Positions 1-59,683 of a DNA stretch of 59,683 bases are shown here, one piece after another. The stretch spans positions 1 through 59,683 of the IMG/VR virus record IMGVR_UViG_3300046806_000084; one strand, written 5' to 3'. The stretch comes from a virus (lineage: Duplodnaviria > Caudoviricetes). The notes under the pieces were generated by a model that worked only from the letters and a program-made list of their open reading frames with translations, made no database searches and was not told the DNA's origin. Positions within the stretch are counted from its first letter, which is position 1, and each line of letters opens with the position of its first letter. Position numbers and translations under genes: made by a program.

Positions 1-127
1 TTACGATTAGAGGGAGGCGATGTGTTAGCATTCAATCCAAACTACAAGGGAGAGAAGTATAAATTTAACGATGAGTTTTTCATCAACTTAAAAGTATAGT
101 ATTATGAGACTAATTAACATTAACACA
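1..127. repeat. Terminal direct repeat, left copy (circular assembly overlap)
   Basis: 1-127 is identical to 59557-59683; 127 is a common assembler k-mer size. Confidence 0.97.
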
Positions 128-328
128 ACAGCATATGAGGAGGAGGACTTCTTATTGCTGACAGACCTAAACGACGATGAATTGTACGAGGTTATCATGC
201 CTATGGTAAACGCTGAGCGTGACGGAGAGGATGAGTACGACAACGAGATGATATACGACGCCTTAAAGAAAAGGTATCCAATAAATTTAGTTGTAAAGTT
301 TAACGAAGTAGAACAAATTAATTATTAA
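104..328 (+). CDS. Hypothetical acidic early protein
   Basis: 74-aa ATG ORF, D/E-rich, continues the operon from 59317-59655 across the junction. Confidence 0.8.
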   Translation: MRLININTTAYEEEDFLLLTDLNDDELYEVIMPMVNAERDGEDEYDNEMIYDALKKRYPINLVVKFNEVEQINY

Positions 329-332
329 GATT

Positions 333-590
333 ATGAGAGCAAAGCAAGTTAATGACTACATAGTCAACACATTAGAACAAGAGCCAAGACATAATTGTGG
401 CGCGTTGGCGAAGGCTATAACAAAGGCAAGTAAGAAGTTTAAACAGGATCAGTTTGACATGATGCATCTACTATTAGAAAACAAAGCGATAGGAGGTTAC
501 ACGCATAGTTATGGGTTTCATACCGCATACGGCAGAGAACTTATAGATACGATGAGTAACTATTACTATGAGTTTAGTGTCGTTTATTAG
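333..590 (+). CDS. Hypothetical protein
   Basis: 85-aa ORF starting 4 nt after the previous stop. Confidence 0.8.
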   Translation: MRAKQVNDYIVNTLEQEPRHNCGALAKAITKASKKFKQDQFDMMHLLLENKAIGGYTHSYGFHTAYGRELIDTMSNYYYEFSVVY

Positions 591-594
591 TAGT

Positions 595-768
595 TTGTGT
601 CGACGTTGTGTCGATATTTTTTAAGAACGACACAGGTTAAATTATTAATTATCAATAAGTTAGGGTAAAAAATGTCGCTATGTCGATATTTTTCCTTTTA
701 TTTTGCGAAAAAAAAATAAGAATTATATTAAAATATATATAAGAGTATAGAGAACTAAAAATTGACAT
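595..768. repeat. TGTCG-rich, AT-rich origin-like element A (inverted partner of 56729-56930)
   Basis: Non-coding, several TGTCG/CGACA motifs, AT tract; 673-686 and 734-749 are exact reverse complements of 56820-56833 and 56756-56771. Confidence 0.65.
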
Positions 769-769
769 T

Positions 770-988
770 ATGACATTAGCAGAGGCAAAAGATTTTTTAA
801 GAAACGAGGGTTACTTTGTAGATAACCTTTGGCATGTTAGCGACGTTCAAAACAATTTTGAATGCGATGAAGAGACGGCTCAGAATATTTTATACTGGAC
901 TTTAACAAGTCCAACTACTATCGAGTACATAAACGATAGCATTGATATAGTAGCACGAAACGAAAACTTAAACACAAAATGCGAGTAA
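770..988 (+). CDS. Hypothetical protein
   Basis: 72-aa ATG ORF. Confidence 0.8.
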   Translation: MTLAEAKDFLRNEGYFVDNLWHVSDVQNNFECDEETAQNILYWTLTSPTTIEYINDSIDIVARNENLNTKCE

Positions 989-1212
989 AAAACGGAAGGT
1001 GGGTAGATAGTAACGATAACACTATCAACACGACAGAGCTAAACGGACAGGAGTTCGTAACGTTCAGAGAAAAGTTTATTGGATTGTATGGTGGTAATGT
1101 AACGCACAGCAGGATAGATATACTTCATCACGTTATGTGTATGAATGAATCTGAGGAGAGAGCCCTGTCGGGTGTATTAAATAACGGACTATTAAAAAGA
1201 TTTAGGTTATGA
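979..1212 (+). CDS. Hypothetical protein
   Basis: 77-aa ORF overlapping its neighbours. Confidence 0.75.
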   Translation: MRVKNGRWVDSNDNTINTTELNGQEFVTFREKFIGLYGGNVTHSRIDILHHVMCMNESEERALSGVLNNGLLKRFRL

Positions 1213-1403
1213 GAAGACGCATAACAAAGGGCAAGGTTAACATTAGCCTTGCTATAGAGGAGATATCTACAAGGCAGAAAAAATATACGGAGTACATACT
1301 TCACACGATGAGTGTGACTTCTACAGACTACAACACAGCGAAGGAATTAGTTAGGAGTGAGTTAAACTTCAAGGTCATGACACGATCCCTTCAGATGATT
1401 TAA
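1209..1403 (+). CDS. Hypothetical protein
   Basis: 64-aa ORF, ATGA overlap with upstream gene. Confidence 0.7.
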   Translation: MRRRITKGKVNISLAIEEISTRQKKYTEYILHTMSVTSTDYNTAKELVRSELNFKVMTRSLQMI

Positions 1404-1405
1404 AA

Positions 1406-1522
1406 GCGTGCCAGTGAATAGAATCCTTCCTAGCATGGAATGTAGGCCGTCTGAATGCGTGAGTCAAAGAGAGGACTGGTACGTGATATATTCATAATGC
1501 TCTCAAATTCAGATATTGCACT
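1406..1522 (+). ncRNA. Candidate structured (multi-pseudoknot) ncRNA
   Basis: GC-richer intergenic segment; 10-bp helix 1406-1415/1475-1484 crossed by 1449-1456/1507-1514; followed by a terminator. Confidence 0.5.
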
Positions 1523-1523
1523 G

Positions 1524-1558
1524 AGGGTTGCCGTTTTATACGGCATCCTTCTTTTATT
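1524..1558 (+). terminator. Rho-independent terminator
   Basis: AGGGTTGCCGT-TTTAT-ACGGCATCCTT hairpin followed by CTTTTATT. Confidence 0.75.
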
Positions 1559-1579
1559 AACTAATTTAAAAACAAAATT

Positions 1580-1864
1580 ATGGCACATAAAATTAAAATA
1601 ACAAAAGAACAATCAGATTTATTTAAACACACAGGTAATATTATATCATCATCAAATGGAGATATTTATATGAATATTCCATATTGGCTAAAAGAAACTG
1701 ATGAAGAATATGTGTATGAATACCTAACAACTGAACAACTACCTGATGATATTATAAAACAACAGGGATATAGTGAAGAAGACATGAGAGAGGCGTATAA
1801 ATGGGGTAGAATATATGACATGACTTCTTTTGACGAATGGTTTGAACAATTTAAAAAAAAATAA
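1580..1864 (+). CDS. Hypothetical modular protein (YSEED...EWFEQFKKK family)
   Basis: 94-aa ORF, C-terminal modules shared with 2162-2386 and 11341-11613. Confidence 0.8.
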   Translation: MAHKIKITKEQSDLFKHTGNIISSSNGDIYMNIPYWLKETDEEYVYEYLTTEQLPDDIIKQQGYSEEDMREAYKWGRIYDMTSFDEWFEQFKKK

Positions 1865-1867
1865 GAT

Positions 1868-2158
1868 ATGAAACAAACAAAATGCTATTGTGGTCATACA
1901 ACATATTGTGATTGTGGACCGGAAGAACCTAAACAAGAAACACTTGAGGAAGCTGCTGTAATAAATTACAAAAAATTATATGAAGGAGAGCCACTTACTC
2001 AAGATGTGCCAATCGATGCTTTTAAAAAAGGTACTAAATGGCAACAAGAACAAATATTGGATTTTTTATATTCAGAAATAACTGAACGTAGAAATTATTC
2101 AGCCTCTAAAATGTGTGAAGTAGTGATTGAATTTATTGAACAATTTAAAAACAAATAA
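1868..2158 (+). CDS. Hypothetical modular protein (CxC-CxC N-terminus; ETLEEAA, KWQQE, EQFK modules)
   Basis: 96-aa ORF sharing modules with 11341-11613. Confidence 0.8.
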   Translation: MKQTKCYCGHTTYCDCGPEEPKQETLEEAAVINYKKLYEGEPLTQDVPIDAFKKGTKWQQEQILDFLYSEITERRNYSASKMCEVVIEFIEQFKNK

Positions 2159-2161
2159 GAT

Positions 2162-2386
2162 ATGAAACAAACATCAGTAGAATGGTATGCAAAACAAATG
2201 CAACTAAAGGAAAAATTCACACAAGAGGAATTTAATAATATAACTAACCAAGCCAAAGAAATGGAAAAGCAACAACAAGGTTATAGTAAGGAAGATTTAG
2301 AAGTAGCTTTTCAAAGTGGTTTCACTAATGGTTTTAATATCAATAGCGTAACATTTGAAGAATGGTTTGAACAATTTAACAAATAA
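2162..2386 (+). CDS. Hypothetical modular protein (YSKED...EWFEQF family)
   Basis: 74-aa ORF with a TAAGATATG junction. Confidence 0.8.
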   Translation: MKQTSVEWYAKQMQLKEKFTQEEFNNITNQAKEMEKQQQGYSKEDLEVAFQSGFTNGFNINSVTFEEWFEQFNK

Positions 2387-2389
2387 GAC

Positions 2390-2785
2390 ATGGAGGAATT
2401 ATGGAGACAGGCCTCTGAGTACAGGAGAGTCACACCACTCAATACGCCAGAATACAGGTCTTATATCTACAGGGGTATAAAGATAATTAAGTATAACGAC
2501 GGAGGAATTAATATCTACACGTCACACTTTGGGGACTTCTACAGGGAGATAAGTAAGGAGGACTACGAGTACTTCTTCGCTAAAGGGTTCAGGGCTGGCG
2601 TGTACATGCTTTGCCTACGCAACTACAACAAGACACTAGACATCATCAAGACCAAGATAAGCAACGAGGTAAACGGTAGGAACAATCAGAAACACTACAA
2701 CGCACTTCGTGATCACAGGGTTTTGGTAATGAACAAATACAAGGACGTAATTAATTTAAAAAGAGAAACAAATGAGCACATTTAA
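2390..2785 (+). CDS. Hypothetical protein
   Basis: 131-aa ORF in operon. Confidence 0.8.
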   Translation: MEELWRQASEYRRVTPLNTPEYRSYIYRGIKIIKYNDGGINIYTSHFGDFYREISKEDYEYFFAKGFRAGVYMLCLRNYNKTLDIIKTKISNEVNGRNNQKHYNALRDHRVLVMNKYKDVINLKRETNEHI

Positions 2786-3347
2786 AAAATTGTCAGAGAT
2801 TGACATCAAGGGTAAGGTAGAGAAAAAAGGTAGCCAGAGTTACCTATCATGGGCTGTAGCATGGGGCTTAGCAAAGGCTGAGTATCCAACACTACAGAGG
2901 ATTGTGTATGAGGATCAGGTAACAGGTTTGAATTACTTCACTGATCATAAATCAGCATACGTGAAGGTGGGTGTTGTGATTGACGGACTGGAGCATATTG
3001 ACTACCTTCCAGTTATGAGTTACAATAATAAGTCAATAGGTATCGACGCAGTTACATCAATGGATGTTAACAAGACTATTCAGCGTAGTACTGTAAAAGC
3101 ATTGGCTTTACATGGGCTTGGACTGAAGATGTGGGTTAACGAAGACCTTATAGATACTGTAAAATCATCCAAGCCAACGGCACCAGCGACTAAGGTAGCG
3201 TTAAACGTGGGCGATGGTAACTGGGACAATGTTGTAAAGTATGTTGTAGCCAACAAGAACGTAGGGCTTGCATCCCTAGTAAAGAACCTAGAGGTTAAGT
3301 ATTCACTAACGACTGCCGTTAAGAAGGAGTTATCTAAACACGTGTAG
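2772..3347 (+). CDS. Single-strand annealing protein, Sak/Rad52-like (DUF1071-type)
   Basis: YLSWAVAW, YLPVM and DVNKTIQRSTVKALALHGLGL motifs; next to exonuclease and SSB. Confidence 0.85.
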   Translation: MSTFKKLSEIDIKGKVEKKGSQSYLSWAVAWGLAKAEYPTLQRIVYEDQVTGLNYFTDHKSAYVKVGVVIDGLEHIDYLPVMSYNNKSIGIDAVTSMDVNKTIQRSTVKALALHGLGLKMWVNEDLIDTVKSSKPTAPATKVALNVGDGNWDNVVKYVVANKNVGLASLVKNLEVKYSLTTAVKKELSKHV

Positions 3348-3348
3348 T

Positions 3349-4080
3349 ATGAGTAATGTAATTGAAAAACTTAGAAATGACTCAGACTATTATGGCACCT
3401 ACGGCTCTAAATACTTATCTAACAGCACGATAGGAGTTCTGTTATCAAACCCAAAGCTGTTCGGCGTTAAGCAACCGACAACAGTGCCAATGCTTAGAGG
3501 AAGTTACTTCCATACAGCAATATTAGAGCCACATAAGTTAGAAAACTTTGAGATAGTTGAAGCGTCTACTAGGAATACAAATATCTATAAGGAGGCACTA
3601 TTAAAAAGCGGTAGTGAAATGCTTCTATTAAAAAACGAGGTGGATGATATTGAGCAGATGGTTAGCGCAATAAAGTCTAACTTCTACTTTTATGAGAACA
3701 TTTACAAGGATGGAAACATTTATGAGGAGCCTGCTATTGGTGAAATATTTGGACTACCTTTCAAAGGCAAGGCTGATATAGTTACTGACGATATTCTTAT
3801 AGATATAAAAACGACATCAAGCGTTAGAGATTTTCGTTACTCAGCAAAGAAGTACAACTATGACAGCCAGTGCTATATCTATCAGATCTTATTTGATAAA
3901 CCGTTGGTGTTCTATGTTATAGATAGCGTGACCAAGGAACTTGCCGTGTTCAACCCTTCAGAAGACTTCATCCTTGGCGGTAGAGACAAGGTATTGCGTG
4001 CAGTTGAGGTGTACAATAAGTTCTTCTCGGAGTCGGCTACTGAAAGTATTGAAAACTTTTATATGGTTGAGACTTTGTAG
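3349..4080 (+). CDS. PD-(D/E)XK exonuclease (RecE/ExoVIII-like)
   Basis: LSNS, GSYFHTAILEP, KGKAD...IDIKTT and YDSQCYIY motifs. Confidence 0.85.
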   Translation: MSNVIEKLRNDSDYYGTYGSKYLSNSTIGVLLSNPKLFGVKQPTTVPMLRGSYFHTAILEPHKLENFEIVEASTRNTNIYKEALLKSGSEMLLLKNEVDDIEQMVSAIKSNFYFYENIYKDGNIYEEPAIGEIFGLPFKGKADIVTDDILIDIKTTSSVRDFRYSAKKYNYDSQCYIYQILFDKPLVFYVIDSVTKELAVFNPSEDFILGGRDKVLRAVEVYNKFFSESATESIENFYMVETL

Positions 4081-4104
4081 TATCAACTTTTTAATATACA
4101 TTTG
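4074..4104 (+). promoter_or_regulatory. Bacteroidota housekeeping-type promoter
   Basis: TTTG (4074-4077), 19-nt spacer, TACATTTG (4097-4104). Confidence 0.7.
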
Positions 4105-4112
4105 TAAAAAAA

Positions 4113-4397
4113 ATGAAAAGATTAAAGGAAATTATAATAACAACCAGAAGAACTGGTAACACGAGCTGGATTTTAAATTCAGCTTACGAGAGACCTGACT
4201 GCATTGTTGTGTCGAAGAACATACAGCAGGCTAAGTGCATGCAGAAGAAGTACAATGACCTTCTTAAAACAAAGCCTTGGTACGAAAAGTTAAGGTGGAA
4301 GTTGTTTGGACGTAAGAAACCAAAGTTCGTGCCTCTTAGTTACAACTTTAAAATTGAAGACACGCCTGTTATATTTGATAACGGGGCGTTTTTATAA
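4113..4397 (+). CDS. Hypothetical protein with degenerate P-loop-like motif
   Basis: 94-aa ORF, RRTGNTS near the N-terminus and VIFD near the C-terminus. Confidence 0.65.
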   Translation: MKRLKEIIITTRRTGNTSWILNSAYERPDCIVVSKNIQQAKCMQKKYNDLLKTKPWYEKLRWKLFGRKKPKFVPLSYNFKIEDTPVIFDNGAFL

Positions 4398-4427
4398 AAT
4401 TATTATTAACAATTAAATTAAATTAAA

Positions 4428-4712
4428 ATGGCAGAGAAAGTATTTGCAGAAGGAATTATCTTCAAGAGAAATGACAACGCACCTGACTTCGTAATTGGAA
4501 GCATGAGTGTGAAAGTAAGTGAGTTTGTACCTTTTTTACAGGCTAACGCAAAAAACGACTGGACTAACCTGCAGGTTAAGAAGAGTCAGAACGGTAAAAT
4601 GTATGTTGAGTTGGACACGTTTGAGCCTAAGGCACAGGGTACGCAACAGCCAGCGCAACAGCCAGCACCATCGCAGGCACCTGCTCAGCAGGATGACACA
4701 CTACCTTTCTAG
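4428..4712 (+). CDS. Single-stranded DNA-binding protein
   Basis: Small beta-rich domain, Q/P/A linker, acidic DDTLPF C-terminal tail; recombination module context. Confidence 0.75.
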   Translation: MAEKVFAEGIIFKRNDNAPDFVIGSMSVKVSEFVPFLQANAKNDWTNLQVKKSQNGKMYVELDTFEPKAQGTQQPAQQPAPSQAPAQQDDTLPF

Positions 4713-4788
4713 AATGATTAAGTTGATATTTCTGGTAGGTTTCTTAATAGTTACCTACCGATTATCTCCTAAGGGTAGGTAATAAAAG

Positions 4789-4881
4789 AGTCAGGTGGCG
4801 GAATTGGTAGACGCAACCGCGGATAATTGTGAGTTATATAGTAAGCTAACTCTCGTGCAGGTTCGAGTCCTGCCCTGACTC
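4789..4881 (+). tRNA. tRNA-like RNA 1 (Leu-type D arm, no canonical anticodon arm)
   Basis: Acceptor AGTCAGG/CCTGACT, D arm GCG-GAATTGGTAGA-CGC, T arm GCAGG-TTCGAGT-CCTGC; no 5-bp stem with 7-nt anticodon loop. Confidence 0.7.
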
Positions 4882-5006
4882 CGAATGCAGTTCGATTCTG
4901 CTCGGTTATTGAGAATTGGTATCTAAATGAGGTTCGATCCCTCCTCGCAAGTCGAGAGTAGTAGCCTCTGGTGGGGTCAATATGACAGCTGGAAAGACAG
5001 CAAACT

Positions 5007-5114
5007 GGAGAGATGGCGGAATTGGTAACGCACATATAACAAGAGTTCTCGAGGCTCGCCTATAAAGTAAGTTATATAGTGGTATAAATGCAGGTTCGAA
5101 TCCTGCTCTCTTCA
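5007..5114 (+). tRNA. tRNA-like RNA 2 (anticodon loop replaced by ~30-nt insert)
   Basis: Acceptor GGAGAGA/TCTCTTC, D arm GCG-GAATTGGTAA-CGC, T arm GCAGG-TTCGAAT-CCTGC; ATATAAC/GTTATAT stem closes 30 nt. Confidence 0.7.
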
Positions 5115-5133
5115 CTAACTTAAATTTAAATTT

Positions 5134-5343
5134 ATGAAGCAATCAAAAAAACACTCAGCATTAGAGTCGGTCACAAATGTTGTGGTCGGATTGGTAGTAT
5201 CAATCTTAACGCAGATGATACTATTCCCAGCACTAAACATCCCAGTAACATTCAATCAGAACCTAGTCATAACACTCGTGTTCTTCGTTCTGTCATTCGC
5301 AAGGGGTTACATTATTCGTAGAATCTTTAATAATAAGTTATGA
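5134..5343 (+). CDS. Small membrane protein (two TM segments)
   Basis: 69 aa with two hydrophobic stretches. Confidence 0.8.
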   Translation: MKQSKKHSALESVTNVVVGLVVSILTQMILFPALNIPVTFNQNLVITLVFFVLSFARGYIIRRIFNNKL

Positions 5344-5588
5344 CACCAAAAGAAAAAGCGTGGGAAATTTTTTACAAATTTAAAACAATTCCTGATAAGT
5401 GGAAAGATGAAAAGGTATTCCAAAACTATTACGCAAAACAATGTGCATTAATAGCAGTTGAAGAAATAATAAATGAAATATATAAATCATCTTCTTTAGA
5501 TACATATTACCTGAATAACGATAAAATGAATGAAGTTGAGGCAATTAATTATTACAATGAAGTTAAACAAAAAATAGAAAAATTATAA
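5340..5588 (+). CDS. Hypothetical protein (MTxKEKA...QCALIAV family), copy 1
   Basis: 82-aa ORF, paralog of 5689-5913. Confidence 0.8.
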   Translation: MTPKEKAWEIFYKFKTIPDKWKDEKVFQNYYAKQCALIAVEEIINEIYKSSSLDTYYLNNDKMNEVEAINYYNEVKQKIEKL

Positions 5589-5591
5589 AAG

Positions 5592-5620
5592 TGTCACAAA
5601 TACGTACTAAATTTGTGACA
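5592..5620. repeat. Perfect 10-bp inverted repeat with 9-bp spacer
   Basis: TGTCACAAAT-ACGTACTAA-ATTTGTGACA in an intergenic gap. Confidence 0.8.
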
Positions 5621-5688
5621 AAATAAAATTACCTTTAATCACAACATAAACCCTAAAAAGTGGGGTTTATATAACAACAAAAAGTAAT

Positions 5689-5913
5689 ATGACAGCGAAA
5701 GAAAAAGCAAAAGATTTATTTAACAAACTTAATGATAAAATAATATCATTTGAAGATGTACGATTAAGAGGTAATGGATTTGAAATGACAAGACAATGTG
5801 CATTAATAGCTGTTGATGAGATACTAAACACAATAGAGTATTCCTCACAAGCTGATGAGCTAAGTAAAATTTCATATTGGGAGGAAGTAAAACGAGAAAT
5901 TGAACTATTATGA
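5689..5913 (+). CDS. Hypothetical protein (MTxKEKA...QCALIAV family), copy 2
   Basis: 74-aa ORF, paralog of 5340-5588. Confidence 0.8.
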   Translation: MTAKEKAKDLFNKLNDKIISFEDVRLRGNGFEMTRQCALIAVDEILNTIEYSSQADELSKISYWEEVKREIELL

Positions 5914-6131
5914 CACACACAGAAAAATACAACCAGTACGTGCAGGAGTGGATAAAAGAAAACCCTGCATTCTCTGGTTCTTATGAGCCTATGTTGGATT
6001 TTGATCAGTGGATTGATAATTATGTGATTGAGTTTGCGGAGTGGTGTTTAAAAAACGGATTGTTCACACAATTTAAAATAACACAAAGGGCAAACAAAGA
6101 ATTATTAGAAATATTTAAAAAAGAATTATGA
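5910..6131 (+). CDS. Hypothetical protein
   Basis: 73-aa ORF with ATGA overlaps. Confidence 0.75.
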   Translation: MTHTEKYNQYVQEWIKENPAFSGSYEPMLDFDQWIDNYVIEFAEWCLKNGLFTQFKITQRANKELLEIFKKEL

Positions 6132-6754
6132 AATTAAATTCAAACATTCCATCCTTCAAGGCGATGGTTAAGAAGTCTTACTTCACAAAGAACGAAGAGG
6201 ACAGCAAGGAGTACTACAACGTGTACGTGTTCGGTATTCAATCTTGCGCAGGACAGATACTTACGTTCCACGTAATGACAGACAACGGCATGCTTAGGAG
6301 CAGGGTTCCCTTGTCTGAGATATACACGAAGAAGCCAAACTTAGATATTCCATTTAACTTCAAGCAGTTATGGGACTGCTTCAGCGAGAACGTGTCCGTT
6401 ATTGAGTACGACTTCTTAGGATACCACAGGGCTCAGATTGTAATGAGAGACGGGACAAAGGTATGGGCGACCTACATGTTCACTGTTGACTGGTACGACA
6501 ACCCGTACAGCGATGAGCCATCTGACTATAAGTGTGGGCACATATTTGAATCGGACGAGGGCTACCTACTTTGCCAGCCGAACAACAGGATATTCTGGAG
6601 GGACTCAAACTGGGTAACCAAGGAGTTACCAGAGGACTTGAAGCAGTTCAAGGTTGACAGCGAATCAATATCCGTAGAGAACCAGTCAGACAGATGGGTA
6701 ACAGAGGACGGAGATAGTTTTTACTATGACATAAAAATTAAGGAGCATGAATAA
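6128..6754 (+). CDS. Hypothetical phage protein
   Basis: 208-aa ORF with QLWDCFS, YMFTVDW and QPNNRI motifs; function unknown. Confidence 0.85.
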   Translation: MKLNSNIPSFKAMVKKSYFTKNEEDSKEYYNVYVFGIQSCAGQILTFHVMTDNGMLRSRVPLSEIYTKKPNLDIPFNFKQLWDCFSENVSVIEYDFLGYHRAQIVMRDGTKVWATYMFTVDWYDNPYSDEPSDYKCGHIFESDEGYLLCQPNNRIFWRDSNWVTKELPEDLKQFKVDSESISVENQSDRWVTEDGDSFYYDIKIKEHE

Positions 6755-7007
6755 AAAACAAAGAATCCAATCACACATGCTGTCGGTACTAACGCACTGC
6801 ATGATAGACACGCTAGACGATATGGCTGTTAACACAGAGTTGGCTATAAATATTAGGAACAAGGCTAAGGAATTTGCTGAGGCATTAGAGCCTCTCTACG
6901 AGACGATCTTTGATAGCAAGCAAGTAAGTTCGGGTCCGTATTTAAACAACATGAATCAAAAGATAAACACACTATTAAGGCACAACTACGAACAAATAAC
7001 TGAATAG
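6747..7007 (+). CDS. Hypothetical protein
   Basis: 86-aa ORF. Confidence 0.8.
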   Translation: MNKKQRIQSHMLSVLTHCMIDTLDDMAVNTELAINIRNKAKEFAEALEPLYETIFDSKQVSSGPYLNNMNQKINTLLRHNYEQITE

Positions 7008-7009
7008 AT

Positions 7010-7954
7010 ATGGAAGGCAAAAAAAATCTAGTAGTAACTTGTTCTGGAGGAGAAACCTCTATGACTGTAACGCTTTATTGTTTAAAATATTTAAAAGAAG
7101 AATATGATATACTAGTTGTTTTCGCTAATACTGGTGTTGAAGATAATAAAACTTTAGATTTTTTAAATAAATGTCAGGATCATTTTAAAATACCTATCAA
7201 ATGGATTGAAGCTAAAGTACATCATGGAAAAAGAAAATCTTGTGGATATTTTGAGGTTGATTACAAAACAGCAACAAGGAATAAAGACTGGAGACACAGT
7301 GATAACACTCCTTTTGAAGAGGTTATAAAAAAATATGGATTACCAAATCACTCTCGTCTTCATTGTACAAGAGAATTGAAAATGAATCCTATTAAAGCTT
7401 TCGCAAAAGATTATTTTAAAGGTGAAAAATATACTTTAGCGTTAGGAATTAGAGTCGATGAAATAGATAGAATTAATCCAAATAGAAAAAAGTTAGGTAT
7501 TATTTATCCTTTGGCGCAGCCAGAATATAAACCAATGACAAAAAAGCAAGTAAACTTCTTTTGGGAAACTCAACCTTTTAGATTAGAATTAAAGGGTTAT
7601 GAAGGTAATTGTATAACTTGCTATAAAAAATCTAATAAAAAATTATACAAGTTAGCTCAAGAAAATCCAGAAGCATTTGAATTTTTTGATAAAATGGAGA
7701 AAAAATACGGAAACGTAAATGGTAAAATACCTGAAGTAATTTATGAAGAAATTATTGAAGAAGGATCTTTGTTTCCTTCTCTAAAAAGAAAACTAGAGGT
7801 TTTACCAAAGGATCTGTATAAAAATACTATATTTAGAAATTTCAAAACGGCTAAAGATATATTAATTGAATCTAAAGATTTCGATGTAGATATTTTAAAT
7901 GACAATGAAGAAACTGAAAGTTGTGAAATATTCTCAAATTGTGGAGAACAATAA
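7010..7954 (+). CDS. PAPS-reductase-family (PP-loop) protein, possible DNA modification enzyme
   Basis: SGGETS PP-loop, FANTGVE, CTRELK, GIRVDE, YPL, GNCITCYKK, C-terminal Cys pair. Confidence 0.8.
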   Translation: MEGKKNLVVTCSGGETSMTVTLYCLKYLKEEYDILVVFANTGVEDNKTLDFLNKCQDHFKIPIKWIEAKVHHGKRKSCGYFEVDYKTATRNKDWRHSDNTPFEEVIKKYGLPNHSRLHCTRELKMNPIKAFAKDYFKGEKYTLALGIRVDEIDRINPNRKKLGIIYPLAQPEYKPMTKKQVNFFWETQPFRLELKGYEGNCITCYKKSNKKLYKLAQENPEAFEFFDKMEKKYGNVNGKIPEVIYEEIIEEGSLFPSLKRKLEVLPKDLYKNTIFRNFKTAKDILIESKDFDVDILNDNEETESCEIFSNCGEQ

Positions 7955-7976
7955 ACTAATTAAACAATAAAGAAAT

Positions 7977-10391
7977 ATGACAGTAACGGTATTTAGAAAC
8001 ATTAAGGAGACATCGACACCATTCTACAGGGATGTAAATGTTATCTTCGATCGAATTAGAGAGGGCGCATCTAAAGACCTTGTCAAGAAGATTAGAGCCC
8101 AGAAGGACAAGTCAAAACGCAATGAACTTAAGCAGGAGCTTCCGTCTATATGCTTCTCTGGTAAGTTCAACAAGAGGGCAGACAACTCGCTACTTGAGCA
8201 CAGCGGTTTGATTTGCTTGGACTTCGATAACTTCGAGGACAGAACAAAGCTTAACGACTACAAGAACGAGCTTAAGAAGGATAAGTTTGTGTTCTCGGCT
8301 TTCATCTCTCCTTCTGATGATGGGCTTAAGGTTATCGTTAGAATACCAATCGATCCAGATAACCATGTCAGTTACTTCAACTCACTTGAGAAGCACTTCA
8401 AGTCGCCTTACTTTGACAAGACATCCAAGAATTTATCACGTGTATGCTACGAGTCGTATGACCCAGAGATATACATAAACGACAAGTCTAAGGTGTGGGA
8501 GAAGACAGAGGAGCCTGAGTATAAGGAGGTGGATAAGTTCTCATCCAAGCAGACCATACCAATTACAAACGACAACAAGATTGTTGAGATCCTAATGAAG
8601 TGGTGGGTAAAGAGGTACGGACTTGTGGATGGTGAGCGCAACAACAACACGTACATACTTGCTGCTGCATTTAATGACTACGGTGTAAACAAGTCCTTAG
8701 CTGAGTACGTGATGTCTCAGTTCGCGTCAAGCGACTTCCCACTGTCTGAGATTAAGCAAACGATAGACTCGGCCTACTCGCACACGAATAAGTTCGGTAC
8801 CAAGTACTACGAGGATGAGGAGAAGATAAGCCAGATAAAGCAGAAGATAAAGAGGGGTGCTCCTAAGAAGGATGTAATAGCGGAGTTTACGGACTCTGAT
8901 ATACACGAGAGCGTTATCACTAGCGTAATTGACAGCATTGATGAGCAGGAGTCTAGTAAGAAGTTCTGGTTCAAGAGCGACAAGGGATCCGTGTCAATCA
9001 TACACTTCCTTTTCAAGGAGTTCCTTGAGGATAATGGATTCTTCAAGTTTGTGCCAGAGGGTAGCAAGGACTTCATACTTGTAAGGGTTACCAATAACCT
9101 GATTGAGAACGCATCTGAGACAGAGATCAAGGACTTCGTTCTTGACTACCTAGAGAACATAGACGACATGTCTGTGTACAACTACTTCGCTGACAAGACA
9201 AGGTTCTTCAAGGATGACTTCCTTTCACTTCTGTCTTCTGTTGACGTGTACTTTATAGAGGATACCAAGGACACGGCCTACCTGTACTACAGGAACTGCG
9301 CTGTTAAGGTTACCATGAACGACATTATCATGATTGACTACATGGATCTTGGTGGGTACATCTGGAAGGATCAGATTATAGACAGGGACTTTGACATATG
9401 TGACTCTAATGAGTGTGACTACAAGACGTTCGTTGCCAACATAGCTGGTGATGACGAGCAAAGAATCAAGTCAATGGAGAGCACGATCGGATACCTGATG
9501 CACGGCTACAAGAACCTATCATACTGCCCAGCGGTTATCCTTAATGACGAGGTTATTACAGATAACCCAGAGGGAGGGACTGGTAAGGGGTTGTTTGTCA
9601 ACGGTATATCCAAGATGAAGAAGTTCGCAATGATTGACGGTAAGTCTTTCAACTTCGAAAAGTCATTCGCATACCAGACCGTATCGATTGATACTCAGGT
9701 GCTTTGCTTTGATGACGTTAGGAAGCACTTCGACTTCGAGAGGCTGTTCAGTATTGTTACAGAAGGTCTTACGATAGAGAAGAAGAACAAGGACGCTATC
9801 AAGCTTACGTTCGCTAGATCCCCTAAGGTAGTTATTACTACCAACTACGCCATCAAGGGTAAGGGTAACTCATTCGAAAGACGTAAGTGGGAGCTGGAGT
9901 TTAAGCAGTTCTATACCAAGGAGTTTACTCCACTTGTTGAGTTCGGTAGGTTACTATTCAGCGACTGGGACTTTGATGAGTGGTGCAGGTTTGATAACTA
10001 CATGATAAACAACTTAAAGTCTTACATGAATACTGGGCTTATCAAGAGTACATTTGTTAACCTTAAGGTTCGTAAGTTATCAGCTGAGACGTGTCATGAG
10101 TTCATTGAGTGGTGTGGCCTTATTGAGGGTAGTCAGTCAAGCGACAAGCTTAAGACGGACAAGATCCTATTCAAGAGCGACTTGTACATTGACTTTGTTA
10201 ACGATAACCCAGACTTCGGTCCTAAGGCCAAGATGACAATATCTAGGAACGTATTCTACAAGTGGCTGGTTTCATATGGTAACTTCATAAGCGACATACC
10301 GCCAGTTGAGGGTAGGGATTCAAACGGCAGATGGATCAAGTTTATAACAGATAAAAAAGACAAAGATGTTCGTCAAGAAGAATTATTCTGA
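7977..10391 (+). CDS. Primase-helicase (BT4734/VirE-N primase domain, PriCT, SF3 helicase)
   Basis: KQELP...SGLICLDFD...SPSDDGLK N-terminus; GERNN; Walker A GGTGKG; FDD; ITTN. Confidence 0.88.
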   Translation: MTVTVFRNIKETSTPFYRDVNVIFDRIREGASKDLVKKIRAQKDKSKRNELKQELPSICFSGKFNKRADNSLLEHSGLICLDFDNFEDRTKLNDYKNELKKDKFVFSAFISPSDDGLKVIVRIPIDPDNHVSYFNSLEKHFKSPYFDKTSKNLSRVCYESYDPEIYINDKSKVWEKTEEPEYKEVDKFSSKQTIPITNDNKIVEILMKWWVKRYGLVDGERNNNTYILAAAFNDYGVNKSLAEYVMSQFASSDFPLSEIKQTIDSAYSHTNKFGTKYYEDEEKISQIKQKIKRGAPKKDVIAEFTDSDIHESVITSVIDSIDEQESSKKFWFKSDKGSVSIIHFLFKEFLEDNGFFKFVPEGSKDFILVRVTNNLIENASETEIKDFVLDYLENIDDMSVYNYFADKTRFFKDDFLSLLSSVDVYFIEDTKDTAYLYYRNCAVKVTMNDIIMIDYMDLGGYIWKDQIIDRDFDICDSNECDYKTFVANIAGDDEQRIKSMESTIGYLMHGYKNLSYCPAVILNDEVITDNPEGGTGKGLFVNGISKMKKFAMIDGKSFNFEKSFAYQTVSIDTQVLCFDDVRKHFDFERLFSIVTEGLTIEKKNKDAIKLTFARSPKVVITTNYAIKGKGNSFERRKWELEFKQFYTKEFTPLVEFGRLLFSDWDFDEWCRFDNYMINNLKSYMNTGLIKSTFVNLKVRKLSAETCHEFIEWCGLIEGSQSSDKLKTDKILFKSDLYIDFVNDNPDFGPKAKMTISRNVFYKWLVSYGNFISDIPPVEGRDSNGRWIKFITDKKDKDVRQEELF

Positions 10392-10638
10392 TTTCAAGTG
10401 GTGCATTGATAATGACTGGCAGGTTTATATTAAGCCAGTTGGAGCGAGGTTTAAGATAGCCATCCGTAAGGGTGGCATATCATCCTGTGGTAAGGATTAC
10501 TACTACAACAAGGATACTGGAGAGACGTTTACCTCAGAAGAAAACCTAGGTACTGTAATGTATAAAAAGCAATTAGAAGCTGAGAATAAGTTAGCGGATG
10601 TTTACAATTATTTAAGAAAAAGGTACGAACAAAAATAA
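10366..10638 (+). CDS. Hypothetical protein
   Basis: 90-aa ORF. Confidence 0.75.
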   Translation: MFVKKNYSDFKWCIDNDWQVYIKPVGARFKIAIRKGGISSCGKDYYYNKDTGETFTSEENLGTVMYKKQLEAENKLADVYNYLRKRYEQK

Positions 10639-10644
10639 TAGACC

Positions 10645-11103
10645 ATGAAAAAATACAAATTAATTAAAGAGTACCCAGGTAGTCCTGAGTTGGGAGAAAT
10701 AGCCTGGCCTTATACGAATAACAGAGGCAGGGTTGTGCATTATACTGTAAGGCACCCAGAAAAAGTTTGTGATATTTTAGCAATAGGCAAAACAGTAGTA
10801 GAATATTTCTCTGAGTACTGGGAAGAGGTTAAAGATATTTATTATATGGTCTCTTTAACAGATATGCCTTTTCATAATGCTTGGGAACCTATCAGAGTAG
10901 AGACAATGCCTTTTGATACGGATAGTAAAAAATACTTTGAAACAAAAGAACAAGCTGAAGAATTTATACTTTATAACAAACCTTGTTTAAGCTATAAGGA
11001 TATATCATTTATATCTCGATTTAACGTTAAGTCTAAAGGAGATGTTCTTCTTTTAGAATTTAGTCCTAGTAAATTAATTGAACTTGTAAAGGAAAAGCTA
11101 TGA
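10645..11103 (+). CDS. Hypothetical protein
   Basis: 152-aa ORF beginning MKKYKLIKEYPGSP. Confidence 0.8.
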   Translation: MKKYKLIKEYPGSPELGEIAWPYTNNRGRVVHYTVRHPEKVCDILAIGKTVVEYFSEYWEEVKDIYYMVSLTDMPFHNAWEPIRVETMPFDTDSKKYFETKEQAEEFILYNKPCLSYKDISFISRFNVKSKGDVLLLEFSPSKLIELVKEKL

Positions 11104-11252
11104 AGACTAACTGTATAATATGCAGGCTAGAGCCAAGAAAAAAAGATAGCGATCAATGCAAGAGTTGTTTTGATATAATAAAGAAATATCAAAAAGAACT
11201 CAAGAAAAGATATAATTATTACACAAAAGACTTAAACTGGAATATACTATGA
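11100..11252 (+). CDS. Small CxxC...CxxC protein (not in ORF track)
   Basis: 50 aa MKTNCIIC...QCKSC; ATGA overlaps at both ends. Confidence 0.65.
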   Translation: MKTNCIICRLEPRKKDSDQCKSCFDIIKKYQKELKKRYNYYTKDLNWNIL

Positions 11253-11338
11253 AGTACTTTTTAATTTGGTTAGGGTATGAATTTATAAGACCAAGATTAA
11301 TTTGGTTATTTAATTATTTAGTAAGTAAAGGACAATAG
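11249..11338 (+). CDS. Small hydrophobic peptide (not in ORF track)
   Basis: 29 aa MKYFLIWLGYEF..., fills the operon gap. Confidence 0.55.
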   Translation: MKYFLIWLGYEFIRPRLIWLFNYLVSKGQ

Positions 11339-11340
11339 AT

Positions 11341-11613
11341 ATGAAAGAAGAAACACTTGAAGAAGCTGCTGAAAATTATACAATAAATATTATAAAATCA
11401 GGAAGAAGTCATAGAGTTGAATATACTAAACAAATAAAATTAGATTTTATTGAAGGTGCTAAATGGCAACAAGAAAGAAGTTATAGTGAGGAAGATATGA
11501 TATTTGCTTATGAACAGGGCGCAAGATTAGCCCTCATTAGTCAGTCTCCTTTAGCGCTACATAAGGGAGAGTTTCCAACACCTAAAGAATGGTTTGAAAC
11601 ATTTAAAAAATAA
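11341..11613 (+). CDS. Hypothetical modular protein (ETLEEAA/KWQQE/YSEED/EWFE)
   Basis: 90-aa ORF carrying all modules seen at 1580-2386. Confidence 0.8.
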   Translation: MKEETLEEAAENYTINIIKSGRSHRVEYTKQIKLDFIEGAKWQQERSYSEEDMIFAYEQGARLALISQSPLALHKGEFPTPKEWFETFKK

Positions 11614-11616
11614 GAT

Positions 11617-11838
11617 ATGATGAACATTTTTAAAAAATACAGAGTAAAAGAAGTAAACGGTAGGTTTATACCTCAGCGTAGAACAGGTATTGATTGGGCA
11701 GGTATTGATAGGGACATTATTTTTTTATGGTATCATCCAAATATACAAGAAGAAAGATGCTCTTTTTGCAACTTACAAGATGCCAAAGAACGTTTAGAAA
11801 AATATAAAAAACAAATAACAATGAAATATCATTATTAA
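11617..11838 (+). CDS. Hypothetical protein
   Basis: 73-aa ORF. Confidence 0.75.
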   Translation: MMNIFKKYRVKEVNGRFIPQRRTGIDWAGIDRDIIFLWYHPNIQEERCSFCNLQDAKERLEKYKKQITMKYHY

Positions 11839-11849
11839 AAAATAGATAT

Positions 11850-12017
11850 ATGGAAATAGATGAAGAAAAAATAAACAGAATAGAAGTGATCAACCATGCA
11901 AGTAACGAACATCCAATTGGTAGATTATTAACCTTGTATAAAAAAAGAGGTCACTTTAAAGGATTTGAAATATCTATACAAGATGATGGAGAAACTTTAA
12001 AAATATTTCTAGATTAG
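11850..12017 (+). CDS. Hypothetical protein (not in ORF track)
   Basis: 55 aa MEIDEEKINRIEVINH...QDDGETLKIFLD. Confidence 0.7.
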   Translation: MEIDEEKINRIEVINHASNEHPIGRLLTLYKKRGHFKGFEISIQDDGETLKIFLD

Positions 12018-12217
12018 TGAAACATTTTATTATATTTGCAATAAAATGGATAGCTAGTAACTTATCTATACCATTCTGGATGGTTGGTCACGTACATTTA
12101 ACTGTTAATGTATACGAAGACATACACGAGATAATAGCGTCGTTAGGAATGAATATAATTGTCGCTATAGGTTTTATTATAGAGTATAAACAAAACAAAA
12201 GGGATGCACAAACTTAG
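12017..12217 (+). CDS. Small membrane protein
   Basis: 66 aa, GTG start, hydrophobic segments. Confidence 0.7.
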   Translation: MKHFIIFAIKWIASNLSIPFWMVGHVHLTVNVYEDIHEIIASLGMNIIVAIGFIIEYKQNKRDAQT

Positions 12218-13439
12218 AGGTTATCAGGATGATATAGCTAAAAAAGGTAACAGTATACTAAAGGATTTAGGTATTGTATACTTGGCTATGCAAGTAAGAA
12301 CAGGAAAGACAGCTACCTCAATGGAGATAGCTACGCTTTACGGAGCTAAGAATATCTTGTTTCTAACCAAGAAGAAGGCTATACCATCAATAGAGTCTGA
12401 CTATATTAACTTCGGTTACGACAAGCATTTCGACATAACAATCATGAACGACGAGTCCATGCATAAGCTTAACGGTAAGTATGACCTAGTTATACACGAT
12501 GAGCACCATAGGTTTGGAGCATTTCCTAAGCCAGGTTTAGCCACGAAGACGTTCAAGAAAATGTTCAGTCATCTGCCGATGGTTTTCCTTTCAGGTACGC
12601 CAACTCCTGAATCGTACTCTCAGATATACCATCAGTTCTGGGTTAGTTCAAGGAGTCCTTTTAGATCCTACACCACGTTTTATAAGTGGGCATCAGACTT
12701 TGTTAAGGTGACCCAGAAGCATTTAGGCTACGGTACTATTAATGACTACTCAGACGCTAACATGGACCTGATAAAGAAGCACATAGACAAGTATAAAATA
12801 AACTACACGCAGGTTGACTCTGGATTTAAGTCTAAGATACACGAGGAGATTCTTCATGTGACAATGTCAGACAAGACATACGACTTGTGTCATCAGCTAA
12901 AGAAGGACCTTGTGATTGAGGGTAAGCAGGAGGTTATACTTGCAGACACGTCTGTAAAGTTAATGCAAAAGCTTCATCAAATGTATAGTGGAACCGTTAA
13001 GTTTGAGTCTGGTAAGTCAATGATAATAGATACGTCTAAGGCTGACTTTATAAAGAAAAAGTTTGAGGGTAAAAAGATTGGAATATTCTACAAGTTCATA
13101 GAGGAATACAACGCACTGCTTCAAGTTTTTGGTGCAGAAAACTTGACAAATAACGTCGAAGAGTTTGACTTAACAGATAAAAACATAGCCCTTCAGATTG
13201 TATCAGGTAGGGAAGGTATTAGTTTGAGAAACGCTGATTATTTGGTTTTTTACAACATAGACTTCTCTGCGACATCTTATTTCCAGGCAAAAGATCGGAT
13301 GACGACAATGGACAGGCCAGAGAATAAAGTCTACTGGATCTTCTCAAGGAATGGAATAGAGGACAGCATATACAAGTCAGTAGTAAATAAGAAAAATTAT
13401 ACCCTAACGCACTTTAAAAAAGATTATGGCACTAAATAA
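12204..13439 (+). CDS. SF2 (SNF2-like) helicase
   Basis: LRGYQ, VRTGKT, DEHH, LSGTP, SGREGISL and QAKDR motifs. Confidence 0.88.
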   Translation: MHKLRGYQDDIAKKGNSILKDLGIVYLAMQVRTGKTATSMEIATLYGAKNILFLTKKKAIPSIESDYINFGYDKHFDITIMNDESMHKLNGKYDLVIHDEHHRFGAFPKPGLATKTFKKMFSHLPMVFLSGTPTPESYSQIYHQFWVSSRSPFRSYTTFYKWASDFVKVTQKHLGYGTINDYSDANMDLIKKHIDKYKINYTQVDSGFKSKIHEEILHVTMSDKTYDLCHQLKKDLVIEGKQEVILADTSVKLMQKLHQMYSGTVKFESGKSMIIDTSKADFIKKKFEGKKIGIFYKFIEEYNALLQVFGAENLTNNVEEFDLTDKNIALQIVSGREGISLRNADYLVFYNIDFSATSYFQAKDRMTTMDRPENKVYWIFSRNGIEDSIYKSVVNKKNYTLTHFKKDYGTK

Positions 13440-13821
13440 AATAAAGGATCTGATATACGAACTAGACGAGATAGACGCAGACATAGAAGACCTGGAGATA
13501 TACGCTAGCATGGCTATCGAAAAAAATCTAAAGATAAATGTTGACTTCACGTTTTTTGATGGAGTAAATGAGCAAGAGCAAGAGCAAGATGCGAATCCAG
13601 TATCCTTGCTTAGCAGCTTCTTCTACGCCTCATCCACATCTCCTAATGGTGTTTTAAATAACAATCAGTGGTCAATGGTTAAGACAATAGACCAGTCAAT
13701 GATGCTGAGAATGTTCGGTATTATGATGGATGAGATGACAAAGAAAAGGCAGTCGGTTATTAACAAACTAAAAAGACTAGGTATAAATGAAAGAGCAACA
13801 AATACAATCAAAAAGAATTAA
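13426..13821 (+). CDS. Hypothetical protein
   Basis: 131-aa ORF. Confidence 0.75.
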   Translation: MALNKIKDLIYELDEIDADIEDLEIYASMAIEKNLKINVDFTFFDGVNEQEQEQDANPVSLLSSFFYASSTSPNGVLNNNQWSMVKTIDQSMMLRMFGIMMDEMTKKRQSVINKLKRLGINERATNTIKKN

Positions 13822-14026
13822 GCAGCTAGAAGCCGAGGGATACTACGTTATAAAATTAATAACAGTAAACAAAAAGGGTATTCCCGACATAATAGCTATC
13901 CCTCCAAACTCAGGTGTTTTATTCTCAGAGGTTAAGACACCAACTGGAGTGGTCAGCGAACTACAGAAATTCAGATTAAAGGAACTAGAAGAACACGGAT
14001 GTTTAACAGAAATTTACAGAGGATGA
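13787..14026 (+). CDS. VRR-NUC nuclease
   Basis: EQQIQ...GIPDI...FSEVK...SELQK. Confidence 0.85.
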   Translation: MKEQQIQSKRIKQLEAEGYYVIKLITVNKKGIPDIIAIPPNSGVLFSEVKTPTGVVSELQKFRLKELEEHGCLTEIYRG

Positions 14027-14514
14027 CAATGGATAATAAATTAGAAAGAATTAAAAACCTGATAACAATAGAATCAGGTATTGATATCTCAGATAGATCA
14101 AGAGAGAGGGATGTAGTAGAAATGAGGGCTGTTTACTATAAAATACTTAGAGACGTTCATCGTTTATCCCTAACAAGAATCGCTAGGTCCATAGGTTACA
14201 ACCATGCAACGGTTCTTTATGCGTTAAATAATTATGATGCATGGAGTGCATTTAGCAAAAGCATGGTAACGTGCTACAACAGTGTTAAGGAGATTATATC
14301 TAAAGACGAGAACCAAGACTCTGTTTACGATGACGTTATGGCTTTGAGAAGGAGGATAGAGATGCTTGAGATGTCAAATCAAGAGCTTACAAGAACAATT
14401 ATAAAAAACCTTGGAGGTAAAAGAGAGTCAATTCACAAGCTTCTAATGGATATCCCAGATGAAAAGTTAAGCAAGGCGTACGTCAGAATAGATGCGTTAA
14501 TAAATTGTTTATAA
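14023..14514 (+). CDS. DnaA C-terminal-like HTH DNA-binding protein
   Basis: SRERDVVEMR...SLTRIARSIGYNHATVLYAL resembles the DnaA domain IV signature; start moved to the ATGA overlap. Confidence 0.75.
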   Translation: MTMDNKLERIKNLITIESGIDISDRSRERDVVEMRAVYYKILRDVHRLSLTRIARSIGYNHATVLYALNNYDAWSAFSKSMVTCYNSVKEIISKDENQDSVYDDVMALRRRIEMLEMSNQELTRTIIKNLGGKRESIHKLLMDIPDEKLSKAYVRIDALINCL

Positions 14515-14572
14515 TTTTATTCACACCGTGGTTAATTATTTGATACATTTGTTAGTATAAAATCAAATAAAA

Positions 14573-14731
14573 ATGAGCAACTACGTTAATACTACAATGA
14601 AAGAGATCAATGATCTTACAGATGAAATCTACGAAGGATTGATGGATGCGGAGCACGATGCCGTAACGGAATCTATTACTAAACTACAGCACAAACTTAG
14701 GGACGTGCTACAAACAATCAAGCAAGAATGA
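14573..14731 (+). CDS. Hypothetical protein (not in ORF track)
   Basis: 52 aa, preceded by TACATTTG (14543-14550); ATGA overlap downstream. Confidence 0.7.
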   Translation: MSNYVNTTMKEINDLTDEIYEGLMDAEHDAVTESITKLQHKLRDVLQTIKQE

Positions 14732-15951
14732 AGTACACTGAAAATCAAATTGAAAGAGTAACCGAGCTTGTAAGCAAGGGCGATAAAATAGCCGAAGCTA
14801 CAAGGAAGATGTGCTCAGAATTTAATGTAGAATACACTGATTCAATAAGAAGGAACATGTCAAACCTTTTAAAGAAGGGATTTACTCACACGGTTACAAA
14901 TCAGTACGAGAATGTAAACCCTTTGTCTGCATTAAAAACAGATGGTACCATAATGGACATCGAGGAGTACTGCAACTACTACGGAATACCATTCGAACAA
15001 GCAAGAACATTTAAGCTTGTTACCCACACTGGGACACCATTCTACAACATTGCTTCAAACGTAATCGAGCCATCCGTTAAGGAGCTTGACTTTACATCGT
15101 TCCTGTCCAAGGTAGAGAAGTTTGATTACGAGCCATCACCTTACATCGCTAAAGAAGGACTGTTTGACAGGCTTGTTTACACAGACACGCACGTTGGAAT
15201 GAACATTGATAACTACAGCTTGTATGGTGGCAAGTGGGATGAGTGTGAATTAGAGCACAGGCTAAAAATTCTTTTGAACCACGTTATAGAAAACAGAAAG
15301 TCATCGACGTTAGTTATCGATGAGCTAGGTGATTTCATGGACGGTTATGACGGTTACACCACAAGAGGAGGGCACAAGCTACCTCAGAACATGGACAACC
15401 AGAAGGCTTTTGACGAGGGTGTTTCCTTTAAGATTGCTATGCTGCGTAAGCTAGTTCCTTACTACGAAAAGATTATATGCCACAACGTATGCGAGGATAA
15501 CCACGCAGGAAGCTTTGGGTATATAGTTAATTCTGCATTTAAGGCTCTTTCAGAGGTTATGTTTGACAATGTAGAGGTTATCAACCAGAGGAAGTTTATC
15601 GATCATTATGCGATAAAGAACCACGTATTTATACTGACACACGGTAAGGACTCCAAGAGCTTGAAGTTTGGATTCAAGCCAATCTTAGATAAGATACAGG
15701 AGAACAAGATTGACAACTACATAAAGGAGCACTATCTATTACAGCCTGGCGTTAAGATTGAGTTCAGTAAGGGTGATTCACACCAGTACATAATGAACTA
15801 CTCAACATCACAGAGCTTTAGCTACTGCAATTACCCTGCGTTTAGTCCTAGCTCAGCATGGGTTCAGGTTAACTTTCAGAAGGGAATAAGTGGTTTTTGT
15901 TTCTACAACTACTACAAAGACAGAAAAACATTACATGACTTTATATTTTAA
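14728..15951 (+). CDS. Calcineurin-like metallophosphoesterase
   Basis: DTH, GDFMDG, DNH, THG and GDSH metal-binding motifs. Confidence 0.8.
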   Translation: MKYTENQIERVTELVSKGDKIAEATRKMCSEFNVEYTDSIRRNMSNLLKKGFTHTVTNQYENVNPLSALKTDGTIMDIEEYCNYYGIPFEQARTFKLVTHTGTPFYNIASNVIEPSVKELDFTSFLSKVEKFDYEPSPYIAKEGLFDRLVYTDTHVGMNIDNYSLYGGKWDECELEHRLKILLNHVIENRKSSTLVIDELGDFMDGYDGYTTRGGHKLPQNMDNQKAFDEGVSFKIAMLRKLVPYYEKIICHNVCEDNHAGSFGYIVNSAFKALSEVMFDNVEVINQRKFIDHYAIKNHVFILTHGKDSKSLKFGFKPILDKIQENKIDNYIKEHYLLQPGVKIEFSKGDSHQYIMNYSTSQSFSYCNYPAFSPSSAWVQVNFQKGISGFCFYNYYKDRKTLHDFIF

Positions 15952-15957
15952 AAAAAA

Positions 15958-16104
15958 ATGACGAACACAGAGATAACAGAAATGAAGGAAGAACTTGAAG
16001 AAGTTGAAAACAGATTAAGATGGTTACTAAAGAGGGGCTCAAATGATGAGTCCCTTGTTGACGAAAAGAGATTGTTAGAAAAAAAACTTAGAAAATTATG
16101 CTAG
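15958..16104 (+). CDS. Small coiled-coil protein (not in ORF track)
   Basis: 48-aa ORF filling the operon gap. Confidence 0.65.
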   Translation: MTNTEITEMKEELEEVENRLRWLLKRGSNDESLVDEKRLLEKKLRKLC

Positions 16105-16838
16105 ATATAAAAGTTGTAGACGCAGAAATTGTAAGGCCTGTAAGCTTAATAGGCGTGTCGGGATATATGGGCTCAGGAAAGGATACCGTTGGTGAAATCA
16201 TCAAATACCTTACCAGTCCAGAGGCTATAAGAAAGGGCAGCTTTTCTAAATGTAATGAGATGGGGTATGCTTACGATACAATATGGAGTATAGAAAAGTT
16301 TGCAGCCAAGTTAAAGTTAGTCGCTCAAATACTTACTGGAGTTCCAGCGTATAAGTTTGAGGATCGTAAGTTTAAGGAGTCTGAAATGCCTAGTGAGTGG
16401 AACATCTTAGAGCAATCTGGTAGGTACAAGACAAGTAAACCAATGACATACAGGACATTACTTCAAAGACTAGGTACGGAAGCAATGCGAAACGGGTTGC
16501 ATACTAATGTATGGGTGAATGCCTTGTTTGCTGATTATAAAAATTTCCATACTGATAAGTTCAGTGTAAGACAAGGGCTTGTTAAACCTGAGTATCCTAA
16601 CTGGATTATTACAGACATGAGGTTCCCGAACGAGTTTGACGCTGTAAAGAAAAGAGGAGGTATTACTATTTATGTACATAGACCAGATACGCATTCATTG
16701 CAGTCTATGATTGGAGTTCATGAAAGCGAGACGGCTTTAGATAATCACCAATTTGATTATGCAATAATAAATCACGGAAGTATTGAGGATCTTGTAAAGG
16801 TAGTAAGAGATATTTTAATTAACGAAAGAATAATATAA
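16098..16838 (+). CDS. Deoxynucleoside monophosphate kinase
   Basis: GYMGSGKDT, FAAKLK, RTLLQRLGTE, ITDMRFPNE, HESE. Confidence 0.9.
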   Translation: MLDIKVVDAEIVRPVSLIGVSGYMGSGKDTVGEIIKYLTSPEAIRKGSFSKCNEMGYAYDTIWSIEKFAAKLKLVAQILTGVPAYKFEDRKFKESEMPSEWNILEQSGRYKTSKPMTYRTLLQRLGTEAMRNGLHTNVWVNALFADYKNFHTDKFSVRQGLVKPEYPNWIITDMRFPNEFDAVKKRGGITIYVHRPDTHSLQSMIGVHESETALDNHQFDYAIINHGSIEDLVKVVRDILINERII

Positions 16839-16849
16839 TAATAAAAAAT

Positions 16850-17029
16850 ATGAGTGATATAGCAAAATGCCAGGACGATAAATGTCCTTCAAGAGAATCA
16901 TGTTACAGATACACAGCACCTGCATCAGATTTTTGGCAATCTTATGGTATCTTTAATAGAGAAGAAGACGCTGATAATTGCAATATGTTTTGGAATACTA
17001 AACAAAATAGAGATGAAACTGAAAATTAA
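16850..17029 (+). CDS. Small Cys-rich protein (not in ORF track)
   Basis: 59 aa MSDIAKC...CP...CYRYT...C..FW. Confidence 0.75.
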   Translation: MSDIAKCQDDKCPSRESCYRYTAPASDFWQSYGIFNREEDADNCNMFWNTKQNRDETEN

Positions 17030-17207
17030 ATCAGAAGATTGGAACCACACTTGCGGAGACGGATGTTGTCATACATACGGTAATAGCGTACACATAAATG
17101 GAGAATATGTGACGCTTGGTGATTATCATGACATTGATACCATACTTAAAGATGTACTAGAGCATTTAGGATACGAGGTTGAATTTGAAGAGGTTGATTA
17201 TGCATGA
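17013..17207 (+). CDS. Hypothetical protein (CGDGCC motif)
   Basis: Start moved to the internal ATG. Confidence 0.7.
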   Translation: MKLKIKSEDWNHTCGDGCCHTYGNSVHINGEYVTLGDYHDIDTILKDVLEHLGYEVEFEEVDYA

Positions 17208-17361
17208 AGATCTTCTTAAGGTGTTAGATGCTCTTCCAGAGACCGATGATACCAAACCTTTATTAGGCTGGATTACTATTAATGGTAATCTTTTTGAGGT
17301 TGACTTCAACGATCCAGATGACGAGGTATTAAAATTTTATAGAGAAAACAAAGGAGGCTAA
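17200..17361 (+). CDS. Hypothetical protein, last gene of + arm
   Basis: 53 aa; stop overlaps the convergent 17358 stop. Confidence 0.6.
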   Translation: MHEDLLKVLDALPETDDTKPLLGWITINGNLFEVDFNDPDDEVLKFYRENKGG

Positions 17362-20300
17362 TTGCCTCCTTTTTCTCTTGCTTTTCTTTTTATTTCGTCT
17401 AAGTTCTTTATTCCTCTAGACTTTATACTCTCCCTAAGAACCTCTATTTTCTTCATAGCTTCTTCCTGAGTTAAAGGAGTTTTATCTTCAATATCTTGAA
17501 ACTCTCCAGATTCAATCTGATACACAGCACTCTTACTATAACCAGCATCATCAGCTGATTGAGAAAGAACTAAAGGATCAGCTCCAAAGTATACAGCAGA
17601 ATCGAAATCTTTTTTATTTTCTTCTAGTATACCTCTAATACTTTCGTTAGATGTATTGTAAGCTTCTTTTAATTCTTCCTTTGTAATTTCCTTCTTTTCA
17701 AACTTTCTAAAGGCCTTGTTGTATATCTGTTTAGCCTTTAGTGTTTCCTCAAAGTTCTTTTTAGAATTAAAGTAATACTGCTTCTGGGTATCAACCTCTA
17801 TAACCTTGTATCCAAAAATTTGTCCAAGAGCATCATTTAATTTGTTTTCTGATTCAGATATCTTCTTTATACTGGTCAGAGTCCCTGGCTCAAATGTCTT
17901 CCAAGTTCTAGCCATTATTTTATTTATCTTATCTACTGGCTTATCGTAATCGTTGTATATTTCTCTTCCAAAGGCGTCCTTATTGTTTTTTATTTCTGAA
18001 ACTAAAGAGAACAATATATCCTCACTTAAATAAGGAGATGTAAATTCTTTTATAGACTCCGCAAGTCCGTCAACAAAATTATCTTCAGAACTAAATGCAT
18101 TTAAAGCTTTTGGTACCTGAGCTCTAGGGTCAGATGCGCTGAAGTCAATAAAAGAAAACTTACCTTCACCCATGTCTGTTATAACTATGTTAGAATTTTT
18201 AGACCATGGAGCTAAGAATCTCTTAGCCTTCTTATCTCTGCTTTCTTCATCATCCTCATCATCTAAACCATTTGCCGCTAAATAATACATTAATCCATAC
18301 TTTAATCCTTGAACAAGAGTTAATGCAAAAAATCTTTTAGCTCCTATTGCCTTTATTTTAGGGTTATCTGATTTCATCTCAGTAAACGCAAGAGCCACAG
18401 TATTGTATGAAGTTCTAAGTGATTCTAAAGAGAATGATATAAACGTACCAGCTACAGGTATAACCTTAAGCATTTTAGCTGAGTTAGGAATCCTTGAGTA
18501 GTTTGGAAGCGTGTTCTTAACTATTTCCTTAACATAATCAACAACATCCTTCTTCTCGTCTTGGTTTAAACTTTTAAAGTCTTTACCATAAAAAGCTTCT
18601 GAGTATTTTCTTTTTTCTGTTTCGTAAGCTACAATCTTAAAGAAATCATCCTCAGCTTGGTAAGCATTTTCAAGACCTTCCTTTACTCCTATTGTTTTAG
18701 CTTTTAAATACCTACCAAGTCTAGAGATTTTACTCTCACCTGGTCTGTTCATTCTTCTTTCAAAAGTCTTATCAAAGTCACCATCCTTAAACATGGACTT
18801 AATTTCATTTAATCCAACGTTTTGATTTATTATACCAGCATCAATGTATTCAAGTAATTTTTCTTGAAGGTCTTTTTTCCCTTTATTAAAAAGGTCGTTT
18901 CTTATTACAGAAAAAGACTTTCCATACTCATTGAAGTTAATATATCCATTAGATAACATAAAGTCAAGGTTACCAAAAATATTCTTACCGTGAGTAGCAA
19001 CAGAACCAATAGTCTTTAACCATTTTACAGATCTAAGCGCCTTCATGTAGTATTCGTAACCCTTGAATTGGTTTACAGCGTTTGCTAAAGACTTTACTTT
19101 TGAGCTTTTATTAAACTCGTCAGCTATTTCTTTAGTTGTCATTAGTCCTCCAAGAGGATCAAATGTTTTAGTAGAATCAGCAGCAATCTTTGTATTAAAC
19201 TCTTTAGGTTTATTCACATCTCCTTCTTCAAAGAATATGGTACCCATACCGTTCTTTTTAAGGTCATTTAAAAACTTGGTATTATAGGCAAGGTTAGCCA
19301 TCTTGTAAACAGTATTCGCATAGTTTTGAATTGGATCTGTGTACTCTCCCATTAAGGCTCTTATCTCTAATGGTATATCCATCTTTTGTTTTAGTATAGA
19401 CAAGTCTTTAGAACCTTCTTTTCCTGAGTTTACAAAAGCATTTTCGACATCTCTATCAAGTATTTTACTTATCTGTTCATCTACCATCTTGTTAAGAACG
19501 TCCTCCTTAGTAAGCCCTTCTTTTTTTGCTGTATCTTCAGCTACTTTAGAGAACTCATTTCTAAAGAAATCTCTAGCCTTATCTACATTCTCTTGCTTAA
19601 CTTTTTTAGCCCAGTCTTTATTATCAAAAACCTCATAAGCTCTAGTCATGTAAGAGCCTATATTCTGTCTAATATTTTCAGCTGACTCAGCTGGCAAAGC
19701 TCCAAGATCTATAAGCATCTGAGATAAACCGTCTATTTGGTTTCTCATTATATCACCAACAGCTTTAAATTCTGAAGGCAAGACTTTTGACTTATCACCT
19801 CTTATATACAAATCAAAGTCAACCAATAAAGCCTCCTTATCACCTTGGTATTTAGAAAGTAGTTCGTCAAATCTTCTTGATGTATTAGATACTAATTTAG
19901 CTTGAACCTCTATCTTTGAAGCCTTGTCTTCAACCGCTAAGAATACAGACTTAGGCATGAACCCTCTAGCTGAAGCTAGTCTTCTTCTAATGTTACCTAA
20001 GAAGTTTTTAATCTTAGTGTTGGCATCCTTTAAAAATATACCATCCTCTTTCTGAGCTTTCTGTATTTCTTTTTTATTATAATCTAGTAAGCCTTTAGAA
20101 GCCTGCTCAGCAGTATACCCGTTATTTTGTAGGTACTGTGAAATAGCAGCGTCAGAGAAACCAGCCTGCTTAGCGGATTTTATCTTGTTAGATATAACGC
20201 TTGTTTGTTTTTTACCTGATGGTTCATTAAACGTACCAGACATTATAGATACTTGGCCTACAGCATAAGGTTTACCTGTACTAGTTGTAATTGTTTTTGA

Positions 20301-23300
20301 CCCGTTTTCTCTGTTTTTTAAAAGATGTAAAACAGGCTTGTTTCCATTAACTTGTACAATATGAAATGGATAACTAGGATGTGAATCTTTTTTCTTTTTT
20401 ACTTCTCCGTTTACTTCTATTATAGCATAAACATCTCCAACATTCAAACCTTTAGTTAGTTCTTCAGAAGCTACTCCAGCTATTAAATCTGCAAGTGACT
20501 CCGATGTTTTTGTTTTATCTTTACCTAATTTTTTAGTATTATCACCGCCTAAAAGATCTATTATTTTTTTAAAGTTTTCTTTAATACTTTTAGATTGTGA
20601 TAATCTACCAATTAAATCCTTTATTACATTACCCCTAGTTTCAAACGTACTAGTTGAAGGGTCAGAAAAATAGTTTTCAATATCAGTTTTTAATTGTTTA
20701 GATTCAGAGCTTAACTTAATAAACCCTTTACTTGACTCAGATATTTTTTTAGCTTTTTCTTTAATACCCTGCATTGCGTCAGCAGGTAATTTATCTCCTT
20801 TAGATAACTTGTTTTCTTTCTTGTATTTTTTTATTTGTTCATTGACACTAATATTAAATACTTCTTTTTTTACAGATTCAGATACAGCTTTTCTAAAATC
20901 AGACAAACTTACAAGGCCTTTATCTAGCATAGTTTCAAGTATAGATAAACTTGAATTAACACCAGAAACACTACTGATTAATTTAGAATCAGATCCTTTT
21001 GTAAGTACAAGGTATCCTTTTTTATTATCGTTATTTTCTAAAGATTTATTAATAGCTCCTACAAGAGTATTAGCTGTGCCTTCATTTCCAGAGGCCCATA
21101 CATCACCATACTTTGTAACGAAGAAGACTCCTCCTCCTCCTTCAAATATTTCCTTACCGTCTATACTTATGCTTCCAACAAGCATATCGTCTGGTGAAGT
21201 TATAGCAACACTGTTACCAGACATAAAGTCTGTATTTTCAGGCTCTGTAACTAGTCCTTTTTTTATTAATTCATCAAGCTTTTCTTGCTCAGTATATTTA
21301 ACATCAAAAGCTCCTACTTGTCTTCTTTTTAATAATGAAACTGGAGACTTAATCTTCTTACCTGTTTCTAATACCTTTACATCAGACTGAGTAACCTCCT
21401 GTCCAGTCGCTACCTTTTGTGATAGTGTATTAAAGAAATCAACTACCTCGTTATCTGTGAATGGTTTAAATCCAAACATCTTAGCCAGCGCATCCATCCA
21501 TCTTTTTATAAGACTCTGTGATTGCTTAGGTAATGTATCGTAGTTAGCTGCAAGGTAACCGAATAACTCTGCTGCCTTCTCTTCGTTCTTAATATTCTCG
21601 TCGTAAGATGCAACAAAGTTTTCTAAGTACTCCTTTAAGTCAGGGTTATTATCAAGCTGCTTACTAAGCGCATTAATCATTCTTTTTGTTATGTCAGCCG
21701 CCTTAACATCGGTACCAACCATATTTATAAGTACAGCATGAAACACCTCGTGAGCTACTGTTGTCTTTGTAGCAGCACGCTTGTTTATGTGTATCGTATT
21801 TGTGCTTGACATGTAAGTTCCTCCAGACTCTACGTCCTCATCACCTACAGCCTTTGTATACGAATCATAGCTATCATGAATAACAAACTTCACATTAGGA
21901 AGTATGTTAGCCAATGCAGCCTTAGCGTTCTCAACCGCCTTGTTTATATCCGTAGAGAATAGGTTTGATATCTCCTCAACCTCCTGCTCTATTGTTTTTT
22001 CTTTAGACACAATATCAGAAAGCACCCTGCTATCTGGCATATGGAAGAACTTAGGATCAAACTTACCCCACAACTCTGTACCATGCACAATTCCTTGACC
22101 ATCAACCATTTGGGATATTCCCATCTGCTCTGTTGCGACAAGAAGGTTCTGCATCTCAGCATCTGTAAGTGGTCTAGATATTTTTAAAATAGTCGTAGGC
22201 TCTATACTTATTTTTCCGTCAAAGTTACTCTCAACATCCTTAACAAGCTCCTCTGATATTTCAACATCATCTGGTAAGGCCTCCTTAATTTCTTCAATAG
22301 TAAGCATCTCTCCATCCTTTCCAATTTCCATACCTATGTTTAGGTAGTTACCCTCTGGAGCTCCTTCAACAGTAACAACCTCGGTCTTCATGTATGACCT
22401 TCTCTTACCTTGTCTTTGCTTATCTACTTTGTTGTACTCATCCTTTAAATCTTGAGGTAAGTCAGACTCGTTTACAAGCTTAGTTATTTCCTCTCTGCTT
22501 AAACTAGACGTGCTTAATTTATACAAAGCATCATAATTCTGCTGAGAGTTTCTGTACTTGTATATCTTGTCGTATATCTTTTGAAACTTAGAATCCTTAG
22601 ATTCAGGAACTATAGATACAAATCCTTTTTTAGTATTTGACTTATACTCCTCATCAAATGTTTTTGTAACCTGTTCTCCTTTAGATACTTGAGTATCTGT
22701 TGGCGTTAATTCTTTAGTTGTTTGAGCCCTTGTTTTTCCTCCCCAATCAGCGACAACCATGTCATAACCATTCTCTCCAGCTATCTTTGTGATATACGCC
22801 AGTTGAGAGTTAGCGTCAAAAGCCTTACCAGGATTCTCTGCCTCGTGTCTTTTTTCTGCTTCCTCTAAATAATTATTCTCGTCAGTATTGAAATCGTAAA
22901 CCTTATCAATAGGAACCTTTACAGCGTACTTGCCTGGCCCTTTAACCATTGTCTCTCCATCCTCTGGTCTAGTATAATACATAGCAACGCCTCCGACCTT
23001 ACCAATAGCGGCAGCCTCATCCCTAGATGTTCTAGTGCTTTGTCCACTTGACGGCTTTATTGTTTCGTATCCAGCATCACCAACGTGAAAGAACACAGCG
23101 TTTCCTTCTTCGTCCTGAGTAAGGTTAGCAAAGTTTGAAGACTTCTCAGGAGTTATCACACTCATCTGATTAACTGGTTCCGCAACCTTAACGTTAAACA
23201 CGTCAGGCATTTCCCCTGTTAATTTTTTAGGATCTAATTTATTGCTTGATATTAAATTAGAAAGTTCGCCATCGTGTATAAACGCAGCGAACTCTTCTGT

Positions 23301-23342
23301 GGTATATTTCTTACCATTATATAAAACACAAGGACCAGCCAT
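17358..23342 (-). CDS. Giant internal virion/ejection protein, polyvalent (ART-like, SAM-lyase-like, zincin)
   Basis: 1994 aa at the end of the structural operon; FH...YYT...YD...GYD ART-like motifs (aa ~82-200); NIGM...FDGK...EPT...EQ domain (aa ~333-433); HEVFH (aa 531). Confidence 0.75.
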   Translation of the reverse strand: MAGPCVLYNGKKYTTEEFAAFIHDGELSNLISSNKLDPKKLTGEMPDVFNVKVAEPVNQMSVITPEKSSNFANLTQDEEGNAVFFHVGDAGYETIKPSSGQSTRTSRDEAAAIGKVGGVAMYYTRPEDGETMVKGPGKYAVKVPIDKVYDFNTDENNYLEEAEKRHEAENPGKAFDANSQLAYITKIAGENGYDMVVADWGGKTRAQTTKELTPTDTQVSKGEQVTKTFDEEYKSNTKKGFVSIVPESKDSKFQKIYDKIYKYRNSQQNYDALYKLSTSSLSREEITKLVNESDLPQDLKDEYNKVDKQRQGKRRSYMKTEVVTVEGAPEGNYLNIGMEIGKDGEMLTIEEIKEALPDDVEISEELVKDVESNFDGKISIEPTTILKISRPLTDAEMQNLLVATEQMGISQMVDGQGIVHGTELWGKFDPKFFHMPDSRVLSDIVSKEKTIEQEVEEISNLFSTDINKAVENAKAALANILPNVKFVIHDSYDSYTKAVGDEDVESGGTYMSSTNTIHINKRAATKTTVAHEVFHAVLINMVGTDVKAADITKRMINALSKQLDNNPDLKEYLENFVASYDENIKNEEKAAELFGYLAANYDTLPKQSQSLIKRWMDALAKMFGFKPFTDNEVVDFFNTLSQKVATGQEVTQSDVKVLETGKKIKSPVSLLKRRQVGAFDVKYTEQEKLDELIKKGLVTEPENTDFMSGNSVAITSPDDMLVGSISIDGKEIFEGGGGVFFVTKYGDVWASGNEGTANTLVGAINKSLENNDNKKGYLVLTKGSDSKLISSVSGVNSSLSILETMLDKGLVSLSDFRKAVSESVKKEVFNISVNEQIKKYKKENKLSKGDKLPADAMQGIKEKAKKISESSKGFIKLSSESKQLKTDIENYFSDPSTSTFETRGNVIKDLIGRLSQSKSIKENFKKIIDLLGGDNTKKLGKDKTKTSESLADLIAGVASEELTKGLNVGDVYAIIEVNGEVKKKKDSHPSYPFHIVQVNGNKPVLHLLKNRENGSKTITTSTGKPYAVGQVSIMSGTFNEPSGKKQTSVISNKIKSAKQAGFSDAAISQYLQNNGYTAEQASKGLLDYNKKEIQKAQKEDGIFLKDANTKIKNFLGNIRRRLASARGFMPKSVFLAVEDKASKIEVQAKLVSNTSRRFDELLSKYQGDKEALLVDFDLYIRGDKSKVLPSEFKAVGDIMRNQIDGLSQMLIDLGALPAESAENIRQNIGSYMTRAYEVFDNKDWAKKVKQENVDKARDFFRNEFSKVAEDTAKKEGLTKEDVLNKMVDEQISKILDRDVENAFVNSGKEGSKDLSILKQKMDIPLEIRALMGEYTDPIQNYANTVYKMANLAYNTKFLNDLKKNGMGTIFFEEGDVNKPKEFNTKIAADSTKTFDPLGGLMTTKEIADEFNKSSKVKSLANAVNQFKGYEYYMKALRSVKWLKTIGSVATHGKNIFGNLDFMLSNGYINFNEYGKSFSVIRNDLFNKGKKDLQEKLLEYIDAGIINQNVGLNEIKSMFKDGDFDKTFERRMNRPGESKISRLGRYLKAKTIGVKEGLENAYQAEDDFFKIVAYETEKRKYSEAFYGKDFKSLNQDEKKDVVDYVKEIVKNTLPNYSRIPNSAKMLKVIPVAGTFISFSLESLRTSYNTVALAFTEMKSDNPKIKAIGAKRFFALTLVQGLKYGLMYYLAANGLDDEDDEESRDKKAKRFLAPWSKNSNIVITDMGEGKFSFIDFSASDPRAQVPKALNAFSSEDNFVDGLAESIKEFTSPYLSEDILFSLVSEIKNNKDAFGREIYNDYDKPVDKINKIMARTWKTFEPGTLTSIKKISESENKLNDALGQIFGYKVIEVDTQKQYYFNSKKNFEETLKAKQIYNKAFRKFEKKEITKEELKEAYNTSNESIRGILEENKKDFDSAVYFGADPLVLSQSADDAGYSKSAVYQIESGEFQDIEDKTPLTQEEAMKKIEVLRESIKSRGIKNLDEIKRKAREKGGN

Positions 23343-23344
23343 TA

Positions 23345-23863
23345 TTAGAATAAATTTTCTTCTATTAATAACATCTCAAACTTACTGTCTGCATTGGTTC
23401 CTTCAAGGATATTAAGCATATCACTATAAGCAGCAACAGCGTCTGTTTGGTTTTTTCTGTATGCTTGCAAGAAGTCAAAAGTATTAATTTCACCCATCTT
23501 TAAAATATCAACAGATGATTCCTCGTACAGCTCATATAACTCATACTCATTCTTATACGAAAGCTCAACCGTTTCAGCTAAATTTTTAAATTCTAATACA
23601 GGTGTTTTGATTATAGGAAGAGACGGAGTAACATTCCAATCAACAAGGTACTTCTCAATACCTCTTGCGTGCTCAAGTTCTTCATTACTTTCAGCTAAAA
23701 AGTAATCAGCAGCCTTATTAAACCCAATACCTCTACACCAGTTGCTTGCAGCTTGGTAAAAGTAATGATGGTTGTACTCGTTCTGAAGTCTTGACGTTAA
23801 TATATCTACTACTTCCTTGTCTAAAATCTCTGGTTTTAACATAATTTTATTTTTAACATTCAA
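23345..23863 (-). CDS. Ferritin-like protein
   Basis: Four-helix pattern: QNE...FYQAASNWC...EELEHA...KNE...FDFLQ...NQ; start may be 23842. Confidence 0.85.
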   Translation of the reverse strand: MNVKNKIMLKPEILDKEVVDILTSRLQNEYNHHYFYQAASNWCRGIGFNKAADYFLAESNEELEHARGIEKYLVDWNVTPSLPIIKTPVLEFKNLAETVELSYKNEYELYELYEESSVDILKMGEINTFDFLQAYRKNQTDAVAAYSDMLNILEGTNADSKFEMLLIEENLF

Positions 23864-26627
23864 CTCGTTGTGCTCCTTCTACAGAGTCTATTATTGTATC
23901 TAAATTTTGACTAACAAACGCTACCGTTGGATTGTTTTTAAGCAACCTGTTCTTTTGTTTTGTTGTTTCGGTAGCCTGTAATTGCTCAAACAAAGGTAAT
24001 GAATTTTCTTGAATATTTTCTACCTCTTCTTTTTTCTTTGTTTTTAAAGATTCCTTGTAAACATTTTCTACCTCGTTTCTTTTTTCTTGTATTTGATCGT
24101 CAATCTGAGGGTGAAATGATTTGTCTAATGTTTTTTTACTATCCTCTAAATCTTGAATATCACTAAGCTTTCGCATTACGTCAAGCTGAATATTAGGATC
24201 CGTATCCTTAGGTATTCTTGTCACTCCTCTAGATACAGCTATAGCGTCTTTTTTTACATTATCGACATCCTCTTGAGTAATTACTTTATTACTTACCATT
24301 TCGTTTAGATTTGCATCTAATACATCCATGTTTTGAGATAACTGGTATAGATTTCGTATCTGTGTTTTTTTATTTCCAGAAAAAGAAGGCATTTTTAAGT
24401 TAGCAGTAGTTCCTCCAGATAAAAAAGATAATATAGAAGTGTTTATAAAGTCATCGTAAGACATTGTCTCGTCAGATATTTCCTTTCCTGCTTCTATATT
24501 TTTTTGTGCGTTTATCCAATAAGTATCACCTCCTTGTTGTATATTTTCTTGAGCAAATTCCTTACCTCCTTCTTCTCCAAAAGCAACTGCTTTTTTAGGT
24601 AATTCCTTAAGCCCTTGGTTAAGAGTAGATATAAATCCTTGCTTACCGTTTGTTTTATATGCGTTTACTGCTTTTTTAATTAAACTTTTTTCTGCTGAGC
24701 CAAACAAAGATTCTACAGCCTTTGTTTGTGGAGATATAATAGATGTAGCGCCGTACCATACTGCTGTTCTTTGAGCTGCATCTCCAGCTATTTGTTCTGC
24801 TTCTTTATCTGTTAATCCAGCGTCTCTAGCTTCTTTTAAAGTTGTTTGATAAGCCTGTGCATAACCAAGAGAAGATTGAGCTATAATGGCATCAGCAGTC
24901 CCTTTTGGTATAGATAGTTTACTAAGCCCTTTTGTTAAAAAACCTGAGCCTTTTGTAACCCTACCAACAGTAGCCTGCCAAGCAATTTGCCAAACCATAT
25001 CCCCAACAACAGAACCTGCCTGAACAGCTGTGCCTTGTGGGCTAAAAAACCAGTCCTCTTCTTTTGATTTTTTAGCGTCTTCTAGTATTTTATTTGCAGA
25101 GGATTGATCTATTAAATCATTTACTATTAATTCATTGTCCTTGTCATATATAGTGCCTTTTTCATCTACAAGGTACTTTTTACCTTTTAAACCAACTACT
25201 TTACCACTAGCAAAAGAAACCTGTCTTTCTGAAGGTCTTTCTAATTGTCTTTCTTCGTTTAAATACCTTAGTTCTTCAGCTGCTTCTTCAGCTCCTACAA
25301 CATCGTATATTGTTGTAGCTGATTTATTTACGGCATCTAAAAAAGAATTAAAACCTCCTTCTAAAGTGTTTTTAGCTCCTAACCATAAAGAATTTAGACC
25401 AGAATTATCATTAGTTAATTCTTGATATTTTTCTTTATTTATTTGATCTTTTTCTTTTAATTTTTGAGTTAAAACAGGAAGGTTTTCTTCTGAGTAATAA
25501 GCTATTAGATTATTATCAAATACTTTTGCATTTTTATTCACAGGTATTTTTTTACCTTCGTAACTACCTTTTACAGATTGCAATTTACTTTTTAAAACCC
25601 CTCTCTCATTTAGAGTAGATATGTAGTTTGATAGTAATTTTTTCTTGTATAATTCTTCAGCTAATCTAGCGTCAGAAACTTTCATTAAACCTCTAGATTC
25701 AGGATCAAAATCTCCTCTTTGTTTCCTTTTGTTGTACTGTTCTTTAAAGCCAGATTGATTTAAGTAACCGTCAAAATCAGCTGGATTAATACCGATTTTT
25801 AATAATTTTTCATCACTAAATAAATCATCTACAAAAGTATCTTTTTGTAATCCGTCTGTCTCTAGTCTATTATATGTAGATGCAGATAAGTATGGAGTAG
25901 GGTTGTCTAGATCAAGATTTTTATATTCTTGTTCTATTTTTTCTTTAGAAGGAATACCTATTGTTTCAAGTAAGCTTTTTTGCGGAACAAGTTCTTTTCC
26001 GTCTAAACCTATTTGTGTTTGTGGATTTAAAAATGGATTTATATTTTCTTTTACTGGTTCTTGCTTGTAAGATTCTTCAAAAATACTTTCGGTTTTTAAA
26101 GCATTTGGATTTCCTTTAGTTAACTTACCTTTTTTAATAGCTTGAGTATATTTCTTAGCAAATTCAACATTAGCTTTTTCCTCTGGAGATTTCTGTAATG
26201 TGCTTGTCAAATTTTTTAACTCCTCTTCAGACAAGTCGTTAATCGATCGCATTTTACCCCCACTTGAAGAAGCCGAAGGCTGAGCTTGTCCCTGTGCTCC
26301 TGTACCCGATGAAGATTTTACAGGTTGCTGAACAGGTTTCGAACCCAAAGCTTGATTTGCTTGAGTACCATCTGTAGACCCTTTTTTTTTTACACCAGCT
26401 TCTTTTAAGTATTCATCAAAAGACAAGCCGCTTTTTTTAGCATAAGATTCAAGCGTTTTTTTGTCGTAATTTTTACCTCCAAGGGAGTAGTTTTTTTGAC
26501 TAGCCTGACTTAATTTTGCTCCAGATTCTTTAATGTAATCATTCAAAGATAAGCCGCTTTTTTTAGCGTAAGAATTAAGGTCAGACGCTTTATATATTTT
26601 ACCGTTTAAGATGTATTCTTCTTCCAT
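23853..26627 (-). CDS. Internal virion/ejection protein
   Basis: 924 aa, helical, duplicated N-terminal YxLxGKxY...YAKKSGLS repeat, EGGKEFAQE motif; podovirus ejection-gene position. Confidence 0.65.
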   Translation of the reverse strand: MEEEYILNGKIYKASDLNSYAKKSGLSLNDYIKESGAKLSQASQKNYSLGGKNYDKKTLESYAKKSGLSFDEYLKEAGVKKKGSTDGTQANQALGSKPVQQPVKSSSGTGAQGQAQPSASSSGGKMRSINDLSEEELKNLTSTLQKSPEEKANVEFAKKYTQAIKKGKLTKGNPNALKTESIFEESYKQEPVKENINPFLNPQTQIGLDGKELVPQKSLLETIGIPSKEKIEQEYKNLDLDNPTPYLSASTYNRLETDGLQKDTFVDDLFSDEKLLKIGINPADFDGYLNQSGFKEQYNKRKQRGDFDPESRGLMKVSDARLAEELYKKKLLSNYISTLNERGVLKSKLQSVKGSYEGKKIPVNKNAKVFDNNLIAYYSEENLPVLTQKLKEKDQINKEKYQELTNDNSGLNSLWLGAKNTLEGGFNSFLDAVNKSATTIYDVVGAEEAAEELRYLNEERQLERPSERQVSFASGKVVGLKGKKYLVDEKGTIYDKDNELIVNDLIDQSSANKILEDAKKSKEEDWFFSPQGTAVQAGSVVGDMVWQIAWQATVGRVTKGSGFLTKGLSKLSIPKGTADAIIAQSSLGYAQAYQTTLKEARDAGLTDKEAEQIAGDAAQRTAVWYGATSIISPQTKAVESLFGSAEKSLIKKAVNAYKTNGKQGFISTLNQGLKELPKKAVAFGEEGGKEFAQENIQQGGDTYWINAQKNIEAGKEISDETMSYDDFINTSILSFLSGGTTANLKMPSFSGNKKTQIRNLYQLSQNMDVLDANLNEMVSNKVITQEDVDNVKKDAIAVSRGVTRIPKDTDPNIQLDVMRKLSDIQDLEDSKKTLDKSFHPQIDDQIQEKRNEVENVYKESLKTKKKEEVENIQENSLPLFEQLQATETTKQKNRLLKNNPTVAFVSQNLDTIIDSVEGAQRVEC

Positions 26628-26639
26628 TATTAAATTTTA

Positions 26640-28160
26640 TTATTTTGGTATAAATATTGTTTTACCAGTTTTACCTTTGGCTTTTTTACTAGCAGGCGCA
26701 GCAGTAGACCCATATACAGGTAACTTTACACCTCTACTTTCTTGAAGATACATTCTTAATTCTTCGTCAGAACCAAATCCAGCTCTACTTCTAAAGTTAG
26801 CGTAACTAGTAGGACTATATAATCTTTTGTCTTTTTTATCTCCTGATAATCTAGGAGTTATCTTTTCACCGTAGTAAATAAATGTTTTAGGCGTTGTTTG
26901 ACTAGATGAAAAACTAGTAGAACCTCCTTCTGCTCCTAAGTTTTCTTTTGAATTATATCTAACAACCTTAACAAAGTGTCTTCCGTCTTCATCAATACCT
27001 GCATTTACAACCTTCTCTATAAACCCTGAATTTGTTTTTACACCAACTGGGTCGTTAATAATAGCTACAGCTCCATTCTGTTTACCTGGAACTCTAATAG
27101 GATTTACCTGAGTTATTGTTGGAGGCGGATTCTTGTCTTCTTTTGGAGCAGCTGCCGCTCTAGGTTGTCTAGGAGTAGGTAATGTAACCTCTTGCTCGAA
27201 AGGCATCTGGTTATCTAAAGCCTTACCAACAATAAACTTAGCGTCCTCTATCTTTTTTGCGTCTTTCTCTGGGTCAAGAATTACTTCGAAATTACCTCCA
27301 GTGCTTTTAACTAAAACAGCTAAGGGGTTTGATTCAGCTTCTTTTTGGTCTGTTGTTAAGAAATAACCTTTACCGCTTGAATTAACAAGAACATCAGCTA
27401 TTCTTCTATCGTTTGACAAGATAAAGTCCTGAGTTGCTTTTTTAATTTCGCCATAAGACCCTGTTCTAGTTGCGTCCTCTAGTGACGTGATACCGTTGTC
27501 AGTAATAAACTTAGCCACCTTAGCCCCAGAGAATTTACTAACCTCATCAGGCAGGTTTACTCTAGGAGCAGCGTTAACCTGTGCGCTATTTATGGAATTA
27601 ATATCCATTATTGATGATTCAATTATTTTACCATTTTCATCATAATCAGCCACAGCCATAGCTCCTGTGTTAGGCTCTGTGTATATTTTTTTATTTTTTA
27701 AGTTTTGTAGCGTTCCTATTTTATCAGCCATTAAACTAGTTAAGGCATCTTGAGTATTACTTTGTATAGCATCAATTAAAACCTTATCATTTGCAGCTCT
27801 GTTCTTTACAACTCCGTTTAAAGCTCCCCAATTGTTTTTTAATGCTTGTGTTTTAGAAGCATAGTCTTGTCTAGACATTTTACCACTAGTCAACTGCTTA
27901 TACCATTCTCCTTGAAGTCTTTTATTTTCAAATATAGCGTTAGTCAGCTCTTTATTTACAGACTGGTCAGCGCCTAAATCAGCCTTACCAAGTAATTCTA
28001 AGTTATCCTCGGTTAGCTTTCTATCGTCAGATCTCTTTTGTTGTCTATCAGCTTGTATCTTATCTAGATCACTACCAAGTTTTGTTGCAACTGTAGCCCA
28101 ATCCAGTGTTGGATTAGCTGCTACTTCACTTGAATCTTTAAATCCGTAGTACTCTGCCAT
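26640..28160 (-). CDS. Internal virion/ejection protein
   Basis: 506 aa, position in structural operon. Confidence 0.6.
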   Translation of the reverse strand: MAEYYGFKDSSEVAANPTLDWATVATKLGSDLDKIQADRQQKRSDDRKLTEDNLELLGKADLGADQSVNKELTNAIFENKRLQGEWYKQLTSGKMSRQDYASKTQALKNNWGALNGVVKNRAANDKVLIDAIQSNTQDALTSLMADKIGTLQNLKNKKIYTEPNTGAMAVADYDENGKIIESSIMDINSINSAQVNAAPRVNLPDEVSKFSGAKVAKFITDNGITSLEDATRTGSYGEIKKATQDFILSNDRRIADVLVNSSGKGYFLTTDQKEAESNPLAVLVKSTGGNFEVILDPEKDAKKIEDAKFIVGKALDNQMPFEQEVTLPTPRQPRAAAAPKEDKNPPPTITQVNPIRVPGKQNGAVAIINDPVGVKTNSGFIEKVVNAGIDEDGRHFVKVVRYNSKENLGAEGGSTSFSSSQTTPKTFIYYGEKITPRLSGDKKDKRLYSPTSYANFRSRAGFGSDEELRMYLQESRGVKLPVYGSTAAPASKKAKGKTGKTIFIPK

Positions 28161-28927
28161 TATCTATAATTTTTCATAAACATATCTAACATACTCATTA
28201 TATCTGGATCAGCAGCGCCTTGTAATTGTTGATCTTGTATAGTTGGAGCTTTTGGCTCTGGAATCATAACACTTTGCATTTTAGAATAAGGAGAAGTCAT
28301 TTCGTCTTCTCCTTGTTTATATACAGGAGATAAAGCGTTAACAATTCCTGATGCAGCAGTACCAAATGCACTTAAAGCTCCTTGTTGTTGTTTAATTCTA
28401 GCCATCTCAGCGGCCATAGCAGCTTTTTGAGCTCCTGATGCTTTATCTAAGTAAAGTCTACCAATAGCATCGGCAGTCTGTCCTTTTTCGTTTGCTTGAG
28501 CGACATCTAAATTATAAAGCCTATCAGCTAATTGATTTGTAACGGTATTTGCTTGTTCATTAGTCACCTCGTTTACTCGGCCAACACCTCCAACTAACGC
28601 CCTTAAATCAGCCTCTTTTAAGGCACTTAATGCTTGCATTTGTTGAGCTGTATTTTCTTTTAGAGCTTCGTTATAAGCCTTTACAGGTACCTGAACTGCT
28701 CCTAAAAAGTTTTTTTCTATCTCTCGTTCAGCACGAGCCGCAGATTCTTGAGCTATCCTATCAGCTTCTCTTTTTGCTGCTGCCTGCTTACCAGCCTCTA
28801 TAAGAGACACGGCCCCTCCTGCAACAGCTCCAATAGCCGTACCCCAACCTGGCATAACTGCTGTTCCTGCTGCTGCTCCTTTTGCTGCTCCTTGTGCTGC
28901 TCCTGCTTCTGCTGTTCCTGCTCCCAT
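28160..28927 (-). CDS. Small ejection (pilot-like) protein
   Basis: G/A-rich hydrophobic N-terminus (PGWGTAIGAVAGG) followed by coiled coil. Confidence 0.7.
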   Translation of the reverse strand: MGAGTAEAGAAQGAAKGAAAGTAVMPGWGTAIGAVAGGAVSLIEAGKQAAAKREADRIAQESAARAEREIEKNFLGAVQVPVKAYNEALKENTAQQMQALSALKEADLRALVGGVGRVNEVTNEQANTVTNQLADRLYNLDVAQANEKGQTADAIGRLYLDKASGAQKAAMAAEMARIKQQQGALSAFGTAASGIVNALSPVYKQGEDEMTSPYSKMQSVMIPEPKAPTIQDQQLQGAADPDIMSMLDMFMKNYR

Positions 28928-28929
28928 AC

Positions 28930-29325
28930 TTATATGTTTTTTACGTATTCCTTAATGTTTTTATTTGTAATAAAGAAGTTAGACTCTATTAACGATTTAT
29001 CTATAAAGCTATTGCTAGTTATTGTAAATAAAAGTTTATAACCTGTGTACTGTAAAAATTTAGAAACTGAATCTAAGCCAAAAGTTAAAGCCCCTTCTCT
29101 TTCTTTTTTTGATGCTTTTTTATTACCAGTAATAAATCCTATCCAACAAAAATTTGAATCTGACAAGTACAATGGTATTGCATAAACCTCTTGATTTTCA
29201 TGATAAACCACAACTATATTTTCAGGCAATGCATCTATACTTAAGACTGGAAATTCCCAGTCAATCCACCATTGTTTTATGGTTTCGTAAAAATCTACCT
29301 TGTTTAATACCTTGTAACTTTTCAT
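28930..29325 (-). CDS. GNAT-like protein (T7 gp13-like position)
   Basis: 131 aa between tail and ejection genes, alpha/beta pattern. Confidence 0.55.
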   Translation of the reverse strand: MKSYKVLNKVDFYETIKQWWIDWEFPVLSIDALPENIVVVYHENQEVYAIPLYLSDSNFCWIGFITGNKKASKKEREGALTFGLDSVSKFLQYTGYKLLFTITSNSFIDKSLIESNFFITNKNIKEYVKNI

Positions 29326-29344
29326 TTTACAAAGATACTAAAAA

Positions 29345-30091
29345 TTATGGATAACTTTTAAATAGATCCGACTGAACAGAGAAAAGCTCTACCCTTGTTG
29401 GTTTTCTTACTGTTAATTTAAACTGCATGTAGTACCCTAGCTGAGGATAAGACTCAGCTATAGAGTTCTTTATAAACAACAAGAAGTTACCATTACTAGG
29501 TATTGATCCAAAAGGAATTGTAGTATCTATGGTTACATCTGTTCCAGAAATAGAGGTTATCTTGCCTAATAATAAAGGAGATCCAGTGTTATTCTTGTAC
29601 ATCAAATCACCTACGCTCATTATGCTTCCAACAGCAAAACCAAACGTTAGAACAACCGCAGAAGGAACAGCAGAATTTACATTCAACACAGATCCTACAC
29701 CCTGAGCTGACCTCATGTTTATAGTTAAGTCATTACCGTTTCTTCTTATAAAAGAATAAAACAATCCTTCCTTGTTATCAAACCAATCCTTGTCTACGAA
29801 TCCACTTGTTATGTTTGTGTTTATAACAGCATCCCAAGCACTATTACCATTTAAGCATAATGTCTTGTAGTTCTTAACATCAAGCGTGCTATCGTTAAAA
29901 GCAGATGTTACCGTTGAATCGTAATAAACTCCATAGAATTTATTTCTATCTACATTTGCATTATGCTGATACAGGTTACCTCCTTTAAAAGTATAGAGGT
30001 AGCTGTTCATTCCTAAAATCTTCTCAGGAATAAAGGAGTAGAACGAAGTCCATCCCTGTGTAAAGTTACTATATGTTAGTGTTTTTGCCAT
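29345..30091 (-). CDS. Tail-associated structural protein (nozzle C-terminal-like)
   Basis: 248 aa, WTSFYSF motif, follows the large tail protein. Confidence 0.6.
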   Translation of the reverse strand: MAKTLTYSNFTQGWTSFYSFIPEKILGMNSYLYTFKGGNLYQHNANVDRNKFYGVYYDSTVTSAFNDSTLDVKNYKTLCLNGNSAWDAVINTNITSGFVDKDWFDNKEGLFYSFIRRNGNDLTINMRSAQGVGSVLNVNSAVPSAVVLTFGFAVGSIMSVGDLMYKNNTGSPLLLGKITSISGTDVTIDTTIPFGSIPSNGNFLLFIKNSIAESYPQLGYYMQFKLTVRKPTRVELFSVQSDLFKSYP

Positions 30092-30092
30092 G

Positions 30093-33000
30093 TTATATAC
30101 AATCTCCGTTTATACTTAGTATTGGTCCTCCAGATGTTGCACCAATAGCGCAAAATGTAAGTGTTGTGTCTACAAAAATTTCTTGAGGATCTCCAGCGCA
30201 ATCCGTGTAGTACACCATTCCTGGGAATCCATCAGCGCTAGCGGTCCATTCTAAGCAATCAATAGGAGGCACATCGCATTCGTCTCCATACTCAATTGTT
30301 AAAGCAGGAATTACAGAAGGTATAAGCAACTCAATACTTCCTGGTATTACACAAACTCCGTCTCCTAAGTTTACCTCGTAAGCCATTGGCATTTCAGGTG
30401 TTGCGTTAGCAGGTATAGGAACAAGTATTTCTTGACGTTCTTTATCACAATCTAAGTAACTAAATGAAGCGTCAAAATCTCCAGCCCCTTTAAACGTACC
30501 TCCAGACCAAGTTGTACATGCTTCACAATCTGGGCATGATACAGGGTCTAGTAATACACCAGATAATTGTTGTCTGTAAGTACCTCCTAACTGATACCAT
30601 CCATCGTCAGCAAGTGCTGTTAAATTAGAATCAGTGAACACAGCTGTAGCTCCTGAAAACGTACTAGAATTAATGTAGTAATCTAAAGGCTCTGTACAAT
30701 TACAGCACACATCGTATTCATCCACGTCGCTATAACAAAGAGAAACTCTATTAGATATCCTTAAATCCCATACCAAGTATAAGTAAACTCCAGTATAATC
30801 AAAGTCATTTATAACTGCCTGATACGTTCCTGTCGAAGGATTTGTTATAGGTGTTACATCATTAAGTAAAGGTATTAATGAAGGCACATCGTAAAGAGTA
30901 TTTGAAACTAAATACTTAAATGAATTTGAAGGATCAAAATCATAAGTATCTCCAGCTTCTTTAACAGAAACTAACGCTATATCACTACCTATTGCAGGTA
31001 TTGTTCCTTCTGAAGTAAGTCCGCTTACTAACTCGTAAAGAGAAACACCAGTAGAACTTAGGTTTATAAATTCAATGTCGTAAGGGCTTAAATCAGCTCC
31101 AAGAGACCATCTGTATTTTGTATGAGTTGTTAAACCTTGAGATGCTGGTGAATTAAGAACAACCTTAACCACAGTCAAAGGCTCAAGCTCTGGACATGGA
31201 GAAGATATTGTAAATGTAGCATTATTAGGTATTACAGTAATTCTTGCTAACTCTGGTTCAAATGATGTTTTATCAAACACAACCTCAGAATCTTCATCTA
31301 TTTTTTCGTTAAAAATAATAACATCATTATACTCAACAAGTAAATTCAAGTCACCATCCGTAACCTCTACATTGAATGTTACCTGTCCTATTGTTTTACC
31401 TAAATTTACATAGTAAGTACTCTCCTCACTGCTATTGTATTTTGAAACAACACTACCGCAAGGTACTTCATCATCAGGAACTGGTAATAACTCATCCTTC
31501 AAGGATAAAACGTACTCACTCATGTAAGGATCGTATCCACCTATTTTTAGATTATTTAATGAGTTTTTAAATTCATCTCTAAACCAGTGTTTCATACCTA
31601 AATCAGATATAAAAGCTAGCTGATCAGAGTTATAAGAACCTCCTCTTAAGTTTAATACAGCAGATCTCTTTACATCTGTAAAGAAAATCTCTGGGCCATA
31701 AACAGAAAAACTATCTGGATTGTTGCTTATTCCATTCTCCTCTATTCTTGATATCTGAGTACCTAAAACCTCTGGTATAGAAGTTATTGCTCCACCTCCA
31801 GCTGCGTCAGATAGTAAGTTTTTTCCTTGTAACACGTAAGAAATCTTGTCCTCCTGAAGAACAAGAAGGTCTGTTTTTCTTCCGTATAATATCTCTATAC
31901 TACCAAATACTTTTTCTAAGTCTCTGTAGTTAGCTAGAGCTAAGTTGTATTCATTTAACTTATTTATGTTCGTGTCTTGATTATATATACCGCTGTACGT
32001 TATTGAAGCGTATCTATGAGCTGACCTGTAGTCCTCCTGAGAAACAGCCGTAACTCTACTGCCTATATAAAAAGGAGCACCTACTAAAGAATCTCCAATC
32101 TTATAGCTCTCGCATCCATTTCCAAAAGAGAAGCAGTTAAAGAAGTCAAGATTAGAAACAGCTGAACCAAGAGCAGACGGTTGATTAGAAACGTTACCCT
32201 GATGTAATCCGTTTACAATATCAAATACCTGATCATTTTCATAAAATATTTCACCATTAGCTTCTGCAGGCTCTGTTTCAAAAATAAACGAAGAAGTAGC
32301 TTGCTGTATATTTATGTATCCATACAAATCGGAGCTCTTTCCACTACATTTAGGCGTTCCACTTCTTAAAACAAGGAAAAGCCTTCCGTCTTTTGGGTTT
32401 GCTGTGTTGTTACCAATATAACCCTCTGCGAATTGATATTGATTAACGCTGCTTATTATAGGTACAGATCCAGATGGTCTGTAATTAGTTATTACAGATG
32501 TCTGAACATTTGTATTAACTGTGTCGTCGTCTCCAGAACTAACCCCGTTGGTAAGGTCTATTTGTTGTCCCTGTATAAAGTCATAAAAGCTATTATAATC
32601 CTGATTTGATACAAAGTTTTTATCGTAATCATAAATCCTTGATCCACATCTATTTCCTGCACCATTTCTTTTAAATTGGATTCTTATTGTAATTAAAGAT
32701 CCAGCTGGAATAGGTATAGGCATGTATGGTTGATTGCCAGGATCTACAGGTAGCGTGCTATCGTATTCTGGATTATCCTGAAAAAAAGGCATTTGAGCTA
32801 TAGTATAAGAATCATAAAAACTTACAATTGGTATTGATATAAAAGAATTTTCAAGATAAGTAGCCTGAAAATTAGAAGCCTTTAATTTCATATAGGTACC
32901 TGCTGGCTCTAAAGCACCTCCACTTATAAAACCACTAGACTTAGCCTCTATATCTAAAACCTTTGTTGTTACCAAACTATTTAAAACTCCAGAAGAGTCT

Positions 33001-34988
33001 TTTTTTACTATAAGTCTTTGATCGTTTCTTACCTTACTTCTGTTGTCTCCATCTAGTTTAAACCAAGTATAACCATCGTTATCTACGAAGAATATATTAC
33101 AAAAAATAGTTTCGTAATCTGCTTTTGAAGGCTTTAATACAAACTCGTATTTTTTAGCCCAAGACGGAGCGATATTATTTACCTTTACCTGCAAGAAGTT
33201 TCTAGAGTCTGATGTAGATGCTGGAAAAAATACCGTGTTATTTGTTACGGTTAAAGCAGTGCTTCTTCTGCTGTAATCATCCATATAAACTATAGCTAGC
33301 TCATAATCCCTGTTACTATGTAAGCTTTTCTTGCTACCAGGATTTGTTATATAAGCCTCTGTAGAAACATTTTCAAAGTACTCATAAGCATAATTCATCA
33401 CTGTAGAAGGATATTCTACAAAGAACTCCATAGCTGGAACCTGAATACCTAATACATTTGATCCATTAGCTACTGATATTTCAAATCCTCCATCGTTATT
33501 AGATATACCACTACCTGTTTTAGTCCATGCTGGAACACCTGCTGATATTTGTTTAGTGACAAGAGAACAGTTAAATAAATCGGTAAAAGACAATCCTTCA
33601 GAGCAATTAGATATAGTTTGATGTGTGTATAAGGCATCTATAAAACTTTGGTCTGTACCTAAATCAAAAACACTTGTATAATCCCTAGGGAATGTGTAGT
33701 AGAATATCTCTTGAAATATATTTATTGGGGCTCCAGTAGGATATAAAGAACTTCCGCTAAACCTGTTATGTATTAAATTAAAGTCTATAGTCAATGTATA
33801 ACCTTCTTTTAATTCAGCGTTAGACAGGTCTATATTTATTTTAGAATTATCTATAGTGCTTACAAATGAAGGATCTATACTATAAGGAGCCCCGCTTGTT
33901 TCTGTTAAATTAAATCTATCAACACTTATAGGTTCGCTAAGTCCTTTTACATCATAATCTAAATTTACATCAATATCGTAACCGTCGACATAGTTACCGT
34001 AAAAAATTCTATTACCCATTGTTGTTTGGGCTTTAGATACTAATGGTACGTTGTCATAAAGTCTTAGTAGTTCGCTTTCTGGTAAAACAGTGTATATCTT
34101 TTTGTTATTAAATAATACCTCTTGAGTAGTATTACTAGCCCATCCTTGCTCTTCTTTATCGTACTTTTCTATAACATTCACGATGCTAGATGTTGAATAC
34201 TTAAAGCAAACATCAACGCCTACAACATTATCGTCACCAGTATCAAAAGAGACTCTAACTGTGTTAAGTAGATTCTCCATACCAGTGTTTTTGTATGTAG
34301 AGTAGTCAATATTAAATGGACCTGGTTCGAATGCTATATCTGTAAACTTAGATAGAGCACTGTATTCTCCGTCTAGGTATTTATACCTATAAGAGAAAGA
34401 AATAAATTTATCCGTTATATAGTTTTCCTCTCCAGCAACATTAAATAATTGAATGATAGGAGCTTCTGTTGGAGGCGCTACAATTACATTAATATCCTCC
34501 TCTGTTATTTGATCAGTAGGATTAGGAAAGGGATAAGCTCTTTTTACGTTTATCTTTCTAGGAGGGTTTAAGTTGTCCGTCCAAAACAATAAGTCGTCTA
34601 TTAAGTTTATTCCGTTTATTCTGTACTTCTTATCGAAATTTAAAACGCTAACTGACTTTACGTGGTACTTAAGTGTTTGTGTTCCAATATTGTAAGATAC
34701 AATCATGTCAGTGGCACCTGGATCAGCAATGAACCAGTATATAGTTTCATTTGCACCATCCTCAAGAGCGCCTATACATTCTGCGTTTCCTGTAAGACCA
34801 GGGATAAAGGTTAGTTGTGAGTTACCTAAAGCGTTTTCAATAGCACCCATACTGCTTAATTCAGTTGAGCCTATTCTTATGTTTAATGCATCAATATATT
34901 CCCCATCTGGTAAAAGTCTCTCATCGACAGACTTGTTCATTTTACCACCGATAAATGTTACGACTTCGTTTGTATTTGAACCTGCCAT
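30093..34988 (-). CDS. Tail nozzle/stabilisation protein
   Basis: 1631 aa, beta-rich, MNKSVDERLLPDGEYIDALN N-terminus, Cys-rich C-terminal domains. Confidence 0.7.
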   Translation of the reverse strand: MAGSNTNEVVTFIGGKMNKSVDERLLPDGEYIDALNIRIGSTELSSMGAIENALGNSQLTFIPGLTGNAECIGALEDGANETIYWFIADPGATDMIVSYNIGTQTLKYHVKSVSVLNFDKKYRINGINLIDDLLFWTDNLNPPRKINVKRAYPFPNPTDQITEEDINVIVAPPTEAPIIQLFNVAGEENYITDKFISFSYRYKYLDGEYSALSKFTDIAFEPGPFNIDYSTYKNTGMENLLNTVRVSFDTGDDNVVGVDVCFKYSTSSIVNVIEKYDKEEQGWASNTTQEVLFNNKKIYTVLPESELLRLYDNVPLVSKAQTTMGNRIFYGNYVDGYDIDVNLDYDVKGLSEPISVDRFNLTETSGAPYSIDPSFVSTIDNSKINIDLSNAELKEGYTLTIDFNLIHNRFSGSSLYPTGAPINIFQEIFYYTFPRDYTSVFDLGTDQSFIDALYTHQTISNCSEGLSFTDLFNCSLVTKQISAGVPAWTKTGSGISNNDGGFEISVANGSNVLGIQVPAMEFFVEYPSTVMNYAYEYFENVSTEAYITNPGSKKSLHSNRDYELAIVYMDDYSRRSTALTVTNNTVFFPASTSDSRNFLQVKVNNIAPSWAKKYEFVLKPSKADYETIFCNIFFVDNDGYTWFKLDGDNRSKVRNDQRLIVKKDSSGVLNSLVTTKVLDIEAKSSGFISGGALEPAGTYMKLKASNFQATYLENSFISIPIVSFYDSYTIAQMPFFQDNPEYDSTLPVDPGNQPYMPIPIPAGSLITIRIQFKRNGAGNRCGSRIYDYDKNFVSNQDYNSFYDFIQGQQIDLTNGVSSGDDDTVNTNVQTSVITNYRPSGSVPIISSVNQYQFAEGYIGNNTANPKDGRLFLVLRSGTPKCSGKSSDLYGYINIQQATSSFIFETEPAEANGEIFYENDQVFDIVNGLHQGNVSNQPSALGSAVSNLDFFNCFSFGNGCESYKIGDSLVGAPFYIGSRVTAVSQEDYRSAHRYASITYSGIYNQDTNINKLNEYNLALANYRDLEKVFGSIEILYGRKTDLLVLQEDKISYVLQGKNLLSDAAGGGAITSIPEVLGTQISRIEENGISNNPDSFSVYGPEIFFTDVKRSAVLNLRGGSYNSDQLAFISDLGMKHWFRDEFKNSLNNLKIGGYDPYMSEYVLSLKDELLPVPDDEVPCGSVVSKYNSSEESTYYVNLGKTIGQVTFNVEVTDGDLNLLVEYNDVIIFNEKIDEDSEVVFDKTSFEPELARITVIPNNATFTISSPCPELEPLTVVKVVLNSPASQGLTTHTKYRWSLGADLSPYDIEFINLSSTGVSLYELVSGLTSEGTIPAIGSDIALVSVKEAGDTYDFDPSNSFKYLVSNTLYDVPSLIPLLNDVTPITNPSTGTYQAVINDFDYTGVYLYLVWDLRISNRVSLCYSDVDEYDVCCNCTEPLDYYINSSTFSGATAVFTDSNLTALADDGWYQLGGTYRQQLSGVLLDPVSCPDCEACTTWSGGTFKGAGDFDASFSYLDCDKERQEILVPIPANATPEMPMAYEVNLGDGVCVIPGSIELLIPSVIPALTIEYGDECDVPPIDCLEWTASADGFPGMVYYTDCAGDPQEIFVDTTLTFCAIGATSGGPILSINGDCI

Positions 34989-35906
34989 CTACTTTATCCA
35001 CTTGTTTTGACCTCTTAGGTTCATTAATAACCTTCCTGGGTGCATATTACTAATTCTTATTTTTGCGTTTCTTAAAAGGGCTGTTTTGTCTTTCTTAGCT
35101 CTATTCACCACGTACTCATTAATTCCTGTCTTGTTATTTAAAAGAGCGTACTTAACGTATGCGTATATGTAATCCTCAAAAAGCTTGTTCACACTCACTT
35201 TAGAATCGTCGCCTCCTTCCATACCGTCAGATATGTATTCTAAAACGCATAGTTCGTCAGCCATGTCTGAGCTAAAATTTATAACACCGTTAGCCTTGTC
35301 AATATTATATGTAGGGTTAGCGTTTGCAGTTTCTGTGTTCAATCCAAATCTAGCACCAACCTTGTAATCAAAAACCCAGTTACCATCAATAGACCATCCA
35401 TACTTACCGTAAAAAGGACCTCCACCTAGATAAATTGTTTTGTTTTTCTTGGTAATCCTGTCATAATCTAATATAGACGTACCCTCAAGTATATCTCCAT
35501 TATGATCAAACAAGACGTTGCCGACATTATCTTGAAGATAACTGTTACTAGACATCACCTGTATATTCTCAGATAAAGGTCTTAGTACACCGTCTTTGTA
35601 AATAGAAATCCTAGCGTAGTTCACGTAGTCTGGAGGTAAAATAAATCTCAAGTCTTCACTTACACTCATCTCAAGGACTTTAATTTCCTTCATTGCGTCG
35701 TAGTTCAACTCCTGAATACCTCTTTTTGCATGAAATAAAACGTTATATTTACTTACGTTATTTATAAGTTTGTCATTACCAACATACATCAACATAAAAT
35801 TATTGACAATATCTCCTAATGATGTGTACTGGTAGTTACCCCAGTTTTGGTCCTGAGGTGATACACCAGAATTTTCGTAGTATTGGTATCCGTTTAAATA
35901 CGCCAT
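34989..35906 (-). CDS. Head-tail adaptor/ring structural protein
   Basis: 305 aa, position after capsid genes. Confidence 0.6.
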   Translation of the reverse strand: MAYLNGYQYYENSGVSPQDQNWGNYQYTSLGDIVNNFMLMYVGNDKLINNVSKYNVLFHAKRGIQELNYDAMKEIKVLEMSVSEDLRFILPPDYVNYARISIYKDGVLRPLSENIQVMSSNSYLQDNVGNVLFDHNGDILEGTSILDYDRITKKNKTIYLGGGPFYGKYGWSIDGNWVFDYKVGARFGLNTETANANPTYNIDKANGVINFSSDMADELCVLEYISDGMEGGDDSKVSVNKLFEDYIYAYVKYALLNNKTGINEYVVNRAKKDKTALLRNAKIRISNMHPGRLLMNLRGQNKWIK

Positions 35907-35909
35907 ATC

Positions 35910-36605
35910 TTATCCTTGTACTTGTTGATTCTTTAATTCTTCGTTATTACCAAATGTATTAACCTCCATCTCTCTAATAGATAATCCAGCAAACTCTAGT
36001 ATTTTAGAAACCAATAAAGGTTCATCAGTTAAAGGAAGCTCAAAGTCTTGGTAGTCATTAGCTGACTGATCAAACAATGGCTCACCTCCTACTATGTTTG
36101 TGTATGTCCACTTAGGGTCTCTTGGGTATCTTATATACTGAAGAGATACACCAGATGTTATAGTTGTTGGATAAACAGTAGCTAATGTACCGTTTAAAAC
36201 ATAGGCAGGATATAGTGTACTAGGTGCAGTAAGGTTTGATGAATTAAGATATAAAATCTTATCAGCAGTAACCTTATCAATCTCTTTATTTGCATATCTT
36301 AAACTATTAATGTAGTAGCAGTCTGTAGGAATTGCAAAGTTAGAAGTTGTAGGCACAGGTGTTAATGCGTTAACAACAGACAAACCATCTATTACATTTT
36401 CAATGTTTCTTACAATATCAGAAAGACCTGAACCAGATTGTCTAACGTTCTGCTTTATAATCCATAAATTATACTGGTAAAAGTAGTCCTCGAAAATAGA
36501 AAGCTGAGCCTGCTTTGCAAATAAATTAAAATCCTCTGGTGTAATGTAACCAAAGTTATTCTTATTAGCGGCAGACATTACAGTAGCTCTTACTGAATTA
36601 ATCAT
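35910..36605 (-). CDS. Head-tail adaptor/ring structural protein
   Basis: 231 aa, position after capsid genes. Confidence 0.6.
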   Translation of the reverse strand: MINSVRATVMSAANKNNFGYITPEDFNLFAKQAQLSIFEDYFYQYNLWIIKQNVRQSGSGLSDIVRNIENVIDGLSVVNALTPVPTTSNFAIPTDCYYINSLRYANKEIDKVTADKILYLNSSNLTAPSTLYPAYVLNGTLATVYPTTITSGVSLQYIRYPRDPKWTYTNIVGGEPLFDQSANDYQDFELPLTDEPLLVSKILEFAGLSIREMEVNTFGNNEELKNQQVQG

Positions 36606-36621
36606 ATTTAAAAAGTTTTTA

Positions 36622-36664
36622 CAAAGATACTAAAAAAAAAGCACCCTAAAATAGAGCGCTTATT
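36622..36664 (-). promoter_or_regulatory. Terminator-promoter module, copy 1
   Basis: Hairpin AAGCGCTCTA/TAGGGTGCTT, then T tract, then TATCTTTG. Confidence 0.7.
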
Positions 36665-36685
36665 TCTGTAATAGTGTAAAAGGCG

Positions 36686-36976
36686 TTACGCAACAGTAAT
36701 TCCTGAAACAGCGAATGGTAAGTTTACCACGTCGTAAGCAACCTTAGTCCAACCTTCTTCTAATGAAGCGATAACAGCGTTTTGAATTGCATCACGCATA
36801 GCTTCGTTTCCAGATCCTGCTGTTGCGTGAGTGATAGTTACAACGTCTGTTGCTGTGCTTGCTTTGTAATGAACGTGAACAGTTGTTGTTGATTCCTGCT
36901 CAATCAATACAATTCCTGTAGCCGAAAGAATTTGAGTTTGTTCGTTTGTTACAGGGATTCTTAAAAATTTTTCCAT
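36686..36976 (-). CDS. Small structural protein (decoration-like), duplicate A
   Basis: 96 aa, highly similar to 37048-37338. Confidence 0.8.
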   Translation of the reverse strand: MEKFLRIPVTNEQTQILSATGIVLIEQESTTTVHVHYKASTATDVVTITHATAGSGNEAMRDAIQNAVIASLEEGWTKVAYDVVNLPFAVSGITVA

Positions 36977-37008
36977 TTTTTTTATTTTTTAACGTTAATA
37001 ATATTTTG

Positions 37009-37049
37009 CAAAGATAATAAAAAAAACACCTTCAAATGTAGTGCTTATT
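37009..37049 (-). promoter_or_regulatory. Terminator-promoter module, copy 2 (hairpin degenerate)
   Basis: Same layout with a mismatched hairpin; TATCTTTG intact. Confidence 0.6.
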
Positions 37050-37338
37050 ATGCAATCGTGATCCCAGATACTGGAAATGGTAATCCTACTACATCATAAG
37101 CAACCTTAGTCCAACCTTCTTCTAACGAAGCAATTACTGCGTTTTCAAATGCATCACGCATAGACTCGTCTTCAGACCCTCTTGTAGCGTGTGTAATAGT
37201 CACAACATCTGTTGCGGTTGTTGACTTGTAGTGGATTTGAACGGTAGTTGGTGAATGCTGCTCAATCAACACAATTCCTGTAGCCGATACTAGCTGAGTT
37301 TGTTCGTTTGTTACAGGGATTCTTAAAAATTTTTCCAT
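37048..37338 (-). CDS. Small structural protein (decoration-like), duplicate B
   Basis: 96 aa MEKFLRIPVTNEQTQ..., paralog of 36686-36976. Confidence 0.8.
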   Translation of the reverse strand: MEKFLRIPVTNEQTQLVSATGIVLIEQHSPTTVQIHYKSTTATDVVTITHATRGSEDESMRDAFENAVIASLEEGWTKVAYDVVGLPFPVSGITIA

Positions 37339-37347
37339 TTTTTTTTG

Positions 37348-37390
37348 CAAAGATAATAAAAAAAAGCACCCTAAAATAGAGTGCTTATTT
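37348..37390 (-). promoter_or_regulatory. Terminator-promoter module, copy 3
   Basis: Hairpin AAGCACTCTA/TAGGGTGCTT, then T tract, then TATCTTTG. Confidence 0.7.
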
Positions 37391-37408
37391 GTAATAATCT
37401 ATAAAAAC

Positions 37409-38155
37409 TTACAGCTTGTTCTCCAGTAATCTTAACACTTCAATACCCTCATCTGATTGTAGGAATGATGTTAAAATAAATAATGGATCCTCACCGAAAG
37501 GAACTGTCAATAATTTTTTCTTGTTCTGAGGTAAATTATAGTAGATGTCCTTGTTGTTATTTCTAAGAGTTAACAAGTTTTGATCTAAAAATTTAGCAGC
37601 AGTATTTTGTAATTCTAGCATTGGATCATTTAAGACCTCTAAGAAATCTTGAGGACTTCTTTTAGCGTAAATTAAAACATCTCTCTTAAGTTCTGCTGTA
37701 GACATCTTGTCAATTTTAGAACCTAATAAAACACGAGCAACAGTTTCTAACTTTTCAATAGTTAAATCCCTTGCAGATAACTGAGCATCTAACTCGTAGT
37801 TTAATTTTTCAATTTCAGAAGAGGCATCCTTTTCAGTGTTTACTTCTTCAAATATTGTACCATTACCAGGATGGTAACTTAAGAACTCTTGCAGAACAGG
37901 ATTGTTTTTAGGAACACTTAATGCTCCATCAACAAATACAATAGGCTCTAAAATTAGATTACCATCTTGCATGTCTTCAAAAGGACTTTTTTGATTTTTA
38001 GCGTATCTTAACGCTCTGTTTGTTTGTTTTGTTTCATCAAAATAAAACAGATTTGATCTGTTCGTGTTTTTAGATGGTAACATGTAGCTCAAAGGTTTGA
38101 ACTTTCTTTTTAAGACATAGATTTTGTCTTCTGAAACTTTTACTGAGTTTTTCAT
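37409..38155 (-). CDS. Hypothetical protein downstream of capsid gene
   Basis: 248-aa ORF. Confidence 0.8.
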   Translation of the reverse strand: MKNSVKVSEDKIYVLKRKFKPLSYMLPSKNTNRSNLFYFDETKQTNRALRYAKNQKSPFEDMQDGNLILEPIVFVDGALSVPKNNPVLQEFLSYHPGNGTIFEEVNTEKDASSEIEKLNYELDAQLSARDLTIEKLETVARVLLGSKIDKMSTAELKRDVLIYAKRSPQDFLEVLNDPMLELQNTAAKFLDQNLLTLRNNNKDIYYNLPQNKKKLLTVPFGEDPLFILTSFLQSDEGIEVLRLLENKL

Positions 38156-38182
38156 TTGATCTGATTTAATTTATTGTAATTT

Positions 38183-38222
38183 AAAAAATAACTTAGGGTG
38201 ACGATTTGCCACCCCAAGTCTT
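38183..38222 (-). terminator. Rho-independent terminator after capsid gene
   Basis: ACTTGGGGTGGC-AAATC-GTCACCCTAAGT followed by TATTTTTT. Confidence 0.8.
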
Positions 38223-38232
38223 TTATTTAATC

Positions 38233-39660
38233 CTAGTTTTCGAACAACACGAAGTTGTTAGCACCTAAAGTACATAAAGCTCTTTCTGATAAGAAATGAA
38301 CCTCCATTGCATCTAAGCTTGAAGTAGAAGCTCCTCCAGCAGATCCAGTGATCCACGTTTTGTAACGTCTGTCTTCAGTTTCAGAAGCACGGTATCTTAC
38401 GTGTAAGAATGGTCTCTTAGCGTTTTTACCTAATACTTGGTCGTAAACAGTTGTAGAACCAGCTGGAACTAAAACTCCGTTTACAGCACCACCTGTAATA
38501 CCACCACGAGTAGTAGCATCGTTTAAGTATTTCCAGTCAGTTTTGTAGAAGTCGTAACCTCTTCTGAATCCTGTAAATCCTAAGTTTAATGCCATATCCT
38601 TATCGTTATCGAATAAACCGTATGAAGTACCACCTGCTCCGTAAGAGTTTTGTGCAGCTAACATATCATCGATATCGAAAGAGAATTGACGGTTAACAAA
38701 TAATGCATTCTCTTGAATAGCACCTTGCTTATCTAATCTTTGGATGATTGAATCGAAATCAGCTAAAGTAGTTGGGTTACCACCAGCATAAACGTTACCT
38801 CTTTGTCCTACAACGTAGAATAAACCTTCAGAACCTTTATTACCAACGTAACCTGATGTAGCAGCAGCACCTGAGTTAGTCTCAGCTGGAACAGCTTCAA
38901 TCATAGACATTTCTAAGTAGTCTTCGAAACGTAAACGAGTTTCGTGCTCAGCTTTGATATACCATAAGTAACCAGTAGCTCCATTTTCTGTTGTAACCTC
39001 AACCCATCCGATTTGTGCCATTTCAGAACCTGAAACTGCATACTTATCTTTGATGATGATTGGAGAGTTCTCGAAGATGAAATCTGATGGCTCAACTGAT
39101 TCAACCATTCCTTCAGTTCCTTTTTTGAACTCAGAACCGTAAACGAAAGATGTAAATACTTTACCAGAACCTGCAACTCCAATACCTCCAGCTTCGTAGA
39201 AAGCAACTGTAAAAGTAGCAGAAGCATAGTTTACAGCAGTGATGATTGCTTTGTTAGAAATAGTAGAAGCGTTATCAGAAATGAAAACAGTTTGACCAAT
39301 TCTGAAAGCGATTTGTCCACTACTTGTAGTAGTAGCTCCTGGTACTAACGTATCATTAACTGTGAACGTAGCTGTGTCGTCACCTAAAGCAGCAGTAGTT
39401 GTACAGTTGATATACTTAGTATGTAAACGTCCTTGTTCTGCCCATTTGATAAGGTCAGAGTTAGATGGCATCTCAGCACCAACTGCTCTTAAGAAAGATG
39501 CAATTGTTCTGTTACCATATCTTTCAAATTCTTTTTCGTATGTATCAGGTAAGTACTGATTTAAGAAATCGAAGTTTGTGATGTAATTTGATGATAGAGT
39601 TTTTTTCTCTGTACTTGGTTGTAGGGCAAACCCTGGAACCGATTGTAATGTACCAGCCAT
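38233..39660 (-). CDS. Major capsid protein
   Basis: 475 aa after portal and scaffold, strongly biased codons, followed by a terminator. Confidence 0.8.
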   Translation of the reverse strand: MAGTLQSVPGFALQPSTEKKTLSSNYITNFDFLNQYLPDTYEKEFERYGNRTIASFLRAVGAEMPSNSDLIKWAEQGRLHTKYINCTTTAALGDDTATFTVNDTLVPGATTTSSGQIAFRIGQTVFISDNASTISNKAIITAVNYASATFTVAFYEAGGIGVAGSGKVFTSFVYGSEFKKGTEGMVESVEPSDFIFENSPIIIKDKYAVSGSEMAQIGWVEVTTENGATGYLWYIKAEHETRLRFEDYLEMSMIEAVPAETNSGAAATSGYVGNKGSEGLFYVVGQRGNVYAGGNPTTLADFDSIIQRLDKQGAIQENALFVNRQFSFDIDDMLAAQNSYGAGGTSYGLFDNDKDMALNLGFTGFRRGYDFYKTDWKYLNDATTRGGITGGAVNGVLVPAGSTTVYDQVLGKNAKRPFLHVRYRASETEDRRYKTWITGSAGGASTSSLDAMEVHFLSERALCTLGANNFVLFEN

Positions 39661-39679
39661 TTTTAGTTGTTTTTAGTTT

Positions 39680-40774
39680 TTAATTGTTTTTTATACTTCT
39701 AATTTTAAGTCCTGAAGTACTCTCTGAACTAATTGCTTTGATTTGAAAATCATTATTACTATAAGACTGAGGCGATTGTCTAGTCTGCATATCAATATTT
39801 TTCATCTTCATATCTGTACCTTTTAAAGCGTCTGACTTTCCTTGTTCGTAGAAAAATTTAGCCATCTTCTCTGGGTTCATAGCAACAGAAAGAGATCTAT
39901 GCCATCCAGCAGCGTCTTTAATTAGGCCATCCTCTCCAATGTATTTTGAAATAAATCCATCTAAATTAGATTGAGCTGATTTTAATTCATTTGCATCCCC
40001 AGGAGCAAACGTAATTGATTTATCACCAACGTTGAACTCAAAACCTTTGAACTCATTACTGAAAACCTCGTCCGTTTTTTTCTGAAAATACTCAGATTTT
40101 TTTTGACCTTCTTGCTGAGAAGCATTTACTTCTTGAACGTATTTCTTGTAAGCCTCGTAGCTTTCTTTTTCTTCGTCAGAAACTAAACCTCCCCTTGACT
40201 CAAGAGGCGTTTTGTATTGTTCCTTTAAAGAATCCAAATACTTCTTAGCTTTAGCAAGCTCTTTTTTCTTAGCCATTTCCTTCTTCTTGATATCTCTTTC
40301 GTCATCAAGATCCTCATCATAACCAAACTTATCCTCGATCATATACTTGATATCATCTTCGTCTAAGTCTTCCTCTGTTTGAGCATAGTACTCTGCTAAT
40401 ACTGATTCTGGATCTGAATCATCGTACCCTTTATTTAATTTAATAAAGTCATCGATTCCTCTTCCAGTTTCTTTTTTGTATTTCAAGAATGCCGAAACAT
40501 CCTCTGGTAACTCTTCTGCATTGGATCTTTGTTCAAACAAGTCCTCTAGAGAGTTAACCTCTTTATTATATCTATTCTTAATATATGAAAGAACGTCCTC
40601 ATCTTTTATTTCTGCCGATTGATTCTCATCAATATGAACAGTATCGTCAACGGCTCCTTCGTCACTTTGGCCGCCATTCATTTTTTCTTCGTGCTTCTGA
40701 AGCAATTCGTTTTCAACCTCTTGAACTGATTTTTGTTCAGCTACACCTAAGTCTTTTACAGTGAAATTTTCCAT
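39680..40774 (-). CDS. Capsid scaffold protein
   Basis: 364 aa, very acidic and helical, between portal and capsid; TAACTTTG -7 box at 40791-40798. Confidence 0.7.
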   Translation of the reverse strand: MENFTVKDLGVAEQKSVQEVENELLQKHEEKMNGGQSDEGAVDDTVHIDENQSAEIKDEDVLSYIKNRYNKEVNSLEDLFEQRSNAEELPEDVSAFLKYKKETGRGIDDFIKLNKGYDDSDPESVLAEYYAQTEEDLDEDDIKYMIEDKFGYDEDLDDERDIKKKEMAKKKELAKAKKYLDSLKEQYKTPLESRGGLVSDEEKESYEAYKKYVQEVNASQQEGQKKSEYFQKKTDEVFSNEFKGFEFNVGDKSITFAPGDANELKSAQSNLDGFISKYIGEDGLIKDAAGWHRSLSVAMNPEKMAKFFYEQGKSDALKGTDMKMKNIDMQTRQSPQSYSNNDFQIKAISSESTSGLKIRSIKNN

Positions 40775-40825
40775 TTGATTTAATTTTTTGCAAAGTTATT
40801 AATAAAATTTATAGTATTTTAAGCG

Positions 40826-43261
40826 TTATCTAGGCTCAAACTCAGCTAAATCAAACGCATCCAAGGAATCTTCATTTGATTCAAAGTTAACTGGAGGCAG
40901 ATTGTTCTTTCTTTGTTCTATAAGCTTAGACTGCTGAGTATTCTGTATGCTTATTCTTTTATCTTTAGCAGCCTCCTTCTTGTCTTCCTTAGTCATCTGT
41001 AGCTCAGTGTCTACACCTCTTAGCTGCATGTTAAGGCTAAACTCTTTATCCATTAACTGAGTCTTAAGCATCGCCTCGTTCTTTAATTTTTCAATTTCAA
41101 ACGCTACCTCAGCTTGCTTGATTTGTATTTTAGACTGAGTCTCAGCCTGTATCTTCATCATAGCTGCCTGAGCTGCCATCTGTTGAGACTGAGAGTTTAT
41201 GTCTGCCTGCTGCTGAGACATCATCATCTGATTCTTCTGGTCAAGCTCTTGCTTCTTCTTTCTCTTAAGCTTAAGTATTTGATTAGCTAGCTTTATATTT
41301 CTAACCTCTCTAATGTCAATAGCATCCTCAAGGTTTATATCTCCCTTAGATAAAGCCATCTGAACATTTGCTTCTAACTGAGCCTTCTCTTCAAGGTCTG
41401 GAGTTACCTCAATAAATATACCAAAGTCGTAAATGTATAGGTCTTTAATCTCATCAAGTATACCTACGTTATATTTACCTATTTGTAGTATAAATTCCTC
41501 CTTAAAATCTGAGTACTCTAAAATATCAGCAACCCTGTAAGAAACAGCCTCTGCTAATGATTTTGTTATATGTAAGCTTCCTTCTAGTATGTGTCTTGTA
41601 GCTGTGTTTGAGTTTGCTGACGCAAGCTTTTGTAATCCTACTAATGAATTAGGGTCTGGCATAGAACCATCTCTAGCTTCATTTAGACCCGTTACATCTC
41701 TAAGCATGCTTAGGTAATGATTATAACTTCCAATTAAGCTATTTATTTTACCCTGTCCGCTGTTCGTGTTTAGCTCCTGAATTGGAACCCTAGCATTATT
41801 AAATTCACCGTCTCCAGTGTAACTTCTACCTATAACAGATCCCGTTTGGAAGTACAATCTTAATGCATCCTCTGGGTTGTATGCGGCTCCAGTACCTAAG
41901 TCTACCTCATTAATACCGTCGGCATCAATAAATACCCCGTCTGGAACAACTCTTTGTATTACCTGTTGTAGTTTTAAGTGAGTCATCTGAATTAAATCAG
42001 CGAATGGTATCATTCTTCTAAGTAATGACTCTATCTTTCCTTTGTATAATTTTGGAGCAACAGCAACATAATTAGGTATAGCATACTGAGATGCTGATTT
42101 AGGTCTAACCATATTCTTAGAAAGTTGCCACTTTAAAAGTATATTAGTACCCATAACCATAACCCCATCATACCAAACATCAATAGTCTTCTCAACCTTT
42201 TCAAAGTTTCTATCCTTCATCATGTCCTCTGTAGGATTGAAGGTGTCATCTTTTTCTATTAATGTTTCTGTTCCGTCTTCCTTTATTTTCTTTTTATATA
42301 CAACCTTCTTTGTTGACTTGTAGTTGAAATACATTAACGTAGCTGTGTCTTGATAAAACAAGCTGTTTGCATACATTTGAGCTGAGTTGTAGTAATCATA
42401 CCAAGCCTTACTGTACTTAGATATCTCCTGTAAGTCTTCGTTTGTTAATGTAGGGTCTATCTTAGGAAGCTCAGTAATTGGAACTGTTTTAATCTCACCC
42501 CAGTAGAAGCAATCTCTAAATTTAGGGTCCTCTGTGTATGAGTAAACAACGTTCGCTGGGTCAACATAGTCTAACTTAACGCCTGCTCCTGGAAGGAATT
42601 GGTGCTTAGCAATACCTATACCTAGTATAACAATATCGTAGTCTACCCTCTTTCTAATATCGTAGTATCTGTTCTGCTCTAAAATAGTGTTAATCGCCTC
42701 CTCCTCAGCTATCTCTATAGCTGGCTTGTAGTTCATTTGCATGAATAAAGAAAGCTCCTCTGATGTTTCTGGTAAGTCATCTGGCTTTGTTTCAAAGGCA
42801 TCAATACCGAAGTCGTTCTTAACCTGAAGCAATAAATCCTTTGACACCATATCAGCCTGAACAGACTCCTGGAATTTAGATCTATTCTCTGTAGACATAG
42901 CGTCCTGAGCAAATGCCTTAATAGCAAACAACCTGTCATTCATTCCGTTGACAACAATGTCCACGAATTTTGGTATAATAGGAACTGGTGTCCAGTCAAT
43001 ATTTAAGTGCGATAAGTCACCGTCTACAGATATTTCATTCTTGTACTTCTGAATAGACTGCTCTCCCCTTGCATATAGTCTTAACCTATGGTAATCAGAC
43101 CACTGATTATAAAATCGACAAGATCTTCCGTCTTTTCTGAACCATTCGTAGGAGATAGCCCTACCAATCTGAAGACCATATTCTTGAGATTCTTTTTCTT
43201 TATCGCTAGCAAATTGATTTGGAAATCCAATTTGATTAATAGATATTTTTACGTCTTGCAT
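40826..43261 (-). CDS. Portal protein
   Basis: 811 aa downstream of terminase, Q-rich coiled-coil barrel at the C-terminus. Confidence 0.8.
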   Translation of the reverse strand: MQDVKISINQIGFPNQFASDKEKESQEYGLQIGRAISYEWFRKDGRSCRFYNQWSDYHRLRLYARGEQSIQKYKNEISVDGDLSHLNIDWTPVPIIPKFVDIVVNGMNDRLFAIKAFAQDAMSTENRSKFQESVQADMVSKDLLLQVKNDFGIDAFETKPDDLPETSEELSLFMQMNYKPAIEIAEEEAINTILEQNRYYDIRKRVDYDIVILGIGIAKHQFLPGAGVKLDYVDPANVVYSYTEDPKFRDCFYWGEIKTVPITELPKIDPTLTNEDLQEISKYSKAWYDYYNSAQMYANSLFYQDTATLMYFNYKSTKKVVYKKKIKEDGTETLIEKDDTFNPTEDMMKDRNFEKVEKTIDVWYDGVMVMGTNILLKWQLSKNMVRPKSASQYAIPNYVAVAPKLYKGKIESLLRRMIPFADLIQMTHLKLQQVIQRVVPDGVFIDADGINEVDLGTGAAYNPEDALRLYFQTGSVIGRSYTGDGEFNNARVPIQELNTNSGQGKINSLIGSYNHYLSMLRDVTGLNEARDGSMPDPNSLVGLQKLASANSNTATRHILEGSLHITKSLAEAVSYRVADILEYSDFKEEFILQIGKYNVGILDEIKDLYIYDFGIFIEVTPDLEEKAQLEANVQMALSKGDINLEDAIDIREVRNIKLANQILKLKRKKKQELDQKNQMMMSQQQADINSQSQQMAAQAAMMKIQAETQSKIQIKQAEVAFEIEKLKNEAMLKTQLMDKEFSLNMQLRGVDTELQMTKEDKKEAAKDKRISIQNTQQSKLIEQRKNNLPPVNFESNEDSLDAFDLAEFEPR

Positions 43262-43939
43262 TTATATTATGTGCTTCCAGGTTTTTAAATTTACAATGCT
43301 TAAAATATTTGATTTTGATATATTAAAAATAACCGCTAGTTTTCTTGAGGAATAATTTCCGCTATTGTGCATTTTTCTAATATTTAAAACATCTTCTTCG
43401 TTTAGCTTAGAAGTTATATTTTCAGAACCTCTTTTAGCTGATTTTATCATTTTATTAAGCGTTTCTTCAGATACTTTCTTTCCGTACATGTGATTTTTTT
43501 CACCAGATTGAGCTTTTGACATTTTTATTTTAGTTTCTTCGCTAGTAACCTTTCCTTTATGAAACTCAGAAACCTTTCTTCTTTGTTCTTTAGAAATAAC
43601 TTTTCCTCTGTTTGGTATACTCATCTTTATTTTTGCTTCATCAGAATGAATTAACCCCAAACAACCATCTCCTCCGTTAGTTAAATTACATAAACTACCT
43701 AATCCTAAATCGCTTCTTCCGTGTAATTTTATAAACTCAATTTCTTTTTCTTTTATAAAGTTATAGTCATCGTGTTCAAATAATATTTCAACATCATAAT
43801 CTGTTTTATTGACTATTTTATTCCAGTGATCGTTTCTGCTTTTTTTAGATTTAGACCTATAATAATTATTATCCACTCCTATTCCGATGTAGAAAGGAAT
43901 GTTTTTATCTAATCTTATATGTCTATACAAATATGCCAT
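43262..43939 (-). mobile_element. Free-standing GIY-YIG-type homing endonuclease with NUMOD3 repeats
   Basis: YLY...FYIGIG...R, NLTNGGDG, repeated SEETKIKMS/HMYGK, C-terminal HTH; AT-rich. Confidence 0.85.
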
Positions 43940-46204
43940 TTACTTAATTAATTCACTATACAATCCTGCGTTTTTGTATCTTGCAAAGTTAATACTTATT
44001 TTTGATTCTTTTTTAACTGGAGTGTACATGTGTTTTTGTGTAGCCATAATAGCTAAACCTGAACTAATAGCGGCATCAAACTTGGTCCTGTTATTTATAT
44101 CAAACTTAGCCCAATCCTCTAAAGTTCTTGTGAAGTACATTGATCCCATTTCATCTGGGTCTCTATACGTAGACTCAAGATCTAATCCTACGTGCTTTTC
44201 TATATACGTCTCAATAGAAGATGCGTGAGCCTGTTTTATATCTTCAGACGAGTTAGGCATCCCTCCTAGCTCTCTTTCTGTCTTAGATAGCTTAGAATAG
44301 TGTTTGTCTGGCCTGTTCATTGAGTACTGCCTGTATCCATTATTCTTTATATGGTAAAGCAGCCTTTGCTTGTTGTTCTCAACAAGAACTGGCATTCCGT
44401 AGAATATACAAGCCATAAGTACGTCGTCAAAGAATATCTCAGCAGTCTGTGGCCTTGATATGTACTCCAAGAAGAATTGATTTGTAGGAGCTTGGTCCAT
44501 GTGAAACTTAGTCATTCCGTGCAAAGACCCGTTAGATCCTCTTCCGTCAACTGTTCCTGATATATCGTACGGGTCACATCCAAAGGCACCGATATGTTCG
44601 TTACCTGGGAACTTTACCCCGTTTCGTATCTCTACCTTGTTTTGTAAATGCTTCGGAGGTATCCAGCTAACCAAGAACCTACCTCTATTGTCTGGAGTCC
44701 AGACGACCTTACTGTCCCTAACTCCATCCATCCAATGAAACGATCCTCTTGTAAGGACACGCTCCTTTATTAACGAGTCATTGTAATCTATCTGCTGGTA
44801 AATCTTAGTAAGATTAAACAAGGATGATTTACTCTCATCCCTAAACGCATGAGACTCAGTTCTAGGGAACTGTCTGTAGAACTCATTAAGTGAATCTGGA
44901 TGACTTTTTAATGAATCAACCTCATTCTCCCAGAAGTCAATAGCCCCTATCTTAATCATCATGCCATCTATACCCATTACTGGCTTTTCTGGTGTTCTAA
45001 AAACAGGGAACCCGTACCTGTCTATGTAACCCTCAAAGTTCCACTCCATAGGAATGAATAGGTTGTAAAGTCCAGACCTTGTTTGTCCGTTTGAGTTTCT
45101 GGTAGAAACATTAGAGTCTTCGTAAAGGGTTTTGAAGTTCTTACCTCCCTTTTCTAAAGCATTCGAAGTAGAACCCATCATACACTTACCGATAATTTTA
45201 GATCCCAAACGAAGACATGTCTTAGTTACACGCCAGTTATTTAAAATATTATCAGGCTTTAACCATTTACCAGACTCGTCATGAATAAGAAGCTTCAGCT
45301 TCTCCCCATCGTACGAGTTATCTCCAGTATTCTTCCAGTCAATAGACGTGTCAAGACCTTCTATTTCGTCTTGATTCTCGTCGTACATGTTCTTCTTGGT
45401 AATCTTAGAGGCAGGCATTCGGTAAGCAAGCTCAGTCTTAGGCTTGTCCATACCGTCCTGAATAGGCTTGAAGAAGAAAGGGTAGTTACTAGATATAGGT
45501 ACGACCTTATCTGTAAACATCGTCTTTGCATCCCCTCCAGTCTTGGATAGAATACCTATCCTTGCGTTCTTTGTAATCGAACCAGTATTAACGCCCTCTG
45601 CGGACCCCATAAATGAGAATCCAGAACGTCTAATCTTAAGATATATCATACCAAAGCATCTAAAGTCAGCCTTGCAAGCCTCCCAGTATATCCAGAAAAC
45701 TCTATTAGCCTCACGATAATCTGGCAGACCAACGTCAATCTTAGTCCACTGAAGGTACATGTAGTTGGATCCTGTAATGTATGTAGGTAATCCGTTATTC
45801 ATGAACCAGAATCCAGCCTCCCTTCTATCAAACTCGGTCTCTATGTAGTCAACCCATTTTGATTTGAAGTCCTTAGGCATTGTGTGCCACTGGAATATAC
45901 TCTTAATTCTTTGTAGTTCCTTTGGGTACTCGAACGGTTCCCAGTATTGCTTTTCTTTTTTACCGTCCCTTTTATATACTAAATCTGGGACGGCTGGAAG
46001 TCCTATGTGAAGACCGTTTATATTGTAAACCTCACCAAGTGTACCGTCACGAGATATAATAACTATGTTATACTTCTCATCGTAACCGTATGCCCAGGCC
46101 TTTTTTTTATTCCTATTATTAACGACGTTTTTATCTATGTAATTAGAAATAACAACGTATAGGTTATCTTGATCTTCTCTCTGCGAATCCTCCTTTGTCT
46201 TCAT
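43940..46204 (-). CDS. terL: Terminase large subunit
   Basis: KIRRSGFS Walker A-like, LLIHDE Walker B, GCDPYD nuclease motif; directly upstream of portal; start uncertain. Confidence 0.85.
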   Translation of the reverse strand: MKTKEDSQREDQDNLYVVISNYIDKNVVNNRNKKKAWAYGYDEKYNIVIISRDGTLGEVYNINGLHIGLPAVPDLVYKRDGKKEKQYWEPFEYPKELQRIKSIFQWHTMPKDFKSKWVDYIETEFDRREAGFWFMNNGLPTYITGSNYMYLQWTKIDVGLPDYREANRVFWIYWEACKADFRCFGMIYLKIRRSGFSFMGSAEGVNTGSITKNARIGILSKTGGDAKTMFTDKVVPISSNYPFFFKPIQDGMDKPKTELAYRMPASKITKKNMYDENQDEIEGLDTSIDWKNTGDNSYDGEKLKLLIHDESGKWLKPDNILNNWRVTKTCLRLGSKIIGKCMMGSTSNALEKGGKNFKTLYEDSNVSTRNSNGQTRSGLYNLFIPMEWNFEGYIDRYGFPVFRTPEKPVMGIDGMMIKIGAIDFWENEVDSLKSHPDSLNEFYRQFPRTESHAFRDESKSSLFNLTKIYQQIDYNDSLIKERVLTRGSFHWMDGVRDSKVVWTPDNRGRFLVSWIPPKHLQNKVEIRNGVKFPGNEHIGAFGCDPYDISGTVDGRGSNGSLHGMTKFHMDQAPTNQFFLEYISRPQTAEIFFDDVLMACIFYGMPVLVENNKQRLLYHIKNNGYRQYSMNRPDKHYSKLSKTERELGGMPNSSEDIKQAHASSIETYIEKHVGLDLESTYRDPDEMGSMYFTRTLEDWAKFDINNRTKFDAAISSGLAIMATQKHMYTPVKKESKISINFARYKNAGLYSELIK

Positions 46205-46442
46205 TCTTTGATGTAGATTTAGTTTCACCTGTTATCATTTCGCTCTCCTGCTCTATTCTAGCTAGTATTAGAAAAGCATCTTCCACTGCCAAACGCTTTG
46301 TAGCAGCAGCGTTCTTAAGCTTGTCAGCGGAAAGGTCGCCCTCCATACCTGTAATAATCTTATCCTCAGCCACCTTAATAAGCTCGTCAACAGCTTTATA
46401 TCCAGCTTCAATTATTCTCTGCTTAATATCGTTTGTTGTCAT
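46164..46442 (-). CDS. Putative terminase small subunit
   Basis: 92 aa, helical, overlaps the terL start. Confidence 0.55.
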   Translation of the reverse strand: MTTNDIKQRIIEAGYKAVDELIKVAEDKIITGMEGDLSADKLKNAAATKRLAVEDAFLILARIEQESEMITGETKSTSKNEDKGGFAERRSR

Positions 46443-47002
46443 AGCTTAATTTTTATATTACTGGTAAACATTCTGTACAGCTTCTGGTCATTAATCTTAA
46501 ACTCGTACTCGCTATCTGGCTCAAAAGCAACCTCATCACCTATAGATAAACCTAAGTCAATTAGCTCCTGGTTTATGTACTTTATCCTTCCGATAAGCGG
46601 CTCCTCAGTACCTGGCTTTACTAGGTAGTAATCCTTCGTTTCAACTGGCTCTATGAAGCAGTACTTGGAGTAGCACTTCCACTCATCACCATTAAAGAAC
46701 ATGAAGAACTGATCCTCCTCAACAAAGAACATGTCGTCCTTAAAGAAGTTATGACTGCTCTGCTGTCTACCTCTCATGTCGTAGTAGAACTTAAACACGT
46801 TATGGTGAACTAGAAGTAAGTCACCAACATTAATCTCCCCATCATATCCAACTGGTGTAGCAACAACCTCAGCAAACCTATTGGATGACATGTGGTCCTC
46901 CTGTGATGTGCTTGTTATGAAGTTGATGTTGCCTATTGATTTGATGTTATCATAACGCCTTCCTTTTAAAGGTTTTACGATAAATGAAAATGGTGACCTC
47001 AT
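46439..47002 (-). CDS. GroES/Cpn10-like protein (two modules)
   Basis: AEVVATP...INVGDLLLV and IGDEVAF...YE beta-barrel-like motifs. Confidence 0.55.
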   Translation of the reverse strand: MRSPFSFIVKPLKGRRYDNIKSIGNINFITSTSQEDHMSSNRFAEVVATPVGYDGEINVGDLLLVHHNVFKFYYDMRGRQQSSHNFFKDDMFFVEEDQFFMFFNGDEWKCYSKYCFIEPVETKDYYLVKPGTEEPLIGRIKYINQELIDLGLSIGDEVAFEPDSEYEFKINDQKLYRMFTSNIKIKL

Positions 47003-47226
47003 TCGAAGTTTATGTTGTACTCGATTGATATTGGCATGTTTGAATTGAATCCCTTCCACAGGTACTGCTCATTGTTTTTCTCAATGTATATACTTATGGA
47101 ATCATCCTGCTCAAGCCTGATATGACATATGTGATACGTCTTATCAAGAACAGGCTGTCCTATAAGGTAATGCATCGCATTGTTCTTGTAGTCAGCCCCA
47201 ACTGATATCTTCCTAATGTCCATCAT
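46999..47226 (-). CDS. Hypothetical protein
   Basis: 75-aa ORF. Confidence 0.75.
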   Translation of the reverse strand: MMDIRKISVGADYKNNAMHYLIGQPVLDKTYHICHIRLEQDDSISIYIEKNNEQYLWKGFNSNMPISIEYNINFE

Positions 47227-47467
47227 TTTCTTCTGGAACAATAATATCGCCTGTAGTTAAATTAATCTCTACATTGCCAAATTCTTTTTCTAACTCACCC
47301 TTTAGCTCGTTGAATTTCTTTTGATTATCACCAATGTCGTTGATTATCTGAGCTTTCTTTGACTCGTACTGAAGTTGTAGGTCTCCTAAAGTAGCTGATG
47401 CGTTAATCATGAACTGATTAAACTCCTTAAGTTTTTCTAACTGAATTTCTGAAATTTTATTTTTCAT
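47213..47467 (-). CDS. Hypothetical coiled-coil protein
   Basis: 84 aa; TATATTTG -7 box at 47485-47492. Confidence 0.8.
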   Translation of the reverse strand: MKNKISEIQLEKLKEFNQFMINASATLGDLQLQYESKKAQIINDIGDNQKKFNELKGELEKEFGNVEINLTTGDIIVPEENDGH

Positions 47468-47504
47468 TTGATTAAATTTTTTTACAAATATACGAAAAAA
47501 TAAA

Positions 47505-47891
47505 TTACCTTGTAATCAATAGTAATCCTGTTACCGCTAACGAAGCTATTGACACAACTTTTAATAATTTATTCTTTGATTTTTCTTTAGATATTACCTT
47601 ATCCTTGTTTTTTATAACAAGGTTCAAGTCGCTTACCTGAAATTCCTTTTCTTTGTACGCAAGCATTAACTTATCGTTTGACTTTATAAGGGTATCTATC
47701 CTTAATCTTGAAACACTATCCATCTTTATAAGTGTTTTTAATTCTAGAGTTAAGAAGTCCTTCTGAACTAACTCCGTTATTATCTTGTTGGCCTGAATAC
47801 TATCTAGTATTACTACCTTCTTTTGTGCGTTCATCGAAGTACTGCTGCATATCAGAAACAGAATACTTATTAATAACCTTAATTCTTTCAT
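47505..47891 (-). CDS. Spanin-like lysis protein
   Basis: Signal-like N-terminus, coiled coil, C-terminal hydrophobic segment; overlaps the upstream spanin-like gene. Confidence 0.55.
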   Translation of the reverse strand: MKELRLLISILFLICSSTSMNAQKKVVILDSIQANKIITELVQKDFLTLELKTLIKMDSVSRLRIDTLIKSNDKLMLAYKEKEFQVSDLNLVIKNKDKVISKEKSKNKLLKVVSIASLAVTGLLLITR

Positions 47892-48144
47892 TGTACTGTG
47901 TTTTAATTACCGTTCTAACTCTTTCTACGCTGTCATATTTTAACTTTAAGACGCTATCTTGTTTTTTTAATGTATCGTATTGAGACAACAAGTATTTAGC
48001 TCTTAAATCGTGTTTTTCAGCTTCCCTTAAAAGAGAATCATTCTTTAATTCTAGTGAAGCAGACCTTGTCAGTAACAAAATAAAAAGCGCCACTATAATA
48101 ATATATGGTACGTACTTCCTTGTGTTTAGTATATTTATTTGCAT
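47800..48144 (-). CDS. i-spanin-like lysis protein
   Basis: N-terminal TM segment plus coiled coil, directly after the endolysin. Confidence 0.6.
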   Translation of the reverse strand: MQINILNTRKYVPYIIIVALFILLLTRSASLELKNDSLLREAEKHDLRAKYLLSQYDTLKKQDSVLKLKYDSVERVRTVIKTQYNERIKVINKYSVSDMQQYFDERTKEGSNTR

Positions 48145-48146
48145 AT

Positions 48147-48611
48147 CTATTCCTTTATCTCAAAATGCATCCAGTCGTAGTTCTTTTCTCTTCCTAAAGA
48201 AATAAAACCGTGCTTGTAAAAAATGTCGATCATTTTCTTATACTCTGGCCTTGCAAATCTTGCTGTTTTACTTGTTTCTTTTAGTTGATTTCTTCCTGGA
48301 TCAAGATCTAACGCTATTCCCCAGGAGTGCTTTGACCAATCGTCACCACCTCTCATCTTTCTGAAGTTGAAGCATCCTCCAAATAAGTCAATACCTAGCT
48401 CCTTTATTTTTTCATAACCATATTCTCTTAATATCTCATTAAACACTGCTAAGAATCTTCCAGAAACCAACTTATGACATCTCATCTTATTTACTACACT
48501 TTCTGTATCCCAAGCCAAACGCATTGGATAAGGAAGTAGTATTGTTACCAAGTAACCTTCACCTGTTATGTTAGGTTTTCCGTACTTAGATATCGTCTCC
48601 TTTGTTGTCAT
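48147..48611 (-). CDS. Endolysin, peptidase M15 family
   Basis: R...[10 protein letters not shown]...DWMHFE Zn-peptidase motifs. Confidence 0.9.
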
Positions 48612-48765
48612 TTTTTTTATTTCTTAATGTTTCAACCATCTTTAACATGGTATAAAAAATAGATACGATAAGTAGTATTATCTTTAATGCGCTCTCCAAG
48701 TTAGAAAAGCTTAAAGCCATTGTTATACTGTTTAGCATGTATAATTTCAAATCGTTATGCGACAT
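48586..48765 (-). CDS. Holin-like membrane protein (not in ORF track)
   Basis: 59 aa, hydrophobic core and charged tail, upstream of endolysin. Confidence 0.6.
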
Positions 48766-48955
48766 TTTTAGCTTTCATTAAACGTTCAACAATACTTGTT
48801 ACTCCCTCAATAGTAATATAAGAAGTACCAATAATTACCCAATCAGTAGAGGTTATAGATCCGCTGAATAAACCAACTGACGCTATAACAAATACTGTTA
48901 ACTTTCTACTTACCCATTTGTTAAGTAATAAATCTATTTTTTCTTTTCTACTCAT
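48755..48955 (-). CDS. Holin-like membrane protein
   Basis: 66 aa, SRKL followed by two TM segments. Confidence 0.65.
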   Translation of the reverse strand: MSRKEKIDLLLNKWVSRKLTVFVIASVGLFSGSITSTDWVIIGTSYITIEGVTSIVERLMKAKNVA

Positions 48956-49151
48956 CTTTTTTAGGGTTGTAATCAATAACCTCTAACTCTTTTAGTTTAT
49001 CCACAATTTCTGAGAATTCTTCACATTTTAAAATGTTTTCACCCACTATCCAATTATCATTTGCGTCTTTTACAAACTCTAATCTATGTGGTAAATTTTC
49101 AAACCCGTTAAGCTCTTTATATTGAGCTTCATTTGCTTTTAGTACTTTCAT
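48948..49151 (-). CDS. Hypothetical protein (possible fibre chaperone)
   Basis: 67 aa directly after a fibre-like gene. Confidence 0.7.
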   Translation of the reverse strand: MKVLKANEAQYKELNGFENLPHRLEFVKDANDNWIVGENILKCEEFSEIVDKLKELEVIDYNPKKDE

Positions 49152-50212
49152 TATATTAGTGCGTTTATATAAGTGTTATAATCTGCTACAAATGCGGCGT
49201 TTTCAGATATCATGGAAGCACCCATTGCATACATGGAAACAGTGTGTAACCCTTGGGCACTACCGGCCCTAAGCACAATTTGATTTTGTGTTGCTCTTGA
49301 AGTTGAAGTAGCTGTTTTGCTATCGCCTACTGTGCCATTAAAAAGTTGTACATTTGTAGCACTTGTCCTATGAATAGATTTCATACCCCTAGTATTGTTA
49401 TATAAAAAATTTGAATCTAGTTGGGCAGTACCTTGATTTATATGCTGAAAAGGAGAACTTGTTATCCTTATTGAATTACCAGCAGCATTAAGTAATCCCT
49501 CTATTGGGTTAGATTGGGACGCTGTATACATATACACATATCGACTCGCATTATTTAGTGAGTATTGTGTACCATTACTTCCTGAAAAATTAGTATCTAT
49601 ATAAGCTGTACCAACACCTGTTACTCCTACATTTGGTGTAAAAGTTATACCATTTGTTGTAGTAGCTAAATTAGCATTAGGGTTTTTCCAATTAATCATA
49701 CCAAAACCTAAACTACCGTTATTAGCAAAGTTATAAAACACATCTAGTTTGGCCCAAACTCCATCGGCCTTCATATTCATTAATAAAGTATTCTGTAACT
49801 TTTGTTGTGGTAACTCAGGAAGTGCATAACTAGCTCCTAAAGCAGCAGCTTTATTTAAAACAGCTTGATAATCCGCATCAAATAAAAATATACTGTTACT
49901 ACTACTTACATAGGCACTTGTACCATCTGCATCAGTTGCGGCAACTCTACAAGTAATATCAAAACCTACATCAGCTAAAGCTAAAACATAAGTACTATTA
50001 GTAGCGCTTGTAATTAAAGTAGCACCTCTATACCATTGGTATAAATACCCTGTTACTCCTGTATCACTTGTCCAAGTACCTGTTGTAGAAGTCAATGTTT
50101 GACCTATTGTAGCGGTACCGCTAATAGTAGGTGCAACTGTATTAACAGGTACAGCTCCATCTGACCTAAATCCACCACTCCTACCTATAAGATTAGCTAT
50201 AGCTATAATCAT
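49151..50212 (-). CDS. Fibre/receptor-binding-like protein (Ig-like plus lectin-like domains)
   Basis: PVNTVAPTISG...GQTLT...YQWYR Ig-like repeat; T/S/N-rich beta C-terminus. Confidence 0.65.
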   Translation of the reverse strand: MIIAIANLIGRSGGFRSDGAVPVNTVAPTISGTATIGQTLTSTTGTWTSDTGVTGYLYQWYRGATLITSATNSTYVLALADVGFDITCRVAATDADGTSAYVSSSNSIFLFDADYQAVLNKAAALGASYALPELPQQKLQNTLLMNMKADGVWAKLDVFYNFANNGSLGFGMINWKNPNANLATTTNGITFTPNVGVTGVGTAYIDTNFSGSNGTQYSLNNASRYVYMYTASQSNPIEGLLNAAGNSIRITSSPFQHINQGTAQLDSNFLYNNTRGMKSIHRTSATNVQLFNGTVGDSKTATSTSRATQNQIVLRAGSAQGLHTVSMYAMGASMISENAAFVADYNTYINALI

Positions 50213-50213
50213 A

Positions 50214-50480
50214 CTACCAAAGAGCTATAATATTAGACGCAGTTGTTCCTGTAGAGAATACCTTTAAAACATTGACAGGAATAAAGCTACCGTCTTGAAC
50301 GTTTATAAATGTAACCTCGTCACCACCGACAGTCATAACTTTAAGGTTTCCTTTTGTACCCACGTATAAAACGCATCCGTTGTTACCTGATCCGTCTTCT
50401 GTTGCTACGTTTGGTATGTTAGCCGTGTTACTTGGTGAAACAGCCGCTGCTCTTCCTGCTTGTAATTTTTGATACGCCAT
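50214..50480 (-). CDS. Small virion protein (spike-base-like)
   Basis: LYVGTKGNLKV...TGTTASNIIALW motif. Confidence 0.65.
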   Translation of the reverse strand: MAYQKLQAGRAAAVSPSNTANIPNVATEDGSGNNGCVLYVGTKGNLKVMTVGGDEVTFINVQDGSFIPVNVLKVFSTGTTASNIIALW

Positions 50481-50483
50481 GAT

Positions 50484-50648
50484 TTATTTTTTTTTGTAAA
50501 TTATTTTATTTATTAATAGCCCTGGGTTGTTTAACGCAGACTTTCTTTTACTGCAACCGCAGTCTTTTCCTGATTTTTTAGCTAAGTAGTCAACAGCTTT
50601 TTTAACACCCGTTGCCTTTGTTACTCTTTCTATATCGTCTCCTAACAT
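50484..50648 (-). CDS. Small basic protein with CGC motif (not in ORF track)
   Basis: 54 aa MLGDDIERVTKATG...DCGCSKRK. Confidence 0.75.
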   Translation of the reverse strand: MLGDDIERVTKATGVKKAVDYLAKKSGKDCGCSKRKSALNNPGLLINKIIYKKK

Positions 50649-50752
50649 TTCGCTTTTTTTATTTTACCAACGTTACCCTTTAAGTACTTCATCTTCCCGT
50701 CTAATGACTTCTTAGATTCGTACTCCTTTGCTTTTTTTATAATTTTTTTCAT
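50642..50752 (-). CDS. Small basic protein (not in ORF track)
   Basis: 36 aa, Lys-rich. Confidence 0.6.
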   Translation of the reverse strand: MKKIIKKAKEYESKKSLDGKMKYLKGNVGKIKKAKC

Positions 50753-50753
50753 A

Positions 50754-50990
50754 TTATCTGAATTTTGATACCTTTTTAGCTATACTTTTAGGTTGCTTTA
50801 CAAACTGCTTACCCTTTGAATTACCTTCAGCCTTGGCTTTATTAGTTGCTGCTTTCTCAGAAGCGCTTAACGAATCCCAAGCCGCTGATGGTAAGTATCT
50901 CTTCTTGCCATTAGAAGGCTTTCCATCTGATGTCTTCCATTTTTGCTCCGTCCATTTTTTTAAGGACTTTTGTGATTTAGCTAAAGCCAT
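50754..50990 (-). CDS. Small basic protein (DUF5872-like C-terminal half)
   Basis: QKSLKKWTEQKW...RYLP..AW...KGKQFV. Confidence 0.75.
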   Translation of the reverse strand: MALAKSQKSLKKWTEQKWKTSDGKPSNGKKRYLPSAAWDSLSASEKAATNKAKAEGNSKGKQFVKQPKSIAKKVSKFR

Positions 50991-51166
50991 TACTTGTACC
51001 CTCCTCCTGCTTTTTTATATTGAGAAGCAAGTAGCTGTGCCTTTCTAGCTGACCATTCGCCAGGATCTCCACCCTTACCGCCTGCTTTTATTTTATTAAA
51101 CAACGCCTTTCTCATAGTAGGCTTGGTATAGTTACCTGCCGCATTTACTTTTGATTTTGTTGCCAT
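50990..51166 (-). CDS. Small basic protein (DUF5872-like N-terminal half; not in ORF track)
   Basis: 58 aa YTKP...KGGDPGEWSARKAQLLASQYKKAGGGY. Confidence 0.75.
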   Translation of the reverse strand: MATKSKVNAAGNYTKPTMRKALFNKIKAGGKGGDPGEWSARKAQLLASQYKKAGGGYK

Positions 51167-51456
51167 TAGTATTTTCCTTTTCTATTAGATGGGTTGGAAG
51201 TTGTTGATCCTCCTGGCCCAGCCCATAAGTTTTTACACGCCCAGTATCTAGGTGTTAATTTGTTCGTAGCTGTAGAACAGCTGTGTCTTGCTTTAAAGCT
51301 TTTTCTTGCAGCTGCTGAGTAGTTATTACCGTAGCCCTTTGCTCCAAAATGAAGTAGCTTTTCTTGACCGCCTGAGCAAGCCTTTACCATCTTCTTCTTA
51401 CCAGCTCTGTCAGAAGCAACTGGACTATTGCATTTCATCTTACTTTTATCAGCCAT
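51166..51456 (-). CDS. Small basic protein
   Basis: 96 aa, HFG...RKSFKARHSC...RYWAC. Confidence 0.75.
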   Translation of the reverse strand: MADKSKMKCNSPVASDRAGKKKMVKACSGGQEKLLHFGAKGYGNNYSAAARKSFKARHSCSTATNKLTPRYWACKNLWAGPGGSTTSNPSNRKGKY

Positions 51457-51459
51457 AAT

Positions 51460-51732
51460 CTATTTCTTACCTCCCCTTGCTCTTCTGTCTCCTGGCATAG
51501 ATGTTTTTGATCCTCTATTTATAGAAGCCTTCTTCATTACTACACCTCTTTTTGTGTGACTAGCGTCTAGTCCATCTCCATTCCCGTATGTTCCTCTTGT
51601 TCTGTTAATCTTGTTAAGCTCAACTCTTTTTTTTACCTCACGGTCCTGCTTGTTGTACTCACGCTGGTAATCCAGACGCTTTTTTTTAGCGTCTGGATTG
51701 TTCGCGTAATATTTTGCTGTTCTTCCCAGCAC
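51460..51732 (-). CDS. Small basic HNH-like protein
   Basis: GNGDGLDASH...SINR; R/K-rich. Confidence 0.6.
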   Translation of the reverse strand: MLGRTAKYYANNPDAKKKRLDYQREYNKQDREVKKRVELNKINRTRGTYGNGDGLDASHTKRGVVMKKASINRGSKTSMPGDRRARGGKK

Positions 51733-51854
51733 TATTTTTTAGTAGTCTTAACCGTTACTTTTTTAGTAACCGACTTGCTAGTCATTGGTTTTTTATCTGC
51801 CATTTTCATTTTTGCAGCCATCTTCATTTTGTCTGCCATTTTAGAATTTTTCAT
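51732..51854 (-). CDS. Small K/M-rich peptide (not in ORF track)
   Basis: 40 aa MKNSKMADKMKMAAKMKMADKK... Confidence 0.65.
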   Translation of the reverse strand: MKNSKMADKMKMAAKMKMADKKPMTSKSVTKKVTVKTTKK

Positions 51855-51873
51855 GTTGATTGTTTTTAGTTAT

Positions 51874-52005
51874 TTATTTTTTTTTAGTTTTTCCTGCTTT
51901 ACTTAATGCGATTGCTATAGCTTGCGCTCTAGGCTTTCCTGATTTAATCTCCGTTCTTATGTTAGAAGATATAACCTTGCTCGATGTTCCTTTTTTTAGT
52001 GGCAT
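51874..52005 (-). CDS. Small basic protein (not in ORF track)
   Basis: 43 aa MPLKKG...[12 protein letters not shown]. Confidence 0.75.
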
Positions 52006-52006
52006 A

Positions 52007-53029
52007 CTATACTACTGCTGTTATAGGGTTTGAAATCCATGTAGCTATTCCTACTTTTGTATACATTAACCCACCTCCTGATATACTAGAACATGAAACC
52101 CTCGTTCCTAACGGGTATAGTGAGTTTGGATATAATGCATTTAAAGCCGCAGCGTTATATGGTGATGTTGTTGTATTTAAAATTATGTCATTCAAAATAT
52201 AACCAAATCCAGCACCTATTCTTTTCCCATTATATGTAATGTTTGTACCTCCTACAAATTCAGCTTGCCAATAATCTGTACCCAATGATATAAATTTTAC
52301 TGTATCATTAGAGTATAAAGGGTATATGTTGCTGTTGCTATTTGAGCTGTTAATAGATATAGTAGTACCTTCGTTATAAGACTTTATATTTACAGGATTT
52401 ACTCTATTAGAAGAAACAATAATCACTTTTCCAACGGGAGCGTTCTCTGGAAGTCTAACGTACTCACTATCGCTACCTGTTACTGTGTTTATGTCGTACT
52501 CAAGAACGTTATAAGGAGCTGAAGCGCTAGTATTTACAACACCCCTTGTGCTTGCACCAAATCCAGCTGGTCCTTGTTCTCCTTGAGGTCCCTGAGCACC
52601 TGTCGGTCCTTGTGGTCCCTGAGCACCTTGTGAAGCTAGCAATGCCCAGTGCGTTGTGTCAACGTCTGGAGATAAGTTAGTTGCTGGAGGAGTAGCTCCT
52701 GTTATTGCTAAAATACAGAAATAAGACGCACCATTATAACCAACGGCGTCATCTGCAACGTATGATGTTCCTGAATCCCAAGAACCCTGCCAGTCTAACC
52801 CTGCTGGCCCTACTGGTCCGATAGGCCCGTCTGGTCCGATAGGTCCCTGAACCCCTTGAGGTCCTGCTGGCCCTACTGGTCCTGCAACAGCGGACGCGTT
52901 GATAAATGCTTTTATATCACCAACACTGAAGTTCTTGGTAAATTTACTAGGTGTTTCCTTGTCCGTTCCTATTAAAAGGTCATCGTCCTGTATATTAGTA
53001 TCTAATGGATACAATGAAATTTTAGTCAT
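52007..53029 (-). CDS. Collagen-repeat fibre protein
   Basis: Two G-P-X repeat blocks flanking a WQGSW...Y...D.V...W module; start moved to ATG 53029. Confidence 0.8.
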
Positions 53030-53043
53030 CTCGTTTATTTGTT

Positions 53044-53061
53044 TTATCTTTGCAAAGATAA
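53044..53061. promoter_or_regulatory. Palindromic bidirectional promoter
   Basis: TTATCTTTGCAAAGATAA places a TATCTTTG -7 box on each strand between divergent genes. Confidence 0.7.
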
Positions 53062-53074
53062 TAATTAAAATTAA

Positions 53075-53536
53075 ATGAAAATTAAGACTAATATTAGAAA
53101 GGCATACGACAGAAGGGAGCCAAGTAATGACTACCTGAAATACTGGCGTGTGGTTCGTCAGTGGGCCAAGACAAAGCACAACATATCATCAGCCGACCTA
53201 GACATGATCCTGTTCCTATACTCTGAGAAGCTGTTCACAAGGAAGTCATTCGACGAGTTCTCCATGACAATGAGCTGGGATGTCAACCGATTTAACAGGA
53301 TGCTAACTGATGGATGGGTTATAATATGGCGCAAGAGAATGCATCAGGAGGCAACGCTATACGAGATATCGTTCAAAGGTAAGAGCCTTTGCCGTGCTGT
53401 GTACAGAAAGCTTAACGGTGAGGAGCGCATATCTGATAACTACCAGAACAACCCAATGTTCGCAAAAAATGCGTCGTACACCAACAAGAGGTATAGACGC
53501 ATCATTGAGAAGATGAACGATCCTAATACACGATAA
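53075..53536 (+). CDS. Winged-helix (MarR-like) DNA-binding protein
   Basis: ISSADLDMILFL...GWV...LYEISFKGK; only + strand gene in the late arm. Confidence 0.65.
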   Translation: MKIKTNIRKAYDRREPSNDYLKYWRVVRQWAKTKHNISSADLDMILFLYSEKLFTRKSFDEFSMTMSWDVNRFNRMLTDGWVIIWRKRMHQEATLYEISFKGKSLCRAVYRKLNGEERISDNYQNNPMFAKNASYTNKRYRRIIEKMNDPNTR

Positions 53537-53780
53537 CAACGTCCCTCTCGGAAATAAGTGTAAGCTGCTCACCATTTAGGATCATGGTGTAGCCAGCACG
53601 CTTATCGTAGTAAATCTCGTCACCCTCCTTAACACAGATAACATCAGAGCCAGGGTTTATAACCGTGGCTTTTTTGTATCTTATCTTGTCGGACTCATCG
53701 CCAGAAAGAACAAGACCAAAGTCGGTCTTGATCTGTTCTTCAATTGGCTTAATAATAATATTCTTTCCTATTGCTCTCAT
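53523..53780 (-). CDS. groES: Co-chaperonin GroES
   Basis: IIIKP..E..T..GLVL...VKEGDEIYY...ISERDV. Confidence 0.85.
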   Translation of the reverse strand: MRAIGKNIIIKPIEEQIKTDFGLVLSGDESDKIRYKKATVINPGSDVICVKEGDEIYYDKRAGYTMILNGEQLTLISERDVVIVY

Positions 53781-53783
53781 TTA

Positions 53784-54074
53784 TTATTTTATTAAAGGTT
53801 CTGAATTTATTTTAGTCAAAGGCTCGTAAGTCATTTCAAATATATCTGGTTTGCAAGGATAATATTCTCCCTTTACTCCTTTTATAATCCAATCACCTTC
53901 GCTTGCACACATAACTCCTTCCAAAGTTTCTATATAAACTTTTCCTTCGTTCAAATAATTGATGTCAACATCAGCATCTTTTAAGAACTCTGATAATTTT
54001 TCTAACTCTTGAAACGAATCCATAGTAAAATGAAACGCATCAATTACCACTGGTTTTTTTACGAATTTTGTCAT
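53784..54074 (-). CDS. Phage protein of the TLEG...GDWII...YPCKPDIF family
   Basis: 96 aa with a recognisable motif; AT-rich insert between groEL and groES. Confidence 0.8.
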   Translation of the reverse strand: MTKFVKKPVVIDAFHFTMDSFQELEKLSEFLKDADVDINYLNEGKVYIETLEGVMCASEGDWIIKGVKGEYYPCKPDIFEMTYEPLTKINSEPLIK

Positions 54075-54081
54075 GATTATA

Positions 54082-55689
54082 TTACGCTCTCGCTATTGTT
54101 ATTATTGCATTTGTACTTAGTATCGTTGATGCCACCGACACCGCATTCTTAAGTGCGTTCTTGGTCACCTTCAGCGGGTCAATCACGCCCATAGCGTACA
54201 TGTCACCGAACACGTTGTTCTTAACATCGTACCCGTATGCGTTATCAGTAGAAGAATCCGTCATGATGTCCCATGGGTTCAGACCAGCGTTGACCATTAT
54301 CTGACACAGCGGTGACTGCATCGACCTTGACATAATGTGGTACGCCACGAACTGCTCCTTGCTCATCTCCTCAATGTTCTCATCCGCCAAGAATGACAAC
54401 TCATCCGATATATTGAACAGGGCCAACCCTCCTCCTGGAAGGATCCCCTCCTCAATCGCAGATCTAACAGCACAAATCGCATCGTCAACCCTGTCATACT
54501 TCTCCTTCTGCTCAATGTCAGACGATCCGCCAACATAGATAACACCGACACCGCCAGTTAATGAGGCGATCCTCTCCTTAATGAAGTCCTTGTCAGCCTT
54601 GCGAGATGTGTTCTCGTGGGCCTGCCACAGCTGATCAATTCGCTCCTGCATCTCTGGACTCACGTCCTCCGATCTAACAATAACGCTGCTATCCCTTCCA
54701 ATGATGATGCGCTCAGCTCTACCCAAGTGCTCCATGCCGATCAAGCTTAAGTCATCACCAGTCTGCTCGCTGAAGTACTTCGCACCAACAGCCAGGGCAA
54801 TGTCTCCCATCAGCTCCTTCTGCTTGTACCCGAACTGAGGCGGAGAGATGTTGCACATCTTCACCTTGTTCTGCACCACGTTAGCCGCCAAGGTATTTAT
54901 CACGTTCCCTGAACACGGGGCAATAATTAACAACTTCTTACCCTCGTTAATGATTGGTCTCAGCACACGCTCGATAGACAGGATGTTATTTATCTCCTGG
55001 TCACTCACCAGAACATAAACGTCCTCCATGATGCACTCGTCCTTCTTGAAGTCATTAATGAATAAATTAGAGGTGTATCCCCTGTCGATTTTGATCCCGT
55101 TTGTAAACTCGTAGTACGTCTCAGCCGTCTGTGAGTTGTTCGCTGTAACGATACCGTTCTTACCGACCTTGTTATACACGTCAGCAATAATCTTCCCAAT
55201 CTCCTTGTCATTGTTAGCAGAGATTGTAGCCACGTCAGACAGCGTCTTACCGCTCACCTTTTTGGACCTCTTCTCAAGCAGCTTAATCACGTCGTCCGTG
55301 ATTTTGTTCATGTGCCTAATCACCTCGCTCACGTTGTGCGTGTCCTTAAGCATGTCCATGCCGTTCTTAACAATCGCCTCAGTCAAGACAATCGCAGTGG
55401 TCGTACCGTCACCAGCCATCGATGCTGTTCTGTCTGCGGCCTCCTTCATCATACGAACCGCTAGGTTCTCAACAGGATCCAGCAGGTCGATACTCCTAGC
55501 AACCGTAACCCCGTCCTTTGTAACCGTTATACCATGTGTATGGCTTCGTGATTCAATAAGGACCGTGTTACCCCTTGGGCCCAGCGTACTCTTAACCGCC
55601 TTAGCGATAGTGCTTATTCCTTTTATTAGTTTCTCCCTTCCCTCCTGGTCGAAGATCAGCTCCTTTGGGCTGTAATTAAAGTCTGTCAT
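54082..55689 (-). CDS. groEL: Chaperonin GroEL
   Basis: TLGPRG, TKDGVTVA, AGDGTTTA, ISANND, PGGG, IDP.KV motifs. Confidence 0.97.
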   Translation of the reverse strand: MTDFNYSPKELIFDQEGREKLIKGISTIAKAVKSTLGPRGNTVLIESRSHTHGITVTKDGVTVARSIDLLDPVENLAVRMMKEAADRTASMAGDGTTTAIVLTEAIVKNGMDMLKDTHNVSEVIRHMNKITDDVIKLLEKRSKKVSGKTLSDVATISANNDKEIGKIIADVYNKVGKNGIVTANNSQTAETYYEFTNGIKIDRGYTSNLFINDFKKDECIMEDVYVLVSDQEINNILSIERVLRPIINEGKKLLIIAPCSGNVINTLAANVVQNKVKMCNISPPQFGYKQKELMGDIALAVGAKYFSEQTGDDLSLIGMEHLGRAERIIIGRDSSVIVRSEDVSPEMQERIDQLWQAHENTSRKADKDFIKERIASLTGGVGVIYVGGSSDIEQKEKYDRVDDAICAVRSAIEEGILPGGGLALFNISDELSFLADENIEEMSKEQFVAYHIMSRSMQSPLCQIMVNAGLNPWDIMTDSSTDNAYGYDVKNNVFGDMYAMGVIDPLKVTKNALKNAVSVASTILSTNAIITIARA

Positions 55690-55699
55690 ATATTTGATT

Positions 55700-55831
55700 T
55701 TAGTATTGAATGGTTATCCTAAAGAATAACAAGAAGATGTTGAACTCATCATAAATGTATCCATCTTCAGATGGGTAGTAGTTCATTCCAATTAGTAATG
55801 TGTAGGGGTCGAATGTTAAGTCTATTTTCAT
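55700..55831 (-). CDS. Small hypothetical protein (not in ORF track)
   Basis: 43 aa; TATATTTG -7 box at 55852-55859. Confidence 0.65.
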   Translation of the reverse strand: MKIDLTFDPYTLLIGMNYYPSEDGYIYDEFNIFLLFFRITIQY

Positions 55832-55886
55832 TTGATTTGATTTTGATTCAGCAAATATACACATTTATTTTTAATTTTTAAAACAA

Positions 55887-56510
55887 CTATATTTTGCATC
55901 CTTTGCTTAAATTATCAAAAGCCCATAACGGTTGAAAGTTAGTATGGTGGTTTAACAAAATAACACTTTCTTCGCTTTTTGCAAATGCTAATGGTATAAT
56001 GTGATCTAGGTGCCAGTCGCCATAATTATCAAAAGACATGCCGTCTGTAAATTTATTTTCAATATAACTTATAAACTCTTCTATTGTGCATCCTAGTATT
56101 TTTTCTGTACTTGATGTTTTTTTAAATTTATTATCACCTCTTTTAAAGGCATTACCAATATTAACTCTTATTGCTAACTTTAATTTAAATATAGAATCTG
56201 TTTTTAATCTTTCTTTATTATACGTATTCATATACGCTTTTATTTTCTCTTTATTTTTTGTACGATAATCTAGACTATATTCTTTTGAGTAGTTTGGGTT
56301 TTTTAATCTCCAATTTAAAGAAAGCTCTTTCATGTTTTCTTTATTTTTTTCTCTGTACTCTTTAATTTTATAATTGTTTTTTTTACAATAATTAAGATCA
56401 ACCTTTCTCTTGCATTCTTTACAAGAACTTGTTAGACCATCTGATTTTGTTTTGTCTTTTCTAAAATTATCTACCGACAATTCTATTTTACATTTACTGC
56501 ATGTTTTCAT
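55887..56510 (-). CDS. HNH endonuclease with N-terminal Zn ribbon
   Basis: CSKC...CKEC; WHLDHIIP...HHTNFQPLW...NLSK. Confidence 0.88.
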   Translation of the reverse strand: MKTCSKCKIELSVDNFRKDKTKSDGLTSSCKECKRKVDLNYCKKNNYKIKEYREKNKENMKELSLNWRLKNPNYSKEYSLDYRTKNKEKIKAYMNTYNKERLKTDSIFKLKLAIRVNIGNAFKRGDNKFKKTSSTEKILGCTIEEFISYIENKFTDGMSFDNYGDWHLDHIIPLAFAKSEESVILLNHHTNFQPLWAFDNLSKGCKI

Positions 56511-56524
56511 TTTTGTTATTTAAT

Positions 56525-56616
56525 AAAAATGCCCAGAGATTTTCATACTGTCTTCGACCTCAGTAATCCAATCAATGGGCTAATATTTTTAAGTTACATA
56601 TTGTCGAAGAGTAACT
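56525..56616 (-). ncRNA. Kissing-loop leader RNA upstream of HNH gene
   Basis: Two hairpins with complementary loops UCUUCGAC/GUCGAAGA, directly after TATATTTG (56623-56630). Confidence 0.6.
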
Positions 56617-56728
56617 ACGATGCAAATATACAACAAATTATTTAATGTCAATTAATGTCATTCAATGTCAAGAAAAAAAAGAGTTTGTCATATAAAAATA
56701 CCAACAAATATAAGGGTTGAAAAGAATT

Positions 56729-56930
56729 TGTGTCAACATGCCGATAATTTACCTATATACTCTTATATATAATTATATATATACTATATATTTTTTTTGT
56801 GTAAATAATAGAGGTTTTTTCGACATAGCGACACTAAACCTTGGGAAGGCTTATAAATAAAGAGAAAATTCAATGACAAACTTTTTAAAAAACGACATGG
56901 GATCGACACAGAATTAAAAAATCGACACAG
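56729..56930. repeat. CGACA-rich, AT-rich origin-like element B (inverted partner of 595-768)
   Basis: Shares 16- and 14-nt exact reverse-complement blocks with element A at the same spacing. Confidence 0.65.
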
Positions 56931-57491
56931 ATATTCGTAATCTGGGGGTTATATAACAGTTTGACGAGACGGGTGTGAAAAAGAAAATGACTTTTTTTTG
57001 CAGGGGGGGATATCAATTTCAAAATTTTGCTGCATTTTTTTGGCGTTTTTGTAGCCGACAACAAACGCTTACAAACGGCTATTACGTTTCACGTATGCAG
57101 TTGGTTTATATATACACGCACGCACGCACGCACGGGTACATTTATTCCACGAGTGAACGCCTTTGTTATACCACATATCAAATGTAGTATTGATATACTG
57201 AATCTATTATATGCGTTACCAAGTAACACGTGTATAATTGGTACAATCGGGATGCAATTAACGATTTTATTGGGACTCGCAAGGCAAAACACGTCGACCT
57301 GTACGCGATATGGTTAAAAAATCTTTGCGATAAACAAGCAGACAAGGAATAACAACAGTAGTTTTTCTTCATTTTAAATACATTTGATAATATTATCGAT
57401 TTTAAGGATCCCTTATTTCATTGCTATTCACAAGTGTACAACTAAAGTAAAGTTGCATTTCAACGAGTTTTTGTGCATTTCATCGATTTTA

Positions 57492-57523
57492 TTTGTGTAC
57501 TTGAAAAACCTGTTGTATGTTTG
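57492..57523 (+). promoter_or_regulatory. Early promoter P1
   Basis: TTTG, 20-nt spacer, TATGTTTG. Confidence 0.7.
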
Positions 57524-57826
57524 TCCTGTCAAAATGAAACAACGTTCTTTAATATCATGTAAGTTATTTACCGAGGGCTAACCGACTTGCCTCATACTAA
57601 TCTAAACCGACCCACAAGGCGACAGTGATTGTAACAGAGCAAGTGCAGAGTAACAAGTAGGTTAAGGATAACATAAACAGAATAACAACGCTATATGTAT
57701 GCTACATTAATAAGCAAGTATAGTTGAGTAAGCATTCGAATAATGTAAGTTAGTAGGTCACACGTTACGCTAAGCAGTATGGTACACTAGACGATAAGTT
57801 AATAAATGTTAAAGTTTTGTTAAAAT

Positions 57827-57858
57827 TTTGCATATTAAAAAAAAGCGTTCTACATTTG
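57827..57858 (+). promoter_or_regulatory. Early promoter P2
   Basis: TTTG, 20-nt spacer, TACATTTG. Confidence 0.75.
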
Positions 57859-57989
57859 CAACATCAAATAACAACAAGTTGAGACCACAAACTTAAAAAG
57901 TGGCGGAAGTGGAAAACACTATAAAGCGGGTAAGTCTACTCTGGCGTTGAAACCGAAGACCTCGACCTCTCTAAATAAGAACAGGCGAG

Positions 57990-58044
57990 TAGCGTATAAG
58001 GATGTGTTATCCTTACTGAAGAGTCACAGAATGACGAAACGTTA
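57990..58044 (+). ncRNA. Type III hammerhead ribozyme
   Basis: Stem III UAGCGU/ACGUUA, GUA cleavage triplet, stem I UAAGGA/UCCUUA, CUGAAGA core, stem II GUCA/UGAC, GAAA. Confidence 0.93.
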
Positions 58045-58056
58045 AAAATAATCATC

Positions 58057-58236
58057 ATGAATACACTAACACAAAAAGATGTACTTAGTATGACTAAGCA
58101 GGAAAGAAAAGAAAGGTTAGATTATTATCAAGACCTTTGTTGTAATACGGACTACATTACAAATGAAGTATTATATAGCGTGTATGCTAAAAACGTAGAG
58201 ATATTAACACAAAAAATAGAGTACAATGAATACTAA
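58057..58236 (+). CDS. Early hypothetical protein (not in ORF track)
   Basis: 59 aa, ATG 12 nt after the ribozyme. Confidence 0.7.
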   Translation: MNTLTQKDVLSMTKQERKERLDYYQDLCCNTDYITNEVLYSVYAKNVEILTQKIEYNEY

Positions 58237-58426
58237 CAGACAAATATTAGAAAATGCGTTTAAAAACAAAACTTCGGTATCGTTTTTAATAGGTAGTAAT
58301 TTTAAAGAAGGCAATGTAAAGATAGTAGAATTAAACACAGACGATGTTTGTAATAGAAATTTTACTTACGAAACTTCAAAGGGAGACAGATATAGTAGTT
58401 TTGAAAACAATATAAATTTTATTTAA
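58226..58426 (+). CDS. Early hypothetical protein
   Basis: 66-aa ORF. Confidence 0.75.
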   Translation: MNTNRQILENAFKNKTSVSFLIGSNFKEGNVKIVELNTDDVCNRNFTYETSKGDRYSSFENNINFI

Positions 58427-58427
58427 C

Positions 58428-58511
58428 ATGGAAACAAAGGTAACATTTTCAGACATCGTTATAATGACGATATGGTGGGTAGTAATTATTTTATTTGCAT
58501 TGATATGGTAG
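58428..58511 (+). CDS. Tiny membrane peptide (not in ORF track)
   Basis: 27 aa, one TM segment, tight operon packing. Confidence 0.55.
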   Translation: METKVTFSDIVIMTIWWVVIILFALIW

Positions 58512-58576
58512 TAGGTTTTATAGCAGGTGTAGTAATAGTAGTAGCAATGATATTAATTATAAATTATATGGACTAA
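58505..58576 (+). CDS. Tiny membrane peptide (not in ORF track)
   Basis: 23 aa MVVGFIAGVVIVVAMILII... Confidence 0.55.
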   Translation: MVVGFIAGVVIVVAMILIINYMD

Positions 58577-58577
58577 C

Positions 58578-58769
58578 ATGGAAGAAAGATATACAATTGA
58601 GGTATACAGCATACCTACAGCACGAATGTATAGTTGTAAGATAGGTAACAGAACGTTACATTCAGCGGACATACAGAACATACTGGATTTCATTTCAGAA
58701 AAGAAAACAACGCCTAATGACAAAGCGGTCATGGGATTTTATGAAGACAACCCTAACGGAAAAGATTAG
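58578..58769 (+). CDS. Early hypothetical protein
   Basis: 63-aa ORF. Confidence 0.75.
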   Translation: MEERYTIEVYSIPTARMYSCKIGNRTLHSADIQNILDFISEKKTTPNDKAVMGFYEDNPNGKD

Positions 58770-58895
58770 GTTAAAAAATACTAGTACACAATGTAGAGAA
58801 AATTCTTTCACATTTATATTGTGTTAACAACCAGCCACTGTATAGTCACTGACTTGGTGTGGAGAAAGGTGCTTCAACCTGCAAAACGGTACATT

Positions 58896-58922
58896 CAGGG
58901 TAAACAGTCCTGATTTTTTTTA
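58896..58922 (+). terminator. Rho-independent terminator
   Basis: TCAGGG-TAAACAG-TCCTGA followed by a T tract. Confidence 0.7.
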
Positions 58923-58942
58923 ACAATTAAAATTTTTAAATT

Positions 58943-59236
58943 ATGGAAATTACAAACGAGTACAAAAGTACAAGAAGTGGATTCACTCACGTGTCTAAGT
59001 TATACAGAAACAACGCCTTAGTATGCGAGGCAAAGTGCCACTACATAAACAGAACGTGGGAGGTATACCCGTTTCAATCTTCAATGAAGAAGGTATTAAG
59101 TATGGCAATTGAAAAAGAGATTGCAGAGCAGAAAAGATTTCAAGGAATCAAGAGACTGACTAAAGAAAAAAGACAGGAAATTATTAATTATTCATCGTGG
59201 ATAAACGAACTAACTACTAAATACAAATCATTATGA
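58943..59236 (+). CDS. Early hypothetical protein
   Basis: 97-aa ORF. Confidence 0.8.
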   Translation: MEITNEYKSTRSGFTHVSKLYRNNALVCEAKCHYINRTWEVYPFQSSMKKVLSMAIEKEIAEQKRFQGIKRLTKEKRQEIINYSSWINELTTKYKSL

Positions 59237-59316
59237 TATCATTATTAAAAAGAATTAAGTACGAACTAATAGAGGGTGCAAAGAACTCAGCACTAGCACT
59301 AAGAAACTAAGACATT

Positions 59317-59655
59317 ATGAATACATTTCAAGTAAACATAGGCATGGGTAACAATACCCTAAGCACAGAGCAACTAGTAGACTTCTTTGCAGAGCATAAG
59401 AGGTTTAGATTAATAGCCTACACGTTTCAGTACGGGTGGTTTGAAGGCAAGCAAGAGGAAACATTTGTTGCCGTGTTTGAAAACTCTGTATCTGAGGGTA
59501 GCACGTTGGTAGAATTTGAATTGATATGCGACCTGCTAGAGCAAGAGAGCATAGCGTTACGATTAGAGGGAGGCGATGTGTTAGCATTCAATCCAAACTA
59601 CAAGGGAGAGAAGTATAAATTTAACGATGAGTTTTTCATCAACTTAAAAGTATAG
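59317..59655 (+). CDS. Putative SAM lyase (T3 SAMase-like)
   Basis: GWFEG..EET...LEQESI fits the remembered G-x-aromatic...E-x-T...Q-[ED]-[SC]-[IV] signature; early-region location. Confidence 0.6.
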   Translation: MNTFQVNIGMGNNTLSTEQLVDFFAEHKRFRLIAYTFQYGWFEGKQEETFVAVFENSVSEGSTLVEFELICDLLEQESIALRLEGGDVLAFNPNYKGEKYKFNDEFFINLKV

Positions 59656-59683
59656 TATTATGAGACTAATTAACATTAACACA
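59557..59683. repeat. Terminal direct repeat, right copy
   Basis: Identical to 1-127. Confidence 0.97.

Follow-up and report, generated by a model that had tools for sequence, protein, structure and literature searches.

The giant protein encoded by the last gene of the structural block in the phage DNA analysed here (the window, a stretch of 59,683 nucleotides) appears to carry, directly before its metallopeptidase region, a domain with the fold of the phage S-adenosylmethionine (SAM) lyases, and this fused domain is related to a free 112-aa protein encoded in the same window. We regard the homology and the fold of the fused domain as very probable. What the domain does is a more tentative matter, and a role, after delivery by the virion, in blunting the SAM-dependent defences of the host is the reading that we prefer. 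In a reading of the sequence that preceded this analysis, the domain had been placed at aa 333-433 of the giant, that is 22044-22346, and these coordinates are correct; the domain as delimited here, aa 320-445, is somewhat wider and contains that span. The features to which we refer are the following.

17358..23342, minus strand: giant ORF of 1994 aa, polyvalent-type, last gene of the structural block on the minus strand
22008..22385, minus strand: predicted PII-like domain with the fold of SAM lyases, aa 320-445 of the giant, from the AF2 model, structural matches and hhalign
22200..22202, minus strand: codon of Glu381; equivalents by alignment are Glu47 of the free protein, Glu68 of T3 SAMase and Glu69 of Svi3-3
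22125..22127, minus strand: codon of Gln406; equivalent by alignment is Gln76 of the free protein
21393..22007, minus strand: metallopeptidase region of zincin type, aa 446-650, adjoining the C-terminal end of the lyase-like domain
21738-21752, minus strand: H-E-x-x-H motif of the peptidase region (HEVFH, aa 531-535)
17820..19679, minus strand: C-terminal module of the giant, aa 1222-1841, common to virion structural proteins
59317..59655, plus strand: free 112-aa protein, apparent divergent member of the S-AdoMet lyase family, among small plus-strand ORFs
59455-59463, plus strand: E47-x-T49 of the free protein
59542-59547, plus strand: Q76-E77 of the free protein
59557..59683, strand not given: overlap of 127 bases, identical to window 1-127 (blastn, 100% over 127 bases)

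The fused domain was modelled by AF2 with a pLDDT of 94.3 and elements in the order beta-alpha-beta-beta-alpha-beta-beta, and in this model aa 320-445 are an autonomous PII-like alpha/beta domain, i.e., a ferredoxin-like alpha-beta sandwich. In a Foldseek search with the model no match was obtained at E ≤ 0.001, and the top two matches were both entries of the SAM lyase Svi3-3, 6zm9 (E 3.1e-3) and 6znb (E 1.2e-2). VIA-align, run against 48,161 chains, placed 6zm9_A first and as the sole chain with a Z of at least 8 (Z 8.2, rmsd 3.7, 95 residues), a value within the range that the tool describes as common for the best match; ACT-type regulatory domains were close behind (Z 7.4), and T3 SAMase and the SAM-AMP lyase 9gab_D were found at rank 8 (Z 5.4) and rank 32 (Z 4.8), respectively. 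Moreover, a search of BFVD with the same model returned small free phage proteins, such as a 113-aa protein of elemoA (E 3.2e-4, TM 0.61/0.67), which is equal in length to the homologue that the free gene has in elemoA, also of 113 aa. A search of the ESM Atlas with the fused domain gave no usable match. At the sequence level, none of 17 copies of the fused domain matched the Pfam model S-AdoMet_lyase at E ≤ 1 (the gathering score is 28 bits), so that the tie of the fused domain to the curated lyase family is an indirect one, through the free family. Similarly, no lyase was found when the fused-domain profile was compared with PDB sequences, Pfam and PHROGs, and a comparison of the fused domain with T3 SAMase by hhalign gave P 0.4.

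The free protein itself had no Pfam match at E ≤ 1, and its structure model, built from a shallow alignment, was poor (pLDDT 52.7) and was left out of the fold searches. Its relatives are more informative: 234 were retrieved at E ≤ 0.001, and 41 of the 102 that were aligned matched S-AdoMet_lyase (PF23780) at E ≤ 0.1, with a best value of 6.8e-7, while every other Pfam family was matched by at most two of these 102. An earlier scan of 24 proteins of the family had given six S-AdoMet_lyase matches, all below the 28-bit cut-off. T3 SAMase was the only PDB sequence matched by the free-family profile, weakly (E 0.8) and with Glu and Gln aligned; the corresponding hhalign comparison gave P 0.0029, and neighbours of the free protein in the ESM Atlas carry PF23780 and PF11697. 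The free protein has the full signature, with G40-W-F42 (G-x-aromatic), E47-E-T49 (E-x-T) and Q76-E77-S78 (Q-E), the last two aligning with E68-K-T and Q-D-C of T3 SAMase. Across the 102 relatives these positions are conserved as G in 73, an aromatic residue in 98, E in 102, T in 96, Q in 101 and E or D in 93; most relatives have Tyr where the free protein has Phe42. These matches place the family of the free protein among the phage S-adenosylmethionine lyases, as a divergent branch. The 679-aa EF-hand repeat protein P0270, also among the matches of the free-family profile, is probably spurious and was set aside.

The homology of the two copies had first been proposed from an alignment made by eye. 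The motif pairs on which that alignment relied are indeed present and collinear, but as a pairwise match they are at chance level, and it is by profiles that the homology holds. BLASTP between the fused and free copies returned two pieces only, of 6-7 residues (E 1.4 and 8.1), and Smith-Waterman alignment of the giant with the free protein gave z from -0.2 to +1.0 against 1000 shuffles, with other parts of the giant scoring higher. Instead, hhalign of the two family profiles, built from 102 relatives of the free ORF and 17 copies of the domain of the giant, gave a probability of 96.8% with E 2.6e-10 over 100 columns, and a score of 58.5, to be compared with 17.2 for a reversed alignment and at most 17.0 for 20 column shuffles. 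This significance was reached only once the free family had been enlarged, as the initial shallow alignment, of six near-identical free proteins, had given P 0.042, or 0.004 to 0.0004. The local alignment sets the first motif four residues off the pairing made by eye, and the global alignment reproduces that pairing. The motifs concerned, N-x-G, E-x-T, Q-x-x-I and F-x-x-x-x-F, are near-invariant columns of both families. By plain hmmsearch the fused-domain profile gave the free proteins only 1-6 bits; nevertheless, in a test on four sequences it matched domains of the free type within two further large proteins (i-E 3.8e-7 and 8.7e-6), and the free-family profile found the fused domain in giant ORFs of three of five distant viral records (E 7.5e-7 to 9.7e-4).

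The two copies had also been called paralogous. They are homologous; however, they are not recent duplicates, but ancient relatives from two separate families, and a recent duplication within the genome is rejected, given the wide distribution of both families and an identity below 20%. As for the assignment to SAM lyases made in the sequence-only reading, it stands in so far as both copies lie in the neighbourhood of the phage SAM lyases, by their matches to Pfam, T3 SAMase and Svi3-3.

The fused and free copies differ in the residues expected at the active site. Position 381 is Glu in 52 of 53 fused copies and position 406 is Gln in all 53, and the alignments make these residues the counterparts of the Glu (E69 in Svi3-3, E68 in T3 SAMase) and Gln (Q104 in Svi3-3) that bind the methionine moiety. 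The two are the only residues structurally conserved across Svi3-3, T3 SAMase and the SAM-AMP lyase (PMC12255297), in all of which they hold the amino-acid end of the substrate (PMC7877911, PMC12255297), and the pair suffices for the unimolecular lyase mechanism (PMC7877911). Both Glu69 and Gln104 of Svi3-3 have conserved counterparts in each of the two window proteins, and the free protein also has its G-x-aromatic element and Q-E. By contrast, the fused domain lacks the equivalents of Gly56-x-Tyr58 and of Glu105, has a short hairpin at the site of the T-loop, and is about 13% identical to Svi3-3 over aligned residues, although the beta-alpha-beta-beta-alpha-beta-beta PII-like sandwich is common to both (6zm9, 6znb; PMC7877911). 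At the positions aligned with Gly-x-Tyr the fused copies are variable or deleted (F in 10, V in 10, I in 7 and a gap in 22 of 53). The sequence before us had been noted to read Q-M instead of Q-[ED], correctly, with Met407 where the lyases have Glu or Asp; across the 53 copies this position is variable (M 18, Q 13, K 8, L 6, others). In Svi3-3 the changes Y58F and E105Q lower the activity fivefold and threefold, respectively, and Y58F loosens the trimer (PMC7877911). R390, E396-M397 and Q411 are invariant in the fused family and have no counterpart in the free one.

The giant is a polyvalent protein, being very large and multi-domain, with a HExxH zincin and with relatives that carry other effectors: the relatives scanned with Pfam contain ART-PolyVal, LPD23 and DUF7178, with LPD38 just under its cut-off (26.1 against 27 bits). 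On the giant of the window itself no Pfam peptidase model reached its cut-off, and a weak SprT-like match was found in the peptidase region of the relative P0090. The C-terminal module of the giant is matched by PHROG 22602, 'virion structural protein' (E 3.8e-31), and, in tblastn, by gp123 of Cellulophaga phage phi18:3 (E 3e-31, identity about 24-27%), which is annotated as a virion protein from MS/MS proteomics. From the likeness of this module and from the position of the gene at the end of the structural block, we infer that the giant is a component of the virion and reaches the cell together with the DNA. In PMC5512222 the MPTase is described as a hub around which polyvalent proteins are built, and these proteins are argued to accompany the DNA into the cell and to be processed there by their own MPTase; as argued in the same paper for P1 DdrB, the N-terminal part of the giant could instead be removed before packaging.

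We propose that the giant, once in the cell, would have its lyase-like domain cut free by the adjacent HExxH peptidase; that the released domain would bind, and probably cleave, SAM or a SAM-derived adenosyl compound; and that SAM-dependent defences (type I R-M, BREX) or SAM-AMP signalling would in this way be blunted ahead of all phage gene expression. The gene of the free copy lies close to where the plus-strand block begins, and its product would have the same task once expressed. Taken as a whole, from virion delivery to the like role of the free copy, this statement is tentative, and we judge it possible, falling a little short of probable. Its catalytic part is weakened by the absence from the fused domain of Gly-x-Tyr and of the acid after Gln. 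SAM lyases are trimers with active sites between subunits, so that the placing of the fused domain within a chain of 1994 aa weakens it as well; a complex prediction with three copies of the fused domain and SAM, run without controls, scored 0.00 and has no bearing on trimer formation. We consider it somewhat unlikely that the fused family is a new, always-fused subtype of the SAM-lyase fold, carried in the virion and released by the peptidase, which would destroy SAM or a SAM-derived signal (e.g., SAM-AMP) within seconds of DNA ejection by means of the Glu/Gln pair together with Arg390, Glu396 and Gln411.

Other explanations of the same observations have to be weighed. The fused domain could be a catalytically dead relative that binds SAM, some other metabolite of the cytoplasm or the SAM synthetase of the host, and that acts either as an inhibitor or as a sensor telling the peptidase that the cytoplasm has been reached. 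That the fused domain has lost G-x-Tyr and the acidic residue next to Gln speaks for this, as do the invariant residues peculiar to the fused family and the constant place of the domain directly before the peptidase; moreover, its PII and ACT relatives are ligand sensors, ACT domains being the next-best structural matches, and T3 SAMase is described in PMC8406200 as also inactivating MetK, through heteropolymers. Nevertheless, the Glu/Gln pair that is sufficient for the mechanism has been kept in practically every copy, and in other relatives the slot before the peptidase holds unrelated domains, a pattern more in keeping with exchangeable cargo than with a dedicated sensor; on balance we find a dead relative unlikely. 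That the domain is a structural spacer unrelated to SAM, its likeness being due to a common ferredoxin-like arrangement and chance motifs, is a very improbable account, which we already disfavour: the chance-level pairwise alignment, the Foldseek E values above 0.001 and the many ferredoxin-like folds at Z 5-7 would agree with it, but the profile-profile match with its controls, the cross-matches of the plain profiles, the invariant polar residues common to both families and the structural match to the free protein of elemoA all argue against it.

It could also be that one or both copies are lyases not for SAM but for SAM-AMP, the second messenger of type III-B CRISPR, and so are anti-CRISPR enzymes. 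The fold is common to the two kinds of enzyme, and Glu and Gln, exactly what the fused domain keeps, are all that SAM-AMP lyases share with SAM lyases (PMC12255297); a fused phage SAM-AMP lyase is active on SAM-AMP and inactive on SAM; 9gab_D is among the structural matches; the known phage relatives of the free gene infect Flavobacterium and Maribacter; and SAM-AMP signalling has been described in Bacteroides fragilis. Svi3-3, however, is clearly the better structural match (Z 8.2 against 4.8), and we rate this substrate as quite improbable.

Several known systems can be set beside the proposed delivery of a SAM-lyase-type domain by the virion. Svi3-3, with its roughly 130-150 aa, is free and acts as a trimer, unlike the domain buried in the giant. 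T3 SAMase (gene 0.3, PDB 7ock, PF23780), with 152 aa against 112 for the free protein, is an early gene product of a podophage, expressed after entry and absent from the virion, whereas the fused domain is presumably virion-borne; it is known to counter type I R-M and BREX and to inhibit MetK. The SAM-AMP lyases known from C. botulinum and, as AcrIIIB4, from a phage (9gab; PMC12255297) belong to the same superfamily and keep Glu and Gln; AcrIIIB4 is a fusion, like the domain of the giant, but a small two-domain protein and not part of a giant virion protein. Finally, the polyvalent proteins of phages and conjugative elements treated in PMC5512222 (e.g., P1 DdrB/DarB, N4 virion RNAP) resemble the giant of the window as giants of the late block with a zincin HExxH hub, and their proposed logic is that effectors made in advance travel in with the DNA, to be set free by the peptidase. 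The terms SAMase, S-adenosylmethionine and DUF3293 are absent from the main text of that paper, and, in agreement with what had been noted from the sequence, the literature searched yielded no account of virion or polyvalent proteins that contain a SAM lyase domain.

If the proposal is true, such a delivery would matter for the timing of counter-defence. To our knowledge, the SAM lyases so far described in phages have to be made from early genes before they can act, which leaves the incoming DNA open for the first minutes to BREX and to restriction that depends on SAM. This early gap would be closed by a domain of SAM-lyase type that arrives together with the DNA, and such a domain would add an activity targeting a metabolite to the known virion-borne polyvalent repertoire. 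Were the always-fused subtype to be real, it would be the first packaged counter-defence enzyme that depletes a small molecule. As it keeps Glu/Gln without the Tyr and the acid, the fused family is also a natural experiment that could show how little the SAM lyase fold requires for catalysis. The family has no Pfam model and is common in metagenomic giant proteins, and its annotation would give a name to many regions that now lack one.

The window is an assembly that closes into a circle, so that the genes at the window start come next after the free gene, and the locus L003 runs on from the free gene into window 330-1576. The phage is of marine origin. Free and fused copies occur together in one of the 10 related viral records searched, and in one of the four that are at least 90% complete, from which it follows that the pairing is not a conserved design. 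No match to aa 295-481 of the giant was obtained by tblastn in 50,697 deposited phage genomes, and none of 1168 candidates was a free-standing protein of the fused type with 64-226 aa. The fused domain family was found on 21 viral contigs. The giant has 268 large relatives at E ≤ 0.001; of the 121 large proteins examined all share the peptidase region and 53, the query included, have the fused domain, always immediately N-terminal of the peptidase. In other relatives this slot is occupied by several unrelated domains, which a mixed alignment of 67 other upstream segments had blurred and which fell into five clusters once the segments were re-clustered. In ten of the 121 it is DUF3293 (PF11697) that fills this slot, 60-70 aa ahead of the peptidase. 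The DUF3293-type profile aligns with the free family at a probability of 39.5% (P 3.1e-4) and with the fused domain at P 0.0072, a suggestive link between these profiles, and in P0088, one of the two DUF3293 proteins scanned with Pfam, a match to S-AdoMet_lyase overlaps DUF3293 with 28.2 bits, against a cut-off of 28 bits.

The 1994-aa giant protein encoded by ORF 17358-23342 (minus strand) had been proposed, in a sequence-only reading, to carry at 22044-22346 a SAM-lyase-like domain paralogous to the 112-aa product of the free ORF 59317-59655 (plus strand). Translation of the ORFs gave the same coordinates for both sequences, and the listed motif pairs are all present, collinear and located on near-invariant columns of both families. 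The significance of the alignment depended on the level of comparison. Pairwise, it was at chance level: BLASTP of the free protein against the giant protein returned nothing beyond two short segments (E 1.4 and 8.1), local alignment scores gave z from -0.2 to +1.0 versus 1000 shuffles, and other stretches of the giant protein scored higher. Since this match was not above chance, the comparison was made at the family level. A search with the region aa 250-650 of the giant protein retrieved 268 large proteins with E ≤ 0.001, 120 of which were used together with the query; in 53 of these 121 the segment aa 320-445 is a discrete recurring unit (the fused domain), whose distance from the N-terminus varies, but which always lies directly ahead of the same HExxH region. 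For the free family, an exhaustive profile search with the close relatives of the free protein collected 234 proteins (E up to 0.001), almost all of 95-180 aa. By hhalign, the alignment of 102 free relatives matched that of 17 diverse fused copies with a probability of 96.8% and E 2.6e-10 over 100 columns, with a score of 58.5, versus 17.2 for the reversed fused alignment and at most 17.0 for 20 column-shuffled ones. Two independent bridges agree with this profile homology: the fused profile matches free-type domains in two large metagenomic proteins, P0232 (265-375) and P0249 (1003-1113), with i-E 3.8e-7 and 8.7e-6 (test set of four sequences), and the free profile matches the fused domain within giant open frames of 3 out of 10 related viral records (E 7.5e-7, 9.6e-6 and 9.7e-4). 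The homology noticed by eye is confirmed by these sequence profiles, with predicted domain bounds at aa 320-445 (window 22008-22385); we consider it highly probable that the fused domain is homologous to the free-protein family, and a chance resemblance hardly credible.

The free protein itself showed no match in Pfam, PHROGs or PDB sequences. PF23780 (Pfam S-AdoMet_lyase) was matched by 41 of its 102 aligned relatives with E no higher than 0.1 and a best value of 6.8e-7, any other Pfam family being matched by at most 2; in a separate scan of 24 search hits, 6 matched PF23780, all under the 28-bit cut-off. T3 SAMase (7ock) was the sole, weak match (E 0.8) of the family profile among 177,635 PDB sequences (hhalign P 0.0029, 88 columns), and in this alignment the invariant Glu-x-Thr corresponds to T3 Glu68-Lys-Thr and Gln-Glu-Cys to Gln-Asp-Cys. 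In the ESM Atlas, the neighbours of the free protein (score 0.92) belong to viral clusters with PF23780 in 12-52% of the members and DUF3293 in some. The signature of the protein is G40-W-F42, E47-E-T49 and Q76-E77-S78 (conservation, n=102: G 73, aromatic 98, E 102, T 96, Q 101, E or D 93), with Phe at position 42 where most relatives have Tyr. On the basis of the PF23780 matches of the family and of the signature residues, it is best read as a divergent member of the SAM lyase family with an intact predicted site. Its relatives in deposited phages are confined to Flavobacterium Elemovirus phages (68 records) and one Maribacter phage (best match 39.8% identity, E 7e-20), where the gene is part of a small-gene cluster located upstream of Erf and the exonuclease; from its position, the free gene would be an early gene.

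An AlphaFold2 model of the fused domain, obtained with the 17-sequence alignment, reached pLDDT 94.3 and pTM 0.88, with the predicted order β1-α1-β2-β3-α2-β4-β5; the model of the free protein was poor, its confident half having the same secondary-structure order. In Foldseek versus the PDB no match fell below E 0.001, but the two best were Svi3-3 SAM lyase structures, 6zm9 (E 3.1e-3, TM 0.44) and 6znb (E 1.2e-2, TM 0.41), with ACT-type domains ranking lower. VIA-align versus 48,161 representative chains placed 6zm9_A first (rmsd 3.7 Å, 95/129 residues) as the sole chain with Z ≥ 8, its Z of 8.2 being in the range that, per the tool, may reflect a common arrangement; an ACT domain was second (Z 7.4), T3 SAMase eighth (Z 5.4, 107 residues) and the C. 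botulinum SAM-AMP lyase 32nd (Z 4.8). Among predicted viral structures (BFVD) six matches passed E 0.001, all small free phage proteins: the best was a 130-aa Ralstonia phage protein (TM 0.69), and the fourth a 113-aa elemoA protein (E 3.2e-4, TM 0.61/0.67), probably the elemoA homologue of the free gene, since this is a 113-aa CDS too. By itself, the evidence from the structural model is moderate; profile homology and predicted structure together assign the fused domain, within the PII-like superfamily, to the branch of the SAM lyases. The BFVD matches at TM 0.55-0.69 include uncharacterised 123-130-aa proteins of Ralstonia phages phiAp1, RSB1 and RSB3, and proteins of an Achromobacter phage and of Curvibacter phage P26059B in the same size and TM range; these small proteins may have an unannotated SAM-lyase fold.

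In the giant protein, the fused domain is followed by a region (aa 446-650) common to 121/121 large proteins, with HEVFH at 531-535 and, in one relative, a weak SprT-like match. Relatives of the giant protein match Pfam ART-PolyVal, LPD23 and DUF7178, and LPD38 slightly under the cut-off; these domains are hallmarks of polyvalent proteins, which are argued to enter the cell with the DNA and to be cut into units by a zincin peptidase (Iyer et al., PMC5512222). The C-terminal module (aa 1222-1841) matches PHROG 22602, 'virion structural protein', and, by tblastn, Cellulophaga phage proteins, including phi18:3 gp123 (E 3e-31), annotated from MS/MS proteomics. Given these matches to virion proteins, we infer that the giant protein is packaged in the virion; its ejection would be a further step.

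The slot ahead of the peptidase varies, being occupied by the fused domain in 53 copies, while the other 67 relatives fall in five clusters; this fits a position at which cargo domains are exchanged. One cluster (n=10) has DUF3293, which in the relative P0088 overlaps a Pfam S-AdoMet_lyase match (28.2 bits, cut-off 28); the comparison of this cluster with the free family (probability 39.5%, P 3.1e-4) is only suggestive of a link. A cluster of 23 relatives (including P0072, P0086, P0090, P0099, P0110 and P0120) has a different domain, with no Pfam match in the two relatives scanned, and the slot domains of the other clusters (24, 6 and 3 relatives) have no assigned family. P0232 (1856 aa; aa 264-375) and P0249 (2644 aa; aa 1002-1113) have a free-type lyase-like domain with Q-E intact and no match elsewhere to the giant-protein family (phmmer, E 1e-5), so that large proteins seem to have acquired lyase-like domains by fusion on more than one occasion.

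The first and last 127 bases of the window are identical (1-127 vs 59557-59683), as is typical of circular assembly; the window is therefore a closed, complete circular phage genome of 59,556 unique bases. On the plus strand, small ORFs precede the genes for recombination and replication (Sak-like annealing protein, exonuclease, primase/helicase, helicase, dNMP kinase), and the minus strand encodes terminase, portal, virion proteins, tail fibre, endolysin, GroEL and GroES. The ferredoxin/phosphoadenosine phosphosulfate reductase pair sits inside the replication block.

Selected features of the genome
6128-6754 and 7010-7954, plus strand: auxiliary pair, 'ferredoxin' and 'phosphoadenosine phosphosulfate reductase' PHROG families (E 5.9e-40 and E 4.4e-48)
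17358-23342, minus strand: giant ORF, 1994 aa, final gene of the structural block of this strand
30093-34988, minus strand: second giant virion protein, 1631 aa (PHROG 14478, E 1.8e-246)
43262-43939, minus strand: homing-endonuclease-like gene between the portal and large terminase genes (PHROG 314, E 1.6e-25)
46439-47059, minus strand: co-chaperonin GroES family match (PHROG 13932, E 1.8e-19)
54082-55689, minus strand: GroEL-like chaperonin (PHROG 5725, E 5.8e-136)

According to Guo et al. (PMC7877911), the only residues of Svi3-3 with strict conservation in all of four active SAMases are Gly56, Glu69 and Gln104, the site being completed by Tyr58 and Glu105, and T3 Glu68 is the equivalent of Glu69; activity is almost gone in E69Q, fivefold lower in Y58F and threefold lower in E105Q. 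The fused domain keeps the Glu and Gln counterparts, namely Glu381 (52/53 copies), aligned with free Glu47, T3 Glu68 and Svi3-3 Glu69, and Gln406 (53/53), aligned with free Gln76 and Svi3-3 Gln104. By contrast, the residue after Gln406 varies (M 18, Q 13, K 8, L 6, others), and where G-x-Tyr would align, the sequence is either variable or missing; the earlier reading of Q-M in place of Q-[ED] in the fused copy was thus correct, and more of the signature is lost than it noted. Invariant polar residues peculiar to the fused family are Arg390, the pair Glu396-Met397 and Gln411, and an aromatic residue (Tyr, Phe or His) comes before the N-x-G strand.

Homology, fold, the conserved Glu and Gln, the adjacency to HExxH and the late-block position are directly supported. 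In the mechanism that we propose, the giant protein would be packaged and enter the cell with the DNA, the HExxH peptidase would release the fused domain, and this would assemble into a trimer, the form in which the fold builds its active sites, and bind or cleave SAM or a SAM-derived compound. We tentatively give a ligand-directed counter-defence role with catalysis slightly less than an even chance. The lost Tyr and acid make a binding-only, changed-substrate or sensor role a serious rival; we consider a non-catalytic binder or sensor less likely than the catalytic role. The SAM lyase reaction is described as unimolecular and requiring very few conserved residues (Guo et al., PMC7877911), and therefore a site of Glu and Gln only could still work. 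According to Chi et al. (PMC12255297), no site residues other than this Glu and Gln are structurally conserved from SAM lyase to SAM-AMP lyase. SAM-AMP as the true substrate is, in our opinion, improbable.

As to the two-stage scheme put forward in the earlier reading, a free copy in addition to the fused domain was found in 1/10 related viral records with the fused domain (record G002, E 5e-35, 115-aa open frame) and in 1/4 of those at least 90% complete, incomplete records possibly missing the gene; thus, the fused domain is usually the sole copy, and the pairing is lineage-specific rather than a conserved design. A search for a free-standing protein of the fused type found none, and tblastn (E up to 1) of 50,697 deposited phage records gave no match to this type. 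The earlier reading knew of no described virion-delivered SAMase domain, and literature searches on polyvalent proteins, on fused or virion SAM lyase/SAMase and on DUF3293 likewise found no paper describing one; a single paper contained both 'polyvalent protein' and 'SAM lyase', as two works cited separately in its references. SAMase, S-adenosylmethionine and DUF3293 are absent from the main text of Iyer et al. (PMC5512222), to which the comparison was limited, and the fused region may be listed in its supplement as an unnamed associated domain. In their sources, all these proteins are named 'hypothetical protein'.
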